A stretch of DNA of 64,000 nucleotides. Source: Verrucomicrobiota bacterium (GTDB lineage Bacteria; Verrucomicrobiota; Verrucomicrobiia; Limisphaerales; CAIQOK01). The stretch lies in NCBI GenBank assembly GCA_046346715.1, contig JAXMHO010000007.1:35517-99516 (forward strand), written 5' to 3'. The notes under the pieces were generated by a model. It made no database searches. It was given only the letters and a program-made list of their open reading frames with translations, and had not been told where the DNA came from. Both the position numbers and the translations under genes were made by a program. This document shows, piece by piece, positions 1 to 64,000 of the stretch; within the stretch, counting starts at the first letter, position 1, and each line of letters opens with the position of its first letter.

Positions 1-312
1 CTCGGCGCGGACGGCATCGTCCCGAGCGTCGGCAACCTGGTTCCCAAAGCGTGCGAAAATCTCTGCACCTTCGCACAGCGCAAAGACTGGACCGGCGTCG
101 ATCGCGAATTCTCCCGCATGAGCACCGTGGCCGCGCTTTATCAGAAAGGCCGCACGCTGAACGAATCGCTGTCGGTCCTCAAGGCGGCCGTCCACTGCCG
201 CGGCCTCTGCGGTCCGCATGTGTTGCCGCCGCTGCTGCCCCTGCCCGCCGGGGAAATCGCCGCGCTGCGGAGGGAGATGTCCCGCCTGCAACTGCTCGAC
301 GGCACCCGATGA
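1..312 (+). CDS. DapA/N-acetylneuraminate-lyase family aldolase, C-terminal fragment (5' end outside window)
   Basis: Frame 1 is open from base 1 (LGADGIVPSVGNLVPKACE...KGRTLNESLSVLKAAV...). It resembles the C-terminal third of class I DapA-family aldolases. TGA 310-312 overlaps ATG 309 of the next gene (ATGA). Confidence 0.55.
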   Translation, partial: LGADGIVPSVGNLVPKACENLCTFAQRKDWTGVDREFSRMSTVAALYQKGRTLNESLSVLKAAVHCRGLCGPHVLPPLLPLPAGEIAALRREMSRLQLLDGTR

Positions 313-1355
313 ACACCAAGCCCGTTCTCGGACTGACCATGGGCGACCCGGCCGGCATCGGCCCGGAAATCTGCCTGCGCGCCCTTGGCGAACCTTCCGT
401 GCTCGCAGAATGCACTCCGGTGCTGTTTGGCGACGTTGGCGTCCTCAAACGCGTGGAGGCGGAGATCACCAAGCGCCAGGGAAAATCCCAGACCAGCCTG
501 GCCGCGTTTCGTTCGGTGGGCCTCGATGAATTCAACCAACTGCCCGCCGTCACCGGGCCCTTGATTGTGGACTGCGCCACCATTGACGCGGACAGCATCA
601 AGCCCGGCGCAGTCTCCGCCGCCTGCGGACGCTCCGGTTATCTTTACATCGAGAACGCCATCCGCGCGGCGATGGCCCGTAAAATCGACGGCACCGTCAC
701 GGCACCGATTCACAAGGAGGCCCTGCGGCTGTCCGGCGTGAATCATCCGGGACACACCGAGATCTTCACCGCGCTCACCGGCGCGCGCCGCAGCTGCATG
801 ATGCTTTACTCGGACGTGCTCACGGTGACGATGGTCACGACGCACATCGGCTATTACGAGGTTCCCGGCAAGCTTTCGGTCGAACGCATATTGAACGTCA
901 TCGAACTCACCGCCGAGGCCATGTCCTGGATGCTGCGCCGCGCGCCGCGCATCGGTGTCTGCGGCCTGAACCCCCACGCCGGCGAACACGGGTTGTTCGG
1001 CCAGCGCGAGGAGGAAAGCTTCGTCGCGCCCGCCGTGGCGCAGGCTCGGGCGCGCGGCATCGACGCCCAGGGACCGCTGGTGCCCGATGCGGCGTTCACC
1101 ACCGGCCAGCGGAAGAAGTTTGACGCCATCGTCACGCTTTACCACGACCAGGGCCACATTCCCTTCAAGATGCTGGCGTTTGACACCGGCGTGAACATCT
1201 CCCTCGGCCTGCCCATCATCCGCACCTCCGTGGACCATGGCACGGCGTTTGACATTGCGTGGCAGGGCGTGGCCGACCCGCGCAGCCTGTATTCAGCAAT
1301 TCAAGTCGCCACCCGGATGTCAGCCGGGCGGAACATCGGACCGGTGGTGGTATGA
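309..1355 (+). CDS. PdxA-family NAD-dependent dehydrogenase (PdxA2/ApnO-like acid-sugar enzyme by context)
   Basis: The N-terminus MNTKPVLGLTMGDPAGIGPEI and the motifs NHPGHTE, NPHAGEHG and DHGTAFDIA are typical of the PdxA family. ORF-track ORF 51..1355 was trimmed to ATG 309 because the upstream part overlaps the DapA-like frame. There are ATGA overlaps on both sides. Confidence 0.85.
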   Translation: MNTKPVLGLTMGDPAGIGPEICLRALGEPSVLAECTPVLFGDVGVLKRVEAEITKRQGKSQTSLAAFRSVGLDEFNQLPAVTGPLIVDCATIDADSIKPGAVSAACGRSGYLYIENAIRAAMARKIDGTVTAPIHKEALRLSGVNHPGHTEIFTALTGARRSCMMLYSDVLTVTMVTTHIGYYEVPGKLSVERILNVIELTAEAMSWMLRRAPRIGVCGLNPHAGEHGLFGQREEESFVAPAVAQARARGIDAQGPLVPDAAFTTGQRKKFDAIVTLYHDQGHIPFKMLAFDTGVNISLGLPIIRTSVDHGTAFDIAWQGVADPRSLYSAIQVATRMSAGRNIGPVVV

Positions 1356-2539
1356 TTGGCGTCATTGCGGATGACATCAGCGGCGCGGCGGAAATCGCCG
1401 GGGTCGGCTTGCGTCATGGCTTGCGCGCCGAGGTGCTGCTGAAAGGCCGCCCCGGCAAAGGCGCCGACCTCGTCTGCATCGACACCGACTCCCGGTTCTG
1501 CTCCCCCCGCGAAGCCGCCCGCCGCACTGCCGCCGCCGCAAAAGTGCTGCACCGCGCCGGGGCAAAATGGATTTACAAGAAGACGGACTCGGTGCTGCGC
1601 GGCGAAGTCGCCGCAGAAGTTCTCGCCGTGGCAAAGGAGCTTCGCCTGTCCGCCATCCTGCTGCATCCCGCCAATCCCGGCTTCGGCCGCATTATCCGCG
1701 GCGGCAACTATTTCGTGGGCGGAAAACTTCTCCACAAGACCGAGTTCCTGCGCGACCCGGCCCATCCGCGCACCACGGCGGATGTCTGCAAGCTGCTCGA
1801 CGCCGCCGAGTCGGCATCCGTGCGCCTCGGCAAATTGAGCAAGCCCGTGGCGGCGGAAGGCATTATTATCTGCGAATCCACCTCGGCCCGGGAAGTTCGG
1901 GCCTGGGCGCGCCGCGCAACGCCCGACCTGCTGGTCGCGGGCGGCTCCGAGTTTTTCTCCGCGCTGCTGGACGTACGCCTGCCTGCCGGAAGGCGACGCA
2001 CCGGCAAAACTCCGGCGCGCGGCAAATCGCCTTCCAGGAAAGCCCCCGGCCGCGAGTTGTTCGTCTGCGGCACCACCAGCAAATCCGCGCAGGATTTCGT
2101 CCGCGGTGCGCGCCTGGCCGGAACGCCGATCTTCTCGCTGCCCGGCGAACTCGCCTGGGGCGCGGACTTCACCCGCCCGGCCATCGACATCATCAAGGGA
2201 AAGGTGCTCGCCGCGTTTGCGCATCATCCCCGTGTCATTCTCCAAACCGGCCTGCCGCCCGTGCAGGAAATTCCCGTCGCCCAGCGATTGGCCGGTTACC
2301 TCACGCAGCTCGCGGGCGTCATTCTCAAGGACTCCGCAGTCCAGCGCGTTTACGCCGAAGGCGGCGCGACCGCCGTCGAACTGGCCCGGCGCATGGGCTG
2401 GACCCGTCTGACGGTCGTCCGTGAAATCGCCCCCGGCGTCGCCACCCTCGGCGTGCCCGGAAGGTCGTCATTGCATTTGACGATCAAGCCCGGCACTTAT
2501 GTCTGGCCGAAGGAAATTCAAACGCCGTCGGACCGCTGA
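1352..2539 (+). CDS. Four-carbon acid-sugar kinase family protein (DUF1537), copy 1
   Basis: It has the N-terminus MIGVIADDISGAAEIAG and a C-terminal VYAEGGATAVELARRMG nucleotide-binding-domain style, as in DUF1537 kinases. ATG 1352 overlaps the PdxA-family stop (ATGA). Confidence 0.8.
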   Translation: MIGVIADDISGAAEIAGVGLRHGLRAEVLLKGRPGKGADLVCIDTDSRFCSPREAARRTAAAAKVLHRAGAKWIYKKTDSVLRGEVAAEVLAVAKELRLSAILLHPANPGFGRIIRGGNYFVGGKLLHKTEFLRDPAHPRTTADVCKLLDAAESASVRLGKLSKPVAAEGIIICESTSAREVRAWARRATPDLLVAGGSEFFSALLDVRLPAGRRRTGKTPARGKSPSRKAPGRELFVCGTTSKSAQDFVRGARLAGTPIFSLPGELAWGADFTRPAIDIIKGKVLAAFAHHPRVILQTGLPPVQEIPVAQRLAGYLTQLAGVILKDSAVQRVYAEGGATAVELARRMGWTRLTVVREIAPGVATLGVPGRSSLHLTIKPGTYVWPKEIQTPSDR

Positions 2540-2546
2540 AAATATT

Positions 2547-5500
2547 ATGAAGAACTCCCTGCTGCGGGGCGCAACGCCCCGTCATTGGCCGTGTCTTGTC
2601 ATCCTCCTTGCGCTGCTGGCCCCGGCCGCCTTTGCCGCCACGGTCGAAGCTTTGCGCTGCGAAAACCTCGTCAATCCCGAGGGCCTCGACGCCCCCGCGC
2701 CGCGCCTGAGCTGGCAGCTCGCGTCGAAGCGGCCGGACGAAATTCAAACCGCCTGGCAGGTTCTGGTCGCCACCAGCCCCGCGCTGCTCAGGGAAGGCCG
2801 CGCCGACCTGTGGGACAGCGGCAAGGTCGCGTCGCCGCAATCCATTCTCGTCCCCTATGCCGGCCGCGCCCTGCCGCCCCGCGCCGACTGCTTCTGGAAG
2901 GTGCGCGTCTGGGATGCCCGCGGAAAAGCCTCGTCATGGAGCGAGCCGGCGCGCTGGTCCACCGGCATTTTCTCCCCCGAAGACTGGCACGCGCAATGGA
3001 TCGGTCAGGATGGCGTCGAGCAGACCAACATCCTCCTCGGCACCTCGTGGATCTGGTATCCGGGTGGTCATCCGGAAATCTCCGCGCCGCTCGAGACGAA
3101 TTATTTCCGCCGCGTCATCACCTTGCCCGCCAACCGGAAAATCCGCCGCGCCACCTTTGAATACACCGGCGACAACGAATGCCGCGGCTGGCTCAATGAC
3201 TTCGACCTCGGCGCGCGCAACAATTACAAGTCGGTCAAATGGAATGACATCACCACGCGCCTGGAACCGGGCAAGACCTACCTGTTCGCCTTCACCGGCC
3301 GCAACACCGGCAACGAACCGAACCCCGCCGGGCTGGTCGGCAAACTGACCGTGGAGTTCACCACCGGCGAACCGATGATCGTCGCCACCGACGATCAATG
3401 GCGCGTGTCCAAGACGCTCGAACCAGGCTGGAACACCCTCAACTTCGATGACTCCAAATGGCGGTTCGCCCAAGTGCTTGGGCCGGCGGGCATGCAGCCT
3501 TGGCCGGACACGCGCGTGCCCGAAGACCGCCGCCAGCCCGCCCGCTGGCTGCGCAAGGAATTTTCCGTTGATAAAAAAATCCGCCGCGCCACGGTCAGCT
3601 GCTCCGGCCTCGGACTCTCCGAGCTTTATCTGAACGGCGACAAGGTCGGTGATGCCGTGCTCTCCCCCGCCCTCTCGCAATACGACAAGCACGTTCTCTA
3701 CGTCACCCACGACGTGACCAGGCAGGTTCGCAACGGCGTGAACGCTATCGGCGCCGTGCTCGGCGGCGGACGATTCTACGCCGATCGCAGCAAGGTGTAT
3801 TCGGGAACGGTGACGTTCGGTTGGCCGAAGCTGTTGTTGAATCTCCGGATTGAATTCACCGATGGAACCACGCAGGAAATTGTCAGCGACGCGTCCTGGA
3901 AGATCACGCTCGACGGACCGATCCGTTCCAACAGCGAATACGACGGCGAATTTTACGATGCCCGGATGGAACTCGACGGCTGGAACCGCCCGGGCTTCGA
4001 TGCGTCGCGCTGGCAGGCCGCCGACGTGGTCGCAAAACCCGCCGGCCAGCTCGTCGCCGTGGCGGCCGAACCGATGCGCGTGACGGGGACGCTCAAGCCC
4101 CGCTCGGTCAAGGAAGTGTCCCCCGGCGTGTTCATTTTCGACATGGGGCAGAACATGGTCGGCTGGTGCCGGCTCCACGTCAGCGGCCCGCGCGGCACCG
4201 CCGTGCAACTCCGTCATGCCGAAACCCTCAAGCCGGACGGCAATCTTTACATGGCGAACCTCCGCGGCGCGCAGGTCACGGACACCTACACGCTGCGCGG
4301 CACGGGCGCCGAGGAAGTTTACGAACCCCGCTTCACCTATCACGGTTTCCGCTTCGTGGAGGTCACCGGCTTTCCCGGCAAGCCCACGCTCGCCTCCCTG
4401 GAAGGCCGCGTTGTGAACGACGACCTGCCCGTCGCCGGCGAGTTCGTCACCTCGAACGAATTGATCAACCAGATTTACACCAACATCGTCTGGGGCACGC
4501 GCGGCAACTACCGCAGCATCCCGACCGACTGCCCGCAGCGCGACGAACGCCAGGGCTGGCTCGGTGACCGCTCCGAAGAATGCCGCGGCGAAAGCTACCT
4601 GTTCGACATGTCGAAGCTGTATGCCAAATGGCTCCGCGACATCAGCGACGCCCAACGCCCCTCCGGCAGCGTCCCCGACGTCGCGCCGACCTCCTGGTCC
4701 ATCTACTCCGACAACGTCGTCTGGCCCAGCACGCTGGTCATTGCGCCTGGGGTGCTGCGCTGCCAGTTCGGCGACACCGCGAGCATCGCCGCGCGCTACG
4801 ACAGCTGCCGCAAGTGGCTTGATTACATGGCGGGCTTTTTCAAGGACGGCATCATCACCAAGGACAGCTACGGCGACTGGTGCGTGCCGCCGGAAGATCC
4901 CAAGCTGATTCATTCCAAGGATCCCGCGCGCCAGACCGACAAGGGCCTGCTCGCCACCTCCTACTTTTTCCACGACCTCAAACTCATGGAGCAATACGCC
5001 ACGCTCCTCGGCAAAACGAGTGATGCGGCACATTTCGCCACCTGGGCCGAAGAGGTCAAGACCGCCTTCAACCAGAAATACCTGAACCGCGAAAAGGGCC
5101 AGTATGACAACGGCTCCCAGACCTCCTGCGTGCTGCCGCTCGCGTTTGGATTGGTGCCCGAGGACATGACCGGCCGCATCTTCGCGCATCTGGTGGACAA
5201 GATTGAAAACGAAACCCGCGGCCACATCGGCACCGGCCTCGTCGGCGGTCAATACCTCATGCGCGTCCTCAGCCAGCATGGGCGGCCCGACCTCGCCTAC
5301 ACCATCGCCACCCAGAAGGATTATCCCGGCTGGGGCTACATGATCGCCAACGACGCCACCACCATCTGGGAACTCTGGAACGGCAACACCGCCGACCCCA
5401 CCATGAACTCCGGCAACCACGTCATGCTCGTCGGCGACCTCGTCGTCTGGTTTTACGAAAACCTGGCGGGCATCAAGCCGGACCCGGCGCAGCCCGGCTT

Positions 5501-5768
5501 CAAGCACGTCATCCTGCAACCCACGCCCGTGGGCGATTTGAAGTTTGTGAAAGCGACGCATCGTTCGCCCTACGGTTTGATCGCCAGCGAATGGCGCAAG
5601 GACGGTGGCAAGTTTGACTGGCAGATTGAAATTCCAGCCAACACCACCGCCACCGTGGTGTTCCCGCTCCAGCCCGGACAATGCGTCAAGCAGGACGGCA
5701 AGAAATTGCCCGCCTCCTGCCGCACACTGTCCCTTGGCAGCGGCAAATACCGCTTCGTCTGCGAATAG
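2547..5768 (+). CDS. Alpha-L-rhamnosidase, glycoside hydrolase family 78 (secreted)
   Basis: A signal peptide (LVILLALLAPAAFA) is followed by VEALRCENLVNPEGLDAPAPRLSWQL, a typical GH78 N-terminus. The protein is 1073 aa. The start was trimmed to ATG 2547. Confidence 0.85.
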   Translation: MKNSLLRGATPRHWPCLVILLALLAPAAFAATVEALRCENLVNPEGLDAPAPRLSWQLASKRPDEIQTAWQVLVATSPALLREGRADLWDSGKVASPQSILVPYAGRALPPRADCFWKVRVWDARGKASSWSEPARWSTGIFSPEDWHAQWIGQDGVEQTNILLGTSWIWYPGGHPEISAPLETNYFRRVITLPANRKIRRATFEYTGDNECRGWLNDFDLGARNNYKSVKWNDITTRLEPGKTYLFAFTGRNTGNEPNPAGLVGKLTVEFTTGEPMIVATDDQWRVSKTLEPGWNTLNFDDSKWRFAQVLGPAGMQPWPDTRVPEDRRQPARWLRKEFSVDKKIRRATVSCSGLGLSELYLNGDKVGDAVLSPALSQYDKHVLYVTHDVTRQVRNGVNAIGAVLGGGRFYADRSKVYSGTVTFGWPKLLLNLRIEFTDGTTQEIVSDASWKITLDGPIRSNSEYDGEFYDARMELDGWNRPGFDASRWQAADVVAKPAGQLVAVAAEPMRVTGTLKPRSVKEVSPGVFIFDMGQNMVGWCRLHVSGPRGTAVQLRHAETLKPDGNLYMANLRGAQVTDTYTLRGTGAEEVYEPRFTYHGFRFVEVTGFPGKPTLASLEGRVVNDDLPVAGEFVTSNELINQIYTNIVWGTRGNYRSIPTDCPQRDERQGWLGDRSEECRGESYLFDMSKLYAKWLRDISDAQRPSGSVPDVAPTSWSIYSDNVVWPSTLVIAPGVLRCQFGDTASIAARYDSCRKWLDYMAGFFKDGIITKDSYGDWCVPPEDPKLIHSKDPARQTDKGLLATSYFFHDLKLMEQYATLLGKTSDAAHFATWAEEVKTAFNQKYLNREKGQYDNGSQTSCVLPLAFGLVPEDMTGRIFAHLVDKIENETRGHIGTGLVGGQYLMRVLSQHGRPDLAYTIATQKDYPGWGYMIANDATTIWELWNGNTADPTMNSGNHVMLVGDLVVWFYENLAGIKPDPAQPGFKHVILQPTPVGDLKFVKATHRSPYGLIASEWRKDGGKFDWQIEIPANTTATVVFPLQPGQCVKQDGKKLPASCRTLSLGSGKYRFVCE

Positions 5769-5780
5769 CCGGGGTGTGCC

Positions 5781-5808
5781 CCCGCACTCCGCCGGCGCGG
5801 AGTGCGGG
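5781..5808 (+). terminator. GC-rich hairpin downstream of GH78 gene (possible terminator, no U-tract)
   Basis: There is a perfect 12-bp stem, cccgcactccgc (5781-5792) / gcggagtgcggg (5797-5808), with loop cggc. It lies 13 nt after stop codon 5766-5768. No T-run follows. Confidence 0.3.
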
Positions 5809-5963
5809 AGCGGGATGAGCAGCGGGACTCCCGCCGGATTATAAAGGTGGACATTTGCCGTTCCGGCCCCATGTTGTGGCATCGTTTCAAAACCTTCTCC
5901 CCATCGCCTCTCCGGGGAGACATGCCCGTTGCCAGATTCATCCAGCCACAACCCACTGCCACT

Positions 5964-6203
5964 ATGACCATACTCATCGAAAAACAAGAACCGCTCGAAT
6001 ACCTCAACCGCACGGGCGCCTGGAGTAAAAACCCGACGGAGGGACGCCCGTTTCCCAACATGGCTGCGGCTTATGGGATTGCCAAACAGGAGGCCATCGG
6101 CCGGTTCAACATCGTCTGCTACATCCTGGAAACGAACCAGTTTGTAAACCTCAACGTCGGCCGCGGCAAAGGAGCGCCGACGGAGCCGGCCCGAGCCGTG
6201 TAA
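5964..6203 (+). CDS. Small hypothetical protein (79 aa)
   Basis: This is the ATG-initiated part of ORF 5802..6203 (MTILIEKQEPLEYLNRTGAW...). No family was recognised. It is the only plausible ORF in a roughly 600-nt gap between convergent genes. Confidence 0.3.
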   Translation: MTILIEKQEPLEYLNRTGAWSKNPTEGRPFPNMAAAYGIAKQEAIGRFNIVCYILETNQFVNLNVGRGKGAPTEPARAV

Positions 6204-6331
6204 GGCCGAAGCTCTGTTCCTGAAGCGCTGCCGCCGCCGGAGGCCTGCCGAAGTGTCGGTTGGATGCCGGCGCGGTGCGCGCCGGCGGCATTGAGCGGCA
6301 GGGCAAACCTTGCAAGTGGGCGCCTGAATTT

Positions 6332-6369
6332 AAAAACGAAAAAGGCCGGCTGGAAAAATCCAGCCGGCC
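6332..6369 (-). terminator. Rho-independent terminator of the 6388..9780 gene
   Basis: The stem is ggccggctgga (6344-6354) / tccagccggcc (6359-6369) with loop aaaa. On the minus strand the hairpin is followed by tttttcgttttt. It lies 19 nt downstream of the stop codon. Confidence 0.65.
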
Positions 6370-6387
6370 TTGTGCTTTGAGAGAGGT

Positions 6388-9300
6388 TTACGGCGTCACG
6401 AGGCGGAAGAACACGCTCGGGTTGGCCGGGTCAATCGTGATGTTCACCGGGCTGGAGCCGCCGCCGGGATAATCCGACCAGTTGCCGGAGAGGCCGGTGG
6501 TCAGGCTGTTGGTCTGCGATTGCAGCTTGAACGAGCCGGTCCAGGAGAGCGTCAGGGTGCTGCCGGACTGCGAGTAGCCGAGGGTCGGCTGCGCGACGGC
6601 GGCCGTGACGACAGAGAGCACGCCATTGGTGAAGGACCAGTTCAGGCCCGCGCCGGGCGTGGCCGGACTGAAGGCGCTGAACGCGCCGGTGTGCGTGGTG
6701 GCGCTGAACAGCGTGAAGCTCTCGCCGCCGGTAAGCGTGCCGGCGAGGTTGTTGATGGTCAGCGTGCCGCCGTAGGTAGCGGTGCCGATGCCGGTGACGA
6801 GGTCCTGGGTGCCGGCGGTCTTGTTGATGTCCACCGAGGTGTTGCCCTTCAGGGTAAGGTCGCCGTTCACCGTGAGCGTGCCGATGCCGGCGGTGCCCGG
6901 AGCCAGATTGCCCGCCGTTTCCACGGTCAACGCGCTGGCGAACGTGCCGATGCCGGCGAGGGTTCCGTTGCTGACGGTGGTGCCGCCCGCAAAGGTGTTG
7001 AGGCCGTTGACGAGCAGGACGCCCGCGCCGGTCTTGACCAGGCCGCCGTTGCTGAGCACGCCGCCGAGGGTGGTGTTCGCGCTGTTGTTGCAGGCGATGA
7101 CGCGGGTGCCCGCGCCGAGGTCCATGGCACCGTTCAAGGTCAGCGCATCGGAACCTTCGATGGTGAGGTCCTGGTTGGCGCCGGCCGGCCAGGTGATGGC
7201 GTTGCCGACAGAGCGCGCGCCGCCGGAGGCGAACAGGCGATGGAGCGTGTTCGGGTTGTTTTCCAAGGTCAGCGCGCCAGTGCCGATCGGACCGGAGGTC
7301 ACGACGGGGCTGCCGGTCGAATCGATGCCGAAACCAATGGCGCCATCCGCGATGACGGTGCCGCCGGTGTAGGTGTTGTCGCCGTTCAGGATGGTGCGGC
7401 CGGCCACGCCAGCCAGGGGCGAGCGACGACCCACGGTGCCCGCACCGGAGATGACGCCGTTGTAGATCTGATCGCCATCATTGTTGTAAGTGGCGAAGGT
7501 GAACGTGCCGTTCAACACCAGGTTGGGGTTGAAGGTGAAGCTGTTGGTCAGACCGTTGTTTAGGCGGACGCGGGTGGCGGTGGTGGCCGCGCCGGTCGGC
7601 GTGACGGTGAGGGTCTTGCCGGAGCTGCCGGTCAGGTTGCCGTTCAGGACCACGGCGTTGTTGGCCGTGGAGGCGAAGCTGAGGGTGCTGTCAGAAACGA
7701 CGCTTACGTCATTGGTAAGGGTGGTGGTGGCGGGAATCGCCAGCGTGCCGCCGGCGAGGGTGGCGCCGCCGGTGCCGAGCGCGCCCGCGTTTTGAATCAC
7801 GAGCGTGCCGTTGCTGATGACGGTGCCGCCGGCGTAGGTGTGCGCGACGGTGAGGGCGAGGAGGCCGGTGTTGATCTTGGTCAGCGCGCCGGGGCCGGTG
7901 ATGACGGGCGTGTTGGTGAAGTTGATGCCGGTGGGAATGTCGAACGTGCCGCCGGAAGCGCCCAGCGTGACACCGCGGTTCGCCGCGATGCTGCCACTGG
8001 CGGTGTATTGGATGGCGCCACCGTTCAAGGTGAGCTGATCCGCCGTGAAGGACGCGGGAGCCGCGCCCAGGTAGCTGGCCGTCGGGAGACTGATGGCGCC
8101 GCCATTGACGGTGGTCTTGCCCGTGAAGCTGTTGACCGTGCCCATGGTCAGGGTGCCGGAACCGCTCTTGGTGAGGGTGGCCACGCCGCCGAGGCTGCCG
8201 CCGGTGGTGCTGCCGATGGTGTAGTTCTGCGAGCCGGTGACCGTGATGGCGTTCGGGCTGATGACGCCGGTGAGGTCCACGGCGGGAGAAACGCTGCCGG
8301 TGTCATTGAAGGTGACATTGTCATTCGCCTGGAAAGTGGTGGCTTCGCCAGTCCAGTTGGCGGTGGCTGTGTCCCACTTGTTGAGCGTGTTGTCACCGAC
8401 CCAGGTGAGGTTGCGGGGAATCACCACGGTCAGGGCCACGCGCGAGGAGGTCACCGAAGGCGGGCAGGTGCCGCTGACAACGACATCATAGCCGTCAAGG
8501 GAGGTGGCATCATCGCTCAAGGCCACAGGGTTGATGGTGAGCGTGGCGGTGGTGGCGCCGGAGATGTTGCCGCCGTTGGAAATGTTGGTGCCGTCCCGAC
8601 GCCATTGATAGGTTAGGCCCGCGCCGCTGGCCACGACGGTGAAGCTGGTGCTGCCGCCGAGCGCGGGATTCTGCGCCGAAGGCTGGGTGCCGATGGAGGG
8701 CGAGGCATTGACGGTGATGACCGCGTTGCCGGTCATGCTGCCGATGCAGAGGGTCGCGGTGTTGCTGGCCAGAACGGTGTAAGTGCCCGCGACGTTTTGC
8801 AGGCCAAAGTCCAGGGCCGCGCCGGTGCCTGGGAGCGGCGAACCAACATCCGCGCCGCCGCGGCGCAAATAATAATCGAGGCCAATTTCAGAATTTGCCA
8901 AGCCAACGGAAAGGCCGGGGTCGCCCGAGCAGATTGCACCCCCGCCGGTGACGGCAAAGGAAGTTCCAGGCGAGCAACTTGACGGCGTGACGGCCGCCCA
9001 AGTGGACGCGATGCGGATTTCATCCACATAAAAACTGCCGGGCGGATTCGGAGTGGTCTGGTGAACAACCCAGAGGGAGCTGATCGTTGCCGCATCCGAC
9101 CCGGACGCGGTGTTGATAGTTGCCCCTGGAACACTGCCTTCAACCGCTCCCAAGGAACCCGGATCGACCCAAAGCGCAAAATCATCGTTCGCAGAGCCGC
9201 TCACGAATGAGTAGCGGACAACCACGAGATGTGTTCCGGCAGACAAGGCAGTCCCCATCGTTGCCCCTGCAGCCGTGGTGGAATTCTTGCCGATGGCTAG

Positions 9301-9780
9301 TTTGCCATCAGTAGTCAGGAAGATGGTCATTGGAGTGGAAGGCCCTGAACCGGTGGTCGCCGGGGATAGAGAAAAAATTTGTTTCAAACCGGAGGGATTC
9401 GCCTGAACGTTCAGTAGAAACGACATGTAAACGGTGGGGTTGCCGGCCGATAGAGTTTGCGTGGTGAACACCGCCGCCCGATTGCGACCCGAACTTGGTG
9501 TTGTTGGCGAATACCACAAAATATTGCCAGTCGGCGCGGGCATGCCGGGAAAGCTGAGCGTGGGCGTGTTAGTCGTGACAGCGCTGCCGGTGCCTGCTGA
9601 GTTGCCGATTGTCCAGTTAGTGATGCTGTTTCCCGCGGTGCCGATGCGTTCACCGCTTGAATAGGCGAATCCTTCGTAAACGGGAAACGAAAATTGCGCT
9701 TGGGCCCAGGGAACGGTGAGTCCGAGGAGCAGACAGAACGCAAACAGGTGTTTGATTCGATGAGGGATGAGTTGCTTCAT
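6388..9780 (-). CDS. Giant secreted autotransporter-associated beta-strand repeat (PATR) protein with Ig-like domain
   Basis: It has a signal peptide (MKQLIPHRIKHLFAFCLLLGLTVPWAQA). Reiterated G-rich modules such as GSGTLTxxxxNTYTGGTxxxxGTL are present, along with an Ig-like segment (TYQWRRDGTNISNGGNISGATTATLTINP). The C-terminus is ...LSWTGSFKLQSQTN...SVFFRLVTP. The protein is 1130 aa. Confidence 0.8.
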   Translation of the reverse strand: MKQLIPHRIKHLFAFCLLLGLTVPWAQAQFSFPVYEGFAYSSGERIGTAGNSITNWTIGNSAGTGSAVTTNTPTLSFPGMPAPTGNILWYSPTTPSSGRNRAAVFTTQTLSAGNPTVYMSFLLNVQANPSGLKQIFSLSPATTGSGPSTPMTIFLTTDGKLAIGKNSTTAAGATMGTALSAGTHLVVVRYSFVSGSANDDFALWVDPGSLGAVEGSVPGATINTASGSDAATISSLWVVHQTTPNPPGSFYVDEIRIASTWAAVTPSSCSPGTSFAVTGGGAICSGDPGLSVGLANSEIGLDYYLRRGGADVGSPLPGTGAALDFGLQNVAGTYTVLASNTATLCIGSMTGNAVITVNASPSIGTQPSAQNPALGGSTSFTVVASGAGLTYQWRRDGTNISNGGNISGATTATLTINPVALSDDATSLDGYDVVVSGTCPPSVTSSRVALTVVIPRNLTWVGDNTLNKWDTATANWTGEATTFQANDNVTFNDTGSVSPAVDLTGVISPNAITVTGSQNYTIGSTTGGSLGGVATLTKSGSGTLTMGTVNSFTGKTTVNGGAISLPTASYLGAAPASFTADQLTLNGGAIQYTASGSIAANRGVTLGASGGTFDIPTGINFTNTPVITGPGALTKINTGLLALTVAHTYAGGTVISNGTLVIQNAGALGTGGATLAGGTLAIPATTTLTNDVSVVSDSTLSFASTANNAVVLNGNLTGSSGKTLTVTPTGAATTATRVRLNNGLTNSFTFNPNLVLNGTFTFATYNNDGDQIYNGVISGAGTVGRRSPLAGVAGRTILNGDNTYTGGTVIADGAIGFGIDSTGSPVVTSGPIGTGALTLENNPNTLHRLFASGGARSVGNAITWPAGANQDLTIEGSDALTLNGAMDLGAGTRVIACNNSANTTLGGVLSNGGLVKTGAGVLLVNGLNTFAGGTTVSNGTLAGIGTFASALTVETAGNLAPGTAGIGTLTVNGDLTLKGNTSVDINKTAGTQDLVTGIGTATYGGTLTINNLAGTLTGGESFTLFSATTHTGAFSAFSPATPGAGLNWSFTNGVLSVVTAAVAQPTLGYSQSGSTLTLSWTGSFKLQSQTNSLTTGLSGNWSDYPGGGSSPVNITIDPANPSVFFRLVTP

Positions 9781-9987
9781 GGTTTTGTGGGGTTTGGGAT
9801 TGGCCTTACCCTGTCACCAACGGCAGAAGCCGACGGGACGTTGAATCTGACCATGCATGATGAACACGGCTGGACTTCATAGGTTAAGGATTATGCAGGC
9901 ACCATATCAGAGTCGGCTTCCGAAGAAAAGCCAAGTGCTGCATAATAGTTTGAAAAAAACGCACCTCTCCGTCCGCGGGATTACGGA

Positions 9988-11256
9988 TTACTTGGCGGGA
10001 TGGCGTCGCCAGTAATTGGCCAGGACGGATCCGCTGACGTTCATCCACGGGCTGAAAATGGCCGCCGCCAGGCCGATGGTGCCCAGCTTGCCCATCTGGG
10101 CGGCAAGACCGGAGGCCATCGCGCCGTTTTGCAGGCCGACTTCAAACGCCACGGACCGCGCGGAGTTTTTGTCCAGCCCGCTCGCCCGGCTGAGCCAGTA
10201 GCCGAAGACATACCCCAGGGCGTTGTGAATGACCGACGCCAGGAACAGCAGCAGACCGACCTTCAGCAAATTGTCACGCCCCGCCGCCGTGGTGATCGTG
10301 GTGAAGTAAACAATGCCGGCCATCGAAGCCGCAGGCATCCATGAGTCCAGTTTGACAACCACCCGGCTGAGCCGGTGATAAACCACGCCGAAGACAATCG
10401 CCGCGCAGAAGAATCCGAAAATGCCTGCGCACACCAGCCCATCTTCGGACAGGCTTTCCTTCAGCCAGCCCCAGCCGCCGAACGCCACGAATCCCAGCCA
10501 GACCGCGCCCAAGGTTGCGAGCACCTGAACCACCGTCCGCCCCCGCGAACTCGCATGCTTGAGATAATCGTGCAGCAGCGCCGCACCGATCGGCACGATG
10601 ACGATCTTGATGATCTCCATCATCATCCCGAAGTAGGTCATCGTCACTTCCGCGCCGGCAAGCCATTTGACCCAGAACGGCGTGATGAACGGCGCGACCA
10701 CGGTGGTCATCGCCGTCACGGTGACGGACAGCGCGAGGTTGGATTTGGCGATGTAGGCCATGACGTTCGACGCCAGCCCGCTGGAACAGGAACCGATCAG
10801 GATGATTCCCGCCGCGATCTCCGGCTCGAAATGAAAGAGCTTGGTCAGTGCCAGCCCCACGAGCGGCATCACCGTGAAGTGACAGAAAATACCCACGAAC
10901 ACCCCGCGCGGATTCTTCACCACACCCGCGAAATCCTGCAGACTCATCTGCGTGCCCATCCCAAACATCACCGTCTGCACCACCAAAAGCTTGACCCATT
11001 TGTTTTGCAGGTCGAACCCGCCCCACTTGGAAAACCACTGCGGATAAATCATTGCCACGGTCACCGCCGCGATGATCCAGGCGGTGAACTGGTAGTTGCG
11101 GAACTGCTTGGAGAAGCGCAGCGCGATCGCCAGAACCACCGGACCAATCGCTGCCGCCGGTTTCCAAATTTCCGGATGACCGGTCAGCCAGGCGGGCAAA
11201 ATCATGGTGAATATCATCGCCAGCAGGACCAGTTCAAATTTCGCCACGGGAAACAT
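9988..11256 (-). CDS. Bile acid:sodium symporter (BASS/SBF-like) family transporter
   Basis: This is a polytopic membrane protein. The motif FEVGLQNGAMASGLA and the overall pattern are typical of BASS family permeases. Confidence 0.75.
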   Translation of the reverse strand: MFPVAKFELVLLAMIFTMILPAWLTGHPEIWKPAAAIGPVVLAIALRFSKQFRNYQFTAWIIAAVTVAMIYPQWFSKWGGFDLQNKWVKLLVVQTVMFGMGTQMSLQDFAGVVKNPRGVFVGIFCHFTVMPLVGLALTKLFHFEPEIAAGIILIGSCSSGLASNVMAYIAKSNLALSVTVTAMTTVVAPFITPFWVKWLAGAEVTMTYFGMMMEIIKIVIVPIGAALLHDYLKHASSRGRTVVQVLATLGAVWLGFVAFGGWGWLKESLSEDGLVCAGIFGFFCAAIVFGVVYHRLSRVVVKLDSWMPAASMAGIVYFTTITTAAGRDNLLKVGLLLFLASVIHNALGYVFGYWLSRASGLDKNSARSVAFEVGLQNGAMASGLAAQMGKLGTIGLAAAIFSPWMNVSGSVLANYWRRHPAK

Positions 11257-11280
11257 TTTAATCGGGGATTGCCACCGCCC

Positions 11281-11940
11281 TCACAGCACCGTCGCCAAAT
11301 AATCCACGGCTATGCCGGGGCTGGCAAAGATCGGCACACGTTTGTCACCCTGGGCAAGCGAATCCACCACCCGCGCCATCGAAGCCTGCGCCAGCACGAT
11401 GACCTCCACCTGCTGCGAAAGCTCCTTCAGCGCCGCTGCCACCTTGGCGTCATGCGTCGCCCCGTCACCGGCCATCAAGGCTTCAAACGCGCCCTCGACG
11501 AGCTTCGAGGTGAGTTCGATTTTCTTGTTGGCGATGGCCGCGCGGCGTTGGATCAAATCCGCCGTTGGCTCAAGCGTCGTCGAAAGCGTGGCGATGACGC
11601 CGATCCTCTTGCCAGCGGCCACGGCCTTGTCCGCCATCGGTTGGTCCACGCGCAAGACCGGCACGCCCATCAACTTCGCGCCCGCCTCCACGGCCGGCCC
11701 GATGGATGAGCAGGTCACCATGATATAATCCGCGCCCGCCAGTTCGGCGGATTCCAGATAGCCCGCCACGCGTCGGGCAATGGTCGCCGTGAGCGAACCG
11801 GCCTCACGGATGCCACGCACGAGCGAATCATCGGCGATGTTGAACACATTCACGCCCGGCAGCTTTTCCTTGCAGAGCTGGGCAAACACCGGCACCAGCG
11901 TGGCCGAAGTATGGATGAGACCGAGGGTTTTCTTTTTCAT
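11281..11940 (-). CDS. Asp/Glu/hydantoin racemase family protein
   Basis: MKKKTLGLIHTSATLVPVF...VTCSSIGP...IVLAQASM matches the two-Cys/Ser half-site pattern of the Asp/Glu racemase superfamily. ATG 11940 was chosen over the upstream GTG at 11949. Confidence 0.65.
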   Translation of the reverse strand: MKKKTLGLIHTSATLVPVFAQLCKEKLPGVNVFNIADDSLVRGIREAGSLTATIARRVAGYLESAELAGADYIMVTCSSIGPAVEAGAKLMGVPVLRVDQPMADKAVAAGKRIGVIATLSTTLEPTADLIQRRAAIANKKIELTSKLVEGAFEALMAGDGATHDAKVAAALKELSQQVEVIVLAQASMARVVDSLAQGDKRVPIFASPGIAVDYLATVL

Positions 11941-12071
11941 GGTTCGCACCCAAGCTAACGAATGGCAGTGGCGGCGTCCATGCCGGGCTGCGCCAGATTC
12001 AATTATAAAACTGCCATGCGCCGGGCGGTGAAGGATTGCGATGCACTCCGAATTCCCGCTATCGTTTTTCG

Positions 12072-13367
12072 ATGACCCAATCTGCCAGCAACAGTGCCAC
12101 GTCCGTTATTGCCGCCGGTGCCGCCAGCCGCGCCCGTTATGGCACCCTGGCTTTTGCCCTGGTCATCACGGCCGTTTCCTATCTCGACCGCGTCTGCATC
12201 TCGATGACCGGCCCGTTCATGCAGGAGGATCTCGGCCTGAGCGACAAGCAGCTTGGCTACCTCTTCAGCGCCTTTACCTTCGCCTACGCCTTGTTTGAAA
12301 TTCCCGCCGGCTGGCTGGCGGACCGGTTCGGACCAAGGATGATGCTGACCCGGGTCGTGGTGTGGTGGTCGCTGTTGACGGCCGCCACGGGATTCGCCGG
12401 CGGATTTGCCACCCTGTTTGTGGCGCGCCTGCTGTTCGGCATCGGCGAGGCGGGAATGTTTCCCGGACTCTCCCGCGTTTTCTCCCGCTGGCTGCCCGCG
12501 AGCTGGCGGGGCAACGCCTTTGGCCTCGCCATCATGACCGGATTGATCGGCGGCGCGCTCACCCAGAAGCTGACCGCCGAACTGCTCGGCACGTTTCACT
12601 GGCATTGGCGGACGGTCTTTTTCGTTTACGCCTCCACGGGCATTGTCTGGGCGGCCGGATGGTTCATCTGGTTTCGCGACGAACCCAACCAGCACCGCTC
12701 CGTCAATGAAGCCGAATTGAAGCTGATCAACGCCGCGCCGATTCCGCCCCACGCCCGCGTTCCCTGGCGGAATCTTGTGCGCAACCGTTCCCTGCTCCTG
12801 CTCTGCGGCATGTATTTCGGCGTCATCTACGGCTGGTATTTCTTCCTGACGTTTATGCCCAAGTATCTGCTTCAGGCGCGCGGCTTCGATCTCAAAACCA
12901 CCGGCTGGCTGGCCATGCTTCCGTTGCTGTGCATGGCCGCCGGCGTCGCCACCGCCGGCTGGGCCAGCGACCGCTGCATCAAACGCTTCGGGCTGCGCTG
13001 GGGTCGCCGGCTCCCGGGTTTGTGCGGACTGCCCATCGCCGCCATCGTCATCGTGGTGGCGGTGTTGATTCAGGATGCCAAAGCTTCGGCGTGTTTGTTC
13101 GCAATCGCGGCGGGGCTCGCGACGTTAGGTGTGGCACCAGGCTGGGCGGCCTGTCTCGACATCGGCGGTGCCCATGCGGGTGTCGTGACCGGCGCGATGA
13201 ACACCTTCGGCAATCTCGGCGGCACGGCGATGCCGCTGCTGATGGGCTTGTGTCTTGAACACTTGAATTCTTGGAACGTCTCCCTGCTGACGGTCGGATT
13301 TTTCTATTTGTTCTCCGCCATCTGCTGGCTGGGCATCCGAGCGGACGAACCGATTCCGGAAACCTGA
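12072..13367 (+). CDS. MFS transporter, anion:cation symporter (ACS; hexuronate/galactonate-type) family
   Basis: A 12-TM pattern is present, with LDRVCISMTGPFMQEDLGLSDKQLGYLFSAFTFAYALFEIPAGWLADRFGPR typical of ACS-family MFS. The start was trimmed to ATG 12072. Confidence 0.8.
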   Translation: MTQSASNSATSVIAAGAASRARYGTLAFALVITAVSYLDRVCISMTGPFMQEDLGLSDKQLGYLFSAFTFAYALFEIPAGWLADRFGPRMMLTRVVVWWSLLTAATGFAGGFATLFVARLLFGIGEAGMFPGLSRVFSRWLPASWRGNAFGLAIMTGLIGGALTQKLTAELLGTFHWHWRTVFFVYASTGIVWAAGWFIWFRDEPNQHRSVNEAELKLINAAPIPPHARVPWRNLVRNRSLLLLCGMYFGVIYGWYFFLTFMPKYLLQARGFDLKTTGWLAMLPLLCMAAGVATAGWASDRCIKRFGLRWGRRLPGLCGLPIAAIVIVVAVLIQDAKASACLFAIAAGLATLGVAPGWAACLDIGGAHAGVVTGAMNTFGNLGGTAMPLLMGLCLEHLNSWNVSLLTVGFFYLFSAICWLGIRADEPIPET

Positions 13368-13374
13368 ACGGCGT

Positions 13375-14742
13375 TCAGCGCGATCCCCGCCGCACGATTT
13401 CAAAATAATTCTCCGGCCCAACCTGGCCGCCCTTGAATACCACCTCACAGCCGTCCACCGGCGAGTTCGTTGCCCGCGCCCGGCACAACGGCGCGCCCGG
13501 CGTGAGCGGGGCAATCATCTCCAGCGCCTCTATTCCCATGGCCCGCGCGGCGTAACTGGACGTGTCCCCCCCGGCGATGCTGACGCGGCGGACGGAAGTT
13601 TGTTTCACCGCCTCGTGCAAAACTTTCCCCAGCGCCGAACCGAGAACTTCCGCGGTGCGCCCTTTCAATTTGGCAGCAATGCGCGGATTTGATCCCGACC
13701 TGGTGGAATGCACGATGACGCTGCGGTCAGCGAGCAACAGCTTGGCGGCTGCCTGAGCAGCGCGGGATATTTCTTGAAGGGATGTCTTGGCATCGGCCAG
13801 CAACAAAGCATTCAAGGCCACTTCCGCAAATCCATGCTTCAAAGCCCAGGTAATCTGCCCATTCGTCACTGGCGAGCAACTACCTGAGCCGATCAGAACT
13901 TGTGTAGCAGCGGACGTGAGTCCGCTGATCTTACCTCTGCTGGTTTCAGTTTGAGCCGACCCACGTCGGCTGTTGCCCGCGCTAAAAGCCGCCGCCAACG
14001 CAGCCTCAATTCCCGACGATCCCACCGAGAACAAAGGACTTTTCTTCGCCGCAGAGTCTTTCAGCAGTTCACCAATCCGCGCAATGTGCTCCGCCGTCAG
14101 CGCATCAAATAGCACCACGTCAGGCTTCTCGGCGAGTAATTGCCGGAATGCCACATGGAATTCTTTTTCCGGCAGCGAGAATTTCAGGATGTCGAACAGG
14201 GCGCTCCTTTTCTGGGTCTGCTTCGAGAGATGCAGCCGCAAGTCCGCCTCGGTCATCGGCGTGACCGGGTGTTTGCTGATGGAGGGATGGCGGTCAAGCC
14301 GGTGGATAGCGCCGGCGCTGCCGATACCGTAGCGCGCGAAGTGTTGGCCGAAGATCGTGTAGCGTCCGAGCGAAGGCGCGGCGACCAGCAACGGAATGAA
14401 CGGCGCAGGAAAAATTTTCGCCGCCACATCCATAACCTTGCCGATACTGCCGACGTGCGGCGCAGAATCGAACGTGGAACAAACTTTGTAGTGAACGTGC
14501 CGCGGCTTCAACTTCTTCAGCGCGAGCATGGCGGGCTTCAGTTCCTGTTCCATCGCCGCGGGAGCGAGCGACCGGGTCTTGCCCGCAACGCCCACGGCCT
14601 GCAGCCCGGGAAACTTCTTCAGTTGCGCTGGCGTGGGCGGCGCGATGAACAGCGCCGTGCGGATGCCCGCCAGCGACAGTTGCTCCAGCGCATCCGTCGA
14701 ACCGGTGAAGTCGTCGCCGTAAAATGTGAGGAGGAGGTTCAT
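13375..14742 (-). CDS. Four-carbon acid-sugar kinase family protein (DUF1537), copy 2
   Basis: It has MNLLLTFYGDDFTGSTDALEQL (the DDxTG motif) and a C-terminal SIAGGDTSSYAARAMG motif. ORF-track ORF 13375..14937 was trimmed to ATG 14742 because the upstream extension reads through a repeat element. Confidence 0.8.
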   Translation of the reverse strand: MNLLLTFYGDDFTGSTDALEQLSLAGIRTALFIAPPTPAQLKKFPGLQAVGVAGKTRSLAPAAMEQELKPAMLALKKLKPRHVHYKVCSTFDSAPHVGSIGKVMDVAAKIFPAPFIPLLVAAPSLGRYTIFGQHFARYGIGSAGAIHRLDRHPSISKHPVTPMTEADLRLHLSKQTQKRSALFDILKFSLPEKEFHVAFRQLLAEKPDVVLFDALTAEHIARIGELLKDSAAKKSPLFSVGSSGIEAALAAAFSAGNSRRGSAQTETSRGKISGLTSAATQVLIGSGSCSPVTNGQITWALKHGFAEVALNALLLADAKTSLQEISRAAQAAAKLLLADRSVIVHSTRSGSNPRIAAKLKGRTAEVLGSALGKVLHEAVKQTSVRRVSIAGGDTSSYAARAMGIEALEMIAPLTPGAPLCRARATNSPVDGCEVVFKGGQVGPENYFEIVRRGSR

Positions 14743-14755
14743 GCAGCGAAAATTA

Positions 14756-14879
14756 AACCACAGAGACGCAGAGACACGGAGAGAGGAATGAAAAGACGTT
14801 GGCACAAAGATAGCCAGTGGATTGCAGCGAACGGCAAACTCTGATCGGCATGCCTCTGTGTCTCTGCGTCTCTGTGGTT
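14756..14879. repeat. Inverted-repeat element (22-bp perfect arms, 80-nt spacer) of the aaccRcagagaMcgcagag repeat family, 'empty' copy
   Basis: aaccacagagacgcagagacac at 14756-14777 is the exact reverse complement of 14858-14879. The element is flanked by ttaa(a) on both outer sides. Confidence 0.85.
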
Positions 14880-15295
14880 CATTTAAATACGCCTCCAAGC
14901 ACGACGCGTTCAATTCCATCTTTGAGCAAAGGCACATTAAAATTTATCAGCAGACCTAGTAGGTTTTGGTTTAGTTTGAGGTAGGTCAACAGCTGAGCCT
15001 TGTGCACCGGCAGGATTTCTTGAACGGCCTTAAGTTCAACGATCAGTTCGTTGGCGATGATGAAATCTAGGCGATAACCGCAGTCCAGCTTCACGCCCTT
15101 GTAATCGAGCGGAAGATCAACCTGCTTTTGAAATGGAATTCCAGCCCGAGAAAGTTCATGAGCCAACGCCGCCTCATAAGCTGATTCCAATAATCCCGGT
15201 CCAAGCACACGATGCACCTCGATACAAAGACCAATGACACGCTTACTTAACTCATTCAGCGTCTTTCTTTGTGCCTCTGCGTCTCTGTGGTTCAT
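14879..15295 (-). CDS. GxxExxY protein (PD-(D/E)XK nuclease-like small protein)
   Basis: IEVHRVLGPGLLESAYEAALAHEL contains the GxxExxY motif, and LDFIIANELIVELKAV has a nuclease-like core. The region is visibly more AT-rich than its neighbours. The N-terminus MNHRDAEAQRK is encoded by the repeat. Confidence 0.8.
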   Translation of the reverse strand: MNHRDAEAQRKTLNELSKRVIGLCIEVHRVLGPGLLESAYEAALAHELSRAGIPFQKQVDLPLDYKGVKLDCGYRLDFIIANELIVELKAVQEILPVHKAQLLTYLKLNQNLLGLLINFNVPLLKDGIERVVLGGVFK

Positions 15296-15298
15296 TTA
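15273..15298. repeat. Additional copy of the repeat family (direct repeat of 14860-14885)
   Basis: ctctgcgtctctgtggttcattta occurs at both 15275-15298 and 14862-14885. It contains the overlapping stop (TGA) of the upstream gene and the ATG of the downstream reading frame. Confidence 0.8.
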
Positions 15299-16554
15299 GC
15301 TTTCCCGAACTTCTCCACAGACTTTTTCAACTCCGGATATTTCGCTGCGGCCTGTTCGAGCGTGAGTCCTTCGACCGCCGCTTCCCACCACTTTTGCAGC
15401 GAGCGCACACCGGCTGCCGGGCCATCGGGATGCGCCGCAATGCCGCCGCCCGCCATGTAGAGCAGATCAACCGTCTGGGTGCGGCGATACGTTTCGCACG
15501 CCTGTCCGCCCCATTGACCGGAGGAAACAACAGGCAAGACGGACATACCACCGAGCAACGGCTTCGCACAGGCAGCCATTGACCGCACGACCGAATCATC
15601 GCTCTCCCAAAATTTGTTCGCGATTCCGTTGACGTGGAGTTGGTCCGCGCCCGCCAACCGCCAGAGGACTTGATACGCGGGAAATTCAATGCCGAGCTGC
15701 GGATGACGATTCAACATCCCCCAGCCGTTGCGATGGCCGTGAATGGCAAGTGCACCGATGTCGCAAATCTTTTTCGCACCGCTCAAGCCGACGCTGTTGA
15801 GCGAAATCATCGCGCACGTGCCGCCGGACTTCACGATCTTCTCGTAATGCCGTTGCATCGCGTCGAGTTCGTCACTGACATTGAAGGCATACATTACCTT
15901 TTTGCCGGTGCGATCGGCGTGAGCATTGATGACGCGCATGATGGCATCGACGCGTTCATCGAACGGCGAGTGCGGCGGGTCCGCCATCAACTCGTCGTCT
16001 TTCACGAAATCAATTCCCGCCTCACAGAGAACTTTCACCATTTCCGCCGTCTGCTGCGGCGACATGCCGATACTCGGCTTGATGATCGTGCCGATGAACG
16101 GACGGCCTTCGACCTTGGTCAGCTTCCGGCAACCCGCGACGCCGAACTTCGGTCCGCGAAAATGCTGGGCGAACGACGGTGGCAGTTCGAGGTTCATCAG
16201 CTTGAGGCCGGTGAACGCGGTGATTTCGTAGAGATTGCCTTGGATGGTGGAAACGAGCGTGGGCAGGTTATAACCCATGTTCTCGATCGACCACGAGACG
16301 ACGACTTCTGCGCGTTGAAATTTTCCCGAGGCCGATCTCGCACCCGGCAAGCTCGGCGTAGCGACGGTTTCCAGCAGCGTGATCTTCTCCACGCGCGCAG
16401 CAAAGCGTTGCTTGAGTTCTTCGGTTTCTCCCGGGACAGCCACAAAGGTTCCGGAAGATTGTTCACCCGCCAGCGTGGCGGCGGCTTTCTCCACCGCGAG
16501 CGGCGTCTCGATATGATACGTGGCGAAAATGCGTTCCATGACTGATAAATTCAT
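15292..16554 (-). CDS. RuBisCO-like protein (form IV RLP)
   Basis: GTIIKPSIGMS, DFVKDDELMADPPHSPF (the KDDE metal/carbamate site) and IHGHRNGWG correspond to RuBisCO large-subunit active-site segments. ATG 16554 was chosen; alternatives are TTG 16581 and ATG 16539. Confidence 0.85.
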   Translation of the reverse strand: MNLSVMERIFATYHIETPLAVEKAAATLAGEQSSGTFVAVPGETEELKQRFAARVEKITLLETVATPSLPGARSASGKFQRAEVVVSWSIENMGYNLPTLVSTIQGNLYEITAFTGLKLMNLELPPSFAQHFRGPKFGVAGCRKLTKVEGRPFIGTIIKPSIGMSPQQTAEMVKVLCEAGIDFVKDDELMADPPHSPFDERVDAIMRVINAHADRTGKKVMYAFNVSDELDAMQRHYEKIVKSGGTCAMISLNSVGLSGAKKICDIGALAIHGHRNGWGMLNRHPQLGIEFPAYQVLWRLAGADQLHVNGIANKFWESDDSVVRSMAACAKPLLGGMSVLPVVSSGQWGGQACETYRRTQTVDLLYMAGGGIAAHPDGPAAGVRSLQKWWEAAVEGLTLEQAAAKYPELKKSVEKFGKAK

Positions 16555-16722
16555 TGTGGGGATTTCTTTTAGCGAATCCAAGCCCCTTGATTCATGGAAT
16601 TATCGCCGAAAGTGTTTTGAAAAGCGCCACCGCCTTCATTGGACTTTCCTGTCGCGCTTGCCGTGCTATTGTCACCCTCATCACCGCGGGCCAACGATGG
16701 TCGCGCCGTGGCCGAATCAATT

Positions 16723-17817
16723 ATGCGCTTAACCATCGCCCTGTTTGCCTTGACCGTCATCCTCGCCGGATGCGCCACCGCCCCCCATCACTCCCACACT
16801 CCGCCATCGGCCCTGGTGAAATCGGAATTCATTTACGAGACCGCGCCATTTCCCTCGTGTCACGCGTCCACGCTGGCCGAAACAAAATCCGGGCTGGTCG
16901 CGGCCTGGTTTGGCGGCACGGCCGAACGCAATCCCGACGTCTGCATTTATGTTTCGCTGTTGGTGAACGGCGCGTGGACCTCGCCGGTGTCGGTGGCGGA
17001 CGGCGTGGGATTTACCACCAACCGGCAGCCCACCTGGAATCCGGTGTTGTTCCAGCCGCGCCAGGGACCGTTGATGCTTTTCTACAAGGTGGGTCCGTCG
17101 CCCAAGGATTGGTGGGGCATGATGATTCAGTCCGAGGATGACGGCAAAACCTGGTCGGCGCCCGTTCGTTTGCCGGATGGCATTCTTGGTCCGATCAAAA
17201 ACAAGCCGGTGCAGCTCGCCAACGGCGACATTCTTTCCCCCACCAGCGTCGAGGGTTCGGGCGGATGGCAGGTGCACTTCGAGCGCAGCAGTGATTTGGG
17301 AAAGACCTGGACAGCCACGCCGCCGGTGAACGACGGCAAAGTGATCGGCGCAATCCAGCCCAGCCTGTTGCTCCACGGACAAAACCGTCTGCAGGCCGTG
17401 GGCCGGACGAAGAACGACAAGGTCTTTGAAGTCTGGTCCGAGGACGCCGGCAAGACCTGGGGACCGATGACGCTGCTGGATTTGCCCAACCCGAATTCCG
17501 GCACGGACGCCGTGACGCTTCGCGATGGCCGGCAGCTGCTGGTTTACAATCACAACACCCGTGACGGTGCCGGTCACAAGGGCCGCAATCCCGTCAACGT
17601 CGCCCTGTCAGAGGACGGCAAACACTGGCAGGCCGCGCTGGTGTTGGAAGATGATCCGTCCGCGCCCAACGGGTTTGCCTACCCCGCCGTCATTCAAACC
17701 GCCGACGGCCTCGTCCACATCACCTACACGTGGGAACGCAAAAAAATCAGGCACGTCGTGATTAATCCCGCGAAGCTCGACTTGAAGCCGATCGTCAATG
17801 GTGTCTGGCCAAAGTAA
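16723..17817 (+). CDS. Sialidase-like BNR/Asp-box beta-propeller glycosidase (lipoprotein)
   Basis: A lipoprotein signal is present (MRLTIALFALTVILAGC). There are four Asp-boxes: SEDDGKTW, SSDLGKTW, SEDAGKTW and SEDGKHW. Confidence 0.75.
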   Translation: MRLTIALFALTVILAGCATAPHHSHTPPSALVKSEFIYETAPFPSCHASTLAETKSGLVAAWFGGTAERNPDVCIYVSLLVNGAWTSPVSVADGVGFTTNRQPTWNPVLFQPRQGPLMLFYKVGPSPKDWWGMMIQSEDDGKTWSAPVRLPDGILGPIKNKPVQLANGDILSPTSVEGSGGWQVHFERSSDLGKTWTATPPVNDGKVIGAIQPSLLLHGQNRLQAVGRTKNDKVFEVWSEDAGKTWGPMTLLDLPNPNSGTDAVTLRDGRQLLVYNHNTRDGAGHKGRNPVNVALSEDGKHWQAALVLEDDPSAPNGFAYPAVIQTADGLVHITYTWERKKIRHVVINPAKLDLKPIVNGVWPK

Positions 17818-17833
17818 GGCCGGGAACCACAAC

Positions 17834-18607
17834 TCAAAACGCCTCGGCTGCGCCGCCGTCCACCGGCATCACCACGCCGCTGACGTATTTGGCCGCCGGC
17901 GACGCGAGATAAACCGCCGCCCAGCCGATGTCGTCGGGTTCACCGAACCCGCCCATCGGAATGCGCGCCATGATCTTCGCCTTGCGCGCCGGATCGCCAC
18001 TGAGAGCTTTGTCGAGCATGTCGGAGGCAATCCAGCCCGGAGCAATCGCGTTCACCCGCACACCCTGCGCGCCCCACTCGGTCGAGAGCGTGCGCACGAT
18101 GCCGACATAGGCGGACTTCGCGGCGGAATACGCCACGACGAGCGGCATGCCCATGAAGGAAACCATCGACGCCGTGAACAGGATGCAGCCGGAGCGGCGC
18201 GCCACCATGCGTTTGCCCGCCTCGCGTGTGAGGGCAAACGCGCCGAACACATGGGTCTCGATGACTTTGGCAAACTCCGCGTCGGAAGTTTCCGTCGCGG
18301 GCTTTTTCAAATGCACCCCGGCGTTGTTGACCAGAATGGAAATGGGACCGGCCAGCTTCTCCGCCTCTTCCAGCAATCCAGGGACAGAATCCAGCTTCGT
18401 CACGTCGCCCGCCAGCGCGAATGCCTGCGGGCCGAGCGCGACGCAGGCCTTGGTCAATTCCTCGCGACGACGTCCCACGAGAACAACCTTTGCGCCCGAG
18501 GCCACAAAACACTTGGCCATGCCAAAGCCCAGACCGGTGCCGCCGCCGGTGATCAGGGCGGTCTGCCCGGTGAGATTAAACGGTGAAGCAGTTCCAGAAG
18601 TTTTCAT
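17834..18607 (-). CDS. SDR family oxidoreductase (KduD/gluconate-5-dehydrogenase-like)
   Basis: It has TGGGTGLG (TGxxxGxG) and YSAAKSA (YxxxK). ATG 18607 overlaps the upstream stop (ATGA). Confidence 0.8.
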
Positions 18608-19818
18608 GCGCGGCAACCGGCGGTGAGTGAAGGTGTGTTTTGATGTTTATACATGACGAAGTATTCGCGATGGCCGAGCGCCTCCGGCTTGCTGGGTTCG
18701 CCGGCGGCGACTTTCAACAGCAGTTCGGCCAGTTCCAGCCCAGCCTGAGGCAGGCTCAGCCCGCCGGTTAAAACTCGGCCGGCATCGAAATCCATGTCGT
18801 CGGCCAGGGCCCGGAAGGTCGAGCTGTTGCCGGTGACTTTCACCAGCGGCGCAACGGGACTGCCAATCACGCTGCCGCGGCCGGTGACGAACAGCACGAT
18901 CTGCGCGCCGGCGCTGATCAAATCCATGATGCCTTCGGTGTCGTTGGGATTGGTGTAGCCAAACTGCATGAAATGCTCGTCGGGCACGCTGTCGAGAATC
19001 CACAGCCCCGGCCCGCGCGGCGACTCGGAGACGCGGATGACGCCTTGAATTGGCCGCGTGCCGGACTTGGCAAAAGCCCCGAGACTCTTTTCCTCAATGG
19101 TGGTGAGGCCGCCCGCGAAATTTCCCGGCGACACGGACCATTGCCCCACCGAACGGCAATACCGTTCCGCCTTGTCGTAGGCATCGGCGAGTTGTTTGCG
19201 GGCTTCGTCATTGGCCGCGCGCGCCAGCATGTGCCCGCGCAATCCCATCATCTCGACGGTCTCCTCAAAAATGGCGCGCCCTCCGGCGTCCACCAGCAAA
19301 TCAAAAAACGCGCCGACGGTTGGATTGCCCGCCAACCCCGACGTCCCGTCCGAACCGCCGCATTCGCAGCCGACGGTCAGGTCGGCCAACGTCATCGGCG
19401 CCCGTGGAGTTTCGCGGCGGATGTGTTCACGGAGACCGGCGACAACTTCCTTTCCCTTGGCGACGGAAGATTTCGTTCCGCCGGTCTGCTGGATGAAAAA
19501 CCATTCTGCGGGACGCCCCGACTTCCGGACCGCCTCGGCGATTTTTTCCGGCTGGGTGTATTCACAGCCGAGTCCGACCGACAGCACCGCGCCCACGTTC
19601 GGATGCCGCGCCAGCGCCAGCATCAGACGGATGGCATAGGCATTGTCATAGCAGCCGGGAAAGCCGATGACATGGACATCCTCCTCGCCGGCCGCAATCG
19701 CGTGGGCGACGTGCTGCGCGCATTCGACGGTATAAACTACGAGCACCAAGTTGCGGATACCCTTGCGACCATCAGGACGCAGGTAGCCGGACCAGGAAGT
19801 TTTCAGCAGGTCAGACAT
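18604..19818 (-). CDS. UxaA-family sugar-acid dehydratase, large (C-terminal) subunit
   Basis: [38 protein letters not shown] resembles the altronate/galactarate dehydratase (UxaA/GarD) C-domain. The start was trimmed to ATG 19818. Confidence 0.8.
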
Positions 19819-20143
19819 AGGCGGAAGTCGTGTCGGTTGGCGCGCCCGAGTGAAGATCCAAGGTGCCGGAGCGGACGTCCAAATCGCTGGCCATGTTGTG
19901 GAGATGAACCCAGGCGCCACGCGGGATGGCCTGGGTCGCATGACCGATGCGCACCCCGTATTTGATCACTGCTTCACCCTTGGCAATGTCGCGGATGGCG
20001 AGCTTGTGGCCGTGGGTGATTTTTTCCGAGGCGAAAACCTCACCGCTGGCGGCTCCGAAAATCTCGACCACCCCCGCCGGCGCGTCGTCAATCAACGTGG
20101 CGACGTTGTCTTGGGGTTGGATTTGGAAGGCGCGGGGTTTCAT
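19811..20143 (-). CDS. UxaA-family dehydratase, small N-terminal SAF-domain subunit
   Basis: [20 protein letters not shown]...[22 protein letters not shown] is typical of the SAF/UxaA N-domain. There is an 8-nt overlap with the large subunit gene. Confidence 0.75.
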
Positions 20144-20154
20144 CGGGGGATTAT

Positions 20155-20188
20155 TTAACCGCAAAGAGCGCAGAGAACGCAGAGAAAA
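20155..20188. repeat. Repeat-family arm (left arm of cargo-bearing element)
   Basis: The sequence is ttaaccgcaaagagcgcagagaacgcagagaaaa. It lies 12 nt upstream of the UxaA-small-subunit ATG. Confidence 0.75.
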
Positions 20189-20228
20189 TTCCCTTTTCAG
20201 GGCTTGCGCTAATCTTCGCTGCAAATAT

Positions 20229-20690
20229 TTAGGTTTCACCACAACAAATGGTCTTAATTTTGTTTTTTAAAAATTCCCAGGACGTGTCTGTCTGGGCAGC
20301 TAATTCAATTGGGTATCTCTCCGCGAGCTGAGGCATTGCATTAATACGACGTTCGCATTCTGCCACATCAGAAGTGTAAACCCACCACTGCCTCGTGCCG
20401 TTTTCGGTTAGAACTGCTGTAAGCACTGCAAGGAAATCATGTTCAAAGGCATCTACAAAATGGTTTTCAAAATCCTTTAGTTGACTCAATTCTTCTTCAT
20501 CGGGAATACCAGAACTGCCGTCATGCACGTATCCCCACGTGATGATCAGCAAACGGGAATAACCCGCGTAATCTGTCACGTCGCAAAATCCTTCCCTGAA
20601 TCGAAACATAAATGGTGCATTACCGTGCTTGCCTGTAATTCTAGTCCAACGATCTTGCTTCACTGCGGCGATTACTTGCTGTGACTTCAT
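20229..20690 (-). CDS. DUF695-like small protein (cargo of repeat-flanked element)
   Basis: LLIITWGY...GIPDEEELSQLKDFENHFVDAFEH...TENGTRQWWVYTSD matches my recollection of the DUF695/RraB-like pattern. The stretch is conspicuously AT-richer than its surroundings. Confidence 0.5.
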   Translation of the reverse strand: MKSQQVIAAVKQDRWTRITGKHGNAPFMFRFREGFCDVTDYAGYSRLLIITWGYVHDGSSGIPDEEELSQLKDFENHFVDAFEHDFLAVLTAVLTENGTRQWWVYTSDVAECERRINAMPQLAERYPIELAAQTDTSWEFLKNKIKTICCGET

Positions 20691-20697
20691 GGGAGAG

Positions 20698-20733
20698 TTT
20701 TCGCTTTGCGCTCTTTGCGTTCTCTGCGGTTAA
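20698..20733. repeat. Repeat-family arm (right arm, inverted relative to 20155-20188)
   Basis: Its reverse complement reads ttaaccgcagagaacgcaaagagcgcaaagcgaaaa. The TAA stop of the enolase-superfamily gene (20730-20732) lies inside the ttaa terminus. Confidence 0.75.
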
Positions 20734-21848
20734 ACCTTCGTCACCTTGTGTTCCACACACGTGCGATCAATCGCATCCCAATTCAGTTCTACGCCGATGC
20801 CGGGCTTTTGCGGAACGTGCGCCATGCCGAATTTGTCGATGGGATATTTGTCCTTCATCGGAAAACGGAACGGCTCTTCGGGAATCAGCAGCTCAAAGTA
20901 TTCGCAATTCTTGATGGCGCAGCTCACGTGCAGATTGGCGATATCCATGAAGCCCATCGTCGTGCAATGCACTTCGCAGCGCAGCCCGTGCGCCTCGGCG
21001 AGATGCGCGATCTTCAGCGTCCCGGTGACGCCGGCCTTCCACGAAACATCCGCGCGCACGATGTCCACGGCGTTGAATTGAATCGCCTGCGCCACGCCCC
21101 ACGGACCGCCACGCGTCGTCTCCGTGCCGGCAATGGGAATGTCCAACGCGGCGCAGAGCTTGGCGTATTTCGCGAGTTCGAAATCGCGGAACGGTTCTTC
21201 GAACCAATGGTAATTCAGTTTCTCCAGATCGCGCCCGACGCGAATCGCTTCTTCGAGCGAATAATCAGCCACCGGATCGGTCATCAAAACGTAATCGTCT
21301 CCAGCTGCCTCGCGCAACGCGCGGTGAATCTCGATATCTTTCCGCCACGGGCCAGGCGGATGCGCTTTGTAAGCCGGAAAACCGCGCTTCTTGTAAGCGC
21401 GCAATTGCTTCACATAATCCTCGACCTTTGGCATGAACAAACTGCTCGCATACGTCGGAAGACTCGTGCGACACGTGCCGATGAATTGATACAGCGGCAA
21501 CCCCGCGTCCTGCGCGGCGATGTCCCACAGCGCGACGTCCACCGGGCCGGGAAGATAGACCGGAAAGAACGTCAGATGCCGGTCAATCGTCCAAAGCTCG
21601 TGCCAGATCGCCTCGCGTTCCACCGGCGAACGGCCCATGACCACCGGCGCAATGTTCTCGTGCAGGTAAGCCTGCGTCACGATGCTGGAACGCGCCGCGA
21701 GCGCCGTGGCGTGGCCGGTGAGACCGGTGTCCGTGGTCAACTTCAACACGACCACGTCCCAATTCATCGGGCTGCGGCCCGTGCGCGAGGAATCGAACAA
21801 CGACTCTTGCCGCTGACAACGCCAGGTTTCAAACGAGGTGATTTTCAT
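20730..21848 (-). CDS. Enolase-superfamily (mandelate racemase/muconate lactonizing enzyme family) acid-sugar dehydratase
   Basis: The 372-aa protein begins MKITSFETW...VVLKLTTDTGLTGHA, a capping-domain start. Its length and pattern are typical of MR-subgroup dehydratases. Confidence 0.75.
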   Translation of the reverse strand: MKITSFETWRCQRQESLFDSSRTGRSPMNWDVVVLKLTTDTGLTGHATALAARSSIVTQAYLHENIAPVVMGRSPVEREAIWHELWTIDRHLTFFPVYLPGPVDVALWDIAAQDAGLPLYQFIGTCRTSLPTYASSLFMPKVEDYVKQLRAYKKRGFPAYKAHPPGPWRKDIEIHRALREAAGDDYVLMTDPVADYSLEEAIRVGRDLEKLNYHWFEEPFRDFELAKYAKLCAALDIPIAGTETTRGGPWGVAQAIQFNAVDIVRADVSWKAGVTGTLKIAHLAEAHGLRCEVHCTTMGFMDIANLHVSCAIKNCEYFELLIPEEPFRFPMKDKYPIDKFGMAHVPQKPGIGVELNWDAIDRTCVEHKVTKV

Positions 21849-21857
21849 GCTATTGAT

Positions 21858-21986
21858 TTAACTGCAAAGAACGCAAAGAGCGCAAAGAATACAATAAATA
21901 CGAACGGCTGCCTGACATCATTGCAACGCGTTGGAATCCATTTTCTTTTCCCCTTCTTTGTGTTCTCTGCGATCCCTGCGGTTAAC
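21858..21986. repeat. Inverted-repeat element of the same family, 'empty' copy (about 33-nt imperfect arms, about 63-nt spacer)
   Basis: The arms are ttaactgcaaagaacgcaaagagcgcaaagaat (21858-21890) and the reverse complement of 21954-21986, gttaaccgcagggatcgcagagaacacaaagaa. The element fills the gap between the RraA-like stop and the enolase-family start. Confidence 0.75.
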
Positions 21987-22651
21987 TAAAGAATCCCATA
22001 CTTCTTAAACGCCGCGGTGCTGCTCATGCCCGCCTCGATTTCCTTGCGGACGAGCTTTTCGCCGCGGGCCTTGGCCAGGGCGCGCTCCACCACTTCGGAC
22101 TCAACCTTCTTCGGCACGATCACAACGCCGTCCAGATCACCAAACACCAGATCACCGGGCTGGACCGTGACGGGGCCAATTTCGATCTGACAACGGAAAT
22201 CCACGACTTGGGTGCGCACGGAGGAGTCCTGGGCAAAGCGTCCGCGTGAAAAGACCGGCCAGTTTTGCTCCAGCATCTTCGGCGTGTCGCGGTGAAAGCC
22301 GTTTATGACCGCGCCGGCCGCGCCACGTTTCTTGGCGGTGGCGGTGAGGATTTCGCCCCAATAAGCGCAGCGCATTTCCCCGCCGCTGGCCAGATAGATT
22401 TCGCCGGGCTCAAGCTGGTCGAGCGCTTCGGTGAGCAGGCCGAACGGCTTCTTCTGCTTGCCGAAGACGTCGATCATCACCACCGGCATCGCGCGGCCGG
22501 TGAGTTTCATGTCGTCGCGCGCGGGCTGGATGGGCTGGGGTAGAAATTGATGCGTGAAGCCGAGGTCGTCGAGGATGTCGCCGACGACCGGCGTGTAAAG
22601 TTCACGGGTGCACAGTGAGAACAATTCGGAGTCAGATTTCCATTCGGACAT
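21986..22651 (-). CDS. RraA-family protein (4-hydroxy-4-methyl-2-oxoglutarate aldolase-like)
   Basis: MSEWKSD...[14 protein letters not shown]...LTGRAMPV...[14 protein letters not shown] is the typical RraA/HMG-aldolase fold signature. Confidence 0.7.
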
Positions 22652-22718
22652 GCGAGAATTTTAGCCAAGCGGAACGATTAAACAATTCACATTCTGCCAA
22701 TCCGCCCGCGCATTTCTG

Positions 22719-23687
22719 TCACGGTTCGGGGGCATGGTCCAATAGTCCATGAAGAATTCCCGCCGGCACCGACAGCGCCGTGCCGTGCTTGTGGCCGGGC
22801 GGGAAGGAGACTTCGCGGGAGATGTCCGTGAAGGTTTTGAAGTCGCGGGTGCGCAGCGCGCCGTAGGTCTTGTCACGGTAGGCGTCGAAATAAATCAGCC
22901 AGTCGTCGCCAATCTTCAACGCGGTCGGCCCCTCGGTGAACTTTGGCGTCAACGGTTCGGTGAAATTGCCCCAAGGCCCGGCCGGATTGCCGCCGAACGC
23001 CACGCGGAGACCAAGCACCGGCCGGGAGTTGTCCTTGTGCAGCAAAACATAGCGGCCGGAATCCTTCACAATGAATGAATCAATAACGCTGAAACCGGGG
23101 TCGAGATACAACTGGGCCGGCGTGAACGTTTCAAAATCCCGGGTGGCGGTGAAGTAAAGCCGGTGATTGTTGTTCGTGGCTTCGAGCTTTTCGGGAAATC
23201 GTCCGGGAATCGTGGAGGCCCAGACGATGAGGAAGTGCCGCTGGCGTTCGTTGTAATACAGTTCGGGCGCCCAGACGTTCACAGTCGCGGGTTCGTTGGT
23301 CATCACGGGAATGAACCGCTGCGCCGACCAGTGGAGCAGGTCGGGCGAACTGGCATAGCCAAACCCCGGGTCGCCTTTCCAGGCAGTGGTCCAGACCAGA
23401 TGAAACGTTCCGTCCCGTCCGCGCAGCAGGCTGGGATCCCGCAGCAGCTTTCCCGCGCCCACGGTCGGGACGAGAAAACGTCCGGGCACCTGCTGCCAGT
23501 GATACCCGTCATGGCTGTAAAGAAACCGCAGACCGGGCGGCTGGTTGTCTTGAAAGGAGGTGAAGAGCCAGGCCGATTGCCCGGCGGAATGCCTGGACGG
23601 CGAAACAGTTCCACAACCGGAAAAGAGCGACGCCGCAATCAGCACCAGCCCAATCGCAAACCTAGCGATGATCACAGGGCGTTTCAC
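22719..23687 (-). CDS. Glycoside hydrolase family 43-like (five-bladed propeller), lipoprotein
   Basis: The GTG start at 23687 gives VKRPVIIARFAIGLVLIAASLFSGCG, a lipobox. LRDPSLLRGRDGTFHLVWT and VWAPELYY are GH43-type motifs. There is a GTGA overlap with GH31. Confidence 0.65.
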   Translation of the reverse strand: MKRPVIIARFAIGLVLIAASLFSGCGTVSPSRHSAGQSAWLFTSFQDNQPPGLRFLYSHDGYHWQQVPGRFLVPTVGAGKLLRDPSLLRGRDGTFHLVWTTAWKGDPGFGYASSPDLLHWSAQRFIPVMTNEPATVNVWAPELYYNERQRHFLIVWASTIPGRFPEKLEATNNNHRLYFTATRDFETFTPAQLYLDPGFSVIDSFIVKDSGRYVLLHKDNSRPVLGLRVAFGGNPAGPWGNFTEPLTPKFTEGPTALKIGDDWLIYFDAYRDKTYGALRTRDFKTFTDISREVSFPPGHKHGTALSVPAGILHGLLDHAPEP

Positions 23688-26179
23688 TTGAATTCCCCCG
23701 CCAGCACTTTGATTTCTTCCCCGATGTAGCGGACCACCCTCGTTGTGCTGCCTGCGGTGGAAACGAAAACGAGCCGGCACTCCCGCTCCGTCACCATGCC
23801 GGGGAACCGTCCCTGACGCGTTGCCATCGTGAGTTCGCCGCGCGTGTCGTCCCACGACAACTCCACGATGGCAGAGGCACCCTGCTCATAGTCGTAACCA
23901 TCGCCCGCATCCTCGTAGAGCGTGAAGGAGCCGTCGGCGCCACGGTAAATCCGAATCTCGTAAGGCGCTTTCGGATGTTCGTCCACGAACTGCATCGGCT
24001 CGGTCATCGGCAGGATGGAACCGGCGCGGACATACAACGGCATCGTTTCCAGCGGTGCGTCCGCAGAGATAGTTTGTCCGCCGGAGAAAACCTGCTCCGT
24101 CCAGAAATCAAACCACTTCGCGCCAGCGGGAAGATAAACTTCGCGACTCTTTTGCGCGTCGGCGATCGGCTGGGAGTTTTTTTCGTAATACATCGGCGTC
24201 GTCACCGGCGCGACGAGCAAGGCGGGGCCGAAGAGGAATTCATCCGTGAGCGAATGGGTTTTCACATCCGCCGGAAACTCCAGCGCCACCGCACGCAGCA
24301 TCGGGGTGCCGGATTGGGTCACTTTGGCCGCCAGCGAGTAGAGGTAAGGCAGCAACTGGTAACGCAGCCGGATGAACTTGGCGATGGTGTCGTAGAAAAT
24401 ATTGCCCGCGTCACCAAAGCGCCAGATCTCACGGGCGGCGTCGGTGCCGTGGGAACGGAACATCGGGAGAAAGGCCGCGTATTGCACCCAGCGTGTGTAA
24501 AGCTCCCAGAAGCCCAGATCGCGACAGCCGGTGTCTTTCGGGTCCGGCGCCAACGCGTTCATGTCGGTCAACCCACGACAGCCTTCGGCATAATCACCGC
24601 GCCAGAACCAGAGTTTCGGATCGTTGTTAATGAAAAAGCCGCCGATATCCACCGTCCAGTAAGGTTCGCCGGTGGCGCAAAAATTCACGCCCTCGGGAAT
24701 GCAATTCCGCAACGTCTGCCAGGTCGCGCAGATGTCGCCGTTCCAACAAATCGTCGCGTAACGATGCTGCCCCGCGTAACCGGAGCGGGTGAGATTCACC
24801 ACGCGTTTGGCAGCGGTGGCCTGGCGCTGGCCTTCGTAGATGCCCTGCGAATGCGGCAGCGAGTAGGTGTTGATCTGGCCGTGATCGAGATATTTCTTGG
24901 CGGCGCCGGTGTTCAGTTCCAGCCGCGGCTGCGGCTCGGGTTTGGTTTCGCCGGACCAATCGGCTTCGAACGGTTCGGTGCAATCGCACCACCAGCCATC
25001 GATGCCCTGGGCGAACAACCCCTGCTGCGCCTGCCGCCAATAAATCTCCCGCGCCTCGGCGGAGAACGCGTTGTAGGTGGACTGATTGCCGAGCATCAGG
25101 CCGCGGTCCTGCAATTCGCGCTGGTTGGGGCAATCGCCGGTCATAATCGGCCAGATGGACACCATCATTTTCGCGCCCAGCGCATGCAGCTCGTCGGTCA
25201 ACGCTTTCGGGTCGGGAAAACGCAGCGGATCAAAATTCTTCTGCCCCCACCCTGCTCCGTTTGGCCACGACTTCCAGTCGAGCACGATGAGGTCGAGCGG
25301 AATTTTCCGGCGACGATATTCGCGGACGACTTCCACCAGTTCCTTCGCGTTGACGTAACGCTCCTTCGACTGCGCGAACCCGAACGCCCACTTCGGCAGC
25401 ATGGGCGCCTTGCCGGTCAGCCGATGAAGATTTTCCGTGACCGCATCGAAGGATCCGCCGGCGATGAAATAAAAATCCAGTTCGTCCACCACGTCCGCCC
25501 ACCAACAGGCGCCGTCCGGGTCGTCGCGGAAGGTCATCAGCGAACCGCAATCCAGCAGCACGCCGTAGCCGCGCGTGGAAATGAAGTACGGCACGACGAT
25601 CTTCATGTTCTGCTGGTAGAGCAGCCGTTCCTTGCCGCGCAGATTGCCGTAGCCTTCCTCGTGCGAGCCGAGACCGAAGATGGCTTCGTCGGGCGCGAAC
25701 TGAAACTCCAGCCTGGCCTCGAACGCATCTCGATCAAAAACCGTCTCAAACTCCGTTGCCGCCGCCCGGGCGCCGTCGATGCTCTGGCCGGCAGCAACGG
25801 TTGCGCCCTGCTTGAAGACGTTGCGAAAGACCTTCTTGGGCGTCAGCGATTTGCCACCGCGCAATGGTTCGCGCAGTAAAGGTTTGCCGGTGGCATCGAA
25901 ATAGGCAATCGCACCGGTCGCCTTGTTCACGACCAGCTTGAGGGCAGAAGTGGAGAGTTCAAACACCTCCCCGGTTTCCTGAACTTTGAAGCCGGAGAAT
26001 TGAGACGTCGCCGTGACAATGAGGCTGGGCTTGTTCTGGAATGATTTTCCCTGCGTGACGGTGATGCGCGCGATGCCTTTCGTGACGAAGACAACTCGCA
26101 GACGCTTGTCGCCGGCGGCGAGAATCACCGCGCCCTGGTTGCTTTCGAGAGTGAACATGCGATCGGTCGAAAAATTCAA
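23684..26179 (-). CDS. Glycoside hydrolase family 31 (alpha-xylosidase/alpha-glucosidase type)
   Basis: GIDGWWCDCTEPFE is the GH31 catalytic-region motif, and WPNGAGWGQKNFDP is also present. The protein is about 830 aa. The start is TTG 26179 (TTGA overlap with the transporter) or ATG 26158. Confidence 0.85.
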   Translation of the reverse strand: MNFSTDRMFTLESNQGAVILAAGDKRLRVVFVTKGIARITVTQGKSFQNKPSLIVTATSQFSGFKVQETGEVFELSTSALKLVVNKATGAIAYFDATGKPLLREPLRGGKSLTPKKVFRNVFKQGATVAAGQSIDGARAAATEFETVFDRDAFEARLEFQFAPDEAIFGLGSHEEGYGNLRGKERLLYQQNMKIVVPYFISTRGYGVLLDCGSLMTFRDDPDGACWWADVVDELDFYFIAGGSFDAVTENLHRLTGKAPMLPKWAFGFAQSKERYVNAKELVEVVREYRRRKIPLDLIVLDWKSWPNGAGWGQKNFDPLRFPDPKALTDELHALGAKMMVSIWPIMTGDCPNQRELQDRGLMLGNQSTYNAFSAEAREIYWRQAQQGLFAQGIDGWWCDCTEPFEADWSGETKPEPQPRLELNTGAAKKYLDHGQINTYSLPHSQGIYEGQRQATAAKRVVNLTRSGYAGQHRYATICWNGDICATWQTLRNCIPEGVNFCATGEPYWTVDIGGFFINNDPKLWFWRGDYAEGCRGLTDMNALAPDPKDTGCRDLGFWELYTRWVQYAAFLPMFRSHGTDAAREIWRFGDAGNIFYDTIAKFIRLRYQLLPYLYSLAAKVTQSGTPMLRAVALEFPADVKTHSLTDEFLFGPALLVAPVTTPMYYEKNSQPIADAQKSREVYLPAGAKWFDFWTEQVFSGGQTISADAPLETMPLYVRAGSILPMTEPMQFVDEHPKAPYEIRIYRGADGSFTLYEDAGDGYDYEQGASAIVELSWDDTRGELTMATRQGRFPGMVTERECRLVFVSTAGSTTRVVRYIGEEIKVLAGEFK

Positions 26180-27549
26180 ACGGCCTTCGCGCGGCGGACG
26201 TCGAGCTCGGCGTGAATCTGCGGTTCCATGCGCTCAAAGCGGCGGTAGAAAAACACCGGCAGCAGGCTCAACGTCAGGCAGATGGCCGGCAGCCAGACGA
26301 TGCCGAACTCAATGGCCTTCAAGGCGGCGGGAGTTTGCTCGGTATTCGGCTGGTAACCGTTTGTGCCCATGATCCACAACGGAATCGCCCCGCCCAGTCC
26401 GGCCCCGGCCTTGAGGCAGAACGCAGCGCCGACGGCTGTCAACAATCCGGCCGCGCGAATGCCGGTTTTCCATTCGCCGTAATCAACGCTGTCCGAAAGA
26501 ATGGAAAACGGAATGGCCATCGCCATGCCACTGCCGAGAAAGCCGATGACCCAGCCGGTCATGATGAGGGGGATGGAGTGGTTGGATGCCATGCCAAAGT
26601 AGAGAACGAGTTGCCCGGCGATCATCATGGCCAGGCCCCAACCCCACGCGGCGGTCTTGGAGGTGATTTTGCAGAACCACGGCAGCAGGAACGCCGTGGC
26701 CAGCGAGACGAAATCCAGGCTGTAGGCAAGCGAGGTGAGGTCCTTGCGGTGCAGGTTGTATTCAAAGAAGTACGGCACCACCGAAACCCGCGCGATGAAT
26801 CCCACCCAGAAGAAAAAGCTGCTGAAGAAAATGATGAACCACGGCCAGTTGCCTTTCAGCGCGCCGAAGGTTCCGAGAATGGGCTGGATCTTCTTTTCCT
26901 GCGGCACGACTTCCTTGAGGTTCCGGAACGCGAGCAGGAACAGCAGAATTGAAAACACCGCGAACACCGGCAAGGTGAGCATGTAACCTTTCCGGTCATC
27001 GCCCTGACCGAAAAACGCCACGAGCTTGAGCGCCGTCAGGTTGACCAGCAGCACGCCGAGCTTGGAGCCGAACATGCGGAAGGTCATCAGCGTGATGCGC
27101 TCCTGCGGGCTGGTGGTCAGCGTCGAGAGAATGGAAGTCACCGGAGTGTTGATGCCGGTGTAGATGACACTGCATGCAATGTAGGTGAACGCCGCGTAGA
27201 TGACTTTGCCGTTGTAACTGAGGTTGGGCGTCATGAAGGTCAGCACGCCAAACAGGGCGAAAGGCAGGCACAGCCAGAGAAACCATGGACGGTATTTGCC
27301 GAGCCGGCTGTGGGTGCGGTCGAAGATGATTCCCCAGATCGGCGCGTCCACGGCGTCAATCCAGCGCGCCAGACCGAGAATCGTGCCGCAGGTCACCGCG
27401 CTCAGGCCGTAAACGTCGGTGAAAAATTTCCCCATGTAGCCGCCGATGATGAAGGTAAAAATCAGCTGTCCGGCGATGTCGGGGGCCGCATAGCTGAACC
27501 GGGTGATGTAGGAGGTCTTGTTCAAGGTTTGCGGAGATAGATACCGCAA
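26176..27549 (-). CDS. Glycoside-pentoside-hexuronide (GPH):cation symporter family transporter
   Basis: A 12-TM pattern is present, with FSYAAPDIAGQLIF...LARWIDAVDAPIWGIIFDRT typical of MelB/GPH carriers. The start is a TTG at 27549, so it is uncertain. Confidence 0.8.
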   Translation of the reverse strand: MRYLSPQTLNKTSYITRFSYAAPDIAGQLIFTFIIGGYMGKFFTDVYGLSAVTCGTILGLARWIDAVDAPIWGIIFDRTHSRLGKYRPWFLWLCLPFALFGVLTFMTPNLSYNGKVIYAAFTYIACSVIYTGINTPVTSILSTLTTSPQERITLMTFRMFGSKLGVLLVNLTALKLVAFFGQGDDRKGYMLTLPVFAVFSILLFLLAFRNLKEVVPQEKKIQPILGTFGALKGNWPWFIIFFSSFFFWVGFIARVSVVPYFFEYNLHRKDLTSLAYSLDFVSLATAFLLPWFCKITSKTAAWGWGLAMMIAGQLVLYFGMASNHSIPLIMTGWVIGFLGSGMAMAIPFSILSDSVDYGEWKTGIRAAGLLTAVGAAFCLKAGAGLGGAIPLWIMGTNGYQPNTEQTPAALKAIEFGIVWLPAICLTLSLLPVFFYRRFERMEPQIHAELDVRRAKAV

Positions 27550-27605
27550 GCCGCCCGGGGTGCGCGAGAATTTCCTGCGCGCTGCCAGTTTTTGAATGGC
27601 TTTTG

Positions 27606-28685
27606 TCAGTAATAGGGCTGCACCATCCTGGCCACCTGCTCGGCTTCGCGCTCGTCCTTGAACTGGATCAGCATGTAAACGCCCTTGGGTCCGAGGGTGT
27701 CGAGCAGCGGCTGGACTTCGTTCAATTCCACATTGACCACCTGCACGCTTTTGCCGGCGGCGAGAATGCGCTTGTACATCTCATGCCAGCGCTGGTGCCC
27801 GCCGGTTTCAATGCCGGCCTGCGGCGTCCATTCGATGGCGTCGAGCGGCTCGATCTCCAACAAGGCATCGAGATGCTGGACGGCCTGAGTGCCGTCGAGG
27901 TGGTAGAGCGAATAATCCAGCCAGGCGCATTGCTGGGTGAGCGAAGGGACAACGAACCGGCGATACATCTGGGGCGAAAACATGGCCGAGGAATCGCACT
28001 GCACCTTGGCTACTTTGCCCGGGCCCCAGAGATAAAAGGCGTCATAGACCGAACTGCCGTCCTCCAACTTGATGAGGTCGTAGATGCGCTGGTAGGCGTC
28101 GAACCAGACCCGGTTGATCTCGGCGATTTTTTCCTCGATCCACGCGGGACGTTCCAGCATGTCCATGCACAGCGTCTGCGCATCGCGCAGCGACGACAGC
28201 ACGTCCATGTTTTCAATGAGGTCCGGGCAGCCGACGAAATATTTTCCGCGGGACTTCTCCACGCAGGCGCGAATCACCGCCTCGGTGGTCTGCCACCATT
28301 TGCTGGCGGGATCAAACTTCAGCGGCGGCAGATTCTCGGGCTCCTCCTCGTTTTGAAAGACCGGATGAAACCAGACAGTCGTTTCGGCAAAGCCCGGTTC
28401 GGAACCCAGATACGCGGCCAGGATGCCCGGCCCCAAATCCGGCGACGCGGTCGGCAGCACGTCCAGGGGAAAAATCGAGCGCGCCAGCCGGTAATGGTTT
28501 TGCTCCGCGCGAAACCGGGGATTGGTCCAGCGCTCGGGCAGGGTCGCCGGCGTCGCCGGGGCGGCAGCGGGCTCGTGAATGCAGGCGGCGGTTTCCGGCG
28601 CACCCCACATGCCGACCAGCAGGCCGTCGCGGTTCCACCATTTGACGAATCGTTCCTTGGTCTGCGGCCAGTTTTCCTTCCACAT
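27606..28685 (-). CDS. Divergent uroporphyrinogen-decarboxylase (URO-D)-like TIM-barrel protein, putative substrate:corrinoid methyltransferase
   Basis: The 359-aa protein begins MWKENWPQTKERFVKWWNRDG. Its overall layout resembles URO-D/MtaA-like proteins, but no HxC zinc motif was seen. It lies immediately downstream of the corrinoid MT genes in the same operon. Confidence 0.5.
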   Translation of the reverse strand: MWKENWPQTKERFVKWWNRDGLLVGMWGAPETAACIHEPAAAPATPATLPERWTNPRFRAEQNHYRLARSIFPLDVLPTASPDLGPGILAAYLGSEPGFAETTVWFHPVFQNEEEPENLPPLKFDPASKWWQTTEAVIRACVEKSRGKYFVGCPDLIENMDVLSSLRDAQTLCMDMLERPAWIEEKIAEINRVWFDAYQRIYDLIKLEDGSSVYDAFYLWGPGKVAKVQCDSSAMFSPQMYRRFVVPSLTQQCAWLDYSLYHLDGTQAVQHLDALLEIEPLDAIEWTPQAGIETGGHQRWHEMYKRILAAGKSVQVVNVELNEVQPLLDTLGPKGVYMLIQFKDEREAEQVARMVQPYY

Positions 28686-28707
28686 ACTCGGTAAATAGGT
28701 TGGGGTT

Positions 28708-29739
28708 CTAGTTTGCGTCCAAGAAAGCGGACACTTTGCGCTGAATCGTCCTTTCGCTGCCCGGCACGCTCAAGACGTCACACTCGCTGCCGAGCACGAA
28801 CGGATGCCCGGTGGCGCGCATCCGGCAGGACAACTCCGCCGCGAGTTCACGGACCTTTTCCAGACTCATCACGCGGTCGGAATAAAACTGCTTCGTCGGC
28901 AGGTTGCCGTAGAGCACGGTGGACCGAGGCAGCAGCGCCGCATCCTCCCATAATTTTCGCGAGCTTCCCAAACTCATCATTGCCGCGTCCAGCAGGGCAA
29001 ACCGGCTGACCATGCCATCCAGCAGTTCACCGCAGTTATGAAAAATCAGTTCCACGCCGTTTGCCGCCAGCTGGTCGCGGAGGGCAAGGTTGAACCTCAT
29101 CACATAACGCTCAAAAACATCATAGCTTTCGGCCAGCTGGTTCGGTGAGAAATAGACCTTGTTCGCCGCCGGCTCACAAAGAATGATCGCCTCTGCGCCG
29201 GCGTCCATCTGGGCTGCAAGATATTCCCGGATGGTTTGAAATGACAGCTCCAGAAGCCGTTCCACCAGGGCAACCTCATCATCTTCCGAGGCCGTCGATC
29301 CAGCCCCGGCCATGAAGACCGGCGTGATCGGGTCAGCAATCAATTGGGTCATCAAAGAAAACGGACCGATGGCGATGCCGACTGGCAGCAGATTCGTTTG
29401 CGTGGCGATGTAATTGATGCCGGCGCAGATCGCCATCATTCGTGGGGTGAGTTTGAAGGCGGGGCTCCGGCCCGGCACTTCAACAAAACGAAACGCCTCC
29501 ACCAAGGGCGGTGCCACTCCCTGAGCCAGCAGGAGCGCCTCTTTTTCCAGCTTCAGATCCATCAAGGGAAACGCCAGCGGCGTGCGAAACCGCCGAGCCG
29601 CCTCTTCCACCACCCGGCCCAGGCGCCGGCCATCAAGCACAACAGTCTCGTGGTCCGCGTGTTCGTGCAGCACCAGATGCGTGCCGATCGGCATTCGCAG
29701 CCCCGCCGAAGCAATATCGAGGAAACGCTGGCGGTTCAT
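28708..29739 (-). CDS. URO-D/MtaA-family methyltransferase (methylcobamide-type)
   Basis: MNRQRFLDIASAG...CEPAANKVYFSPNQ...IFHNCGELLDG carries a His-x-Cys zinc-ligand motif, and a later Cys occurs in GSECDV. The start was trimmed to ATG 29739, 1 nt after the corrinoid-protein stop. Confidence 0.7.
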   Translation of the reverse strand: MNRQRFLDIASAGLRMPIGTHLVLHEHADHETVVLDGRRLGRVVEEAARRFRTPLAFPLMDLKLEKEALLLAQGVAPPLVEAFRFVEVPGRSPAFKLTPRMMAICAGINYIATQTNLLPVGIAIGPFSLMTQLIADPITPVFMAGAGSTASEDDEVALVERLLELSFQTIREYLAAQMDAGAEAIILCEPAANKVYFSPNQLAESYDVFERYVMRFNLALRDQLAANGVELIFHNCGELLDGMVSRFALLDAAMMSLGSSRKLWEDAALLPRSTVLYGNLPTKQFYSDRVMSLEKVRELAAELSCRMRATGHPFVLGSECDVLSVPGSERTIQRKVSAFLDAN

Positions 29740-29740
29740 G

Positions 29741-30370
29741 TCAGCTCCGCAACATCGCCAGCGCCGTATCCACGGCCGTGCCCGCGTCGGGCGCGTAACC
29801 GTCCGCCTCAATTTCTTTCGCGAAGTCCGGCGTGATGGGCGCGCCGCCGATCACAATCTTAACCGGCAGCCCCAGGGCACGCACCTGCCTGACCGTTTGG
29901 CGCATGGCGGGCATGGTGGTGGTGAGGAGCGCGGACAATCCAAGCAAACTCGGCCGGTGCTGCTTCACGGCCTCGACAAATTTTGCCGGCGGCACGTTCA
30001 CGCCCAGATCAACGACCTCGATGTTTGCGCCCTTCCACATCATCGCCACGAGATTTTTTCCGATGTCGTGCAGGTCGCCTTCAACCGTGCCGATGACGGC
30101 GGTGTATTCGGGCTTCACCCCGGCGGCAACGAGCATGGGCTCGAGAATTTTCAACGCCTCCTTCATGGCGCGGGCGGCAATGAGCATTTCCGGCACGAAG
30201 ATTTCATTCCGCTTGAAGCGCTCGCCAACGACCATCATGCCAGGCACGAGCCGCTTCTCAACGATCTCCGCAGCCTTCTCTCCCGCTGCAAGACATTGCT
30301 GGACCAGCTCGGGGACCTCTTTGCGCTTCCCGGCAATGATGACCTGCGTCAGCGGATGATCGACGTTCAT
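29741..30370 (-). CDS. Corrinoid (cobalamin)-binding protein, MtaC/MtbC-like
   Basis: An N-terminal helical B12-binding_2-like part is followed by a Rossmann part with TVEGDLHDIGKN (the DxHxxG motif), then SALLTTT and GGAPIT motifs. The start was trimmed to ATG 30370. Confidence 0.85.
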   Translation of the reverse strand: MNVDHPLTQVIIAGKRKEVPELVQQCLAAGEKAAEIVEKRLVPGMMVVGERFKRNEIFVPEMLIAARAMKEALKILEPMLVAAGVKPEYTAVIGTVEGDLHDIGKNLVAMMWKGANIEVVDLGVNVPPAKFVEAVKQHRPSLLGLSALLTTTMPAMRQTVRQVRALGLPVKIVIGGAPITPDFAKEIEADGYAPDAGTAVDTALAMLRS

Positions 30371-30481
30371 GAGGCAACAGGCTAGGCAGGGCCGCGGCAG
30401 ACGTCTTGTAATCCGGGACGATTCTTTGGTGATCCGGTGCTCTGCCATTGAAAATCATCCGGACTTCCTTTTAATGCCGGC

Positions 30482-31381
30482 ATGCAACGCATTCCTCTGC
30501 TCGCGCAACTGGCCACCACCCCCCTGCTTGCCGATGGCGCGATGGGCACCCAATTGATGGCCCGCGGACTCGGGAGCGGAGAATGCGGGATGCTGTGGAA
30601 CGTCAACCGCCGCCCGGATGTTGCCGCCGTTCACGAAGCCTACCATCGCGCGGGCAGCCACCTGATCACGACCAATTCCTTCGGAGGTTCGCGGTATGTG
30701 CTCGAACGGCATGGCTTGACGGCGCGGGGTGTCGAACTGAACCGCGCCGCCGCCGCCATCGCCCGAAAGGTGCTGGGCGAAACCGGCTGGGTTTTGGGAG
30801 ACGTCGGCCCGGTCGGGGATTTTCTGGAACCGGTCGGAGATGTTTCGGCAGAGGATTTGCGGGCAGCTTTCCGCGACCAGATTGCCGCCCTCATCGAAGG
30901 CGGTGCGGACGCCATCCTGGTCGAAACCATGAGCGACCCGGCGGAGGCGGTGGTCGGCGTCGAAGCCGCCCGGGAATGCAGCGCAAAAATCCCGGTGGTG
31001 GTCACCTATGCCTTTCAGAAAACTGCGGCGAACGAATTTCGAACCATGATGGGAACCACCGTAGCCGAAGCCGTGGAGAGGTCCGTCAAGGCCGGCGCGG
31101 ACATTATCGGCACGAACTGCGGCACGGATCTGGGCTTGGAGGATTACGTGGTTCTCGCCAGACAGCTTACGATTGCCGCCGGAAGGACGCCCGTGATTGT
31201 GCAACCCAACGGCGGAACGCCACGCATTGAAAACGGACGGACGGTTTATGATGCCTCGCCGGAGCAAATGGCCGCGCTGGCATCCAAGCTGATCTCCGCC
31301 GGCGCCAGTATCGTCGGCGGCTGCTGCGGCACAACCCCGGAACACCTGGCCGCGATGAGCCGGGCTGTGAAACAAGGCTGA
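30482..31381 (+). CDS. Homocysteine S-methyltransferase-domain protein (stand-alone MetH Hcy-domain-like)
   Basis: ADGAMGTQL, ITTNSFG, GTNCG and GGCCGTTPEH (zinc-binding Cys triad positions) match the Hcy-binding domain. The protein is 299 aa. It is divergent from the corrinoid protein gene. Confidence 0.8.
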   Translation: MQRIPLLAQLATTPLLADGAMGTQLMARGLGSGECGMLWNVNRRPDVAAVHEAYHRAGSHLITTNSFGGSRYVLERHGLTARGVELNRAAAAIARKVLGETGWVLGDVGPVGDFLEPVGDVSAEDLRAAFRDQIAALIEGGADAILVETMSDPAEAVVGVEAARECSAKIPVVVTYAFQKTAANEFRTMMGTTVAEAVERSVKAGADIIGTNCGTDLGLEDYVVLARQLTIAAGRTPVIVQPNGGTPRIENGRTVYDASPEQMAALASKLISAGASIVGGCCGTTPEHLAAMSRAVKQG

Positions 31382-31414
31382 AACGGAGTTCCAAAGTTTG
31401 CGGACCGGACAATC

Positions 31415-32155
31415 CTAAGCCTTGCCCACAAGACCGCCGGCCTTGGCGCGGGACTCTTCCCGGAACAGCTTGGGGGTGCGCCCTTTCACCTCCTGAAAGA
31501 CGCGCGTGAAGTAGCTCTGATCGCAGAAGCCGCAGGTGTCCGCAATCTGCGCCAGGGATTTTTCGGTGCCCAGCAGAAGTTCGCAGGCAAGGTCAACGCG
31601 GCATTGGCGGAGCAATTCGGTGAATGAACGACCCGTGCGCTCCTTCAGCAGCCGTGAGAAATGGCTCGGGGAAATGCCCGCGTGCCGCGCCGTCTCATCG
31701 CGGGAAATGTCGCGGTGCAGATTCTCACGCATGAACCCGAGCGCCCGGCCGATGAGCAGCGGCGGCGTGAAATCCTCCTGCCGTTCAATGGTTGAGAACA
31801 CATGCTCCAGCGTTTTGCGCAGCCATGCCGCAAGGTATTCGTCGTCATTGATGCCCGCCAGCTCGGTCAGGAAGCGGAAGTTCATCCCCAGCACTTCCGA
31901 CTGCACGGCGCCCGCCTCCACCGCCGCGCGGGAAATCATCACGACCAGTTCCAGCAGCAGCCCCTTCAGCAGTTCGCTGCGCTCCTCGCCCGCGCTGTAG
32001 ATGTGGACGAGCACATGGTTGATGATGCGGCGCGCCTCGCCGCGGTCGCCCCGGCGGATGGCGGCGAGCAGTTGCAGCTCCTGCAGCAGATACAGCTCGC
32101 GGATGCGGTCGTAAGGCCGGTGTTCGAGCAGCGGGATGGCGGGGAAATCGTTCAT
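31415..32155 (-). CDS. AraC-family transcriptional regulator
   Basis: The C-terminal HTH is ARHAGISPSHFSRLLKERTGRSFTELLRQCRV...IADTCGFCDQSYFTRVFQ. Confidence 0.8.
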   Translation of the reverse strand: MNDFPAIPLLEHRPYDRIRELYLLQELQLLAAIRRGDRGEARRIINHVLVHIYSAGEERSELLKGLLLELVVMISRAAVEAGAVQSEVLGMNFRFLTELAGINDDEYLAAWLRKTLEHVFSTIERQEDFTPPLLIGRALGFMRENLHRDISRDETARHAGISPSHFSRLLKERTGRSFTELLRQCRVDLACELLLGTEKSLAQIADTCGFCDQSYFTRVFQEVKGRTPKLFREESRAKAGGLVGKA

Positions 32156-32165
32156 GCGGCGTCAA

Positions 32166-33803
32166 TCACGGCAGCAGCAAATGCTCGACGTAGCGGTCTT
32201 CGAAACCGTCCGTCAGGTTCAATTCCACCACCCTGACCCGGGCGCGGAGATTTTCCATCTCCGCCAAGAGGGTGCGATCCAGCAGCGCCAGCAGCGCGCC
32301 CGCCAGCGACGTGTTGCCGACGACCTTCACCTGCCGCACGTCAAAACCCGGCAACAGTCCAATGGCGATGGCGTGCGCAACGTCGAGGTGCATCCCAAAA
32401 CCGCCCGCGAGATAAACCGTCCCCACGTCCGCCGCGCGGATGCCGGCGGTTTCCAACAGGACTTCGATGCCCGCGCCAATCGCCGCCTTGGCCTGCAGCA
32501 GCAACGCCACGTCCACTTCGCTGATGCGCAGATCGTCCGGGCCGTTCCGCGCGGCGAGACGAACCGCACGTTGGTCGTCATTCGACCAACGATGCGTCTC
32601 CGGCAGCTCCTCCCAGCGCCTCAGCTCAAACCGTCCCGTGGTCCCCAGCAAGCCGATTTGGCGCGCCGTCGCCAAAAAATCCAGATAGGCCGATCCGCAA
32701 ATGCCCTCCGCCCGAGCCAACGACGTTGCGCCGATGACTTCAACCTTCAGCAAAAAGGGATTGAGCGCCAGGCTCAAGTCGCTCACCGCCCCGGTCCGGG
32801 CCCGGGTGCCGCACGACAGCCCGCAGCCTTCAAACGCCGGCCCGGCCGCCGTGGCGCAGCCAAAAAACCTTCCGTCCGCCTGCAAAACGATTTCGCCATT
32901 CGTTCCGATGTCCACCAGCAGCGCGGGTTTTTCGTCGTAGCACATGCCGGTGGCCAGCATGCCCGCGGTGATGTCCGCGCCCACATAGGCCGCGATGCCG
33001 GGCAGGAGCTGGATCGGAGTTTCGACGGCCAAACCTTCGGCGACCAAACCAACTTCCCGGGCTGCCAAGGTTCGGCCGGCGATGAACCGCGGCGTAAACG
33101 GAGCCACGCCCAGCGGTGTCGGGTCTTCTCCGGCAAGGAGGTGCAGCATGGTCGTGTTCGCCGCGATGGTTCCGCCCGCGATTCGTTCAGCGGGGCGGCC
33201 GGCCTGCTCCAACGCCCGCTTCAATAACGGCTGGATGGTTTCCATCACGACAGCACGTTGCATGGCGGCAAGTTGCTCCGGCTTTTGGGCGGCTTCGATG
33301 CGCGTGACGACATTGTCGCCAAAACGGATTTGCTCGTTGAATCCTCCGGCCCGCGAAAGCACGTCGCCGGTCTTCAGATCCACCAACAGCACCACCACGG
33401 TGGTCGTGCCGACATCCACGGCAAAGGCGGTGTCGCGGCCGGGCGTAAAGGGAAACAGCGGCTGATGCGCATACGGCACGGCGATTTCAAAGGTCTCGCT
33501 GACTTGGGGGCGATGCTCCAGACGCGAGCGGTCGGGCAAATGAAACGCCAGATCGCCGGCCAGCCGGGCGCGGCAGGCTTTCACCACCGCCGGAGCCGTG
33601 ACGCGGGTTCCATCCACTGACACGCTGCCGGAGATCAAATCCATTTCACACCCACGGCACCGGCCGCGTTGGCCGCAGCGGGTGTTCAAGGGCAGACCTT
33701 GCGCCGCGAGAATGTCGGCGAGGGAACGCGTCTCGTCCGAAGCAACCAACCGGCGCGTCTCGCCGGAATCCAATCGAACCTCGATGTTCCCGCCGCAGCT
33801 CAT
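32166..33803 (-). CDS. Corrinoid reductive activase (RACo-like: N-terminal [2Fe-2S] ferredoxin + ASKHA ATPase/DUF4445)
   Basis: An N-terminal Cys cluster is present (NTRCGQRGRCRGCE). The body has actin-fold phosphate motifs (AVDVGTTTVV, LLVDIGTNGEI, GPAFEG). Confidence 0.75.
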   Translation of the reverse strand: MSCGGNIEVRLDSGETRRLVASDETRSLADILAAQGLPLNTRCGQRGRCRGCEMDLISGSVSVDGTRVTAPAVVKACRARLAGDLAFHLPDRSRLEHRPQVSETFEIAVPYAHQPLFPFTPGRDTAFAVDVGTTTVVVLLVDLKTGDVLSRAGGFNEQIRFGDNVVTRIEAAQKPEQLAAMQRAVVMETIQPLLKRALEQAGRPAERIAGGTIAANTTMLHLLAGEDPTPLGVAPFTPRFIAGRTLAAREVGLVAEGLAVETPIQLLPGIAAYVGADITAGMLATGMCYDEKPALLVDIGTNGEIVLQADGRFFGCATAAGPAFEGCGLSCGTRARTGAVSDLSLALNPFLLKVEVIGATSLARAEGICGSAYLDFLATARQIGLLGTTGRFELRRWEELPETHRWSNDDQRAVRLAARNGPDDLRISEVDVALLLQAKAAIGAGIEVLLETAGIRAADVGTVYLAGGFGMHLDVAHAIAIGLLPGFDVRQVKVVGNTSLAGALLALLDRTLLAEMENLRARVRVVELNLTDGFEDRYVEHLLLP

Positions 33804-34552
33804 GGGTCCACCCGCATGATGGATTCATCCGGAGCATGGCCAAGACACCGGCCAGGCGGAATAATTTGAAAGCGTTTCTCGTCCCAGCGGCCCCAGAGCA
33901 AATCACGCAGCAGCGTGGCATCGCCGCGGATTCGTTCAAACTTCCAGCCCAGCCATTCGGCGCAGCGCCTGGCATAGGCCGCTTCACTCTCAGCGTCGTC
34001 CGTGCCGAGATCGAGGTAAGTGGCAGTGTCGTGCAACGCCCATTGTTCGCGCTCGGTTTGAATGATGAAGTCCACGTCCTCGGGATCAAACCTCCCCGAA
34101 AGTTCGCGCCGCAGGGCTTCCAGCTTTTCCGGTCCAGGCACGCGGCGGTTCCGGTTCCAGCCCGGAGTGTAGTAATAGCAGGTGGGACAGCGGCCTTGAT
34201 GTGCGGCGTAGGTTTCCTTGCTCCCCATGAAAACGGTGATGCAGTCATGCGCCCGCGGAATGACGACTGGATGCCGCAACGGTCGCAGGCCGGCAGTACC
34301 GCGACCGCACAAGCCATAGGCCATCACCACGGCTTCGATGTCCGCCCGCGCATCGATGGCCTCCAAGTGCTCCTGCAGGATGCCGCGCATCTGGTCGGGA
34401 TGGTCATGCAACCCCATCTCGAACCAACGAATCTCGGCAAGGTGCGGAGCATCTGGAGCCAGCAGCTTGATCTCGCGCTCAAAGACCGAACACGCCAGCA
34501 GCGCCATGCGGGGCGGCAAGGCGGCGGTCGGATGGTTCGCAGACAGTTTCAC
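33800..34552 (-). CDS. DUF1638 domain protein
   Basis: LLACSVFEREI...WFEMGLHDHP...YGLCG matches my recollection of DUF1638, a family habitually linked to corrinoid methyltransferase genes. There is an ATGA overlap with the activase gene. Confidence 0.6.
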   Translation of the reverse strand: MKLSANHPTAALPPRMALLACSVFEREIKLLAPDAPHLAEIRWFEMGLHDHPDQMRGILQEHLEAIDARADIEAVVMAYGLCGRGTAGLRPLRHPVVIPRAHDCITVFMGSKETYAAHQGRCPTCYYYTPGWNRNRRVPGPEKLEALRRELSGRFDPEDVDFIIQTEREQWALHDTATYLDLGTDDAESEAAYARRCAEWLGWKFERIRGDATLLRDLLWGRWDEKRFQIIPPGRCLGHAPDESIMRVDP

Positions 34553-34616
34553 AGTCTTGCTTCAGATTAAACCTTTGGCGGCAGCTGTCCGGAGGCAAAC
34601 CGGCGGCGGCGCTTTC

Positions 34617-35702
34617 TCAGGTCGGCAGATTTTCCAGGCCATGACGGGCAAGCACGTTCTTGATTTTCACCGGATGACCCGACGCGCACGTTTCTTCCAT
34701 GGCCACCAGCAAGGCGATGGTCACGACGCCTTCCAAGGCATCCGGACGGGGCGTTTCCCCGGCGACCAGGCAGCGGGCAAAGTATTCGATGTAGTTCTGA
34801 TATTCGCCGGCATGGTGCGTTCGACCGCCGAAGCGGAAGTAATAATCTTCCTCCTCTTCAAAGCGTTCGATGACGGAATGACCGCCGGAGCGCCATGAGT
34901 AACGCAGCTCGGGGTAGTCCGCCTGGCTCGAACCGTTCGCGCAGCGGAGGATGCAGGTCATTCCGCTGTCGCGTTGCGACGGGACGATGGGGCAGGAGTA
35001 GCAGCCGCTGACGCGGGCGATTTTGCCGGAGCTGGATTTCAAAATGAAATGGAAGGTGTCGTCATTCTTCAGACCGCCCGCGCGGCCGTTTTCACTGAGC
35101 GTGGAATAGCCCATGACTTCCTCAACGTCGGGCAGATACCACCGCAGCAGGTCGGCCGGGTGGCTCAGGCCGCCGAAGAGCCAGCGGAAGGATTTCTCCT
35201 TGGCCCATGGCTTTTCCAGAAACCAGCGGTGGTCGGCGTGATAGGCGGCTTCGAGGGTGTTCAACTCGCCGAGCGCGCCGGCCAGGAAATGTTCGCGCTG
35301 GCGTCGAAACGGCTCGAAGAAGCGCGTGCTCTGGCCCACAAACACCCGCCGGCCGCTCTGCTGCTGCGCGTCCAAAACCGCCCGGGCCTGGGACAGATCA
35401 TTGAGGAACGGCTTGGTGCAGATGACGTGCTTCCCGGCGCGCAAGGCCGCGATGGCATGGCCGGCATGGAGATGGTCGGGCGTGTAGATGCCGACGGCGT
35501 CCACGGCGGGATTGGCCAGCAGCTTTTCAAACGAGGTGTTGAATTGTTCGGGGGGCAGTGAAAACTCGCGGCAACGCTCCGCGCCGAGCTGCGGGTTGAT
35601 GTCGCACAGCTGCACCACCTCCCACAGCTCGCTGTTCACGCCGGCGGAAATGATGCTGCGCCCTTCACCGAGACCAAGTACGCCCAGACCGAATTTCTTC
35701 AT
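34617..35702 (-). CDS. Gfo/Idh/MocA family oxidoreductase
   Basis: MKKFGLGVLGLGEGRS is the Rossmann start, followed by VDAVGIYTPDHLHAGHAIAALRAGKHVICTKP, the typical family core. The start was trimmed to ATG 35702. Confidence 0.8.
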   Translation of the reverse strand: MKKFGLGVLGLGEGRSIISAGVNSELWEVVQLCDINPQLGAERCREFSLPPEQFNTSFEKLLANPAVDAVGIYTPDHLHAGHAIAALRAGKHVICTKPFLNDLSQARAVLDAQQQSGRRVFVGQSTRFFEPFRRQREHFLAGALGELNTLEAAYHADHRWFLEKPWAKEKSFRWLFGGLSHPADLLRWYLPDVEEVMGYSTLSENGRAGGLKNDDTFHFILKSSSGKIARVSGCYSCPIVPSQRDSGMTCILRCANGSSQADYPELRYSWRSGGHSVIERFEEEEDYYFRFGGRTHHAGEYQNYIEYFARCLVAGETPRPDALEGVVTIALLVAMEETCASGHPVKIKNVLARHGLENLPT

Positions 35703-35774
35703 GCAATTATTTGGGTAAAAAGCAAAAGAGCGCAGGAGGGCTTTGCCTTCCTGCGCTCGTGGAAGCACGAAAGC

Positions 35775-36596
35775 CTAGATGGACTCCTTCTTCTTGTCCG
35801 GGAATGGGCCCCAGTTCGCCTCGGAGTCTTCGGCGTGATTGTAAACGTTCTTCCCATCCTTCAAGAACGGCGTCGCCATCGCCCACGGTTTGCCGTCGGG
35901 GCGGTTGATGGGTGCGCCGCTGTATTGGGGAAGGTAAATGCGGCGCATGCGGTTCGTCTTGTTCGCGCCGCTGCGATGGAACAGAAAGCTGTCGAACGCC
36001 ACGATGCTGCCGGCGGGAACGATCAACGGATCACCGGGATCGCTGCCGGTGTAGCCGATCAGGTCGTTGGTGCCCTCCTCCTTGAAATGGTCGATCAGCT
36101 TGCCGCGCGTGCCGCCACGGGAATGCGGGAGGATGTAAACGGTGCCGTTTTCCTCATTCACCGCGTCAAGCGTGCACCAGCAGGTGACGTAAGGCTTGTG
36201 GTTGGTGGTGGGGTCATACCACTTCACGTAGCCGCTGTCCTGGTGCCAGGCGAACTTCATGCCCTGCTCGGCGCCCTTGACGACCCATTGTTCGTGGAAC
36301 AACTGGGCGTTGGGTCCGACCGTCGCCTCGGCAACTTTCGCCATGAGGTCGCTGAAGATGAACTGGTAAAGGCGATTGCTCAGACGGTAGCGGTTGTTGA
36401 TGAAGTAGCGGTTGCCGCGATGGGTGATGCCCACGCTCTTGACCCCCTTGGAGTCCATCAGCGCGTCCATGTAGCCGATATAGTAGGAGCACTCCTCGCG
36501 GAGCATTTCGAGCATGTCGGGCGGGATGACCGCCGGCAAAATCATGTAGCCTTCCTTCTGGTAAAGGTCCCGTTGTTCTTTGGAAATGGTGATCAT
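35775..36596 (-). CDS. Phytanoyl-CoA dioxygenase (PhyH) family Fe(II)/2-oxoglutarate-dependent oxygenase
   Basis: LYQKEGYMILPAVIP...WHQDSGY (the HxD facial-triad region)...FHRSGAN has a PhyH-like layout. Confidence 0.7.
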   Translation of the reverse strand: MITISKEQRDLYQKEGYMILPAVIPPDMLEMLREECSYYIGYMDALMDSKGVKSVGITHRGNRYFINNRYRLSNRLYQFIFSDLMAKVAEATVGPNAQLFHEQWVVKGAEQGMKFAWHQDSGYVKWYDPTTNHKPYVTCWCTLDAVNEENGTVYILPHSRGGTRGKLIDHFKEEGTNDLIGYTGSDPGDPLIVPAGSIVAFDSFLFHRSGANKTNRMRRIYLPQYSGAPINRPDGKPWAMATPFLKDGKNVYNHAEDSEANWGPFPDKKKESI

Positions 36597-36669
36597 GTCC
36601 AGACGATGGCAAAAATGGGTTGGCTGGGCTTCTCATTTTGCCCGCGTCTTGTTATCATTTTTTGTCGTC

Positions 36670-37476
36670 ATGCGCCAAAAGCTTGAACTGCCCCGGACAC
36701 TGGAAGGCAACCTCTGGCATTACCACCAGCAGGGACGGGCGAACGCCATGCATCATCATGCCGAACTGGAGTTCAACCTCGTCACGCAAGGCAGCGGCCT
36801 GTATCTCCTGGAACAGAGCAAATACCACATCCGGCGCGGTGACCTGCTGTGGCTGTTCCCTGCACAGGAGCATGTGCTGGTCGAGCAATCCGCGGATTTC
36901 GAAATGTGGATCGGGGTCATGAAACCGCGGGCCATCCAGCGCATCGCCACCGACGAAAGCACTAGAGTTCTGCAGGCAAAGAATCCGGCGGGAGATTTCT
37001 GCCGACGACTGTCCCAGCCCGCCCTGCAACGGCTGGAGCAGCTGTTCTCGGAAATTGTCGCCACCGGAGATCAACCCGGGCTATTCAATGCCGGACTGGC
37101 CTACTCTTTTCTGTCAGCGTGGCAGGAATATCAAAAGGCTGCCGAGGTCCCCGTGCTGGATGTGCATCCCGCCGTGGAAAAAGCCGCCCGGCAGATCCGC
37201 AACCAGAACAACACCCTTTCCCTCGATGAACTCGCCCGCCATGCCGGTCTCAGCGCGCATCGCCTAAGCCGGCTGTTCAAACAGCAAACCGGCGTCGCCC
37301 TGGTGGACTTCCGCAACCGGCAGCGGGTGGAACGGTTCCTTCAGATCTACGGCACCGGCCAGCGGCACACCATGCTGGATGCGGCGCTGGCGGCGGGCTT
37401 TGGCAGCTACGCCCAGTTTCATCGCGTCTTCAAACGCGTGACCGGACGTTCGCCAGGGAAGCACCGGCAGGCTTAA
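36670..37476 (+). CDS. AraC-family transcriptional regulator (cupin sensor + HTH)
   Basis: An N-terminal cupin-like HHHAELEFNLVTQGSG is followed by the C-terminal HTH ARHAGLSAHRLSRLFKQQTG...GFGSYAQFHRVFK. The start was trimmed to ATG 36670. Confidence 0.8.
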   Translation: MRQKLELPRTLEGNLWHYHQQGRANAMHHHAELEFNLVTQGSGLYLLEQSKYHIRRGDLLWLFPAQEHVLVEQSADFEMWIGVMKPRAIQRIATDESTRVLQAKNPAGDFCRRLSQPALQRLEQLFSEIVATGDQPGLFNAGLAYSFLSAWQEYQKAAEVPVLDVHPAVEKAARQIRNQNNTLSLDELARHAGLSAHRLSRLFKQQTGVALVDFRNRQRVERFLQIYGTGQRHTMLDAALAAGFGSYAQFHRVFKRVTGRSPGKHRQA

Positions 37477-38318
37477 GCCGTGAGCCTGCACCAGAGCTGG
37501 TCGATCTCGCGACGCAGGATCTGCTTTTCCTCCCAGCTGTTCTTGAACGTGGAAAGCCTGTAGCCACCTTCGAGCGGGCCAAGTTCGGGACAGATGAAAA
37601 TCTCGCGGCCAGTGTGGCGGTTCCCCCCCAGCCACACCTTCAAAAGCGCCTCGGCAAACGGCAGCCAGTCCTGCACCTCCAACGTGAGGTTCCCGTTGCC
37701 GTCCGTGATGGGCACCTGCACATGATGCCCGTTGAACGGCCGGAAGTGAAACTGCTGGGCGTGCTGGATCAAGTCGGGCCGCACCAGGAGGCGCTTGGCG
37801 AAATTCTCGGGCACCAGGTGCTTCACCACGGCGAAGTGCGAGAAATCAATCGAGAGCGGGAGGAGCTCGCCGGTCGCCTTCTGATACGCATCGCACAGCG
37901 CGTAGTGCTTCTCCGGAGTCTCCGTGCAGGTGCCGCGATGGGTTTCAACTCCGGGAACGACCCCGATGCGCTTGCCTTCGCGATTCAGCACCAGCGCAAG
38001 TTCCAGAGCTTCGGGCGTCAGCACTTCATCGGCGGCGAGCTGGACATTCACATGCACCGCCCCGCAATCCTTTTGCTCCTGCAACAGCCGGGGAAAATCC
38101 GCGGCCTTCCCCGAAGCCATGCCGCCGACAAAGATCAAGCCGTGCCTTTTGCAGCCGGCGGCCAGCTCCGGGCTGCCACCCCAGCAGACACCGTCAAAGC
38201 CGGCGGCTTTCATGGCGGCGAGTTTCTGGTCGAGCGACCATTCGCTTTCCTTCGTCGGATGCCCCATGAAGGTCCAGAGGTTGGCGATGTGACGAAGAAC
38301 GGGTTTGGGGGTGGACAT
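37473..38318 (-). CDS. Xylose isomerase-like TIM-barrel protein (sugar isomerase/epimerase)
   Basis: At 281 aa it has the size and composition of AP-endonuclease-2/xylose-isomerase-like TIM barrels (AAGFDGVCWGG, ...VETHRGT..., IDFSHF). The assignment is by resemblance only. Confidence 0.5.
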   Translation of the reverse strand: MSTPKPVLRHIANLWTFMGHPTKESEWSLDQKLAAMKAAGFDGVCWGGSPELAAGCKRHGLIFVGGMASGKAADFPRLLQEQKDCGAVHVNVQLAADEVLTPEALELALVLNREGKRIGVVPGVETHRGTCTETPEKHYALCDAYQKATGELLPLSIDFSHFAVVKHLVPENFAKRLLVRPDLIQHAQQFHFRPFNGHHVQVPITDGNGNLTLEVQDWLPFAEALLKVWLGGNRHTGREIFICPELGPLEGGYRLSTFKNSWEEKQILRREIDQLWCRLTA

Positions 38319-38357
38319 GATATTTCTTTGGAAGCGATCAATTCGGAGCATTTATGA

Positions 38358-39840
38358 CTACAACACCCGCTTCACGGCATTCTGCCAGCCGACATGCAAC
38401 CGGGTAGCTTCCGGAAGTGGCATCCTGGTTCGGAAAACGGTCTGCGGACGTGGCAGCTTTTCCAAGTCACGGAAAGATTTGCAGACGCCTAGACCGAGCA
38501 GTCCGTTCATCGCCGCGCCCCAGGCTGAACTCTCGGCGACTTCGGCCACCTTGATCTCGGTGCGCGTCAGGTCGGCGGTGAACTGCATGAGAAATTTGTT
38601 CCGCGTCGGACCGCCGTCGGCGTGCAGACTTTGCAGCTTCACCTTGGCGTCGGCGCGCATCATGTCGAGCACGTCGCGGATCTGGTAGCTAATGGCTTCC
38701 TGCGCGGCGCGGACGACGTGGGCTTTGTTCGTGTGCGCCGTCATGCCCAGGATGGCCGCCCGCGCTTCCGGCGACCAATACGGCGCGCTCAACCCCGCAA
38801 ACGCCGGCACGAGATAAACGCCGCCGTTACCCTTCACGCTCAACGCCAGCTTCTCAACCTCCGCCGCGCTTTGAATCAAACCAAGCTGATTTTTGAGCCA
38901 TTCAATCGTCGCTGCGGAAAAATTGATGAGTCCTTCGAACGCGTAAGTGGGTTTGCCTTGGTAAACCCAGGCGAGCGCGGTAACGGCGCCTTTCTGCGAG
39001 ACGCGCAGTTGGTCGCCGATGTTGAGCAACACGCTCGTGCCCGTGCCGAACGTGGCTTTCGCCGTGCCGGGTTGATAACACCGCTGCGCAAACAGCGACG
39101 CCTGGGAATCGCCCATCACGCCGACAATCGGAACGGTCTTGGGCAACAGGCCATTCAGATTGGTTTCACCAAACTGCGCGGCGCTCTCGCGCACTTCCGG
39201 CAAAGCGCTCGCCGGAACTTTGAAAAGTTTACACAACTCGGCATCCCACTTCAGTTTGCCAATGTCGAACAGCAGCGTGCGGCTGGCGTTGGTAAAGTCG
39301 GTGGCAAAGACGTGTCCCCCGGTTAGCCGGTGAATCAGATAGGCGTCAATCGTGCTGACGACGGCCTCGCCGCTTTTGAGTTTGGCGGCGATGGCCGGTT
39401 TGTTTTCCACCAGCCAGCGGACTTTCGACGCCGAGAAATACTGTCGATCTTCAGCCCCGTTTTTCTGGAGCACGCTTGGGCCGTGACCTTGTTTGTCCAG
39501 CGCACCGCAGATGGCATCACCGGCGATCCTGCCAGACCAACGCGTTGTGCAGCGGCTTGCCGGTCTTGCGGTCGAACACCAGCACGGTCTCGCGCTGGTT
39601 CGTGATGCTGAGCGCGGCAAGCTTGTTCAGCAGGACAATTGCGCTTGGCGATCTCGCCGATGACCGCGAGGACGTTTTTCCAGATTTCCTCGGCGTCATG
39701 TTCCACCCAGCCGGGCTGCGGATAGATCTGGCGATGGTTGCGGGAGGGTTTTGTCCAGCACCTTGCCGCGCATCAAAGAGCACGGCTTTCGTGGCGGAAG
39801 TGGATTGGTCGAGGGCGAGAGGATCATGAGTGAGAAACAA
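38358..39840 (-). pseudogene. FGGY-family carbohydrate kinase (glycerol-kinase-like), multiply frameshifted
   Basis: The kinase sequence must be pieced together from three frames. [17 protein letters not shown] comes from ORF 39517..39840, GKVLDKT from ORF 39696..39920 and [33 protein letters not shown] from ORF 39335..39706. [38 protein letters not shown] returns to the first frame, and [10 protein letters not shown]... to the end comes from ORF 38358..39620. Shifts lie near 39768, 39746, 39637 and 39520, with a compensating pair at about 39461/39440. Confidence 0.8.
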
Positions 39841-39916
39841 AGGCGGCGCAGCAGCGCCTTTCTGTTACGGTAGGGACGCGCTGCTGCGCGTGCCAAATTA
39901 CACTGTGCCGGTGAAG

Positions 39917-40918
39917 TCATTTCTTTAGCAGGCTCAACGCCGTCTCGCTCAACCCTTCCATGCTGATGCCGTAGTGCCGGAAGATGTCCGCCTGCGCGCC
40001 GGGAACGGTTTCCTCATCAGGTATGCCCACGATGCGGAAGGGTTTCCACACGCCCGCTTGCAAGAGTGTAGAGGCTACCGCTTCACCGAGTCCGCCGTTG
40101 CACCATGTGTTCTTCCACCGTGACGACGGCTTTGCATTCGCGACCGGCTTTGAGGATGGCTTCCGTGTCGAGTGGCTTCACGGTGTGGACGGATAACACG
40201 CGTGCTTGGATACCGTTCCCCGGCAAGCTGTGCGGCGGCGAGGACAGCATGAACCACCGTTTCGCCGTTGGCGAGGAACGCCACATCGTTGCCTTCGCGC
40301 AGCGTGATGGCTTTGCCGACTTCAAACTTCGTTTCCGGTTTAGCAGACCATACATCGCGGCTTTGCCGAAGCGGACAAAGACCGGCTTTGTCGCCTTGGC
40401 GGCGGCGAGGATGACTTGGCGGGATTCAAAGTTGTCGGCGGGGACGATGATGGTGAGGTTGTTGATCGCGCGCAGGACGGCGAGGTCGTGCAGCGAATGA
40501 TGCGTCGTGCCGAGTGCGCCGTAGCTCGTGCCGGAGCTGATGCCGACCAGCACGGCGGGAACGTCCGAGTAACAGACATCATTTTGATCTGCTCCAGCGA
40601 CCGCGCCGTGAGGAAGCAGCTCGGCGAAACACCGAACGCCTTCTTGCCGCAGGCCGCGAGACCGGCAGTGATGCCGACGAGGTTTTGCTCCGCGATGCCG
40701 ACTTCCACAATCTGCTTGGGCAGCGCCTTGCCGAACGGCGCGAGCTTGCCTGAGCCACGCGAGTCGCTGGTGACGGCGATGATGTTCGGGTTTGCCTTCG
40801 CGAGTTCTTCCAGCGTGGCAGCAAACTCTTCGAGATTGGCGCGGCCCATTTTCAGGCCGAGCTTTTCCGCCGTGGCTTTTGCCGCAGGCGTGAACATTGA
40901 GGGTGCGGGTGCGCTCAT
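39917..40918 (-). pseudogene. Transketolase C-terminal (pyrimidine-binding) subunit, multiply frameshifted
   Basis: MSAPAPSMF...IVEVGIAEQNLVGITAGLA...SLEQIK comes from frame 1. (N)DVCYSDVPAVLVGISSGTSYGALGTTHHSLHD...FGKAAMYG comes from frame 2, and AKPETKFEVGKAITLREGNDVAFLANGETVVHAVLAAAQLAG from frame 3. NGIQARVLSVHTVKPLD...VTVEEH returns to frame 2, and NGGLGEAVAS...LSLLKK* to frame 3. The first shift is at the T-run 40582-40585. The others lie near 40345, 40215 and 40100. Confidence 0.8.
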
Positions 40919-40954
40919 GGGTGGGAAAATATCAATGATTTGAAAAAGCTGGGA

Positions 40955-41008
40955 AGCCCCTCTCCCTGTCCCTCTCCCCGCGCTTCGCTGCGGGGCGAGG
41001 GAATCGGA
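40955..41008. repeat. REP-like hairpin repeat type A, copy 1
   Basis: The sequence is agcccctctccctgtccctctccccgcgcttcgctgcggggcgagggaatcgga. It contains an imperfect 12-bp palindrome, ccctctccccgc/gcggggcgaggg. Confidence 0.8.
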
Positions 41009-41102
41009 AGCGTGCTGTATTTTGCCAGCGCTCGGGCAACATGAATCACCCATGCAACACGACGCTGTAATGCCAGAGCAGCATCGAACGCACGCGCGCC
41101 CA

Positions 41103-41153
41103 CTCCCTCTCCTCCATTCGGAATGGAGGAGAGGGCTGGGGAGAGGAGGTGCT
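41103..41153. repeat. REP-like hairpin repeat type B, copy 1
   Basis: The sequence is ctccctctcctccattcggaatggaggagagggctggggagaggaggtgct. The palindrome is ccctctcctccatt/aatggaggagaggg. Confidence 0.8.
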
Positions 41154-41168
41154 CTTGAAAATTGCGGC

Positions 41169-41870
41169 TCACTTTGCGTTTCCTTTCCTCGGAATGATTC
41201 TGTCAGGATTGGGCGGAACAAACCGATGGTTCTGAACCTTGCGCATCACGGCAACACACCCAGTGCGACGATGTAAGGCTTCCCAAACCTCCAGCAACAC
41301 GCCCTCACGATTCTTGTTCCATTGATGATTCCAGAACCGGAGTTCTTCGATGCCTTGCGAAGCTAGAAATTTTGTTCGCTCGGCGTCGTGCTGCAACTGC
41401 TCCGGCAAGCCGTGTTGAAAACCATCCAGCTCGATGGACAACTTCGCGGTGGGGCAATAGAAGTCGAGGTAGTGGTCGCCTACTTCGTGCTGCCGACGGA
41501 ATTTGAATCCAGCAAAGCGTCCGGCTTTCAACGCTTGCCAGAGTTGTTTCTCCTCGTCTGTTTGGTTGCCACGCAACAGGCGGGCGAGCGTTTTTGGAGC
41601 AGCCCCTCTCCCTAACCCTCTCCCCGCTCTTGCGTCGCAGGGAGAGGGAATCGACTCCGCGCCACGGACGTTCTTGGTATTGCGGATGCCATCAGTCTGG
41701 CGACCGGATGGAGCGTTGACTCCCTCTCCTCCATTGGATGGAGGAGAGGGCCGGGGAGAGGAGGTGCTTTGGCCGAGTTCATGAGCAGCCCCTCTCCCTA
41801 ACCCTCTCCCCACTCGCGCCTCGCGGGGAGAGGGAATCGCGCGGTTAGTGATATCACAGGTGCTGGGCAT
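41169..41870 (-). CDS. DUF559 (Vsr-like endonuclease domain) protein with repeat-encoded N-terminal region
   Basis: The C-terminal LLRGNQTDEEKQLWQALKAGRFAGFKFRRQHEVGDHYLDFYCPTAKLSIELDGFQH...FLASQGIEELRFWNHQ is typical DUF559. The N-terminal part (IPSPREARVGRGLGRGA, twice) is translated from the REP-like repeats. The start is uncertain; ATG 41870 was taken. Confidence 0.65.
   Translation of the reverse strand: MPSTCDITNRAIPSPREARVGRGLGRGAAHELGQSTSSPRPSPPSNGGEGVNAPSGRQTDGIRNTKNVRGAESIPSPCDARAGRGLGRGAAPKTLARLLRGNQTDEEKQLWQALKAGRFAGFKFRRQHEVGDHYLDFYCPTAKLSIELDGFQHGLPEQLQHDAERTKFLASQGIEELRFWNHQWNKNREGVLLEVWEALHRRTGCVAVMRKVQNHRFVPPNPDRIIPRKGNAK
41601..41654. repeat. REP-like hairpin repeat type A, copy 2
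   Basis: The sequence is agcccctctccctaaccctctccccgctcttgcgtcgcagggagagggaatcgac. Confidence 0.8.
41720..41768. repeat. REP-like hairpin repeat type B, copy 2
   Basis: The sequence is ctccctctcctccattggatggaggagagggccggggagaggaggtgct. Confidence 0.8.
41787..41840. repeat. REP-like hairpin repeat type A, copy 3
   Basis: The sequence is agcccctctccctaaccctctccccactcgcgcctcgcggggagagggaatcgcg. Confidence 0.8.
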
Positions 41871-41872
41871 GG

Positions 41873-42709
41873 TCACGCGTTTTGCAGTTTCGCTTCCGCC
41901 GTGTCGAGTTCGGCCAGCGCTTGTTTCAGTTCCGCTTCGCTCGGCACGCCGTGATGCCATTTGGCGACGTTTTCCATAAAGCTGACGCCTTTGCCTTTCA
42001 CGGTGTTGGCGATGACGAAGACCGGTTTGCCTGACGAGGGTTCGGTTAGGGCTTTCGTAAGCGCAGCGTAGTCATGGCCGTTCACACTGCGGACTTCCCA
42101 GCCGAACGCGCGCCACTTTTCGTCGAGCGGCTCGTTGCTCATCACGTCGCGCGTGTGGCCGGTGATTTGGAGCGTGTTGTGATCGAGAATCGCCGTGAGA
42201 TTATCCAACTTATAGTGTGCCGCGGCCAAGCCGCCTTCCCAGTTTGAACCTTCGGCGAGTTCGCCGTCGCCGAGCAGCGTGAAGACGCGGTAGCTGGCGG
42301 CATCCATTTTGCCCGCGAGCGCCATGCCGATGCAGATGGGCAGGCCGTGGCCGAGTGCGCCGGTGTTCATCTCCACACCTGGAATGTGCCGAGTGGGATG
42401 GCCGACGTAGTGCGATTGATAATGGCAGACGGTGTCCAAATCCGATGCCGGGAAAAAGCCGCGGTCGGCGAGCACGGCGTAGAGCGCCTCGACGCAATGG
42501 CCCTTGCTCTGCACGTAGCGATCGCGCGTCGGGCTGGTGAAGGTCTGCGGCGAGACGTTGAGCACGCGGTTGTAGAGGACGTTCAGGATGTCCAGGCAGG
42601 ACAACCCGCCGCCCGTGTGGCCCGCGCCGGCTCCGACGATGAGGTTCAACATCGATTTGCGCAGCGCGCATGCTTTCAGTTGCAGTTCGTGGTCGGTCAT
42701 GAAATTCAT
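41873..42709 (-). CDS. Transketolase N-terminal (TPP-binding) subunit, intact
   Basis: GHTGGGLSCLDIL, SKGHCVEALYAVL, GALGHGLPICIGMA and LLGDGELAEGSNWE (the GDG-x-N TPP motif) are present. The protein is 278 aa. Confidence 0.85.
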   Translation of the reverse strand: MNFMTDHELQLKACALRKSMLNLIVGAGAGHTGGGLSCLDILNVLYNRVLNVSPQTFTSPTRDRYVQSKGHCVEALYAVLADRGFFPASDLDTVCHYQSHYVGHPTRHIPGVEMNTGALGHGLPICIGMALAGKMDAASYRVFTLLGDGELAEGSNWEGGLAAAHYKLDNLTAILDHNTLQITGHTRDVMSNEPLDEKWRAFGWEVRSVNGHDYAALTKALTEPSSGKPVFVIANTVKGKGVSFMENVAKWHHGVPSEAELKQALAELDTAEAKLQNA

Positions 42710-42712
42710 TTT

Positions 42713-43763
42713 CTATTCGTGGCCCAGCATGAGTCTGCGCACCCGCTTGCTTTCGGGCCGTTGCTCCGCCATGCCGATGGCGTTGAGCGGGCCTTTGCGT
42801 TGTTTGCTATTTCCATCAACGACGGCATACCAGCTCGTCTCCACAGTCTTTTTCGGGTCTGCGCCGGCTTTGAGCAAGCGCCGGGCGATCTCATCCTCGT
42901 CTTGGGCGGCGGCATGCATCAACGGCGTCCAACGCGCAACCTGCCACCACGCTGTGCGTTTACATCTGCACCAGCCTTGATGAGCAAATCGAGAATCGCC
43001 AATCGTTCCTTAGGCTTCATTTCTCGTTCTATCGCTGCCATCTCCGCCGGGTTTTTGACGACAGCCACGAACAGCGGCGTGTCGCCCTTCGCATTGGAAA
43101 GCGCCCTAACTGGCAGTCAAACCCAAATTCACATCCCGGGCTTGGCGGCGAGCCCAGTAATTCGACAATCTCCAGGTCGCGCTGAAACACCGGATGATGC
43201 AATCCGTCCATCCGCAGACAACCCGCCTTCAACAGCAGGCGAATCAAGTCCCGGTCAATCTTTGTCGCTTGAATATCGCTAAGCTTAACGCCGTTCGGCC
43301 TCGACGCGTCTTGGCTTTCACATCTGCGCCGTGCTTCAGGAGTTTGGTCATCATTTCGTGATTGCCATCTTCGGCAGCGACCGACAGACGGGAATCTCGC
43401 CGGGATCGCCTTCGTCACTGACTGAGGATTTTTGTTCACGTCCGCGCCGGCTTCGATCAGCAAGTCCACGATTTCACCGTGCCCCGCTTCGCAGGCACTC
43501 ATCAACGGCGAATCCTCGCCCGGGAGTTTTTTGTTCACGTCCGCACCGCTCTTGATCAACTGCTTTACGAGCGAAACCAAACCGTGCTCGGCCGCGGCCG
43601 ACAACAGCAAGAAGCCACCCTTTTGCAGATTCAGAGTCAGTGGTTGATTCGCGTCCCACTCGCCATCGGCAACGCACTTCTCGACCGCCGCCCAATCCTC
43701 GGCGTTGACCAGTTTCCACATGGCTTCGTTGGTTTTCATGTTGTCGCTGGTTGTGTGAGCCAA
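42713..43763 (-). pseudogene. Ankyrin-repeat protein, multiply frameshifted
   Basis: Ankyrin-like segments are spread over three frames. They include GFLLLSAAAEHGLVSLVKQLIKSGADVN, SPLMSACEAGHGEIVDLLIEAGADVN and SVAAEDGNHEMMTKLLKHGADVKAKTRRGRTALSLA. Further segments are DRDLIRLLLKAG, GDTPLFVAVVKNPAEMAAIEREMKPKERLAILDLLIKAGADVNAQ and TPLMHAAAQDEDEIARRLLKAGADP. At least four shifts are required. Confidence 0.7.
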
Positions 43764-43771
43764 CCATCACA

Positions 43772-44137
43772 TCATTCGTGCTGACCCAATCTCGTGTATC
43801 GGGCCTTGCCTCCCTCAGCCCAAACAAGCTGCATGTGATCGCCGCGCAACTCGCACTTCGCCGCATGTGGTCCGGGTCTGGGCGTCGTGCCATCAAATCG
43901 CAGTGTCAGTCTGGCCGGCGGTTCAAACGAATAAGTTCCCATCGTTATCTCCGTGCCGGTGGTCACCTTCACCATTCCGTCCGCCTGAAACGTCAGCAAC
44001 GTGGCTGTGCCCTCCTCCGACCATGTGCCAAAGATGCCGCGCTGGGACTGGCTTGTGGCGCATCCTGCTATGATGAGCAGCAAGATCAGCGTGACCTGCA
44101 CGCTCACCAGCTTCCAAATAGTTTTATACGTTGTCAT
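43772..44137 (-). CDS. Small lipoprotein of unknown function
   Basis: It has a signal peptide with a lipobox (VTLILLLIIAGCATSQ). The 121-aa protein belongs to no recognised family. Confidence 0.55.
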   Translation of the reverse strand: MTTYKTIWKLVSVQVTLILLLIIAGCATSQSQRGIFGTWSEEGTATLLTFQADGMVKVTTGTEITMGTYSFEPPARLTLRFDGTTPRPGPHAAKCELRGDHMQLVWAEGGKARYTRLGQHE

Positions 44138-44150
44138 CAGCGTGAGAATT

Positions 44151-45038
44151 TTATGATTTCTTTTTACCGCCGGATTTTGCGCCGAGCTGCTTGAAAAACT
44201 TCGTCACGGACTCTTCGTAAGCCGCCGCGCCATAATCGGCGGCGGAACTGCCCTCGGCATCCTTGGCTTTCACGTCCACGCCAAGCTTCACGAGCCGTTC
44301 CAGCAATCGCACGGCGATTGCCGCCTCGTCCTCGTCCGACGCATCGCGTGCGAACAATGCCGCCCAGATGAATACCGTCCGGTCATCGGCGCTGGCGGCG
44401 TGCGGATCAGCTTTCGCCTCCAGCAAAGTTTCCATGACAGTTATCTGTCCGCAGCTCACAGCGTCCATGAGTGCGGTTTTGCCCTGCGCATCGCGCAAAC
44501 CCACCGGCACGCCTCGCGCCAGCAGCAACTCGACGATCTCCGTGCGCCCCTTGGCCGCCGCCGCATGCAACGGAGACAACTTCGCACCCGCCTGCAAATG
44601 CGATTTCGCACCCGCCGCCAGAAACGAATTCACCAGCGGCTTCGACCCGATACGAACCGCTTCGACCAGTGGCGTCGTGCCGTTGTTGGACGCCGCGTCG
44701 GGATTCGCGCCGGCCTCGAGCAGCAATTTCACCACGTCCAGATGCGGCTTCTCCGCCTTGCCCGCGAGCAACGCGAAGTGCAGCGCCGTCTGGTCACCCG
44801 CGCCGCCGGACTCACTCGTGGTCCGTGCCGCCACGTCTGCGCCCGCTTTGAGCAGCAGCCTCACGCAATCGGCACTGGCTGCGTTGGCCGCGAGCATCAA
44901 CGGCGTCACGTCGCGGATGTAGCCGTTGACCGTGCGGGCGTTGCCCTCCGCGCCGGCTTTCAGAGCGGCGGTGACTTTTGCGGCGTCGCCGCTTTCACAC
45001 GCTTTGAACAGGGCTGATGAACTGGCTTTCGTTTTCAT
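44151..45038 (-). CDS. Ankyrin-repeat protein (intact)
   Basis: The protein begins MKTKASSSALFKACESGDAAKVTAALKAGAEGN. Repeats follow, such as TPLMLAANAASADCVRLLLKAGADV, TPLVEAVRIGSKPLV, SPLHAAAAKGRTEIVELLLARGV and KTALMDAVSCGQITVMETLLEAKADP. ORF-track ORF 44151..45452 was trimmed to ATG 45038. Confidence 0.75.
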   Translation of the reverse strand: MKTKASSSALFKACESGDAAKVTAALKAGAEGNARTVNGYIRDVTPLMLAANAASADCVRLLLKAGADVAARTTSESGGAGDQTALHFALLAGKAEKPHLDVVKLLLEAGANPDAASNNGTTPLVEAVRIGSKPLVNSFLAAGAKSHLQAGAKLSPLHAAAAKGRTEIVELLLARGVPVGLRDAQGKTALMDAVSCGQITVMETLLEAKADPHAASADDRTVFIWAALFARDASDEDEAAIAVRLLERLVKLGVDVKAKDAEGSSAADYGAAAYEESVTKFFKQLGAKSGGKKKS

Positions 45039-45057
45039 TCTTGTGGTTGCGCGCGGT

Positions 45058-45864
45058 TTACCGGACAAACACCTTCCAGTTGGAAAGCACGATCGAACAC
45101 ACCGCCGGAACGCGGCTGATGAGTTTGAGTTCGATCTGACTGTAGCCTTTCGGGAATTGCAGTCCGACTTCGTAAGTGCCGGCCCAGGTCGTGTCCTCGC
45201 CGTTCTTTTTGGTGCGCGCCACCCACTTGTCGCTTTTGCCGTCGAGCACCACGTCCTCGACCAACTTCGCCCGTTGCCAGTCGGAAACCGTGTCGAAATC
45301 CGAAACGCCCAGCGGCTTCTTCGGATTGCCCAGGCGCACATAAACATCGGAGTCGACGCAGCCGTAGCTGTTGATATGCGTAACGCGGACGACCGTGCGG
45401 CTCTTGGAACTGGGCGGCTTCGGAATCGTCGTCGCGCGCAGGACGGATTCACCGGTCAGGTGGAAACTGGCTTCCGCATTCTTTTGTTCGACCTGTTTCC
45501 GCTGTTCGGTGGCGGCGTTCGTTGCGGCCGGCTTAGACGATTTGCCAAGCGGCGATTCAGTGAGGAACTCCACACCATCCCGGCGGTTGTATTTGGTCAC
45601 CCGTTCGTCCAGGAAATTGAAAAGCGTGTAGGTCTTGCTTCGACGGGTGAGCCGGTAGCGGCGAGTCTTGCTCGGGCCTTTGAATAATTTTGACGCAAGG
45701 CTCACCACGCAGGAAAATTCATTTTCCAACTCGGCGGTGTAAGAGCCTGTATCGTAACCCATCTGATACTTGCCGTCCTTGAGCGTGAAAGGCAGCGCCG
45801 GGCTGCCGACTTGATAGTAAGCTCCTTCCAAGCCATCAATCTTCTGATTTTTTTTGGTGCTCAT
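45058..45864 (-). CDS. Hypothetical protein
   Basis: The ORF is long and has non-low-complexity composition (MSTKKNQKIDGLEGAYYQVGSPALPF...). No family was recognised. The start is ATG 45864, with 45885 as an alternative. Confidence 0.5.
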   Translation of the reverse strand: MSTKKNQKIDGLEGAYYQVGSPALPFTLKDGKYQMGYDTGSYTAELENEFSCVVSLASKLFKGPSKTRRYRLTRRSKTYTLFNFLDERVTKYNRRDGVEFLTESPLGKSSKPAATNAATEQRKQVEQKNAEASFHLTGESVLRATTIPKPPSSKSRTVVRVTHINSYGCVDSDVYVRLGNPKKPLGVSDFDTVSDWQRAKLVEDVVLDGKSDKWVARTKKNGEDTTWAGTYEVGLQFPKGYSQIELKLISRVPAVCSIVLSNWKVFVR

Positions 45865-45877
45865 CGTGTCCAGCCTT

Positions 45878-46570
45878 TCAGTCATAGGACCGTTGCAAAA
45901 TCTCCAGAACGTCTCCTTTAATCGACTCAGGTTTCCCATCGTGCGAGTCCAAATAGAACAACGTTGAAGCTGGAGGCTCTATGCGATGCAACACAAACTG
46001 ATCGCCCTCGCGCTCTGCAAGGACAAGGAAATCGCCATCCGCGAAAGCCGTGCGATATGCTGTCTTAGCGTCGTGAATCGTCCAGTCACCGAAATCCTGT
46101 TTTTGATGCTTCGTCAAAAACTCACGCCACGAATCAGGTATCGGTGGCGGTTCATTTGTGGAATCAACCACCATTGGGTCTGCCAACAATCGGGCGGACG
46201 GCGCGGCATCCCATTCGGCGAAAGCGATGGCTTTTGGATTCGGTGTGATCGTGAAATCGAAAATATGGCCGCCAATACTCGTAAGCGTCGCCTTGTAGGT
46301 TCGCTTGGTGACGCTAAACCGGACTTCCGCCAGTTGGAACTCGCCAGTGCGAGGGAATGTCGGAACGTCACTCCAATCCACCTTTCCAGACCGCCTCCGA
46401 TAAAAACAAATCTCGTTGGGATGCCGCTGGACGAGCGTGATGCTTGCGACTTGCGAATCAAAGATGGATTGAGCCGGCGGTGGCAACACCTCTCGCACAA
46501 CGGCCACAAGCCGCTCTTCCAACGGCGAAAAACGCCGCCAAAGCAAGCTGAGTCGTTGTGTGATGGTCAT
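45878..46570 (-). CDS. Hypothetical protein, C-terminal half weakly SUKH/SMI1-KNR4-like
   Basis: The protein is 230 aa. The C-terminal part, IPDSWREFLTKHQKQDFGDWTIHDAKTAYRT...GDFLVLAEREGDQFVLHRI, is reminiscent of SUKH immunity-type domains. This is a weak, by-eye resemblance. Confidence 0.4.
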   Translation of the reverse strand: MTITQRLSLLWRRFSPLEERLVAVVREVLPPPAQSIFDSQVASITLVQRHPNEICFYRRRSGKVDWSDVPTFPRTGEFQLAEVRFSVTKRTYKATLTSIGGHIFDFTITPNPKAIAFAEWDAAPSARLLADPMVVDSTNEPPPIPDSWREFLTKHQKQDFGDWTIHDAKTAYRTAFADGDFLVLAEREGDQFVLHRIEPPASTLFYLDSHDGKPESIKGDVLEILQRSYD

Positions 46571-46606
46571 GACCTTTTGAGACTTATTCAGTTCGTGATT
46601 CGGATT

Positions 46607-48024
46607 TCAGCCGTGATGTTGAACTTCCCACCCGAAATAATTCCCAAACGCTTCAGCCAGGATTTCCGCCGAGTGCGATTGCGTCATGACGACGTGATGT
46701 TCAAAGCCTTTTTCGCAGACGTGACGCAGGACTTTTTGCAGGTTCGGCACTTTGGCCACGGCGCGGTTGCCGAAGGTCTTGAGTTCGTCGTTCGTGAGTT
46801 CGCCTTCGCCGACGTAGCAGCGGATTTTGCCCTCGGCATCGGCGGTGGTGATGCGGCCGTAGGTCAGCGGGCCGGCGGGCGTGCGACCGTCGAGCGCGCC
46901 ATAGGTGTTTTCCACGCCGAGAATGCTGCCAAGGATCGGCGCGTTGGCGATCTTGATGTCGGGCAGGAAGGATTTTGCCCAGTTGCCGCAATGGAAGAGG
47001 ACGCATTTGTCGTCGTCGTCCGCGTAGTTGTTGTTCCAGTCCACGAGCGCGGCGGGCGTGCCGCCGGCGAGTTGCATGGCATACATGGTGAGCACGCCGG
47101 TGACGTCCACTTCGCAGGCGCTGGGCATGAACTTCTCGCTCATCATGCTCATGAGCGTGCAGACGTTGCAGCCGAAGTTCGCCTGCACGGACGTCCAGCA
47201 TTGGATGGCGGTGGCGTCGAGGTGATTGGCGTTCATCCAATCGGTGAGCACCACGCCCATCTTGGCCATCTGCACGAGCTTGTCGTTCGGCACGCCGGGC
47301 GCGGGGGCGTAGCCGGTGATTTCTTTGAGCTTGGATACGACGGATGGGGCGGAGGCGTCCAATTTGTTCGCTGCGCCGATGATTTCTGACAAATCCACGG
47401 TCGTGACGCTGATGCCGTGGCGTTCGAGGATTTTTCGGAGTAACGCACTGTGTTGAATGCGCCGGGCCGCGCGCCGACCGCGCCGAGGCGGACGCCGCGC
47501 AGGCCATTCACCACGCGGCAGACGCCGAGGAACTTTTGCAGGTCGCGCTTGAAGCTGTCGGACGCTGGATGCGAAACGTGTTTGCTGGTGAGCGTGAACT
47601 TGATGCCGGCCTGCACGAGGTTGTTGCAGACGGAAATCTTGCCGCAGAAGGAATCGCGTCGGCGCGACGGCATGAGTTGCTTCGGATCGTCGGGATAACC
47701 TTGGATGAGCACGGGAACATTCAGTCCCGCGAGCTTCAGCGTGTCAGCCACGCCTTTTTCGTCGCCAAAGTTCGGCAGGCAGACGAGCACGCCGTCAATT
47801 TCATCCGCGTGCTTCTTGAACAGCTCGGCGCACTTGCGGGCGTCGTTGTGCGTCTCCACGCCGCCGAGCTTGGAATCGGATTCGCCGAGCTGGATGGCTT
47901 TGATGCCGTATTCGGCAAACAGTTTGGCGATGTCCGCCCGCGCTTCGGTGACGAGGGCATCGGGGAAGAAATCGCGGTTGCCGTAGATCACACCAAGGAC
48001 GGGCGGTTGGAGATTGGTTTTCAT
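46607..48024 (-). pseudogene. L-fucose/L-arabinose isomerase-family sugar isomerase interrupted by a single frameshift
   Basis: The N-terminal 190 aa or so come from ORF 47233..48024 (...GAVGARPGAFNTVRYSEK). The rest comes from ORF 46607..47398 (...DLSEIIGAANKL...). Adding one base to the T5 run at 47431-47435 would restore SEKILERHGISVTTVDLSEII. Confidence 0.75.
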
Positions 48025-48052
48025 ATGATAAGAGTTTACAGGTTAAATTTGT

Positions 48053-48676
48053 TCAGTGCGCCGGCGTATTGGTCGTTTCCGACAAGGTCTTCTTTTTCCG
48101 GTTTGAGATCACGCCCTGGGCGGAAAGGTAATTGTTGATCTTGCCTTTGTAGCGGTTGAAAATGGCGGACTTCTCGTCGGCGCTCCCGGCATCGACGGCT
48201 TCTTCCCGGGCCTCCTTGAGCAGGGACAGCACGCGCGCCTTCTGTTCTTCGGTCAGGCCGGAGTATTCGTTGAGGTAGCCCGTGTAGGTAAACTGCACCT
48301 TGCCGTAGGTCATCTTGTCCTTCACGGCCTCAACCTGTTCCGGCGTCAGGTCCAAGGCCAACCGGGCGAAGAAAATCTCGTGAACCGCCCGGAGGGATTG
48401 CTTGAACCGATCGGTCTCCTCGCCTCTGGCCAGCTTGCGGGGCGCGTCGTTGGTGTCGTGCCAGTCGCGCAGCGTGCGGTATTGCGCAATGATGGCGTCG
48501 TGCACCCGGGCGGCGCGGTTGGTGTCGGCCAGGGTCAGAACTTTCAGAATGTCCGCGGCGCGGCCCTCGATGGCGGCGGCGTATTTCGCCTCGGCTTCCG
48601 GGGTGGAATTGGTCGGGGCGGCGAGACAACCGGCCGCGAGCAGGAGGCCAGCCAAGGTCAGCGATGCTGTTTTCAT
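48053..48676 (-). CDS. DUF3826 domain protein (secreted)
   Basis: It has a signal peptide (MKTASLTLAGLLLAAGCLA). ...IIAQYRTLRDWHD...KMTYGKVQFTYTGYL...IFNRYKGKINNYLS resembles DUF3826, a family found in pectin utilisation loci. Confidence 0.65.
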   Translation of the reverse strand: MKTASLTLAGLLLAAGCLAAPTNSTPEAEAKYAAAIEGRAADILKVLTLADTNRAARVHDAIIAQYRTLRDWHDTNDAPRKLARGEETDRFKQSLRAVHEIFFARLALDLTPEQVEAVKDKMTYGKVQFTYTGYLNEYSGLTEEQKARVLSLLKEAREEAVDAGSADEKSAIFNRYKGKINNYLSAQGVISNRKKKTLSETTNTPAH

Positions 48677-48799
48677 AGTGAGGACTGAGTCATGAACCGG
48701 GAAAGTGTAAATTCATTGCCGGCTGGAGATAAGCGAAAAACTGCCGGATACATTTTGAATAATGCCCGTTGCCTGGTGTGCCGCAGACGAACAAAACCA

Positions 48800-50818
48800 T
48801 CATCGCCGGTCCGCCGTCGCCGAACCATCCCCGGCGGCAAGAGGAAGCCAGACGCTCATCTCAGACGGCCCGCGGTTTTGCCAGAGGGCGTAGGGGATGA
48901 ATTTGACGGCGTTCAGCTGCCACTTCGCCGGCTGAACTTCACGATATAATTTTCCATTCCAGTCTGACGCGGCGGCGGTGAGAACTTTGCCCTCCAATAC
49001 CGCCACGCCCCCCAGCAGACGCCGGTCATAGCGGGCCCGCAGTTCGAGGTTCGACGGAATCCGAACGTCGGAAATCTTCATGCCCTTCGGCAGGTCGGGC
49101 GATTCAAGGCAATAGACCACCGGCCCGCGCTGGAACGCGACCTGGTTGAGGGTTTCCTCCACGAGCGGATTGGCTTCCATCATGCGCACGGGCATCGGCA
49201 GGTCCAAATCAACGAGATCTCCCCGCCGCCACTCGCGGCGGAGCTCCAGATAACTGTCGGCTCCCACGGAACGGGCTGGCTGCCGATTCAAGCGCACAGC
49301 TGCCGACTTCGCCCAGCCGGGAATGCGCAGCTTGAGGGCGAACTCCCGCGCCGGGGCTTCGAGAATTTTTATCCGCACCCGGCCGTTCCATGGATACTCC
49401 GTCTGCTGTTCGAGGCGAACCGGCGCGCCTTGCACGTCGGTTTTGAATTCACTGCCGCCATACAGATTGACCCAGATGGTGTCCGGGGATTTACCGTAGG
49501 CGTAACCGGCGGATTCCGCGATCGTCCGCACCAGGTTCGGCGGGCAGCAGAACGAGCTGACGAACGGCACGCGCGTCCGCGCCCAGCGAAGTTCCGTCGG
49601 CAAGGGATCGGTGACCCGCAGCGGATTGGTGTAAAAGAAATTGGTCCCATCAAGACCGCCACCCGAGAGGATGGCATTGTAGAGCTCCAATTCCACGACA
49701 TCCATGAATCGCCCCTCCCCCGTGGCGAGAAACATCCGCCAGTTCCACATGGCGTTGCCGATGTTGGCGCAGGTTTCATTGTGCGCCGTGGTATTGGGGA
49801 GCTGATAGTTGCGGCCATAGGATTGGTGAACCCTGGTGATGCCGGCCTGATACTTGGCTGCGTCGGGCGACGCCCCGTCGTAGAGCGCGCCGCAGCCGCC
49901 GGTGATGTAGAGCTTCTCCTCGACAACGTTCGTCCAGATCGGACCAAGGGGTTTCAGATAGGCGGCGTCACCGGTCTCTAGAAACAGATCAGCCGCGCTG
50001 GCAAACAGGTAGTTCGCGCGCACCGCATGGCCGGCGGCGGTGGTCTGCTTGCCGAAGGGAATGCGGTCCTGGTTGTCGTCACCACCGTCCTTCACCTCGC
50101 TCCGCAGTTCAAACAGCCGCTTGGACAAGGCGAGATACCGCCGCTCCCCGGTGGCGCGATATAGATCGAGCAAGCCCATGTAATGCGACGGACAAACCGG
50201 GCTGCGGGCGTGGTCCGGCGTGGCATTGCTGAAACTGTGGTCGAGAAAATCCGCCGCCTTCACGGCGATGACCAGCATGTTTGTCCGGCCCGTGATGCGA
50301 TGATGCACGCAGGCGGTGGTGAAGAGATGCCCGAAGTTGTACATCTCGAAATTGCCGCGGTCAGAAAATGGCGCGGCGTTGGTGTCACCCCGCATCTTTA
50401 TCAGCGTGGGCGTGTTCAGGTAACCGTCCGCCCGCTGCGCCCGGCCGATGACCGCGATGATGCGGTCCAGTGAATTGTTGAGCGCCGCATCGTTGGTGAC
50501 CGCCAGCGTGGCGCAGGCGCCTTCGATCCATTTGTAGAAATCCCCGTCGTTGAAGGATGCGCCGCGCGACCGGCCCTCGGCGAGCCCGGCGGCAATTTCA
50601 AAGTTGCGGAAGAACTGCGTGTAGTTCGTGCCCTCCATCAAACGACCCATGCTGGGAATCATCTGGGTGCGGCACAGCTCGAACTTGTCGTGCCAGAAGC
50701 CCGAGGTCCAGCGCACGTCCGCCAAGGCCACCGGCTGCACCTTTGCCGAGGGCAGTGGTTCCGCGGCATGGACCGCAAGACAGGCAAACAATCCCAGACC
50801 AACTGTCGTAATCTTCAT
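48800..50818 (-). CDS. Glycoside hydrolase family 127 (beta-L-arabinofuranosidase/DUF1680)
   Basis: It has a signal peptide, the motif GHAVRANYL and the Cys-rich zinc-site motif SSFCCPPNLVRT typical of GH127. There is an ATGA overlap with the upstream gene. Confidence 0.8.
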   Translation of the reverse strand: MKITTVGLGLFACLAVHAAEPLPSAKVQPVALADVRWTSGFWHDKFELCRTQMIPSMGRLMEGTNYTQFFRNFEIAAGLAEGRSRGASFNDGDFYKWIEGACATLAVTNDAALNNSLDRIIAVIGRAQRADGYLNTPTLIKMRGDTNAAPFSDRGNFEMYNFGHLFTTACVHHRITGRTNMLVIAVKAADFLDHSFSNATPDHARSPVCPSHYMGLLDLYRATGERRYLALSKRLFELRSEVKDGGDDNQDRIPFGKQTTAAGHAVRANYLFASAADLFLETGDAAYLKPLGPIWTNVVEEKLYITGGCGALYDGASPDAAKYQAGITRVHQSYGRNYQLPNTTAHNETCANIGNAMWNWRMFLATGEGRFMDVVELELYNAILSGGGLDGTNFFYTNPLRVTDPLPTELRWARTRVPFVSSFCCPPNLVRTIAESAGYAYGKSPDTIWVNLYGGSEFKTDVQGAPVRLEQQTEYPWNGRVRIKILEAPAREFALKLRIPGWAKSAAVRLNRQPARSVGADSYLELRREWRRGDLVDLDLPMPVRMMEANPLVEETLNQVAFQRGPVVYCLESPDLPKGMKISDVRIPSNLELRARYDRRLLGGVAVLEGKVLTAAASDWNGKLYREVQPAKWQLNAVKFIPYALWQNRGPSEMSVWLPLAAGDGSATADRR

Positions 50819-53523
50819 TTCGTTCCCAGTTTAACATCCCGCTTTTTCAATTCCACCGACTGCGGCACCACGCCGAGCACGACGAAGCTGCCCTTCCCGA
50901 TCAACTCCAGCTTGTGCCGTCCGGGCTCGTAACGGAAGGCATGCACGTTGACGTTCGGACATTCGTCAATGACCGCCGCGTTGCGCAGCACCACGTCGAT
51001 GCCGCCACGCTCATCAGCCTGCGAGGCGAAGTCGAGGTTGGGTACCTGCAACCAGAGGTCCCGCTCGCTTTGGAAATACCCGACCAGCACACGCACCGGT
51101 TCCGCGACCTCGAATTCGACCGGCACATACTTGCCGTTCTTTGCGTTTTCATGCGAGAAACGAATCCCCGTCAGCCCGGCCAATTCCGGCGCCAGTTCAG
51201 CAATCGTGTATTTGCGATCGGCAAAAGGCTTGGCGCCCAGCTTCACTTCGTACGTTTCCGCGTTTGTGCCGATGACAGCGAACTTCGCCGCCGGCCAGGC
51301 ATAAACCACGCCCGGCTCCGGGGCGGCGGGCGGCGGCTTCGACAACCCGGCGACCTGCGCCCGGAAGTCGGCCAGCTCCTTTTCATACAACGGCAGCACC
51401 TGGGACCAAAGATAGTTGGTTCCCACTCCGTTCGCCGCGCCGCCAAACGGAATCTTGCGGTGTCCGGTCTGCATGGAGTTCACAAAGCGATAAGCCGGCG
51501 TCGTCAGTTCGGCCAGTTGCTTAAAGACCTGGACGCTGTCCGCCAGCTGCTTTTCGGCAGCCGCCATGTCGGCGGCAGCCTTGCTGTAACCAAAGCGCAG
51601 CACCAGTTCGGCGGCCTTGGTCTTGGCCGCGTAATTCTTCGCGATAAGTTCAATGGCCTTGAAGTCGGTCAGTGAACGGTTGAACTCATCGCGATTCTTC
51701 GTCACGCCTGCCGCGGCGGCTTCGGCGGAGGCGATGGCGTTGCTGGCGAACTTCAGACAGTCGGCAATGACTGACACCGGCGTTTCCCCGACATGCGTTT
51801 CCTTGTTCCATTCCTTGCGGACGTATTCGTCCAGACGTTCGCCCGGCGGCGCGAGCGACTCCCACAAGTCCGCCACGGCGTTGTAGCGCCTGGGATTCAC
51901 CAACTGGTCGAGCGTGATGCCCAGGGACATCGTCTGACGGTTGCCTTCGGTGATGCCAAAGCGGCGAATGAGCATCGGCGCAACCTCACCCGCGGCGTTG
52001 TAAGCGTCCAGCAGCTTGCCGGCAATGTCCGGCTGGCAACCGTAAAACTCCGCCAACCGTCCCACCCAATACGCGCGGTCATCAGCCGCTGACACATCGG
52101 GATTCCAGGCATAGCGCGCCCACGCATCAAACCACATCCAGTCGCGGTCCCATTGCTTCAACGGAGCGTCGGTGCGATCGGCCGAATACGGCCAGTTCCA
52201 ATAGGCGAGCGGATACAGGTGCAGTCCGCTAGCGTCATAGCGGTCGCGCGATGCGAGCATGGCCTTGCGGATAAACTCCGTGGCGCCATAACGGAACGGC
52301 TCGAGGTTGGAGAGGATGTGGACGTTGACGAGATGCGGTCCGAGCTTTGCCATGTTCCGATGGGTCTGCTGGACTTTGCCGCGCGGCTCATAGGTCGTGA
52401 GTGATTCGCCGCTGTATTTCGTTTCCGTGAAGAGGTTGGAATACACCTGAAAGCACGCGGGCATGATCGCCTCGGGACTCATCGCGTGAGTGCGGATGAC
52501 CACCGGTGGTTGTTCCTTCAGTCCGGCCGCCTTCATGCCGTCCAGGACGCCGGGCAGAATCGTGTTCGTCGCCCAGTTGATCTGGTTGTCCGTGTTCTGC
52601 AAGGCTTCACCGAGGCAGACCATCAGGCCGACGTTCGGATACTGCTTCACGAATTCCGCGATGGACTTCCGGGTGTAATCCGACGCCAGCGGCGTGGGCG
52701 CGGAAAGCTGGGTGGAGACGCCGCGTTTTTCGGCGAGCGGCTTCGGCAGGAAAATGTTGTAGAACATCTGCACCAGCCAGATGCCGCGCTTGTCGCATTC
52801 GCTTGTGAGCCAATGGAACATTTCCACGTTCTGTTCAAAAACTTCCGGCGAAACTTCGACGGCCTCGGGGTAATCCTTCAGCTTCACCAGCGAGGCGAAC
52901 GGATGTCCGTTCCAGAGGTAAAGCGTGTTCATGCGGTTCTCGACCAGGAAATCCAGATACTCGCGCCAGAGCGTCTTGTCGTAGAACCACGGGAACAACT
53001 CCGGCGTGTAAGGATACTCGTAAACTTTCCGGCCCGGCAGGATGGTGGTCTTCTGCATGCCCACGCAGGTGCCGCGCAGGGTCATGGCAGGCTTGTCGGT
53101 GAAATTCAAACCGGTGGGAACCTTGCCGGCGGCTTGGATGCGCTGCGCCAGTTCCAAGCAACCATACAGCCGGCCGGAATCATCCGCGCCGGTCACGATA
53201 GGAAAACCGTCCAGTTTGGAGGGCGTGACTGCGAACGACTCCTTCCCCGTCAGCCTGCCCGACTGAACTGCCGGGCCGGCCTTGATAACGCCGCCCAATT
53301 CAGAACCCGCATTGATGTAAATCGCCCGACCGGATGGAGGAGCCGTTTGGGCAATGATCACCTGATCGCCAACGACCTTGAGCGCCCCCGCAATTTTCTC
53401 CGCGCCAAACTCGACGCGCGGCGCGGCGTTGGAAGCGATGACAATCGTGACCGTCTCGGCTTGAAGGCGGATAGCTCCGGTTGCCAGCAAACCGGCCAAT
53501 GCCAGATGATGAATGGTTTTCAC
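50815..53523 (-). CDS. Large secreted protein of unknown function, probable carbohydrate-active enzyme
   Basis: The GTG start gives the signal peptide VKTIHHLALAGLLATGAIRLQA. The central region (LRGTCVGMQK...NRMNTLYLWNGHPF...) looks like a TIM-barrel glycosidase, but no family could be assigned confidently. The protein is 902 aa. Confidence 0.5.
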   Translation of the reverse strand: MKTIHHLALAGLLATGAIRLQAETVTIVIASNAAPRVEFGAEKIAGALKVVGDQVIIAQTAPPSGRAIYINAGSELGGVIKAGPAVQSGRLTGKESFAVTPSKLDGFPIVTGADDSGRLYGCLELAQRIQAAGKVPTGLNFTDKPAMTLRGTCVGMQKTTILPGRKVYEYPYTPELFPWFYDKTLWREYLDFLVENRMNTLYLWNGHPFASLVKLKDYPEAVEVSPEVFEQNVEMFHWLTSECDKRGIWLVQMFYNIFLPKPLAEKRGVSTQLSAPTPLASDYTRKSIAEFVKQYPNVGLMVCLGEALQNTDNQINWATNTILPGVLDGMKAAGLKEQPPVVIRTHAMSPEAIMPACFQVYSNLFTETKYSGESLTTYEPRGKVQQTHRNMAKLGPHLVNVHILSNLEPFRYGATEFIRKAMLASRDRYDASGLHLYPLAYWNWPYSADRTDAPLKQWDRDWMWFDAWARYAWNPDVSAADDRAYWVGRLAEFYGCQPDIAGKLLDAYNAAGEVAPMLIRRFGITEGNRQTMSLGITLDQLVNPRRYNAVADLWESLAPPGERLDEYVRKEWNKETHVGETPVSVIADCLKFASNAIASAEAAAAGVTKNRDEFNRSLTDFKAIELIAKNYAAKTKAAELVLRFGYSKAAADMAAAEKQLADSVQVFKQLAELTTPAYRFVNSMQTGHRKIPFGGAANGVGTNYLWSQVLPLYEKELADFRAQVAGLSKPPPAAPEPGVVYAWPAAKFAVIGTNAETYEVKLGAKPFADRKYTIAELAPELAGLTGIRFSHENAKNGKYVPVEFEVAEPVRVLVGYFQSERDLWLQVPNLDFASQADERGGIDVVLRNAAVIDECPNVNVHAFRYEPGRHKLELIGKGSFVVLGVVPQSVELKKRDVKLGTK

Positions 53524-53563
53524 AGGATGCGTTTCAAGGTGGTTGAAGTTGACCGATTTCGTT

Positions 53564-54469
53564 TCAGGGCGCTTGAAAAACAGATTTCAAATACGCGACG
53601 TTGGCGCCGAAGTTCTTTTTGACATTGCGGGAATCCCGGGCGTCGCGCGACCGCTCGACCACCAGCCAACCGCTCCAACCCATGGAGTCCAAGGCGTCCT
53701 TGATGTTCCTGGCATTCACGGCAGGGTCGTTTTGCAGCCAGACACCGTCCTGGTTGGAAAAATGGATCTGGCAAAGACGGTCCTTGCCCAGCAGCAGCAG
53801 TTCCTTCACGTAATTGCGCTGGTTCTGAATCGCATTGGCCAGGTTGTAATAAATCTTGATGGCCGGAGAACCCACCTCGTCCAGCAGCTTGATTTGTTCA
53901 TCGGCGGCCAGCTCTGATTCCAAACCGATAACGACACCCGCCGATTCGGCCTGCTTACCGATCACCTTGAGGCGCTCGACGACTTTCGGACGCAGTTCCG
54001 GATGCTTGAGCAGGTCACTGCGAACGCCCAGCGGCAGGAAGGCGATCTTCACCTTCATCGCCTTCATGGTGTCGATGCAGTCCTGCGTCATGCGCGGCAC
54101 CGTGGGACGTTCGGCAAACGACTGGGCGTAAAAGCCCGACATGGCGATCGACGGAATCTCCAAGCCAAGTTCCCGGGCCTTGTCGAGAAACTGCTGGCGC
54201 ACAACGGCGTTGCTGGTGATGACGCTGTCGAAGGTCTCATGATCACCGAGCGAACCCATGTCCACCTCGACGCCGTCTGCGCCAATGTCCTTCGTGAGTT
54301 GAAACGCGCCGAGCTTCTGGCGCTTCAGAATCATCCAATCGCACACGGCGATTTTAAACCGCTGCGCGGAGATGCTGTTCGTGGTCTCGCCATTCGCTGG
54401 CGTGCCCGAGATCAATGATCCCGCCAGCACCAGCATCAACGCAAATGTTCCTGACAATTTCATTTTCAT
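53564..54469 (-). CDS. Xylose isomerase-like TIM-barrel protein with N-terminal signal peptide
   Basis: The signal peptide is MKMKLSGTFALMLVLAGSLISGTPANG. The body (GADGVEVDMGSLG...IPSIAMSGF...VIGLESE...) has sugar-phosphate isomerase/epimerase family style. Confidence 0.55.
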   Translation of the reverse strand: MKMKLSGTFALMLVLAGSLISGTPANGETTNSISAQRFKIAVCDWMILKRQKLGAFQLTKDIGADGVEVDMGSLGDHETFDSVITSNAVVRQQFLDKARELGLEIPSIAMSGFYAQSFAERPTVPRMTQDCIDTMKAMKVKIAFLPLGVRSDLLKHPELRPKVVERLKVIGKQAESAGVVIGLESELAADEQIKLLDEVGSPAIKIYYNLANAIQNQRNYVKELLLLGKDRLCQIHFSNQDGVWLQNDPAVNARNIKDALDSMGWSGWLVVERSRDARDSRNVKKNFGANVAYLKSVFQAP

Positions 54470-54470
54470 A

Positions 54471-57400
54471 TCATTCCTTGATTAACCACACCACGCCGCC
54501 CGGCAATTTGACCTTGCCGCCGGCATTTACAAGTTCACCACCAGTCTGCACCCGGCCGCTGCGCGCATCCACCGGATGGAGACGAAACGCGCCGGACTCG
54601 CCGGACAAATCCAATTCTGCCCCCTGCTCCGACCACGCGATGACTTGTCTACCCGGCTCGCGCAAGGCCCGGACGTTTTCATTGCCGCCGGTCCAAGGCT
54701 GGAGTCGCGGGATGGCCGCCAGAAGTTTTTCGTCGGTGTCGCGGGGCAGTTGTGGAATGGAACCGCCGCCGCAGAGATAGGCCCAGCCGCCGCGGCCGAC
54801 GTTGTTGATGACGGCTTTGCCCGGAAAGCGTCCGCGATATTCCGCCGCCATCTGCGCAAGGTCTCCGTCCGAAGGCGCGCCCATGTTCTTCTTCAGGACA
54901 TTCTTCCAGTAACGGTCGTGCTGGCGCGGAGAAAGGTTCTGGCCACCCTTTGGGTCATAGAGTCCGCGGTCGCTTTGCCACCAGTAACGGAAATCAATCA
55001 CGTCCACCACCGCCGCGCGTTTCGGATCCGCGAGAATGCCATCCTGCACATCCTTGGTCGCGCTCAAGGCGATCAGCGGATGCCGCCCCGTGTCGGACTC
55101 CCACTGGCCGACGGTGTCGATCCAGAACTGCATGAACGCCAGCGGGCCGGTGAACTCGGCGCTGGTGAACTGGATGACGTTGGCGGAGTTGGTGAAGTTG
55201 TCGAGGTTCTGCCGGATGAAGCCCTCGTGGAGTTTGCGGCGCGCCGGATGGGTCACGTCGTAGAACTGCTCGGCCATGAAGATGCGCTTGTCCCCAGCGA
55301 ACGGCGGCGGTTCGGGAAAGCCGGTGCCGTTGATGTTGTTGGCCGTGCGCCACGGGCAGTCCACCCAGTGCGCGCCCGCCTCGATGATGTTGTGCTGAAA
55401 ATAATTCTGGTTGAACAGCACCAGACCGCGCTCGTCGCAAAGGCCGGCGAACTCCTTCAGGCGCGACCAATACCACGGGTTGAACTTCGTCAGGTCGTAT
55501 TTGCTCAAGCCGTCCCAGGCGGTTCCCTGCCCGCTGCGCGCAAACGGCTGCTCAAAGAACGGCGGGATGACATCGCCGGTCATGCGCCGAACACGCTCGT
55601 GATCGTCGCGCCGGATGTCATACCAGAGACCGTAGTGATGATCGAAAAAGACCTGGTCCTTGCGGAGCATGTTGGCGGCGACTTCTCCCAGATCGTCCGT
55701 CAACCCGTGACCGCTGCGGCCGGGCGCAAAGCGCGTCAAGGCCGGACCAAACTTGCCGGCTTCCGCGGGCCGGATGCTCCCGCGCCACCACGCCGTGTCT
55801 TCACCACCGCCAATCAGCAGTTTCCCGTCACAGACAATCCAGCCGTTGGTGAGGGAAATCTCCCGGCGCAATTTGCCGGCAACTTTCTTCGGCTCCGGAA
55901 CATCTTCAACGCGCGGCGCGCTGCCCGGCTGAACATCAATCGGGTTCCGTTTCCCAGCCGTCGCAATGAAATCCACCAGCAACGGCGACGGTTTGCGTGA
56001 GTTGGCGATGAGCGCCGCAGCCTCTTCAATGGTGGGGTTGGTGGATTCCTTGGAAGCCCGCGACATCAGCGTCACGCGGCGTCCGGTCCGTTCGAGCAAC
56101 TGCGCGGCGTAAAGGCTTTCGGGCCGCATGAAGCCGTTGGATTCCCGCCAGATGCCGTCCCCCTCAAAGCCCGCCCAGGAACCGAACGACCAGTTCTGGG
56201 CATCGGGCGGATTCGCGCAGCGGATGACCGACGCGCTGCAGTTCCAGAGCACGGAGTTCGCCGCCGCCCAGCCGATACTTTCCATGTTGCCCGGACGAAA
56301 GCCCAGCGAGATCGCGTTGCCATCAATCCGCACACAGTCGAACAGCGTCCCGCTCGACCAGCTTTCAATCGCGCCGCTGTCCGCCGCGGGCAGGTCGGCC
56401 TCGCATTGTACAAAGGCATTGGGACCCGCCGCGCAATCACCGACGGAAAAATCATGACGCCCCTGCTCCGCATGGCACCGCAGGAAAAGCGTCTGCTGGC
56501 CCATGGTGAAAAACGTGTTCCGCCGATACCCGCCGTCCTCGGAAACCGGCGCGAACGAAGCACAGTCCTCCACGGTCACCTGCTGGCAGGTTTCATAGAG
56601 CGCGACCGCCGAACCGGCGAAATGCCAGAACGAAACCTGCCGCACCCAGGCATCCAGCGTGTTCTCCATCGTGATCGCAAACCAGGCGTGGTTCTCATCC
56701 TTCGAATTGCCGGCATCGAAGGCGGACTCCAACCGGAGGTTTTCAATGCCGACATTCTGAATCCGGCCCGGCCAGGAGAAGGCTTCCACGAAACCGCCGC
56801 CGAAATTCGTGTCGATGGCGGTGGTCAGCGGCGCGTTCAGGGTGACGACGCGATCTTGAACCGATTTCACCACGCGATCCCAGACGATGTCATACTCGCC
56901 GGGCTTCCAGCCGCCGCCTTCGCCGCCGCCGAAATCATTCGCTCCCAGCCGATCAATCCACGCCTTGGTGCTGGGCCGAACCACCCGGACGGTGTCGCCG
57001 ACGCGCAGTCCCTCGGCTGACGCCAGTTGAAAACTCGTCGCGCCGACCGGCACATAGGCATCCGCGATTCGCCAGGAAGCATTCGGGCGGGCCTGGTAAT
57101 CATCGCGGCCGAGCACGCGGATCAAAGTCCGGCGATCCAGACCGGTGGCGACCAGCAGAGTTCCCTCTTCGCCGCAGCCTTGCCCGCGCAGCACGACGCC
57201 GGAAGTCCTGAGCGAGAGTCCGCCGGAAATTTCGTAACGGCCCTTCAGCAGCAGCACCGTGCCGCGAAACCCGTTGGTGTCCATCGGCAGACTTCCAACG
57301 TAATCAATGGCCCGTTGCAGGCGCGCCGTTTGATCGCCGGGCGACGGCGAGACCACCACCTGCACCGGCACCATCGGGATATCCCGGTCTGCTCCGGCGA

Positions 57401-57557
57401 AGCCACAGCTTGAAAAATCCGGAACGCGGTCGCCGCGCTCGTTCTTGCCATAAGCAAAGCCGTTGGGTGTGGACGAAATAATTGGCGGAGGCGGTTTCGG
57501 CGCGGCGGACGCAGCCATCCCGGCAACGACGCAAAGAGCGAAGAGAAATTTTTTCAT
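54471..57557 (-). CDS. Large secreted protein: N-terminal right-handed beta-helix-like region plus C-terminal domain of unknown function; probable carbohydrate-active enzyme
   Basis: The signal peptide is MKKFLFALCVVAGMAASA. The N-terminal half resembles the pectate-lyase-superfamily pattern (LQRAIDYVGSLP...GTVLLLKGRYEISGGL). The C-terminal half (FFDHHYGLWYDIRRDDH...) is of unknown family. ATG 57557 overlaps the upstream stop (ATGA). Confidence 0.5.
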   Translation of the reverse strand: MKKFLFALCVVAGMAASAAPKPPPPIISSTPNGFAYGKNERGDRVPDFSSCGFAGADRDIPMVPVQVVVSPSPGDQTARLQRAIDYVGSLPMDTNGFRGTVLLLKGRYEISGGLSLRTSGVVLRGQGCGEEGTLLVATGLDRRTLIRVLGRDDYQARPNASWRIADAYVPVGATSFQLASAEGLRVGDTVRVVRPSTKAWIDRLGANDFGGGEGGGWKPGEYDIVWDRVVKSVQDRVVTLNAPLTTAIDTNFGGGFVEAFSWPGRIQNVGIENLRLESAFDAGNSKDENHAWFAITMENTLDAWVRQVSFWHFAGSAVALYETCQQVTVEDCASFAPVSEDGGYRRNTFFTMGQQTLFLRCHAEQGRHDFSVGDCAAGPNAFVQCEADLPAADSGAIESWSSGTLFDCVRIDGNAISLGFRPGNMESIGWAAANSVLWNCSASVIRCANPPDAQNWSFGSWAGFEGDGIWRESNGFMRPESLYAAQLLERTGRRVTLMSRASKESTNPTIEEAAALIANSRKPSPLLVDFIATAGKRNPIDVQPGSAPRVEDVPEPKKVAGKLRREISLTNGWIVCDGKLLIGGGEDTAWWRGSIRPAEAGKFGPALTRFAPGRSGHGLTDDLGEVAANMLRKDQVFFDHHYGLWYDIRRDDHERVRRMTGDVIPPFFEQPFARSGQGTAWDGLSKYDLTKFNPWYWSRLKEFAGLCDERGLVLFNQNYFQHNIIEAGAHWVDCPWRTANNINGTGFPEPPPFAGDKRIFMAEQFYDVTHPARRKLHEGFIRQNLDNFTNSANVIQFTSAEFTGPLAFMQFWIDTVGQWESDTGRHPLIALSATKDVQDGILADPKRAAVVDVIDFRYWWQSDRGLYDPKGGQNLSPRQHDRYWKNVLKKNMGAPSDGDLAQMAAEYRGRFPGKAVINNVGRGGWAYLCGGGSIPQLPRDTDEKLLAAIPRLQPWTGGNENVRALREPGRQVIAWSEQGAELDLSGESGAFRLHPVDARSGRVQTGGELVNAGGKVKLPGGVVWLIKE

Positions 57558-59101
57558 GGCAGCTTTCCGGAAAGTTTCGACAGGCTGGTGGCCCGGGCGA
57601 TTTCCTTGCCGTCGGCAAAGATCATTAGACCTTGGCCTCGGCGATAACGCGTTCCATCCGTGTCCCACAAAATGGTGAGCTCGCGTCCGTGATATTTCAC
57701 GCCATCGAGGCAGAACCAATCCCACGTTTCGTCGGGCAGCAGCGGATTCACCTCGACGACATCCGCAGCCTGCGGCCGCAAGCCGACGATGCCGGTGATG
57801 AGCAGGTCGGCAAAGGTCGAGTGGTTGTAGTAACGGCTGCGGTTATTTTTGCCGTTGATCCAGTCGCCCGTGACCTCGTCGAGATATTCCCCGATGTAGG
57901 GTTTGCCGCCGGCGTGCTGGCTGTGGACGTAGGTGAGAAAAGCATCCAGGTAATCCGACCGGCTCAAGCCGACGGGCGGATAATCCTGGAGCACATTGCC
58001 GAGCGCATACAAAGTCTGGCAGGTGGCGAACGGCCAGACTGCGCCGTCCCATTCACAGGTGCCGACGCCGTGGGAGCGAAACTGCGGATGGCGGCGCTCC
58101 GCGGTGGTGACGCCAAACGGCGCGGCAAAACCTTCCGCATCGAGTAGCTGAGCCCACGCCGCGCCAGAATCGAGACGCGCTGACGGCAAACCAAACATCC
58201 ACGGAACAAACCCGACAGCTTCGCGCGCCGTGGAAAAGACACCGTCAGGCCGTCGGACTTTGAAAAACTTTGCCTGGGCATCCCACAAGGTTTCCTGCGT
58301 GAGTTGTTGCAGGGTGTCCGCCTTCCGCTGAAAATCAGCCGCAACCTCCGGACGCTTTGCCGCAAGGGCCAGCGCCGCAATCGCGCGGGCATTGGCGAAC
58401 ATGTAGCTGTTGATGGTAGGGCGAAGGTTTCGGTTGGTGCGCGAACCCGAGATGGATTCCTCCATGCCGTCGCGGACGTCAAACTGCCAGTAGAGCCCGT
58501 TGGTGGCCTGACGCTCCCGTTCCCAGAAATGGTATTCGGCAATAAAGTCGTCGAGGAGATCCACGGCAGGTTTGTTGTCGCCGGTCACCAAACAACGGTC
58601 ATAGGCAGCGGCGGGAATCCAGCTACTGAAACCGTGCAGCTTCTTCTGCGGCCCGCCCTGATTGCCGCGAAACCAGAAGCGCAGATAGTCATCAACATAA
58701 CTTTGATCGCGCAGCCAGCGGCCTTCGGCAACATGGAAGCCCGTGGCGCAACTGATGGCATTGAAGACATCGGCATGCCCCACCGGCGTGAGAAACTCGG
58801 TGATGATCCAGCCCGCCGGCGTGCGGACGAGATGCTTGCGGAAGGACCACCAACGGTAGAAATACATCTCCTCAACCTCGGCGTCCGGACACTCGAACCG
58901 GGGGATTTCCGTTTGCATCCACGCCACCGCCTGTGCGTTGGACAGGGTGTTCGTGTAATGCTCGTCTTCCATCGCGTTGAAACGCGTGACATGACGAACC
59001 AGTGCGTCGGACGTCAGCACCGGCGGCGGCGCGGCCGAGCCATCCACGGCCAAACCCACCAGCATCAACAGCATCCCAGTATGCCGTCGGAGGCTGGTCA
59101 T
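57554..59101 (-). CDS. Secreted (alpha/alpha)6 six-hairpin glycosidase-like protein (GH63/MGH1-like)
   Basis: A signal peptide is present. YFYRWWSFRKHL...GLYWQFDVRDGMEES...CEWDGAVWPFATCQT is reminiscent of six-hairpin glycoside hydrolases. The family is not certain. Confidence 0.45.
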   Translation of the reverse strand: MTSLRRHTGMLLMLVGLAVDGSAAPPPVLTSDALVRHVTRFNAMEDEHYTNTLSNAQAVAWMQTEIPRFECPDAEVEEMYFYRWWSFRKHLVRTPAGWIITEFLTPVGHADVFNAISCATGFHVAEGRWLRDQSYVDDYLRFWFRGNQGGPQKKLHGFSSWIPAAAYDRCLVTGDNKPAVDLLDDFIAEYHFWERERQATNGLYWQFDVRDGMEESISGSRTNRNLRPTINSYMFANARAIAALALAAKRPEVAADFQRKADTLQQLTQETLWDAQAKFFKVRRPDGVFSTAREAVGFVPWMFGLPSARLDSGAAWAQLLDAEGFAAPFGVTTAERRHPQFRSHGVGTCEWDGAVWPFATCQTLYALGNVLQDYPPVGLSRSDYLDAFLTYVHSQHAGGKPYIGEYLDEVTGDWINGKNNRSRYYNHSTFADLLITGIVGLRPQAADVVEVNPLLPDETWDWFCLDGVKYHGRELTILWDTDGTRYRRGQGLMIFADGKEIARATSLSKLSGKLP

Positions 59102-60024
59102 AGGTTCAGCTTCGCCACTTCGCCTTGAAGCTCCTGCAAACGAACGCGCACCAGTTCCCGTTCGCTTTCCCGGAATCGGCGGAAGGGTTCCGCCATGAAA
59201 TCATCGCAAACCCCGAGGCAGCTTGCGGCACATTTGATGCCCTTGATGATCGAGGAGGAGTATTTGCCGATGCGATAGAGGGAATCGCTGACCCGCTGGA
59301 TCTGTCGCTGCAATTCCTGGGCGCGGGCAAGATTTCCACGGCGATGCGCCTCGCAGACTTTGACATACAGCTTGGGAAACAGATTGGCACCGCCACTGAC
59401 GCCGCCGTGGCCGCCAACTTGAAGAGCGTCGAACAGTTTCTCTTCCGGACCGATCAGCAACGGCCAGTCGGGGCGATGCTGTTTGATGAGACCCGCGGCC
59501 TTCGCAAAATAATTCAAGTCGCCCGAGCTGTCCTTGAGGCCGATGATGCGCGGGTTGTCCATCGCCCGGCGCACCGTATCCAATTCGAAGTGCACCTTGG
59601 TGAGCGCCGGCATGTTGTAGATGTAGAGCGGCAGCGGCAGTTCCGGCACGAGGTGATCGAGATACTCCTGCAGTTCCGGCTGCGCCTCGGGAAGATAATA
59701 CGGCGGCGCGACAACCAAGGCATTCGCTCCGGACTCCGCCGCCGCCCGCGCGACGCTGACAGACTCGGCAAAAGCCGTGTCGGTGATGCCCACCAGGACC
59801 GGCACGCGTCCCTTGACCTGGGCGCAAACCCGGCTGATCACCTCGCGCCGCAGCCGATAGCTGAGGCTGGGGCCTTCGCCAGTGGTTCCGAGAATGAAAA
59901 GACCGCTGACGCCGCCGGCGAGGATGTGTTCAACCAGACGTTCAAGTCCGGCGTGGTCAAGCTCGTCGCGCCCGCGAAGCGGGGTGATCATCGGAGGAAT
60001 GATTCCAGTCAAAGGTGTGTTCAT
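59098..60024 (-). CDS. DapA-family class I aldolase/dehydratase (2-keto-3-deoxy-sugar-acid type)
   Basis: The protein begins MNTPLTGIIPPMITPLRGRDELDHAGLERLVEHILAGGVSGLFILGTTGEGPSLS. It also has the PYY motif region (VAPPYYLP) and the Schiff-base Lys region IGLKDSSGD. The start was trimmed to ATG 60024. Confidence 0.8.
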   Translation of the reverse strand: MNTPLTGIIPPMITPLRGRDELDHAGLERLVEHILAGGVSGLFILGTTGEGPSLSYRLRREVISRVCAQVKGRVPVLVGITDTAFAESVSVARAAAESGANALVVAPPYYLPEAQPELQEYLDHLVPELPLPLYIYNMPALTKVHFELDTVRRAMDNPRIIGLKDSSGDLNYFAKAAGLIKQHRPDWPLLIGPEEKLFDALQVGGHGGVSGGANLFPKLYVKVCEAHRRGNLARAQELQRQIQRVSDSLYRIGKYSSSIIKGIKCAASCLGVCDDFMAEPFRRFRESERELVRVRLQELQGEVAKLNL

Positions 60025-60079
60025 GAATCTGTCAGTGCCGGGATTCTTGGCCAGCCGGCCGGAGCCGGCAAGGACGTTG

Positions 60080-61546
60080 TTATTTGCGGGCCGGCAAGGA
60101 ATATTCGCCGACCAGTGAATTAAGATATTTTTCCAGGTTGGTGTAGCCGTCGCCGTTCCAATCCTGACTGCCGTCGCCGGCATTTTGAGGATTCAGGCCG
60201 TGAGCCTTTTCCCAGGCGTCAGGCATGCCGTCCTGGTCGGCATCCCAGTCTGCCGCGCGCTGAACCTCGGGATATTTGTCCCAGCCGCCGACGTCCTCCT
60301 GAGAATCGGGCAACCCCGGCAAACCCGTCTTGCTGCCCTTGTATTTGAAAGTTCCCTCGCGCACTTCGGTGAGGACGCGCTGATCGTGATCGTCCAAGGC
60401 CGGAAAGTTGCAGCCCACATTCGCCAGGACATTCGCATAGGCTTCCTCGGCGGTTTGAGTTTTCACCTGGGCGTCGAAGAAGGGCTGGTCCGACCACGGG
60501 CTGTAGTCCACAGGCAACCGTCCGCCACGCTCGGTGGTGGCGGTGCGGCCGGCGGACTGGTTGGTGAGACCGAAGCGTCCGGGCATGACATTCCCGTCAA
60601 AGAAATAGCGCTGCGAACCGGGGAACCCACCGTATTGGGCATTCAACGCATAGAAGAAGGCCGTGGCCGGACCGGGCTTATAGAAGTTAGCCACGAAGTT
60701 CACCTCGTGGGCTCCGCCATCGGTCGCGCGGCTCTTCCAGTTGTAAACCACGTTGTTCCGGATATCGAGACGGCCGGCGTAGGTGTTGTCGGCCTTGTTC
60801 AACCCGCCGGCGAGACTCCAGTTCCGGCCCGCGCAGTGAGCGAGCAGGTTGTGATGAAAGCTGCCGATGTCCCCGCCGATGCTCGCGGCATAACCATGCT
60901 GGGTGCCCGGCGGATATTTTTTATGGCCGGCATCATTGAGCGCCTCGGAAATCAAGGTGCGTTGCAGGGTGATGTTCTTCGCACCCCGCGAACTGAAGGA
61001 TTCGTCGAGCGTCCAGCTGATCGAACAATGATCGATGATGCAGTTGTCGCTGGAGGCCATGCCCATGCCGTCGAGCGTCGTGCCGGAGATGTTTCCTGGA
61101 CGCACGCGCAGATAGCGGATGACCACGTTGCTGGCGCCCAACATGCCGAGGTTGTATTGACGAAGGCAGACACCGTTGCCCGGCGCGGTTTGTCCCGCGA
61201 TGGTCAGGTCAGAGTTGGCCTTGCGGATGATGAGCCGCGATTCCAGAGTGATGAGTCCGGAGACGTCGAACACGACGGTGCGCGGTCCAGAGGCCTCCAC
61301 CGCGGCGCGCAAGCTGCCGGGGCCGGCGTCATTGAGATTCGTTACGTGCAAAACCCGGCCTCCGCGTCCGCCCTGGGCAAATCTGCCATAACCTTCCGCG
61401 CTGGGAAACGCCACCTTCGGAGAATGAACCGCGGGCGCGTTTGTTTCCAAAGCGAATCCTGCCGAGGCAAGAAGCAAGAACGGCAGCATCAGACCGGCCT
61501 GCATGATCCGGCAACGAAGCTGGGGAATGGGTTGATGATTTGTCAT
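60080..61546 (-). CDS. Pectate lyase (PL1-like) with C-terminal calcium-binding/dockerin-like Asp-rich tail
   Basis: AEGYGRFAQGGRGGRVLHVTNLND, ...IDHCSISWTLDES... and VRYLRVRPG are PL1-type motifs. The C-terminus is DADQDGMPDAWEKAHGLNPQNAGDGSQDWNGDGYTNLEKYLNSL. The start may instead be ATG 61504 (MQAGLMLPFLLLASA). Confidence 0.75.
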   Translation of the reverse strand: MTNHQPIPQLRCRIMQAGLMLPFLLLASAGFALETNAPAVHSPKVAFPSAEGYGRFAQGGRGGRVLHVTNLNDAGPGSLRAAVEASGPRTVVFDVSGLITLESRLIIRKANSDLTIAGQTAPGNGVCLRQYNLGMLGASNVVIRYLRVRPGNISGTTLDGMGMASSDNCIIDHCSISWTLDESFSSRGAKNITLQRTLISEALNDAGHKKYPPGTQHGYAASIGGDIGSFHHNLLAHCAGRNWSLAGGLNKADNTYAGRLDIRNNVVYNWKSRATDGGAHEVNFVANFYKPGPATAFFYALNAQYGGFPGSQRYFFDGNVMPGRFGLTNQSAGRTATTERGGRLPVDYSPWSDQPFFDAQVKTQTAEEAYANVLANVGCNFPALDDHDQRVLTEVREGTFKYKGSKTGLPGLPDSQEDVGGWDKYPEVQRAADWDADQDGMPDAWEKAHGLNPQNAGDGSQDWNGDGYTNLEKYLNSLVGEYSLPARK

Positions 61547-61579
61547 GGCATGATGGACGCCGCAGCCGGCCTTTTGGTT

Positions 61580-61617
61580 AACGAAAAGCCGGGGCGGGCT
61601 TGCGCCCGACCCCGGCT
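61580..61617 (-). terminator. Rho-independent terminator of the 61654..64000 gene
   Basis: On the minus strand, agccggggtcgggc gcaa gcccgccccggct is a 13-bp stem with one bulge, followed by tttcgtt. It lies about 37 nt after the stop codon. Confidence 0.55.
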
Positions 61618-61653
61618 GAATGAAACCCGCAAGGGGTGATTTAGTTGTCCGGA

Positions 61654-64000
61654 TTACGGATAAACCATCCGGAAGAACGACGTGTCGATCGCCGCATCAT
61701 TCGTGATGTAGAGATCGTTGGTCGTGGTCGAACCGGTGACATTCACCCAGTTGGTGAACAGACCGACCGAGATGGGATTAGTCTGCTGCTGCAAGCGCCA
61801 GCCGATGTATTCCGCCGGCCACTGCAAGTGGGTCACCACGCTGGAGCCATCGCTGAACGATGAGAACGTGATGTTGGTTCCCGTGGTGGGGAAGCTGACG
61901 ATGTTGATATAGCCGTCCACGAAAACCTTCGGGACTGGAACAACGCCATCGGCATCACCGACATCCCGCAAGTAGGTAAGATCCCACTTTGTATTCACAG
62001 CAGGAACGATCGGTTGGACGATCGGATAACGATTGGTGGTATTCAGGCCCTCATCACCAATGTCAGACAACGGGTTGAGGGAGGCATTGAACACACCTTG
62101 GAACACCCGGAACATTTGGCCGGCAGCGAACAGACCAGCACCGGGGTTGACATTCGTCATCAGGATGGTGCAGCCATCGAAGGATCTGACAGACGTGTTG
62201 CCGCCAAAATCAGTGTATGCCGATTTCACGATTGTGTTGGTCTGCGGATTGGCAAGGTCAACTTTGATCAAAGTGGTTGAGCCTGCAAGCATGGTAAGAC
62301 GACCAGGGAAGGAGGAACCAACACCCGAGGAGCGGATGAAGGTAGTACCCACTCCGTCACCACCGGGCAGGAAGGTCGCTCCACCATTTACGGTAAGGGT
62401 TGTCAGATAAATGTTACCCACACCGGTGTCTTTGAATGTTCCGTTGATCGTGAGGGTGTTTGCGGTGGCGGTCTGAATTTCACCATTGTCACCGATCGTT
62501 CCTTCATTGATCAAAGTGGCGCCAGCCGCCACGTTTCCAGAACCGCCAGAGCCGATGCTGCGCAACCAGCCACTCGTGCCGTTGTGCAACAAGCCGCTGC
62601 CATTTACAGCCAAGCTGCCGCCCTGGATGGTGCCAAAGTTGGTCAGCACGCCAGAAACGCTCACAGAACCGTTGGCAGAAGAGCCACTCAGGAGGGTGGC
62701 CACTGCTCCGCTGTCGACCGTGAGACCCGCCGTGACGCTACCTGCATAAGACATGGCCGTGTTGGTGGCCAAGGTAACACCACCAATGACTCCCGTGCCC
62801 AGCAAAGTTCCGCCATCGAACTGAACCACGGCGCCGCTGGAAACGTTGTTTTCAAAATTCGCGGTGCCAACCTTGGTCATGGGGCAGCCCGAAATCGAAC
62901 CAGAACCTTCAAAGATATAGGCACTGGCGGAGTTGCTCATGGTGATGCCGGCAGGAATGACAGCGTCGGCGATCGAGATGGTTTTGAAGTTTGGATTGTT
63001 GGTTTCCGCAAAGATGACAGTGTCGGCATCAAAGAATGCAACCTGTGAACCGTTGGCGGTGTTAAACCAGTTCGGTGTGGAGTGATCCCAAACATTGTTC
63101 ACATAGCCTTTCCAAACCAGTGTGGCCGGGGCGTTGGTGTTGATGCGCAATTCGATGTTTTTGTCCACGCCATTGTCAACAATCAGCACGTTGTTGTAGC
63201 CCGCCGGAAGCGATCCTATGCCAATCTGATGCGCACCAGCACCGGTTGCGCTTTCATAGTGGATCAAGATGTTAGTCGCCGGAACAGTCGGTGAAAAACC
63301 ATTGAGCGAAGCGATGTTAATTTTGGAATTGGCGGCATCGGTCAAGTTGGTGACGTAGCAGCTGGTGACACCTGCCGTCACATTCAAGGTCAGACGGCCA
63401 TTGCCTTGAATCGTCAAGGTGGTCAAAGCCTTCAGCGGTGATCCCATGGTGTTGGTGAGGATCAGATTACCGCCGTTGTTGATGGTGATTGTATTTCCAG
63501 AAGTGGCAGCTCCAATTTGGATCGAATTGGCCCGGACAATACCGTTTGTGTTAATCACCACGCGGCCAAAGCCGGTTGGAGTTGCAGTGGTATCGGAAGA
63601 AATCTCTGCAAATCCGAGCTCCAAGAGATTGTTCACTGACAAAACAGCATTGGCACCAGGGAAGCCGCCGACGGTGATTGTGGACTGCACGGCGTTGTTG
63701 TTGGTCCATTGTTTGAAACCAGAACGCAGCGTGTTGACGTCAATGATACCACGATCAAAAAGGAGGTTGCCAATGACGGCGTTGCCGCCGGTGAAATTAG
63801 TCCGGTTGTGACCAAGCCACATGGTGTCAACCAGCATGTCCACGGTGCCACCAATAAAATACGCACCCGCACCACGAGTACGAGCCGTGAAACTTGTCAA
63901 ACCGCTATCAATGCCCACACCAAACAGCGACATACGGCCGCCGTTGGTTCCGCGAAATACAGCCTTACAGGGGATGTTGGTGAATGCCGGGTTGAACCGC
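61654..64000 (-). CDS. Giant autotransporter-associated beta-strand repeat (PATR) protein, C-terminal 780 aa or so (5' end outside window)
   Basis: The frame stays open from 63933 to the window edge. G/T/N-rich beta-strand repeat modules are present (GNGRLTLNVTAG, GTLLGTGVIGG, ...). The C-terminus is ...LQWPAEYIGWRLQQQTN...TSFFRMVYP. Confidence 0.8.
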   Translation of the reverse strand, partial: RFNPAFTNIPCKAVFRGTNGGRMSLFGVGIDSGLTSFTARTRGAGAYFIGGTVDMLVDTMWLGHNRTNFTGGNAVIGNLLFDRGIIDVNTLRSGFKQWTNNNAVQSTITVGGFPGANAVLSVNNLLELGFAEISSDTTATPTGFGRVVINTNGIVRANSIQIGAATSGNTITINNGGNLILTNTMGSPLKALTTLTIQGNGRLTLNVTAGVTSCYVTNLTDAANSKINIASLNGFSPTVPATNILIHYESATGAGAHQIGIGSLPAGYNNVLIVDNGVDKNIELRINTNAPATLVWKGYVNNVWDHSTPNWFNTANGSQVAFFDADTVIFAETNNPNFKTISIADAVIPAGITMSNSASAYIFEGSGSISGCPMTKVGTANFENNVSSGAVVQFDGGTLLGTGVIGGVTLATNTAMSYAGSVTAGLTVDSGAVATLLSGSSANGSVSVSGVLTNFGTIQGGSLAVNGSGLLHNGTSGWLRSIGSGGSGNVAAGATLINEGTIGDNGEIQTATANTLTINGTFKDTGVGNIYLTTLTVNGGATFLPGGDGVGTTFIRSSGVGSSFPGRLTMLAGSTTLIKVDLANPQTNTIVKSAYTDFGGNTSVRSFDGCTILMTNVNPGAGLFAAGQMFRVFQGVFNASLNPLSDIGDEGLNTTNRYPIVQPIVPAVNTKWDLTYLRDVGDADGVVPVPKVFVDGYINIVSFPTTGTNITFSSFSDGSSVVTHLQWPAEYIGWRLQQQTNPISVGLFTNWVNVTGSTTTNDLYITNDAAIDTSFFRMVYP

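Follow-up and report, generated by a model that had tools for sequence, protein, structure and literature searches.

A four-gene operon with a RuBisCO-like protein and a DUF1537 kinase, probably for catabolism of a rare acidic pectin sugar

Two RuBisCO-like proteins (RLPs) act in the D-apionate routes, the decarboxylase OiaX and the transcarboxylase/hydrolase OiaT (EC/MetaCyc); OiaC, which the original prediction counted among the RLP clades, is a xylose-isomerase-fold enzyme. The OiaK/OiaX module of the oxidative D-apiose (D-apionate) pathways was reportedly described by Carter et al. (2018, Nat Chem Biol), and its NCBIfam models are NF042436 and NF042437.

The locus described here lies in a 64-kb stretch of DNA (the window). 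As in the OiaK/OiaX module, an RLP gene is followed immediately, on one strand, by a DUF1537 kinase gene, and this module is the best family match for both. Full-length alignment reveals common active-site motifs (KP[SAN], DF[IV]KDDE, HxHRNG, NG(I/L)xxK, SSGQ and GGGI), the substrate in both is presumably an alpha-hydroxy-beta-keto acid with its phosphate on the CH2OH beside the ketone, and both systems are linked to a rare branched pectin sugar. The window operon differs from the module in lacking ApnO, an apiose dehydrogenase, an apiose-binding ABC transporter and the LerI/DerI isomerases; in their place it has a BASS anion symporter and a gene of the Asp/Glu racemase superfamily. While OiaK/OiaX lie on proteobacterial sugar-acid islands, the operon is found in rhamnogalacturonan-II (RG-II) loci of Verrucomicrobiota (including the Opitutae class), Bacteroidota and Planctomycetota (Phycisphaerae).

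The RLP-kinase operon

The operon and the elements inserted in it are as follows.

15292..16581, minus strand: RLP (form IV), first operon gene; 429 aa, Pfam RuBisCO_large 204 bits
14879..15295, minus strand: GxxExxY / PD-(D/E)XK cassette ORF; 138 aa, PDDEXK_3 142 bits, TIGR04256 149 bits
14854-14885 and 15267-15298: 32-nt direct repeats bracketing the cassette, 94% identical (repeat search, sequence read directly)
14751-14785: inverted repeat copy at the cassette (repeat search, sequence read directly)
13375..14742, minus strand: DUF1537 acid-sugar kinase, OiaK-like, second operon gene; SBD_N 188 bits, NBD_C 111 bits
12036..13367, plus strand: MFS transporter, anion:cation symporter type; MFS_1 185 bits
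11281..11940 (ORF to 11949), minus strand: Asp/Glu/hydantoin-racemase-superfamily protein, third operon gene; 219/222 aa, PF01177 75 bits
9988..11256, minus strand: BASS-family transporter (bile acid:Na+ symporter, PanS-like), fourth operon gene; SBF 112 bits

Of 80 related loci, about 65 have the RLP, kinase, racemase-like gene and BASS in this order on the same strand; the kinase follows the RLP in about 67, and BASS follows the racemase-like gene in 66. In a few loci (Flectobacillus L049, L061 and L063) the RLP, racemase-like and BASS genes are present and no kinase was found within 10 kb. The operon is widespread in soil and freshwater bacteria, without specific annotation so far (the PGAP names of its genes are generic only), and its conserved core holds no dehydrogenase in the 80 loci. 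The original prediction of an RLP with the KDDE carbamate/metal site and HGHR, directly upstream of a same-strand DUF1537 kinase with an inserted cassette between them, was borne out, as was the presence of the MFS and BASS genes between this pair and a second gene set (see below). That the BASS and racemase-family genes are members of the operon had been overlooked.

The kinase ORF extends over 13375-14937, and we placed the true start at 14742 by alignment with homologues (MNLLLTFYGDDF). The ATG of the cassette ORF overlaps the RLP stop codon (ATGA). Because most orthologous loci lack the cassette and only L002 and L007 share it with the window, at the same site, it is a genuine insertion; it lies outside the pathway. 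The MFS gene scores 268 bits on a D-galactonate-transporter subfamily model (cut-off 395), and homologues of it are absent from all 80 related loci. It lies on the opposite strand, splits the operon and is a lineage-specific insertion. BASS reaches 214 bits on the PanS model (cut-off 400), and we propose it as the importer of the acid sugar.

The best NCBIfam match of the RLP is OiaX at 516 bits (cut-off 700), followed by rubisco_III at 221; PDB 3NWR scores 425 bits. For the kinase, OiaK is best at 398 bits, below the equivalog cut-off, ahead of 3-oxo-tetronate kinase (172) and DtnK (73); the OiaK model gives merely 473 bits for a kinase adjoining a genuine OiaX. The RLP orthologues of the 80 loci are 70-94% identical. 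In a neighbour-joining (NJ) tree the window-clade RLPs are monophyletic and group weakly with Rhizobium OiaX. Their identity to the proteobacterial RLP subgroups sampled is 44-53%, and on the OiaX model they score 509-516 bits versus 409-412 for other proteobacterial subgroups. In the comparison with the OiaK/OiaX module, identity to the proteobacterial proteins sampled is 48-50% for the window RLP and 35-39% for the window kinase.

DFVKDDEL (K194, D196, E197) and HGHRNG (H281, H283, R284) are invariant across the 80 orthologues, as are K168, H316 and K323, so that the RuBisCO carbamate/metal site and loop-6 Lys are kept; the K177 equivalent is Ser. Segments QWGGQAPETY and KxWExDxS are common to the window RLP and OiaX, and the His327 equivalent is His in the former and Gln in Rhizobium OiaX. 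Judged by sequence, the RLP forms a distinct sister subfamily of OiaX; both it and the kinase are closest to the apionate-pathway proteins, yet in a subfamily of their own and far from the methionine-salvage RLP clade.

The feeder position: ApnO and the racemase-like protein

ApnO, which the original prediction took for a PdxA-family enzyme, is PDB 5T57, a Rossmann-fold relative of F420:NADP oxidoreductases (preprint 10.1101/2020.08.24.261826). In three proteobacterial loci (L082, L084 and L085), none of which has a PdxA-family gene, a 275-aa PGDH_C protein adjoins the RLP and kinase. The best solved-structure match of the protein from L082, a locus with a PGAP-named oiaX, is 5T57 (449 bits), and the other two are 66-73% identical to it. 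ApnO accordingly adjoins the RLP-kinase pair in all three proteobacterial apiose-type clusters examined; the 64-kb window holds no 5T57-type homologue, and neither do the 80 loci up to 10 kb from the operon. Of the predicted apionate or related branched acid-sugar route, apionate by way of a PdxA-type ApnO falls away and a related branched acid sugar survives.

Other proteobacterial RLP-DUF1537 clusters have the same core as the window, with variable feeder enzyme and transporter. The Roseibium and Caballeronia clusters, possibly OiaT-type, have ApnO and lack the isomerases; the R. etli NXC12 cluster combines an SDR with a KdgT permease; further examples are Neorhizobium and PDB 3NWR. The feeders of the proteobacterial clusters are NAD(P)-dependent (ApnO or SDR), whereas the window operon has a presumably cofactor-independent racemase-fold protein. 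This constant core with variable feeder and transporter hints at modular construction, with the substrate set by the feeder.

The racemase-like protein has no NCBIfam equivalog. Its orthologues, found in 68 loci, are 62-92% identical and have 79 near-invariant residues, including TCSSIG and LAQASM. An AF2 model (pLDDT 84) matches racemase folds at 14-22% identity to solved structures. The fold is that of the PF01177 superfamily (hydantoin racemase 2EQ5, aspartate racemase 1JFL, arylmalonate decarboxylase and maleate isomerase; Foldseek probability 1.0, TM 0.65-0.8). The first catalytic Cys of the PF01177 racemases is kept (TCSS). Unlike in them, the second is replaced (LAQASM): the protein has one conserved Cys, and the position of hydantoin racemase's second catalytic Cys is Gln, invariant in the 68 orthologues. 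It also has an invariant set of its own (H-T, R-x-D, T-T and H-D), and its gene, unlike those of the named racemases, sits in sugar-catabolic operons. These residues indicate that the subfamily is not a two-Cys racemase, and we propose that it is a cofactor-independent isomerase feeding the kinase. Distant homologues with the same motifs also occur in sugar contexts. A Deinococcus gene lies between GH38 and class II FBP aldolase, and a Croceibacterium gene, whose neighbourhood could point to apiose, adjoins a GH140-type apiosidase-domain GH and an MFS transporter.

Pectin context and candidate substrates

Wherever it occurs in the related loci, the operon lies among RG-II-type pectin-degrading genes, and the neighbouring CAZymes (GH127, GH78, GH106, GH2, DUF5703, a BT_1020-like propeller and a SASA esterase) support the pectin setting originally predicted. 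The window also holds a GH127 gene.

48800..50818, minus strand: GH127 glycoside hydrolase, 5MQO type; GH127 Pfam domains

PDB 5MQO, which we take to be the aceric-acid hydrolase BT1003, matches this protein at 677 bits, versus at most 380 for beta-L-arabinofuranosidases. The protein is a candidate source of the operon's substrate and is encoded 32 kb from the operon. BT1003 is a GH127 aceric-acid hydrolase (PMC10850190, PMC13501991). Among the 69 loci that include the upstream sequence, 20 have an orthologous GH127 as the gene immediately before the RLP, in the same direction and -3 to 199 nt away; 19 of these are among the 37 Bacteroidota loci and one is among the six of the Opitutae class. 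The closest solved structure of the operon-adjacent GH127 is again 5MQO (771 bits versus at most 375 for arabinofuranosidases). In work on RG-II in B. thetaiotaomicron, GH78 reportedly frees apiose from Rha-Api. Because GH127 is not adjacent to the operon in subdivision-3 Verrucomicrobia and GH78 is its upstream neighbour in three loci (L024, L029 and L066), gene association does not cleanly separate aceric acid from apiose.

The operon's probable role is to degrade a rare acidic sugar from plant pectin; aceric acid seems the most plausible one, ahead of apiose. L-aceric acid (3-C-carboxy-5-deoxy-L-xylose) is the leading candidate because its 2-ketose isomer, HOCH2-CO-C(OH)(COO-)-CH(OH)CH3, corresponds to 3-oxo-isoapionate, HOCH2-CO-C(OH)(COO-)-CH2OH, as its C-methyl homologue. 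From this likeness and from redox-neutrality we infer, as the best reading of the observed gene set, that an imported acid sugar is degraded along a redox-free route.

The acidic sugar would be released from RG-II in the periplasm and imported by BASS. The racemase-like enzyme would convert it, without a redox step, to an alpha-hydroxy-beta-keto acid with a terminal CH2OH beside the ketone, a cofactor-independent isomerase taking the place of the NAD-dependent oxidoisomerase ApnO as feeder. The kinase would phosphorylate the CH2OH next to the ketone, and the RLP would act on the beta-keto-acid phosphate by decarboxylation (OiaX-like) or by transcarboxylation and hydrolysis (OiaT-like). The predicted end products are 5-deoxy-pentulose-1-phosphate (leading to DHAP and acetaldehyde) or 3-phosphoglycerate and lactate. 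We give a probability of roughly 45% to this reading, a four-gene catabolic operon related to the OiaX/OiaK module in which an isomerase replaces ApnO and the acid sugar is preferably L-aceric acid. Several points count against this reading: we know of no aldose-ketose isomerase in the Asp/Glu racemase superfamily, the usual chemistry of this superfamily requires a proton alpha to the carboxylate, which aceric acid lacks, no aldolase for 5-deoxy-pentulose-1-phosphate is conserved near the operon, and the Flectobacillus loci named above have no kinase within 10 kb. A literature search returned no paper linking aceric acid to an RLP.

A D-apionate (apiose) route, with 3-oxo-isoapionate made elsewhere in the cell or apionate entering through BASS, then OiaK- and OiaX-like enzymes and an accessory racemase-like protein, seems unlikely to us. 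Among curated families OiaX and OiaK score best, the window clade exceeds other proteobacterial subgroups on the OiaX model, and the weak tree grouping and the two common segments agree with this; nevertheless, RLP and kinase both fall under the equivalog cut-offs, and the RLP differs from Rhizobium OiaX at the His327 position. Apiose is an RG-II sugar, GH78 is upstream in three loci and the Croceibacterium homologue adjoins an apiosidase-domain protein. Against these associations stand the lack, in the window and up to 10 kb from the operon in the 80 loci, of the ApnO that is adjacent in the three proteobacterial clusters, a conserved core without apiose dehydrogenase, lactonase or LerI/DerI isomerases, and the poor match of a neutral sugar to a dedicated anion importer; the PdxA protein put forward as ApnO belongs to the wrong family and is encoded in another module.

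We are more doubtful still of an unbranched C4 acid-sugar route, in which the racemase-like enzyme interconverts tetruronate or 2-oxo-tetronate with 3-oxo-tetronate by abstracting a proton alpha to the carboxylate, the kinase makes 3-oxo-tetronate-4-phosphate and the RLP, standing in for the class II aldolase-type decarboxylase OtnC, yields DHAP and CO2. It would make the four genes a self-contained path to DHAP, and by established enzymology the required alpha proton is present in unbranched 2-hydroxy-3-oxo acids and absent in branched ones. The kinase does match the 3-oxo-tetronate kinase model, at less than half its OiaK score (172 versus 398 bits). The operon lies directly beside a tetronate-type DHDPS/FeADH/PdxA2/DUF1537 module in L025, L033 and L072, a parallel module that would make the route redundant, and no free tetruronate or 2-oxo-tetronate is known as a pectin product needing an importer. 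A methionine-salvage or 5-deoxyribose-type enolase/isomerase (MtnW-/DeepYkr-like), or a true CO2-fixing RuBisCO, in a coincidental carbohydrate locus would fit the general RuBisCO_large fold with its carbamate Lys and metal ligands. This reading is effectively refuted by the family scores (MtnW models 125-169 bits versus cut-offs of 409-514, form II/III models 104-221 versus 438-497), the NJ tree and the strict operon linkage with a DUF1537 kinase and transporter in three phyla; the Lys177 equivalent is Ser, and no Mtn or CBB genes lie near the RLP.

A separate PdxA-DUF1537 module

The D-threonate pathway of DtnK and PdxA2, reportedly described by Zhang et al. (2016, PNAS), is the relevant comparison for the genes at the window's left edge.

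1..312, plus strand: DHDPS-family aldolase, C-terminal end only (truncated at the window edge); 57% identity to the L025 DHDPS C-terminus
309..1355, plus strand: PdxA-family dehydrogenase, PdxA2-like; PdxA Pfam 328 bits
1352..2539, plus strand: second DUF1537 kinase, divergent, weakly DtnK-like; SBD_N 126 bits, NBD_C 31 bits

As in that pathway, and as originally predicted, the PdxA-family gene is translationally coupled to the kinase (ATGA overlap of start and stop); the DHDPS stop (TGA, 310-312) in turn overlaps the PdxA ATG (309-311). The PdxA protein scores 258, 251 and 236 bits with 4JQP, 2HI1 and 6E85, versus 154 with E. coli PdxA. It is thus closer to the solved D-threonate-4-phosphate dehydrogenases than to housekeeping PdxA, and is PdxA2-like, not ApnO. 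DtnK is the best model for the second kinase (119 bits; 3-oxo-tetronate kinase 87), which the OiaK model does not match. Both proteins differ from the D-threonate enzymes in scoring well under the equivalog cut-offs (PdxA 282 versus 583, kinase 119 versus 450) and in being embedded in a larger module.

The original prediction joined this pair to the RLP pathway; the two genes are instead the tail of a separate conserved module, [SSF]-FeADH-DHDPS-PdxA-DUF1537, outside the RLP route. To our knowledge this module has no earlier description; its DHDPS, PdxA2-like and kinase steps probably end in D-threonate. The order FeADH-DHDPS-PdxA-DUF1537 is conserved in L025, L033 and L072, and L030 has FeADH-DHDPS-PdxA up to the end of its contig.

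A conserved four-gene operon

Scanning one genome per species yielded 568 confirmed relatives, of which we analysed the best 80 loci, with 70-94% identity at the RuBisCO-like protein (RLP). These loci were searched with the proteins of the window, and all of their open reading frames (ORFs) were also clustered without prior assumptions. Both approaches returned a conserved co-directional set consisting of the RLP (80/80 loci), a DUF1537 kinase (67/80), a racemase-like protein of 220 aa (68/80) and a BASS transporter (66/80). Loci missing a gene of the set are mostly contigs that end early. The operon and the two genes that interrupt it in the window are:

15292-16581, minus strand: RLP, 429 aa, RuBisCO large-subunit homologue (PF00016)
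14879-15295, minus strand: GxxExxY/PD-(D/E)XK cassette ORF, 138 aa, directly downstream of the RLP
13375-14742, minus strand: kinase 1, DUF1537 family
12036-13367, plus strand: MFS transporter of the anion:cation-symporter type, exactly between kinase 1 and the racemase-like gene
11281-11940, minus strand: racemase-like gene, third gene of the operon
9988-11256, minus strand: BASS transporter, fourth gene of the operon

Carriers among the 80 loci are Verrucomicrobiota, Opitutae-class Verrucomicrobiota, many Bacteroidota (Pedobacter, Mucilaginibacter, Pontibacter, Flectobacillus, Dyadobacter, Echinicola and Chitinophagaceae) and one Phycisphaerae genome. The window itself has about 60% G+C, and its closest relatives are Verrucomicrobiota MAGs (Limisphaerales, subdivision 3). 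Homologue searches gave 8000 RLP and 7114 racemase-family candidates within the E-value limits, and among the matches listed the top hits for both families come from environmental metagenomes. On a Rufibacter plasmid that carries a copy, PGAP gives generic names to all four genes ('RuBisCO large subunit family', 'four-carbon acid sugar kinase', 'Asp/Glu racemase family' and 'bile acid:sodium symporter'). The operon is a variant form of the acid-sugar module RLP + DUF1537 that is conserved, abundant and so far unannotated. It is tied to the degradation of rhamnogalacturonan-II (RG-II), and its newness lies in the feeder enzyme and the transporter. Because of the generic naming, metagenomic surveys may wrongly count the RLP as a marker of carbon fixation.

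Two lineage-specific arrangements were also seen. In three Flectobacillus loci (L049, L061 and L063; 11348-14300), no kinase gene lies between the RLP and the racemase-like gene; its place is taken by a BT_1020-like beta-propeller with a sialidase-like CBM and a GH43-like gene, and no DUF1537 homologue was detected within 10 kb. In subdivision-3 Verrucomicrobia (L012, L013, L019, L022, L025, L026, L027 and L033), an FGE-sulfatase-domain (PF03781) protein of 270-330 aa is encoded directly upstream of the RLP (about 1 kb) on the same strand, and it might be an extra lineage-specific member of the pathway.

In the window, the operon is broken twice, by the GxxExxY cassette and by the opposite-strand MFS gene. 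The insertion point of the cassette coincides exactly with the RLP stop codon, which the cassette ATG overlaps (ATGA). Direct repeats of 32 nt flank it (within 14751-15298) and take in its start codon and the first codons after it (ATGAACCACAGAGACGCAGAG, encoding MNHRDAE); an inverted copy follows the cassette and gives rise to a long hairpin ahead of kinase 1. The same site is occupied in two related loci (L002 and L007). The cassette resembles a small element, mobile or recombining, that permits read-through of the operon.

None of the 80 related loci has a counterpart of the MFS gene. The MFS stop codon and that of kinase 1 are 7 nt apart, and the divergent spacer between the MFS gene and the racemase-like gene measures 95 nt (11941-12035). 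Since the MFS gene splits the operon, either the racemase-BASS half is transcribed from this spacer or the operon is functionally split here. A promoter and terminator scan of 9800-16900 found no more sites than in shuffled sequence and is silent on co-transcription of the two halves.

Family placement of the operon proteins

The RLP aligns over its full length to PF00016 (204 bits) and PF02788 (30 bits) in Pfam, and its closest solved structure is the Burkholderia RLP 3NWR (425 bits, full-length alignment). The equivalent of Lys177 is Ser170, invariant across the 80 orthologues. With at least one catalytic substitution, sugar-catabolic neighbours and neither a CBB context nor a small subunit, the protein is classed by sequence as a form IV RuBisCO-like protein. 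Across the 80 orthologues, drawn from several phyla, 40% of positions show at least 98% conservation, including the equivalents of RuBisCO K175, K201, D203, E204, H294, H327 and K334.

Among NCBIfam models, OiaX (NF042437), an enzyme of the D-apionate pathway, scores best at 516 bits, below its curated cut-off of 700. A true RuBisCO identity was rejected on the model scores (form III RuBisCO, 221 bits against a cut-off of 497), as was a methionine-salvage (MtnW or DK-MTP-1-P enolase) identity, for which both scores, 125 and 169 bits, fall under their cut-offs (TIGR03332, 514; NF007095, 409). For comparison, the OiaX model gives 509 bits to the Rufibacter RLP and 785 bits to a PGAP-named Rhizobium OiaX, and the proteins that PGAP names oiaX on Rhizobium and Sinorhizobium plasmids share only 46-49% identity with the RLP of the window.

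By neighbour joining, the window clade comes out tight and monophyletic and groups weakly with Rhizobium OiaX. Its identity to each proteobacterial RLP subgroup is 44-53% (49% for the Roseibium type, which is ApnO-linked and lacks the isomerases), and these subgroups are equally distant from one another. The active-site columns are mixed: the H327 equivalent is His in the window clade, as in the non-OiaX groups, and Gln in Rhizobium OiaX, while the segments QWGGQAPETY and KxWExDxS are common to the window clade and OiaX. At this level, the comparison does not decide between OiaX-like and OiaT-like chemistry.

Kinase 1 contains both DUF1537 domains (SBD_N, PF07005, 188 bits; NBD_C, PF17042, 111 bits). 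Homologue alignment places its true start at 14742 (MNLLLTFYGDDF) rather than at the first ATG of the ORF at 14937. The best NCBIfam model is OiaK (NF042436; 398 bits, cut-off 700), followed by 3-oxo-tetronate kinase (172 bits, cut-off 350) and D-threonate kinase (73 bits, cut-off 450). The OiaK cut-off is too narrow for deciding membership, because the kinase beside a genuine Rhizobium OiaX (473 bits) and an ApnO-adjacent kinase (431 bits) also fall short of it. Kinases encoded beside the RLP in the proteobacterial comparison loci L082, L083, L084 and L086 are 35-39% identical to kinase 1.

The original prediction had described an RLP with the motifs DFVKDDEL and HGHR (part of HGHRNG), followed on the same strand by a DUF1537 kinase with an inserted cassette between them. 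Reading of the minus-strand ORFs and their domains bears this out, and the family-level assignment of the pair holds, with OiaX and OiaK as the best models. The prediction had also staked itself on the RLP lying outside the MtnW clade and on RLP-kinase linkage in related genomes, and both are what we found.

The racemase-like protein matches PF01177 (Asp/Glu/hydantoin racemase) with 75 bits, and no NCBIfam equivalog was found for it. Its AlphaFold model (pLDDT 84) can be superposed on hydantoin, aspartate, glutamate and allantoin racemases, with sequence identities of 14-22%. The sole conserved Cys is C80 (222-aa numbering) in the motif TCSSIG; at the position of the second catalytic Cys, in LGCTGM of hydantoin racemase, stands Gln188 in LAQASM, invariant in 68 orthologues and in homologues of 44-52% identity from other bacteria. 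Membership among the two-Cys Asp/Glu/hydantoin racemases was therefore rejected, and the protein is not a classical two-base racemase. An arylmalonate-decarboxylase-type role was set aside as unsupported, since it needs a gem-dicarboxylate and no plausible one derives from RG-II. Two of the distant homologues belong to sugar operons: the Deinococcus gene is flanked by GH38 on one side and by a class II aldolase of the fructose-bisphosphate type on the other, and the Croceibacterium gene adjoins an MFS transporter and a DUF5060/apiosidase-domain glycosidase. The Rhizobium homologues lie among FAD oxidoreductases and ABC transporters, with no useful functional hint.

ApnO and the separate PdxA module

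The OiaX pathway context comprises ApnO together with L-erythrulose-1-P and D-erythrulose-4-P isomerases of the TIM and RpiB types. The original prediction took ApnO for a PdxA-family enzyme and, through the PdxA-family gene of the window, arrived at an apionate or related acid-sugar route. ApnO is, however, the protein of PDB 5T57 (10.1101/2020.08.24.261826). In proteobacterial apiose-type clusters, the RLP and kinase are adjoined by a 275-aa Rossmann + PGDH_C protein whose top PDB match (tested for the copy in locus L082) is 5T57, with 449 bits. These clusters also hold a ribose-type binding protein, an ABC transporter and a Gfo/Idh/MocA dehydrogenase, and no PdxA-family gene was found in them. 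The ApnO, TIM-type and RpiB-type isomerase genes are all present in L082, and none has a homologue in the window.

Searches by tblastn with two ApnO-type queries found no ApnO homologue in the window at E<=10 or in the 80 loci at E<=0.01. No TIM-type isomerase homologue was found in the 80 loci, and the RpiB-type query gave only a partial match there (37% over 87 residues, in L019). The link of PdxA to ApnO and the specific apionate assignment are thus not borne out, and since ApnO does not belong to the PdxA family, the pairing of PdxA with DUF1537 is no apionate signature.

Two proteobacterial loci carry other genes in place of ApnO. In L083 (R. etli NXC12 plasmid, 10004-14669), the RLP and DUF1537 genes occur with an SDR dehydrogenase and a KdgT permease, and in L086 (Neorhizobium, 3626-10624) with a glyoxalase-fold protein, an SDR and an ABC transporter. 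The RLP + DUF1537 pair thus probably has several further acid-sugar substrates that are so far uncharacterised. Whereas ApnO or an SDR feeds the core in proteobacterial clusters, a racemase-fold isomerase is proposed to do so in the operon of the window; this extends a modular picture in which one core serves different substrates through interchangeable feeders.

The PdxA-family gene of the window belongs to a different gene set:

1-312, plus strand: DHDPS-family aldolase, C-terminus; its TGA stop overlaps the PdxA ATG
309-1355, plus strand: PdxA-family gene (PF04166, 328 bits)
1352-2539, plus strand: kinase 2, a divergent DUF1537 protein (SBD_N 126 bits, NBD_C 31 bits)

An ATGA overlap joins the last two genes, in agreement with the translational coupling originally described. 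Among solved structures, the PdxA protein scores better against PdxA2/D-threonate-4-phosphate dehydrogenases (2HI1, 251 bits; 6E85, 236 bits) than against the housekeeping E. coli PdxA (1PS6, 154 bits). It passes the generic TIGR00557 pdxA cut-off (339 against 290) and stays under that of the NF002891 equivalog (282 against 583 bits). With these scores, the 5T57 identity of ApnO and apiose-type clusters free of PdxA, the gene at 309-1355 was rejected as ApnO. Kinase 2 matches D-threonate kinase best, though weakly (119 bits), and gave no match to the OiaK model.

In the Verrucomicrobia loci L025 (14677-20730) and L033, the RLP operon is directly followed by genes for a sodium:solute symporter (SSF), an iron alcohol dehydrogenase (FeADH), DHDPS, PdxA and DUF1537. 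The same conserved and translationally coupled SSF-FeADH-DHDPS-PdxA-DUF1537 module is present in L072 (Chitinophagaceae, 9915-15756), and in L030 (Phycisphaerae) FeADH-DHDPS-PdxA runs to the contig end. The PdxA gene and kinase 2 constitute a pathway separate from the RLP operon.

This module could degrade Dha (3-deoxy-D-lyxo-heptulosaric acid), an acid specific to RG-II. The DHDPS-family aldolase would release pyruvate and a four-carbon uronate, which the alcohol dehydrogenase would reduce, to D-threonate given the D-lyxo configuration; kinase 2 would then phosphorylate D-threonate, and the PdxA2-like enzyme would yield DHAP and CO2. The conversion of D-lyxo to D-threo works on paper only.

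RG-II setting and candidate substrates

The window encodes a GH78 rhamnosidase, GH127, GH31 and GH43-like proteins, a BNR/sialidase-like protein, a DUF6298 protein, a second DHDPS, an altronate/galactarate-dehydratase-like enzyme, an enolase-superfamily dehydratase and an RraA-like aldolase. In related loci, the operon is most often accompanied by GH127, GH2, GH106, GH78, DUF5703, BT_1020-like propeller and SASA esterase, families that largely coincide with those of the Bacteroides thetaiotaomicron RG-II degradome.

Among loci with enough flanking sequence, 19 of 37 from Bacteroidota and 1 of 6 from the Opitutae class have a co-directional GH127 as the immediate upstream neighbour of the RLP, at a distance of -3 to 199 nt. 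Subdivision-3 Verrucomicrobia differ in having at this position a divergent GH2, an FGE-sulfatase-domain protein encoded in the RLP direction or GH78. In chain B of RG-II, whose trisaccharide is AceA-Rha-Api, GH127 and GH78 (BT1001) act in turn. The RLP-adjacent GH127 matches PDB 5MQO, which we take to be BT1003, with 771 bits, compared with at most 375 for characterised beta-L-arabinofuranosidases, and the GH127 of the window (48800-50818) likewise scores higher against 5MQO (677 bits). The GH127 enzyme that serves as aceric-acid hydrolase for chain B of RG-II is BT1003 (PMC10850190, PMC13501991).

Established parts of the system are an Oia-type RLP/DUF1537 core, an anion importer, a cofactor-independent racemase-fold enzyme and the RG-II setting. 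No dehydrogenase, lactonase or ApnO is present in the conserved operon core. We infer that the imported substrate is an acid whose oxidation level already matches that of the beta-keto acid needed by the kinase and RLP, in which case isomerisation alone would be needed. L-Aceric acid (3-C-carboxy-5-deoxy-L-xylose), a branched carboxy-sugar found only in RG-II, fits this requirement for redox-free entry. Its aldose-ketose isomerisation would give HOCH2-CO-C(OH)(COO-)-CH(OH)CH3, that is, 3-oxo-isoapionate (HOCH2-CO-C(OH)(COO-)-CH2OH) plus one methyl group, and the kinase would phosphorylate the CH2OH of this keto-aceric acid. OiaX-like decarboxylation would then lead to 5-deoxy-pentulose-1-phosphate, cleavable to DHAP and acetaldehyde, while OiaT-like transcarboxylation and hydrolysis would lead to 3-phosphoglycerate and lactate; with the latter outcome the four genes would be self-sufficient.

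Our tentative overall reading, with a probability of roughly 0.35, is that the four-gene operon is an undescribed L-aceric acid pathway, in which the RLP would process the methyl homologue of 3-oxo-isoapionate-4-phosphate, and that the SSF-FeADH-DHDPS-PdxA2-DUF1537 module is the Dha pathway. Against the aceric acid part stand the lack of a proton alpha to the carboxylate in aceric acid, the few loci without a nearby kinase, and the fact that we know of no aldose-ketose isomerase in the racemase superfamily. Nor can gene adjacency cleanly part aceric acid from apiose, because GH127 and GH78 work successively on the same trisaccharide. An apionate route whose ApnO is encoded elsewhere is conceivable, though we consider it unlikely. 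An unbranched tetruronate/3-oxo-tetronate route, with OtnC replaced by the RLP, is chemically attractive for a racemase-type enzyme and appears to us a distinctly unlikely substitute for the aceric acid pathway.

No pathway for the acids unique to RG-II, aceric acid and Dha, is described in the searchable literature, and in full-text searches nothing connected RLP/DUF1537 with aceric acid, with RG-II or with genes of the racemase family. The operon offers four concrete candidate genes for one of these acids, with a chemically explicit and directly testable prediction. If the joint reading is true, the two modules would close two of the gaps that remain in microbial pectin mineralisation and would provide a natural source of D-threonate.

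Two further gene sets of the window lie outside the operon. A corrinoid methyltransferase set (28708-34552) is found in the pectin locus beside GH31 and an MFS_2 sugar transporter:

28708-29811: URO-D/MtaA-like gene
29741-30448: B12-binding protein
30482-31381, plus strand: homocysteine-S-methyltransferase-like gene
31415-32155: AraC regulator
32166-33803: RACo corrinoid activase
33800-34552: DUF1638 gene

Its genes have no homologues in the 80 related loci. A possible role of the set is O-demethylation of the 2-O-methyl-fucose or 2-O-methyl-xylose in RG-II. Finally, upstream of the RLP (17834-22651, minus strand) lie five genes for a KduD-like SDR, an altronate/galactarate-dehydratase-family protein, a DUF695 protein, an enolase-superfamily (MR_MLE) dehydratase and an RraA-like aldolase. 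This cluster is not conserved beside the operon in other genomes and probably represents a non-phosphorylative deoxy-sugar or uronate route, for example for L-fucose or L-rhamnose acids.

Follow-up and report, generated by a model that had tools for sequence, protein, structure and literature searches.

The window, a 64-kb stretch of DNA analysed as a whole, contains minus-strand catabolic genes with purine-rich repeat arms at three of their junctions. Seven arms had been listed in a preliminary description; all were recovered at their coordinates, and each element sits at the gene junction named for it, between genes that are all on the minus strand (Table 1). A degenerate arm pattern matched the window eight times versus 0.06 matches expected by chance, and a scan of the full 64 kb found no arms outside 14.7-22 kb.

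Table 1. Arms, cargo genes and host genes in the window
Feature	Coordinates	Strand	Details
Four-carbon acid sugar kinase family gene	13375..14742	-	host gene downstream of locus A
47-aa ORF	14739..14882	-	spans the whole empty hairpin of locus A; ORF call and direct sequence reading
Locus A empty hairpin, 3′ arm	14751..14785		read in minus (sense) direction; 8-nt units CACAGAGA/CGCAGAGA
Locus A empty hairpin, 5′ arm	14854..14885		begins ATGAACC; ATGA is GxxExxY stop and start of the 47-aa bridging ORF
Cargo 1, GxxExxY / PDDEXK_3 gene, 138 aa	14879..15295	-	putative minimal PD-(D/E)XK nuclease; PF13366 E = 1.7e-41; TIGR04256 148.6 bits vs cut-off 35
GxxExxY cassette, 5′ arm	15263..15298		ATGA is RuBisCO-like gene stop and GxxExxY start
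RuBisCO-like protein gene, OiaX-like	15292..16581	-	host gene upstream of locus A
UxaA-type dehydratase small subunit gene	19811..20143	-	host gene downstream of element B
Element B, 3′ arm	20151..20188		sense direction; 9-nt units, outer end GGTTAAAT
Cargo 2, DUF695 ORF, 153 aa	20229..20690	-	third-position GC 0.42
Element B, 5′ arm	20698..20734		TTAACC gives the enolase-family gene its TAA stop
Enolase-superfamily dehydratase gene	20730..21848	-	host gene between elements C and B
Hairpin C (empty), 3′ arm	21857..21890		sense direction
Hairpin C (empty), 5′ arm	21954..21989		directly abuts TAG stop of the RraA-like gene
RraA-like aldolase gene	21986..22651	-	host gene upstream of element C

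Anatomy of the arms

Each arm consists of tandem purine-rich units following (T)TAACC or ATGAACC, with a unit length of 8 nt at locus A and 9 nt at loci B and C. The purine-rich arm lacks T and its partner lacks A. As described earlier, 14756-14777 and 14858-14879 are perfect inverted copies of 22 nt separated by an 80-nt spacer, and stop codons fall at the arm ends (TAA at 20730-20732, TAG at 21986-21988). While the TTAAC termini ascribed to the repeats hold for loci B and C, the ends of locus A are ATGAACC and GGTTTAA. Against shuffled controls the two short hairpins fold far better (z = -8.0 and -4.1), and folding gives long, stable stems whichever the transcript orientation. Cargo and spacers are indeed AT-richer than their surroundings, with 44-51% GC compared to 58-61% in the flanking genes and third-position GC of 0.42-0.48 compared to 0.65-0.84.

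The 153-aa ORF enclosed by the inverted pair of element B was confirmed as DUF695 (E = 1.4e-21). The arm at 15273-15298, previously taken to be a single additional copy, is not solitary; it overlaps the start of a 138-aa GxxExxY / PDDEXK_3 gene and belongs to a second cargo cassette as its 5′ arm. Locus A is a composite of arm, gene, arm, spacer and inverted arm, through which a chain of ATGA overlaps leads from the RuBisCO-like gene to the GxxExxY gene, the 47-aa ORF and the kinase.

Occupancy of the junctions in orthologous operons

Junction lengths across 80 orthologous operons from metagenomes were bimodal. Most of these junctions are tight, mainly as ATGA stop/start overlaps (approximately 31 for RraA-like/enolase and 46 for enolase/UxaA-small, from 59 or 60 orthologous junctions each), and the remainder at both positions carry inserts of 43-1700 nt. 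A patchy minority contains these arms: some copies are empty, others enclose a GxxExxY gene or what deletions have left of one. On the enolase tree empty sister lineages adjoin filled ones, and the RraA-like/enolase junction is occupied by at least 4-5 different element variants. The insertion polymorphism predicted from the window is confirmed by this patchy occupancy; orthologous junctions differ among relatives, tight in some and filled in others, rather than holding one ancient sequence everywhere.

Empty and cargo-bearing versions both exist and are connected by deletion intermediates. Remnants of the GxxExxY gene persist between intact arms at three loci (L157, L166, L176), a 138-nt hairpin (L121) retains the DUF695 start seen in the window element, and solo arms occupy places where relatives have whole hairpins. 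At the same junction, close relatives hold different cargo: DUF695 in the window, its remnant in L121 and a lipoprotein-like ORF in L122. Inverted pairing at operon junctions, originally said to be invariable, applies throughout the window but not elsewhere, where solo arms and other intergenic positions were encountered.

These data bear on whether the hairpins are kept by the host to process, stabilise or uncouple polycistronic mRNA, as RNase III sites or stability elements with incidental ORFs. The stems are stable in both transcript orientations, a position between cistrons would fit differential mRNA decay, the ORFs that bridge the hairpins, like the ATGA chains, point to incorporation into host gene expression, and RNase III cleaves similar stems in rRNA intervening sequences (PMC4990558). 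However, most orthologous operons work without hairpins, occupancy is patchy with a decay series, the composition is foreign and AT-rich, and the same arm sequence recurs in unrelated operons, phyla and phages. Neither a terminator or promoter consensus at the hairpins nor a matching Rfam family was found. Moreover, hairpin stability and G-U pairs show no sense-strand bias, and thus selection at the RNA level is not evident. We regard a host-serving role as very unlikely.

Comparison of filled with empty sites revealed no clean duplication, so a TTAA or TA target duplication is not supported. ATGA is present on both sides in nine of the 11 filled RraA-like/enolase sites, which could be explained by selection for a stop and a start codon, and filled alleles at this junction are 6 nt shorter at the enolase start. 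No long co-conversion tracts were seen around filled sites, so that classical homing is not supported.

The GxxExxY gene and the distribution of the arms

The 138-aa cargo belongs to a family of 31,711 representatives at 50% identity and is a putative PD-(D/E)XK nuclease: residues E37, D77, E87 and K89 are invariant, and a confident structural model (pLDDT 91) has Cas4 and lambda-exonuclease-like proteins as its nearest folds. The arms contribute directly to the protein. In the window they encode its N-terminus, MNHRDAEAQR; nearly all of the best 120 homologues start with MNHxDTEAQR, corresponding to the 5′ arm, and the 166-aa proteins among them end in LLLCASVSLWFK, corresponding to the 3′ arm. 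Both termini are arm-encoded in more than 100 homologues, and termini of the arm type recur throughout a set of 143 representatives from 50%-identity clusters. The same architecture was found in Sphingomonas (fabD-gxx-fabG), Bernardetia, Bacteroides and a Chloroflexota MAG, and the gene is co-oriented with its upstream neighbour in 9/9 independent contexts. A classical transposase partner was sought and not found. The GxxExxY cassette, overlooked in the preliminary description, is likely the "autonomous" form, and DUF695 looks like passenger cargo.

The repeat is not confined to the window. The exact arm pattern occurs at a minimum of 120 loci in approximately 18 phylum-level groups among the matches listed (one genome per species), and near-identical arms over such a range are unusual for a MITE. 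A GxxExxY gene lies within 8 kb at only three of the 120 arm-bearing genome loci among these matches. Viral contigs provided a further 79 loci, some with 11-15 copies per 25-43 kb, and some phage structural operons are very dense in the motif. Empty hairpins range from 55 to 287 nt. Outside the source lineage about two-thirds of the classifiable hairpins lie between co-directional genes, approximately the genomic background as judged with a crude gene caller.

With no transposase found and arm-dense phage genomes as possible carriers, the arms might need no dedicated mobility machinery. They would then be portable homology and slippage-prone repeats; once transformation or a phage had brought DNA in, ordinary recombination, homologous or illegitimate, would carry cassettes from strain to strain and from one existing hairpin to another. 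Composites in which directly repeated arms surround a gene are the expected product of one crossover inside an arm, and the different cargoes at one junction in the window, L121 and L122 also fit this view. This explanation, which we hold to be unlikely, leaves unaccounted for the arrival of the first hairpin at a zero-length ATGA junction, the conservation of catalytic residues across the GxxExxY family and the cross-phylum association of the arms with this gene.

Integron cassettes are small, promoterless, co-oriented ORFs joined to an imperfect palindrome, attC, whose core consensus is RYYYAAC / GTTRRRY. The hairpins could be attC-like, moved by an integron integrase on folded single strands and captured at secondary operon sites. 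The outer ends of B and C, (A/G)TTTAAC ... GTTAAAT, match the core, the empty hairpins overlap attC in size, and the cargo genes share the cassette properties just listed. The arrangements "arm gene arm inverted-arm" and "arm inverted-arm gene inverted-arm" recall integration of a one-site circle, and DUF695 homologues elsewhere occupy apparently true integron contexts: one (L209) follows an integrase, with GTTAGGC before it and GCCTAAC...GTTAAAT and then an IS110 element after it, and another (L211) is flanked by palindromes with GCCTAAC...GTTAGGC ends. Yet attC folding is defined by bulged bases and a spacer, whereas the stems, near-perfect duplexes of tandem repeats, have neither, the A-type ends (ATGAACC) fall outside the consensus, and the commonest form splits the arms around the ORF rather than placing a complete site downstream of it. 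The elements are single, inside housekeeping and catabolic operons, and neither an array, attI nor an integron integrase accompanies them in the window. An integron origin appears quite unlikely.

Probable foldback-type cassettes and possible translation through the stems

Several known systems share part of this anatomy. The 23S rRNA intervening sequences (IVSs) of Coxiella, Leptospira and Salmonella have terminal inverted repeats, a stem of about 28 bp and a loop sometimes with a small ORF, preceded in Coxiella by purine-rich tandem heptamers (GACAGAT, 3-4 copies, strain-variable in number) in the 5′ part; the suspicion that they are mobile-element relics is an old one (PMC4990558). Like the arm cassettes, IVSs lie inside a transcribed unit, enclose a loop with a possible small ORF in a stem, and have an ORF that decays. 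However, IVSs occupy fixed 23S rRNA helices rather than junctions of protein-coding genes, encode the four-helix-bundle S23p rather than GxxExxY or DUF695, and are excised by RNase III, proven for them and presumed for the arm cassettes; rRNA offers no parallel to reading frames running through the arms.

Correia/NEMIS elements of Neisseria, whose stems are RNase III targets, are confined to one genus, cause a TA duplication and carry no gene. They and MITEs resemble the arm cassettes as short, multi-copy, often co-transcribed inverted-repeat hairpins with insertion polymorphism and no transposase of their own. In the arm cassettes the arms are tandem subrepeats, one arm sequence recurs in about 18 phylum-level groups, no duplication is established and a gene-bearing form exists. 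The Drosophila foldback (FB) transposons share long terminal inverted repeats of short tandem subrepeats, variable arm length and an optional internal coding segment; they are eukaryotic and far larger, show no sequence relationship to the cassettes, and have other transposition proteins that are themselves poorly defined. T4-like phages have free-standing homing endonuclease genes, small nuclease genes likewise placed between conserved co-directional genes and present or absent among relatives, but GxxExxY is neither GIY-YIG nor HNH and no co-conversion tracts were seen. In REPIN/RAYT systems inverted-repeat doublets form hairpins that a single-copy enzyme gene is suspected of moving; REP units, unlike the arms, are palindromes with a GTAG head, and GxxExxY is not a Y1-transposase protein. 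No description of the arm cassettes was found in the searchable literature, and the family seemingly has not been reported.

We consider it probable that the arms belong to DNA cassettes of a foldback type, a family that is widespread and apparently selfish. The original MITE-like or cassette-type insertion reading is supported, with none of the contrary findings it had named (a repeat confined to these loci, one shared sequence in all relatives, no insertion polymorphism). A full unit comprises a pair of inverted arms, about 25-35 nt each, whose outer ends read (T)TTAACC...GGTTAAA(T) or ATGAACC; they bracket a small promoterless gene oriented as the host operon, typically a GxxExxY gene of about 125-140 aa. 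Such units would become fixed where co-transcribed genes meet, on the ATGA stop/start overlap or next to it, be transcribed by read-through from the host operon, and decay by internal deletion to an empty hairpin and then a solo arm. The putative nuclease may be what makes the units mobile: it could cut a cruciform or an empty site, for instance, with copying or recombination via arm homology. By analogy with IVSs, RNase III would cut the long stems in mRNA.

Because one arm lacks T and the other lacks A, neither encodes a stop codon in any frame, while the outer ends are rich in stops. Ribosomes on an upstream, cargo or short bridging ORF can thus read across the stem, with the ORF terminating shortly ahead of the following start codon. 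At an orthologous locus (L208) the bridging ORF stays in frame despite an 81-nt deletion, its counterpart being 20 aa, and at a phage locus (L260) each of three hairpins is crossed by an ORF, the frame differing among the three; spanning ORFs in 9/18 arm-type hairpins are no more frequent than in unrelated hairpins. Translation through the stem would preserve the translational coupling of the host genes, and the composition of the arms may be an adaptation to translated junctions.

Arms, hairpins and cargo genes in the window

All seven arms reported in the preliminary description were confirmed, together with the stop codons at their ends. A degenerate arm pattern matched eight times in the window (0.06 matches expected from shuffled sequence), and no further arm copy was detected outside 14.7-22 kb with this pattern, with looser fuzzy searches or with a window-wide inverted-repeat scan. 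The neighbouring genes all lie on the minus strand. Read in that direction, an RraA-like gene is followed by hairpin C (129 nt), an enolase-family dehydratase, element B (arm, DUF695 ORF, inverted arm), UxaA-small, UxaA-large and an SDR gene, and further on by a RuBisCO-like gene, locus A and a sugar-acid kinase. The arms are 22-36 nt long with 83-100% complementarity. As noted earlier, the cargo and spacers are AT-richer (44-51% GC, compared to 58-61% in the flanking genes), and third-position GC follows the same pattern (0.42-0.48 compared to 0.65-0.84).

The arm at 15273-15298, originally described as a single additional copy, is not solitary. It overlaps the start codon of a 138-aa gene encoding a clear GxxExxY / PDDEXK_3 protein, and locus A is therefore organized as arm, GxxExxY gene, arm, spacer and inverted arm. 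The coordinates of these features are collected below with those of other loci.

Coordinates of arm elements, cargo genes and associated features
Feature	Sequence	Position	Strand	Description
Locus A	Window	14751-15298		RuBisCO-like / kinase junction
GxxExxY gene	Window	14879-15295	minus	138 aa; PF13366, E = 1.7e-41; TIGR04256, 148.6 bits (cut-off 35)
Element B	Window	20151-20734		Enolase / UxaA-small junction; DUF695 ORF of 153 aa
Hairpin C	Window	21857-21989		RraA-like / enolase junction
Ankyrin-repeat genes	Window	43029-45452		Two adjacent ankyrin-repeat proteins
ORFs without Pfam match	Window	45986-47389 and 58304-60123		Several ORFs with low third-position GC
Hairpin and ORF	L122	2182-2679		Arm hairpin, then 146-aa ORF (147 codons including stop), at the junction where the window has DUF695
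DUF695 homologue	L209	3843-4600		After an integrase (470-aa tyrosine recombinase); GTTAGGC before, GCCTAAC...GTTAAAT after, then an IS110 transposase
DUF695 homologue	L211	3860-4620		Palindromes of ~110 nt on both sides; classical GCCTAAC/GTTAGGC ends

The arms are built of purine-rich tandem units (8 nt at locus A, 9 nt at B and C), preceded by ATGAACC or (T)TTAACC, and they are not self-complementary. T is absent from the purine-rich arm and A from its partner, as read directly from the sequence, so that no frame of either arm, on either strand, can contain a stop codon. Stop codons are abundant in the outer ends (TTAACC, GGTTAAATAA or GGTTAAATGA). At locus A, four ORFs (RuBisCO-like, GxxExxY, a 47-aa ORF and the kinase) are joined by ATGA stop/start overlaps, and the 47-aa ORF traverses the whole 'empty' hairpin. 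At the orthologous locus L208 the hairpin is shorter by 81 nt, and a 20-aa ORF still spans the distance from the GxxExxY stop codon to the ATGA overlap with the kinase start. We do not claim spanning ORFs as a general property, because they were found in 9 of 18 empty hairpins, no more often than in unrelated hairpins, and we count this as a weak point.

A function in host RNA is one rival explanation for structures of this kind. Both short hairpins fold much better than shuffled sequence (z = -8.0 and -4.1). A test for RNA-level selection found no bias in sense versus antisense stability or in G-U counts, which we also count as a weak point. The sole Rfam match in the region was a sub-threshold microRNA, with no rRNA match, and no terminator or promoter consensus was recognized at the elements.

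The DUF695 ORF of element B matches PF05117 with 77.6 bits (cut-off 23.1), and a 74%-identical homologue occupies the same enolase/UxaA-small junction on another contig. More distant homologues, at L209 and L211, have integron-like settings, and DUF695 therefore looks like a passenger from the general cassette gene pool.

Occupancy of orthologous junctions

A metagenome scan with the enolase protein recovered 80 loci with the same gene order and 67-97% amino-acid identity. Across orthologous loci, junction lengths were bimodal; tight junctions were typically ATGA overlaps, and the same arm family was frequent in filled ones.

Occupancy of three junctions among orthologous loci
Junction	Loci	Tight	Filled
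RraA / enolase	59	~31 (31 nt or less)	43-1700 nt
Enolase / UxaA-small	60	46	14 (87-502 nt)
UxaA-large / SDR	29	20	9

Short hairpins were found in L121, L167, L170, L172 and L180, and a complete GxxExxY gene of a second subfamily, enclosed by arms, in L166, L170, L174 and L183. In L145, L149 and L180, a hairpin precedes the gene, which is in turn followed by a further arm, and in L157, L166 and L176, elements of 230-241 nt retain both arms intact around an internally deleted GxxExxY gene. The RraA/enolase junction alone carried at least four or five distinct variants. At the enolase/UxaA-small junction, a 138-nt hairpin in L121, the closest relative (97% identity), retains the same arms along with the initial bases of the DUF695 ORF; a different ORF is found there in L122, and nothing is inserted in the next relative. 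Solo arms were observed at positions where relatives have whole hairpins. On the enolase tree, filled and empty states were interleaved, with empty sisters beside filled loci. The preliminary description had proposed insertion, with an ancient sequence as the alternative; since the junctions are empty in many relatives and show patchy presence/absence polymorphism, the insertion reading holds.

No clean target-site duplication was found at the filled junctions, and there were no homing-type co-conversion tracts, the flanks tracking the species tree; both are counted as weak points. ATGA flanked both sides at 9 of 11 filled RraA/enolase sites and also at UxaA-large/SDR, and was absent at enolase/UxaA-small, a pattern that is confounded with selection for a stop and a start codon.

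Other junctions of the same operons contain unrelated hairpin families, and the junctions of these operons are thus general landing sites. At the UxaA-small/UxaA-large junction, two or three unrelated hairpin repeat families occur in many relatives (L141, L147, L149, L158, L160, L162, L164, L166, L169, L170, L172, L173, L142), with examples being GTAGCAGCCGAGGTAACGAGGCTC... and GTAGGGCGCGTCACTCCGTGCGCGCC...GGCGCGCAGGGGACTGCGCGCCCT; several are fused in frame with the N-terminus of the downstream gene. In many relatives (L123, L126, L128, L131, L134, L137, L138, L146, L121), the RraA-like and enolase genes are separated by an additional enolase-superfamily paralogue (~27% identical); the window has no such gene and carries hairpin C in this position. 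In L122, the N-terminus of the 146-aa ORF is signal-peptide or lipobox-like (IFCLFCGCG) and is encoded by a decayed pyrimidine-rich arm.

The GxxExxY family and the wider distribution of arms

The catalytic residues of the GxxExxY protein (E37, D77, E87, K89) are invariant, consistent with its assignment to the PD-(D/E)XK family. The structure was predicted with confidence (pLDDT 91), and the nearest folds (Cas4, lambda exonuclease, splicing endonucleases, a homing endonuclease domain and Hjc) were all weak matches that are generic for the PD-(D/E)XK fold. Sequence searches returned no solved structure, and PHROGs and PADLOC gave no family match. A survey of PD-(D/E)XK proteins lists the function of GxxExxY as unknown and reports multiple horizontal transfers (PMC3424549).

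Nearly all of the best 120 homologues start with MNHxDTEAQR, which is the translated 5′ arm, and the 166-aa forms end with LLLCASVSLWFK, the translated 3′ arm. A full HMM search returned 31,711 representatives at 50% identity; arm-type termini of several dialects recur among the best 150 of these, which also include tandem two-domain fusions. Top-scoring representatives P0142-P0155 (240-295 aa) carry two GxxExxY domains in tandem, and such proteins may have arisen by fusion of two neighbouring cassettes across a stop-free arm.

In annotated isolates the GxxExxY gene (gxx) lies tightly between neighbours of its own orientation, and three of the five copies have arms of the same type. The contexts were fabD/gxx/fabG in Sphingomonas (where the ORF continues through the 3′ arm to a stop codon 2 nt ahead of the fabG start), ade/gxx in Bernardetia, radA/gxx in Bacteroides finegoldii, a Treponema copy with a short 12-nt inverted pair only, and a Prevotella copy around which no arms were seen; Chloroflexota provided a further example. 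The gene was co-oriented with its upstream neighbour in 9/9 independent contexts. Homologues were present in none of 50,697 deposited phage genomes and in 7 of 72,556 plasmids.

When one genome per species was scanned for exact arm matches, at least 120 loci in ~18 phylum-level groups were recovered, a raw count that is not significant by itself given an estimated ~70 chance matches (35-bit pattern, 596 Gb). Three features show that the genome matches are nonetheless real: among the matches listed, half extend past the pattern into a third unit of the same period, 57% lack T over 28 nt, and TT directly precedes 39%. About one third of the matches listed are paired with an inverted arm no more than 300 nt away, forming elements of 55-287 nt, and many others are solo. 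Examples of lineages and strain sets rich in arms are Opitutaceae TAV5, Planctomycetales ZRK34 (CP050848), Flavobacterium sp. 2 (CP188206) and Sphingomonas parapaucimobilis. The same pattern found 79 loci in viral contigs, some of which carry 11-15 exact matches in 25-43 kb (up to 15 in 25 kb) and encode portal, capsid and baseplate proteins. The possibility that the repeat is confined to the window loci, raised in the preliminary description, can thus be set aside.

In the phage or prophage contigs packed with arms, the arms lie at structural-gene junctions; arm-dense examples are IMGVR_UViG_3300022745_000135 (L245, L262, L270), UViG_3300024287_000138 (L234, L237, L265) and UViG_3300020005_000015 (L260, L259, L251, L225). 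In the phage locus L260, three 95-nt hairpins are nearly identical and share a conserved inner stem-loop; each lies exactly between co-directional genes with ATGA ahead and is spanned by an ORF, in three different frames. In other genomes, 23 of 34 classifiable hairpins lay between co-directional genes, a rough figure because the simple gene caller used is unreliable in GC-rich DNA. Strict placement at operon junctions, which the preliminary description had stated without exception, is thus a trait of this lineage and of the phage modules and is not universal. The ORFs directly downstream of 126 arms in other phyla were host genes or spurious, and they therefore yielded no cargo catalogue.

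Sister arm dialects (AACCGCCAAGACGCCAAGAACGCCAAGA, CACCACGAAGCACACGAAGAGCACGAAGG, GAACGCAGATGGACGCAGAT, CACAAAGGCGCAAAAGGACGCAAAGG) were seen beside or nested with the CGCAGAGAA type (L057, L069, L046, L050, L034), which suggests a superfamily of tandem-repeat arms. At some cyanobacterial and acidobacterial loci (L035, L066, L109, L111, L119, L120), the outer AACC ends of two arms face each other 9-18 nt apart (GGTT-N-AACC), a topology opposite to that of the window hairpins, as if two elements abut.

Relation to known systems and proposed mechanism

The elements behave like MITEs or mobile insertion cassettes in their dispersed copies, terminal inverted repeats and presence/absence polymorphism; they are short, bounded by the repeats and contain no transposase. 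No clean duplication was found for them, and their arms span phyla. The transposase partner sought by the preliminary description did not emerge, as no autonomous, transposase-encoding insertion sequence with matching ends was seen in the window or in the loci examined. The behaviour of the elements is also similar to that of Correia elements of Neisseria, and the construction of their arms resembles that of Drosophila Foldback elements.

An integron-type system is a second rival explanation. The attC core sites are RYYYAAC and GTTRRRY, and the ends of B and C (ATTTAAC / GTTAAAT) fit them while the A-type ends (ATGAACC) do not. An attC site lies complete downstream of its ORF and folds into an imperfect stem that contains extrahelical bases and, at its centre, an unpaired spacer, whereas the stems described here are near-perfect repeats whose arms bracket the ORF. 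Integron cassettes form an array adjoining intI and attI; the elements are single and lie inside operons without an array, and a limited test found no tyrosine recombinase in the window. In REPIN systems every unit is a short palindrome of its own, with a conserved GTAG-type head, and a RAYT (Y1 transposase) gene is present in the genome. The arms are not such palindromes, and a partial test revealed no RAYT gene.

The closest described system is the ORF-bearing intervening sequence (IVS) of 23S rRNA genes, which is located in helix 9, 25 or 45. Such an IVS has a ~28-bp stem of terminal inverted repeats and a small decaying ORF, preceded in Coxiella by a variable number of purine-rich tandem heptamers, and its stem is cut by RNase III (PMC4990558). 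Like an IVS, the arm elements have complementary terminal sequences that pair into a long stem, with an optional small ORF inside (PMC4990558). They are not IVSs, because they lie outside rRNA, between protein-coding genes, and carry a different gene. By analogy with the rRNA stems, theirs are probably processed in mRNA by RNase III. A search of the open-access literature by family names and arm strings returned no description of these elements, and there is a real chance that they are a distinct class.

Taken together, these results establish foreign, insertion-polymorphic, multi-copy elements that are bounded by inverted repeats, have a gene-bearing form and a decay series, and are co-oriented with and embedded in host operons. 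We consider it rather probable that they are selfish foldback-type cassettes expressed by read-through, with the GxxExxY nuclease as mobility factor. In this model, arm homology would enable cargo exchange, and the two composite architectures would be expected from a one-arm circle integrating into one arm of a resident hairpin; the stop-free arms and stop-rich ends would preserve translational coupling. A third rival explanation is recombination alone. Few arm loci have a GxxExxY gene close by, which is another weak point. GxxExxY is the only recurrent enzyme gene between arms.

A wider proposal, which we advance tentatively and think less likely to be right than wrong, is that the elements form an undescribed pan-bacterial and phage-borne class of cassettes at operon stop/start junctions. 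These cassettes would be mobilized by their own minimal PD-(D/E)XK (GxxExxY) nuclease, their stop-free tandem-repeat arms would be 'translationally transparent', and ORF-bearing 23S IVSs would be members of the same class that landed in rRNA genes. If true, this would assign GxxExxY, a large family of unknown function (31,711 representatives at 50% identity), both a function and a genomic 'lifestyle', and would explain why annotations of Verrucomicrobiota, Bacteroidota, Cyanobacteria and others contain thousands of extended gene termini and odd 'hypothetical proteins' of low complexity. It also offers a testable origin for ORF-bearing rRNA IVSs. Moreover, it would provide a route by which foreign DNA enters a 4-nt gene overlap, the tightest part of a genome, with transcription and translational coupling left intact; this would be relevant to operon evolution and could serve as a principle for designing insulated gene insertions.

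Follow-up and report, generated by a model that had tools for sequence, protein, structure and literature searches.

A candidate palindrome-bounded, IVS-like cassette carrying a GxxExxY gene at a former stop/start overlap in a predicted oxo-isoapionate-type operon of a Verrucomicrobiota bacterium

Described elements that resemble the locus

Among described elements, the closest to the one considered here are the ORF-containing intervening sequences (IVSs) of 23S rRNA genes, known from Coxiella burnetii and Leptospira (PMC4990558). In these, as at our locus, terminal inverted repeats form a long stem around an internal ORF, GC content is below that of the host, the element seems to have been acquired horizontally and then kept vertically, and the ORF is suspected of a role in mobility. 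The element described below differs in that it sits at a junction of protein genes, in mRNA and not in an rRNA helix; its ORF encodes a PD-(D/E)XK protein (PF13366) instead of the S23p four-helix bundle, and its arms consist of tandem 8-mers, on which a test of G-U pairing lent no support to constraint at the RNA level.

A second comparison is provided by the MITE- and REP-type hairpins, which include Correia elements, REPINs and GTAG/CGTC-tagged REPs (PMC3733652). Terminal inverted repeats and multiple copies are common to both, the ORF-less copies of the family described here being likewise multi-copy palindromes, and the relation of these copies to the ORF-bearing cassettes resembles that of non-autonomous to autonomous elements. 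In contrast, the element in the window encodes a conserved protein of 138 amino acids, so that only the ORF-less copies have the feature of lacking coding capacity; its arm ends, T(G/T)AACC...GGTT(C/A)A, carry no GTAG or CGTC tag, and near-identical arm sequence recurs across many phyla, unlike that of REPs. Gene calls over the 2-3 kb that flank the cassette loci examined showed no RAYT or transposase, and there is no clear target-site duplication: the two ends share ATG(A) (AAATGAACC...GGTTCATGAAC), which however belongs to the palindrome as well.

Integron cassettes offer a further likeness, in that the window also has a promoterless single ORF followed by an imperfect palindrome. The arms here, however, lie on both sides of the ORF, the cassette is a single one inside a metabolic operon, and no array, attI or integrase was seen at the locus. 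The ends AATGAAC and GTTTAAT do not fit the attC consensus RYYYAAC / GTTRRRY, and classification as an attC site or as a GTAG/CGTC REP was rejected on account of misfitting end motifs.

Free-standing homing endonuclease genes include the seg and mob genes of phages, and one homing endonuclease, I-Ssp6803I, is a PD-(D/E)XK enzyme. As with such genes, a small nuclease gene is found here between conserved neighbours and shows presence/absence polymorphism among relatives, but the palindromic arms and the long vertical retention under purifying selection set the locus apart, and its nuclease is a predicted one.

The GxxExxY gene and its place in the operon

The window (the whole stretch of 64,000 nt that was analysed) comes from a Verrucomicrobiota bacterium and contains, on the minus strand, a host operon that appears to be of the oxo-isoapionate type. 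The upstream of the two host genes concerned (15292..16581, minus strand), delimited from the ORF list, encodes an OiaX-like RuBisCO-like protein (RLP), which in profile searches scored 516 bits against NCBIfam OiaX, under the equivalog cutoff of 700, and matched Pfam RuBisCO_large. The downstream gene (13375..14742, minus strand) belongs to the four-carbon acid sugar kinase family and is OiaK-like, with 398 bits against NCBIfam OiaK, under the cutoff of 700, and matches to Pfam SBD_N and NBD_C. Family profiles and orthologues begin at MNLLLTFYGDD, which places the true kinase start at the ATG at 14742, and the initial annotation was right to regard the longer ORF at 13375-14937 (520 aa) as a spurious 5' extension. 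Neither promoter-like nor terminator-like sites were found in 14500-15500, which we count in favour of co-transcription and for which reason a terminator or promoter role of the feature was rejected; an Rfam scan of 14000-16000 returned sub-threshold chance matches only, and no rRNA match.

Between these genes lies an ORF of 138 aa (14879..15295, minus strand) of the GxxExxY/PDDEXK_3 family, scoring 148.6 bits against TIGR04256 (cutoff 35) and 141.7 bits against PF13366 (cutoff 22). The G34xxE37xxY40 motif and the nuclease motif D77, E87, K89 are intact, and invariant or nearly so across 28 relatives. An AF2 model (pLDDT 91) predicts a PD-(D/E)XK-type fold, Cas4-like or lambda-exonuclease-like; Cas4 and lambda exonuclease are also its best PDB matches, albeit weak ones (E >= 0.009), and on this model the encoded protein is nuclease-like. 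Sequence search found no solved structure for the GxxExxY protein, PHROGs gave no match to it, and PADLOC only a weak one, to the Cas4 core. The family is very large, with 22,037 clusters (50% identity) at E <= 0.001, its function is listed as unknown (PMC3424549), and our literature search found no description of its genomic behaviour.

The arms that enclose this ORF are of ~30 bp and are made up of tandem 8-mers (..CACAGAG. / ..CGCAGAG.). The left inverted-repeat arm, IR-L1 (15263..15298, minus strand), reads TAAATGAACCACAGAG ACGCAGAG GCACAAAG, and the same arm is found in the same place in the orthologous cassettes L205-L209 considered below. It encodes MNHRDAEAQRK and holds the ATGA at 15295-15292 in which the RLP stop and the GxxExxY start overlap, the RLP TGA (15294-15292) lying inside the arm. 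It had been proposed that other GxxExxY genes be checked for such an N-terminus, and a repeat-encoded MNH(R/K)DTE(A/T)QR indeed proved common to related genes.

The initial annotation had also noted that the 24-mer CTCTGCGTCTCTGTGGTTCATTTA occurs exactly twice, at 14862-14885 and 15275-15298, and that each copy carries an ATGA stop/start overlap on the minus strand. Both observations hold against the ORF list and the sequence, 0/100 dinucleotide-preserving shuffles gave such matches, and with 94% identity the direct repeat can be followed over 32 nt (14854-14885 versus 15267-15298). Copy 1 is the left arm itself; copy 2 (IR-L2, 14854..14885, minus strand) is a second left-arm copy, absent from the orthologous cassettes, and holds the ATGA at 14882-14879, which is both the GxxExxY stop and the start of a 47-aa ORF. 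What had been missed is a third copy, inverted, at 14750-14785 (IR-R, minus strand; CTCTCCGTGTCTCTGCGTCTCTGTGGTTTAATTT), whose homologue in the orthologous cassettes is their right arm and which has a complementarity of 90% to 14854-14884 (IR-L2) and of 83% to 15263-15297 (IR-L1). The local stem of ~33 bp has a folding energy of -66.8 kcal/mol (z = -6.0).

With a probability that we would put at about three in four, the feature is a palindrome-bounded, IVS-like, single-gene cassette, consisting of a GxxExxY ORF within ~30-bp inverted repeats at a former stop/start overlap, to which a direct repeat was added later and across which the host genes are coupled by a relay frame.

History of the junction and origin of the direct repeat

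The first proposal from the window's sequence, that the GxxExxY gene forms a single-gene cassette which was inserted, is borne out by orthologous Verrucomicrobiota loci. Three of these (L002, L003 and L004) are empty and show a direct overlap of RLP stop and kinase start; relative to them the cassette is evidently an insertion, at what was formerly a 1-4-nt stop/start overlap between the two genes. The empty sites read GGATGAGC and CTGATGAGC, and the empty junction contains AAATGAGC. GC content points to the same conclusion, being 47% in the window's cassette versus 58-59% in its flanks, and 47-50% versus 56-61% over the six distinct cassette sequences.

Six contigs (L205-L210) carry the same cassette at the same RLP/kinase junction, and their GxxExxY genes, 77-88% identical to that of the window, are the best matches of its protein. 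L210 has the same protein (P0125) and the same 3' junction sequence as L209 and was not counted as distinct, the six distinct junction sequences being those of the window and L205-L209; by its gene calls the P0122 contig, too, has the cassette at this site. The dN/dS of the cassette gene is 0.03-0.07, with dS saturated, and the cassette has clearly long been inherited at this site under strong purifying selection. Such long, stable vertical residence is unlike what is expected of an actively mobile element.

In L205-L210 the cassette has its left arm and, inverted, its right arm, but no second direct copy, and the canonical boundaries, AAATGAACCACAGAG... and ...CTCTGTGGTTCA(TG), are inverted, not direct; left arm, ORF and right arm, with no direct repeat, is clearly indicated as the canonical form of the cassette. 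The initial annotation had allowed that the gene might prove ancestral and repeat-free in orthologous loci, and this holds in part: the gene is old at the site and its orthologues are free of the direct repeat, but they are not wholly repeat-free. At the spot of the cassette, the closest host-locus relative of the window (L001; 99.7% bootstrap) has an 87-nt hairpin without an ORF, and the junction offers a natural series, made up of the empty site, a hairpin without an ORF, the cassette in its canonical form and the cassette to which an arm was added. Deep branching in the host-locus tree has bootstrap values below 50%, at which one gain with later losses is not rigorously separable from other histories.

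Strong purifying selection and long retention at the site might also be taken to mean that the GxxExxY gene is a genuine functional member or regulator of the sugar-acid operon, and not foreign to it. We consider this very improbable, as the gene is missing from close orthologous operons, its composition is foreign, and its relatives occur in unrelated contexts. These include a pilus operon, a position after a peptidase gene, another upstream of an apparent HMG-CoA-lyase-like gene (named from sequence reading) and, in a closed replicon of Sphingomonas parapaucimobilis, one between the annotated same-strand genes fabD and fabG. In a closed replicon of Bernardetia a relative lies between the same-strand genes ade and that for mannose-1-phosphate guanylyltransferase (both replicons are from cultured organisms, in a plasmid collection), and a relative is found between T2SSE and T2SSF, with a TGATG overlap.

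When the window's 3' junction is set against those of L205-L209, an in-frame, lineage-specific addition of 84 nt (28 codons; 14795..14878, minus strand) can be delimited by eye, comprising the IR-L2 arm and 58 nt for which no homologue was found in any sequence searched. This piece, a second left-arm copy with its 58 nt, was by every indication added after the ORF in the lineage of the window, and the addition created the direct repeat, the local 33-bp hairpin and a longer bridging ORF. The direct repeat is accordingly best described, from these comparisons, as a later local addition and not as an insertion scar.

The initial annotation had read the two direct copies as the footprint of the insertion itself, left by recombination at a pre-existing repeat or by duplication of one copy. 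The copies do bracket the ORF exactly, with an ATGA in each, and the ORF-less hairpin of L001, the closest host-locus relative, could be the pre-insertion state, but the second direct copy is absent from the six contigs with orthologous cassettes and the extra copy lies within the 84-nt in-frame addition. Since contigs without the direct repeat have the best matches of the window protein, the GxxExxY ORF predates that repeat, and the direct repeats as a signature of insertion or recombination have not stood up; we regard this reading as quite improbable.

How the later addition arose is a different matter, and it is possible, if only tentatively so, that the 84 nt came from a separate ORF-less (MITE-like) hairpin and not from copying of the local left arm, such a hairpin landing at, or recombining with, the ATGAACC of the GxxExxY stop and becoming fused to the right arm of the cassette. 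ORF-less hairpins of the arm family are abundant and many begin (A)TGAACC, in L207 and L208 the GxxExxY stop coincides exactly with an ATGAACC that would serve as microhomology, the 58-nt loop has no local source, and the third unit of copy 2 (ACACAGAG) fits the right arm better than that of copy 1 does. Local copying, on the other hand, is favoured by the exact 24-nt identity, which takes in the TAAA that in copy 1, too, precedes the TGA, by the presence of a single right arm only, and by the second arm unit, which is the lineage-specific ACGCAGAG in all three window copies and A/GCACAGAG in orthologues. This shared unit suggests that the arms have co-evolved, through local copying or gene conversion.

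The genome is a metagenome-assembled one (P0121), and the direct repeat could in principle be an artefact of assembly, which we find scarcely credible: assembly k-mers are typically long compared with a repeat of 24-32 nt, the added piece keeps the frame exactly, and in the closest relative, P0122 (91%), GxxExxY is likewise far from the called kinase start, at a distance of 157 nt.

Relay reading frames and the wider arm family

As in known systems of stop/start coupling and relay by small ORFs, ATGA overlaps occur at all three junctions here and a short ORF terminates on the start of the next gene; what differs is that the arm of an inserted element here provides the relay ORF, which stays in phase through four different indels. 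This relay mini-ORF (14739..14882, minus strand) is the 47-aa ORF that had been described as an orphan. From the ATGA at the GxxExxY stop it runs across the hairpin to a third ATGA (14742-14739), which overlaps the kinase start and had gone unnoticed at first, and it has 47 codons in the window versus 19 without the addition.

An ATG overlaps the GxxExxY stop in 6/6 junction sequences, the last sense codons of the gene (AAA, CGA, AGA and GCA) all ending in A, and the spacers of 136, 40, 52, 55, 43 and 52 nt are all 1 mod 3, so that the mini-ORF stop overlaps the kinase ATG. The mini-ORFs of L205-L209 have 15-20 codons and run through the right arm, always in phase, and the ORF-less hairpin of L001 has kept a 28-codon ORF that opens at the RLP ATGA and stops 4 nt short of the kinase ATG. 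Because the arms have no stop codons, two of the three spacer frames are open anyway, and what speaks for a relay is therefore the phase together with the conserved ATG, in no more than six related sequences.

The suggestion in the initial annotation that translational coupling was preserved appears sound, the mini-ORF bridging the GxxExxY stop to the kinase start in 6/6 cassette sequences. Ribosomes would pass by termination-reinitiation from RLP over an ATGA to GxxExxY, over a second to the mini-ORF and over a third to the kinase, with the mini-ORF carrying them through the right arm to the kinase start, and the operon is probably still translated as such a chain. At other GxxExxY loci a crude and noisy scan found the gene downstream directly overlapping in 12 cases, joined in a relay-like manner in 12 and set apart by a gap in 33, by which tight coupling to it would be common but not universal. 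The locus is of interest as a foreign gene that has apparently stayed for long inside an operon without uncoupling the gene downstream.

The arms might instead act in RNA, pairing in the operon transcript, where either RNase III or the encoded enzyme would cut them, with release or regulation of the GxxExxY message. Predicted full-length folds do pair the left and right arms (z = -4.5 for the window and -5.8 for L205), the local hairpin folds at -66.8 kcal/mol, and IVSs give a precedent in a 28-bp stem cut by RNase III (PMC4990558). Over 66 stems, however, mismatches that could pair as G-U in the sense RNA (61) were no commoner than those of the A-C type (60), and selection on the RNA structure of the sense strand is therefore not apparent; the stem would be unwound by ribosomes as they translate the relay ORF, and the interval 14000-16000 had no Rfam match. 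We think an RNA-level role rather unlikely, and our hypothesis is that the encoded nuclease would act at the DNA level, and that it is most likely the agent by which the element spreads or its palindrome is maintained.

Inverted repeats of the octamer type flank 62/80 other GxxExxY loci versus 2/80 in the control. The same arm type forms ORF-less hairpins in many phyla and most genomic copies of the motif are ORF-less, from which we infer that the arms belong to a hairpin-repeat family of many phyla that is mostly without ORFs. Specificity of the hairpin motif to GxxExxY cassettes was rejected, as 0/120 motif-selected genome loci had a GxxExxY ORF within 150 nt, and plasmid-borne spread was rejected as well, only 7/72,556 plasmid records having a relative. 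Loop lengths are bimodal (<150 nt or 370-600 nt), the ORF-less copies being short multi-copy palindromes with loops mostly <180 nt. Over ~1.28 Mb sampled, no gene family but GxxExxY was identified as cargo in large loops, the ORFs of the few other large loops being judged by eye and without family profiles. A routine role of ORF-less hairpin arms in giving genes their stop codons was likewise rejected, such stops not being enriched (9/87 versus 7% in the control). A literature search for the arm sequences found no paper.

These observations tie the GxxExxY family, annotated by name only, through the series of loci to a hairpin repeat found across phyla. We would put forward only with reserve the wider proposal that GxxExxY genes and octamer-periodic palindromes are an unrecognised pan-bacterial pair of mobile elements, an autonomous palindrome enclosing a nuclease and non-autonomous, ORF-less hairpins. 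Such elements would insert at gene junctions, including stop/start overlaps within operons, and would be tolerated there with their arms supplying stop, start and relay frames, while the nuclease, recognising either the empty site or the palindrome in its cruciform shape, would drive copying or else precise excision. Both the target of the nuclease and the passage of ribosomes across inserted elements by way of relay mini-ORFs in repeat arms can now be tested. Some recurrent artefacts of annotation also find an explanation at this locus, namely spurious extensions of the N-terminus, tails of the form 'HRDTE / SVSLW' and two-domain GxxExxY fusion proteins.

Genes and repeat arms at the RLP–kinase junction

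The 138-amino-acid ORF at 14879-15295 (minus strand) encodes a GxxExxY protein (TIGR04256, 148.6 bits; PF13366, 141.7 bits) and lies between the gene of a RuBisCO-like protein (RLP) that comes nearest to OiaX and a four-carbon acid sugar kinase gene that comes nearest to OiaK; the three protein types agree with the initial annotation. The two neighbours score well under the equivalog cutoffs of 700 (516 for the RLP and 398 for the kinase), so the substrate of the host operon may be different from 3-oxo-isoapionate. This operon (9988-16581, minus strand) also contains a gene of the Asp/Glu racemase family and one for an SBF-type transporter, and a GH2 glycosidase gene lies upstream in several relatives.

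The 24-mer recorded in the initial annotation occurs exactly twice, at 14862-14885 and 15275-15298, and 0 of 100 shuffles produced it; the direct repeat reaches 32 nt at 94% identity and both copies read TAAATGAACCACAGAGACGCAGAG on the minus strand. The two overlaps described there are also present in the ORF list, with ATGA at 15295-15292 (minus strand) forming the stop of a 429-amino-acid ORF and the start of the 138-amino-acid ORF, and ATGA at 14882-14879 (minus strand) forming the stop of the latter and the start of a 47-amino-acid ORF. A third, inverted arm copy at 14750-14785 had been missed; it is complementary at 83% to copy 1, the left arm, and at 90% to copy 2, the second left-arm copy. 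Together with copy 2 it forms a stem of ~33 bp (-66.8 kcal/mol, z = -6.0), which ends 8 nt before the kinase ATG (14742). The window arms are built of tandem 8-mers, AACCACAGAG and ACGCAGAG, then a third unit, which is ACACAGAG in copy 2 and GCACAAAG in copy 1. Copy correction among the arms is suggested by ACGCAGAG, a lineage-specific unit common to all three.

The GxxExxY family profile begins at residue 15 of the window protein, which leaves its first 14 residues to be encoded by the repeat. Upstream of its true start the kinase frame stays open over 65 codons because the arms have no stop codon in that frame, and the ORF at 13375-14937 (minus strand) is indeed, as had been suspected, a spurious 5' extension. 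Where repeats of this kind occur, automated annotation will yield 'SVSLW / HRDTE' tails as well as spurious extensions at the N-terminus.

Origin of the cassette and of its direct repeat

Close RLP homologues are abundant in Verrucomicrobiota metagenomes, and three orthologous loci (L002, L003 and L004) have a direct overlap of RLP stop and kinase start (GGATGAGC, CTGATGAGC) without the cassette, in agreement with the proposal that the GxxExxY gene was inserted. At a further orthologous locus, L001, the 87-nt gap between RLP and kinase contains an ORF-less hairpin that opens with the same AAATGAACCGCAGAGACACAGAGG. The closest GxxExxY homologues (77-91% identical, 138-140 amino acids) all have the N-terminus MNH(R/K)DTE(A/T)QR; the same junction and start ATGA were seen in every context examined (L205, L206, L207, L208 and L209/L210, the last two with identical protein, and, by gene calls, the closest relative, P0122). 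In these orthologues the left arm is followed by the ORF; ~13 nt further comes the inverted right arm CTCTGTGCCTCTGTGCCTCTGTGGTTCA, from which 0-12 nt lead to the kinase ATG.

The direct repeats had been read as an insertion scar. A second direct arm copy is absent from all the orthologous cassettes with junction sequence (L205-L210); the repeat is therefore a secondary feature of the window lineage and not a mark of insertion. When the 3' junctions were compared by eye, the window right arm and the sequence beyond it were homologous to the orthologues, and the window-specific part was an 84-nt (28-codon) block at 14795-14878, directly after the GxxExxY stop. It consists of a left-arm copy and 58 nt for which a homology search of the sequences examined found no match. 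Arm duplication of this type is not unique, since multi-arm cassettes occur elsewhere, with five left arms in L174 (19-167), three right arms in L186 (2503-2747) and two in L133 (3016-3387).

In a host-locus tree of concatenated RLP, kinase and racemase, the window pairs with ORF-less L001 (99.7% bootstrap) and L206 with L207 (100%); deeper nodes have bootstrap support below 50%, and the two empty loci come together in just 8.7% of replicates. Best matches among the cassette proteins are mutual. The simplest reading of these sequences would be one old insertion, after which L001 lost the ORF; L002 and L004 would be either ancestrally empty or precisely emptied. Junction GxxExxY orthologues have dN/dS of 0.03-0.07 at saturated synonymous sites, and DNA conservation is 82-100% in the repeat-encoded first 11 codons versus 68-87% in the rest of the gene. 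Cassette GC (14750-15298 in the window) is ~10 points under that of the flanks in six of six distinct sequences, a gap that persists despite synonymous saturation, so the low GC is being maintained, not left over from a recent transfer.

Proposed translational relay across the insertion

That the cassette preserves translational coupling had been claimed from the window alone, and the orthologous junctions support this beyond what could then be known. An ATG overlaps the GxxExxY stop in 6/6 distinct cassette junction sequences, after a last sense codon (AAA, CGA, AGA or GCA) that always ends in A. Mini-ORFs of 47, 15, 19, 20, 16 and 19 codons start at this ATG and run through the right arm to a TGA that overlaps the kinase ATG. 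The spacers (136, 40, 52, 55, 43 and 52 nt) are all 1 mod 3, and their five distinct lengths imply, by our own count, four indel steps of 3, 12, 3 and 84 nt, all of them divisible by three. Because the arms lack stop codons, two of three frames are open across the spacers anyway, and the evidence for a relay is therefore the phase together with the conserved ATG, not the open frame. The 'orphan frame' of the initial annotation is the long version of the relay mini-ORF. The ORF-less L001 hairpin likewise retains an ORF of 28 codons, which starts at the RLP ATGA and stops 4 nt short of the kinase ATG. A search of 14500-15500 found neither promoter-like nor terminator-like sites. We infer a chain of termination-reinitiation from RLP through GxxExxY and the mini-ORF to the kinase, which would take the place of the original direct RLP–kinase overlap.

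Hairpin family, candidate mechanism and related cassettes

The feature is a distinct form of a known kind of element, the palindrome-bounded selfish ORF, and its operon-compatible relay design is of interest. The closest described architecture is the ORF-carrying 23S rRNA IVS, a 428-nt element of low GC with a 28-bp terminal stem, gained horizontally and then kept vertically (PMC4990558); the cassette differs in location and ORF family, which rules out membership. An integron cassette was rejected, as the ends do not match attC cores, and the ORF-less hairpins resemble MITE/REP repeats but lack the GTAG/CGTC tags of REPs. For PDDEXK_3 the listed function is unknown and multiple transfers are recorded (PMC3424549), and no published description of GxxExxY cassettes, of these arm sequences or of their recurrence in hairpins across phyla was found in the searchable literature.

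A motif scan for AACCRCAGAGACRCAGAG with one genome per species gave at least 120 loci (L005-L124), and phyla among the listed matches include Acidobacteriota, Cyanobacteria, Planctomycetota, Chloroflexota, Proteobacteria, Bacteroidota, Firmicutes and Verrucomicrobiota. Most listed matches are hairpins of the same 8-mers, with an inverted partner for 75 of the 141 listed arms, nearly always <180 nt away, and none of the 120 loci listed has a GxxExxY ORF within 150 nt. Loops in the listed hairpins are 16-180 nt, arm sequence is nearly identical across phyla, one bin is labelled archaeon, and in L007 (Dehalococcoidia) three of these hairpins lie within 8 kb. Over all sequence examined, loop lengths are bimodal (<150 nt or 370-600 nt) and GxxExxY is the sole gene family identified inside long loops; inspection of the ORFs in the few remaining large ones showed no recognisable gene.

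The protein model is confident (pLDDT 91) and shows a PD-(D/E)XK fold with weak matches to Cas4, lambda exonuclease and Hjc as the nearest solved structures, and the catalytic residues are invariant or nearly so among 28 relatives. Mismatches in 66 stems are G-U-compatible in the sense RNA as often as of A-C type (61 versus 60), so these stems give no sign of selection on sense-strand RNA structure, which points toward a palindrome kept at the DNA level. A proposed link between nuclease and hairpin family is plausible, and our best guess is that the nuclease would have the palindrome, or else the empty site, as its substrate.

Inverted repeats lie right around the ORF in 62 of 80 metagenome loci with GxxExxY relatives at 53-73% identity, versus 2/80 in a reverse-not-complement control. 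The arm 7-mers vary (CACAGAG, CGCAGAG, CACGGAG, CACGAAG, CACAAAG, CGCCGAG and others); within any one element, left and right arms match. Many of the cassettes, though not all, are tightly coupled to the gene downstream. One related cassette, between T2SSE and T2SSF, has an ORF that crosses the right arm and terminates in TGATG; another follows a peptidase gene. In the closed replicon NZ_CP155749.1 of Sphingomonas parapaucimobilis (L215, 1494-1959), GxxExxY lies between annotated same-strand fabD and fabG, with CGCGAAG-type arms, an ORF that crosses the right arm to stop 2 nt before the fabG ATG, and a GC of 57% versus 65-69% in the flanks. Another closed replicon, likewise of a cultured bacterium (Bernardetia), has GxxExxY flanked by ade and a mannose-1-phosphate guanylyltransferase gene. 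The L187 cassette has CACGGAG arms and an ATGA overlap at its 5' junction, and its two neighbours, from reading the sequence, look like genes for a carboxyltransferase and an HMG-CoA-lyase-like protein. By eye, L166, L168, L180, L202 and L203 share its junction sequence on both the upstream and the downstream side, and with L187 they look like a second conserved insertion site; L203, also by eye, has a 6-codon mini-ORF terminating in a GTGA overlap.

With 22,037 clusters (50% identity) at E <= 0.001, GxxExxY is a very large family. Its best-scoring representatives P0241-P0255 (266-295 amino acids) have two GxxExxY domains, and L161 (1113-1649) also carries, further downstream and in frame, a second, partial copy. 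Both cases look like tandem cassettes joined by read-through of stop-free arms.
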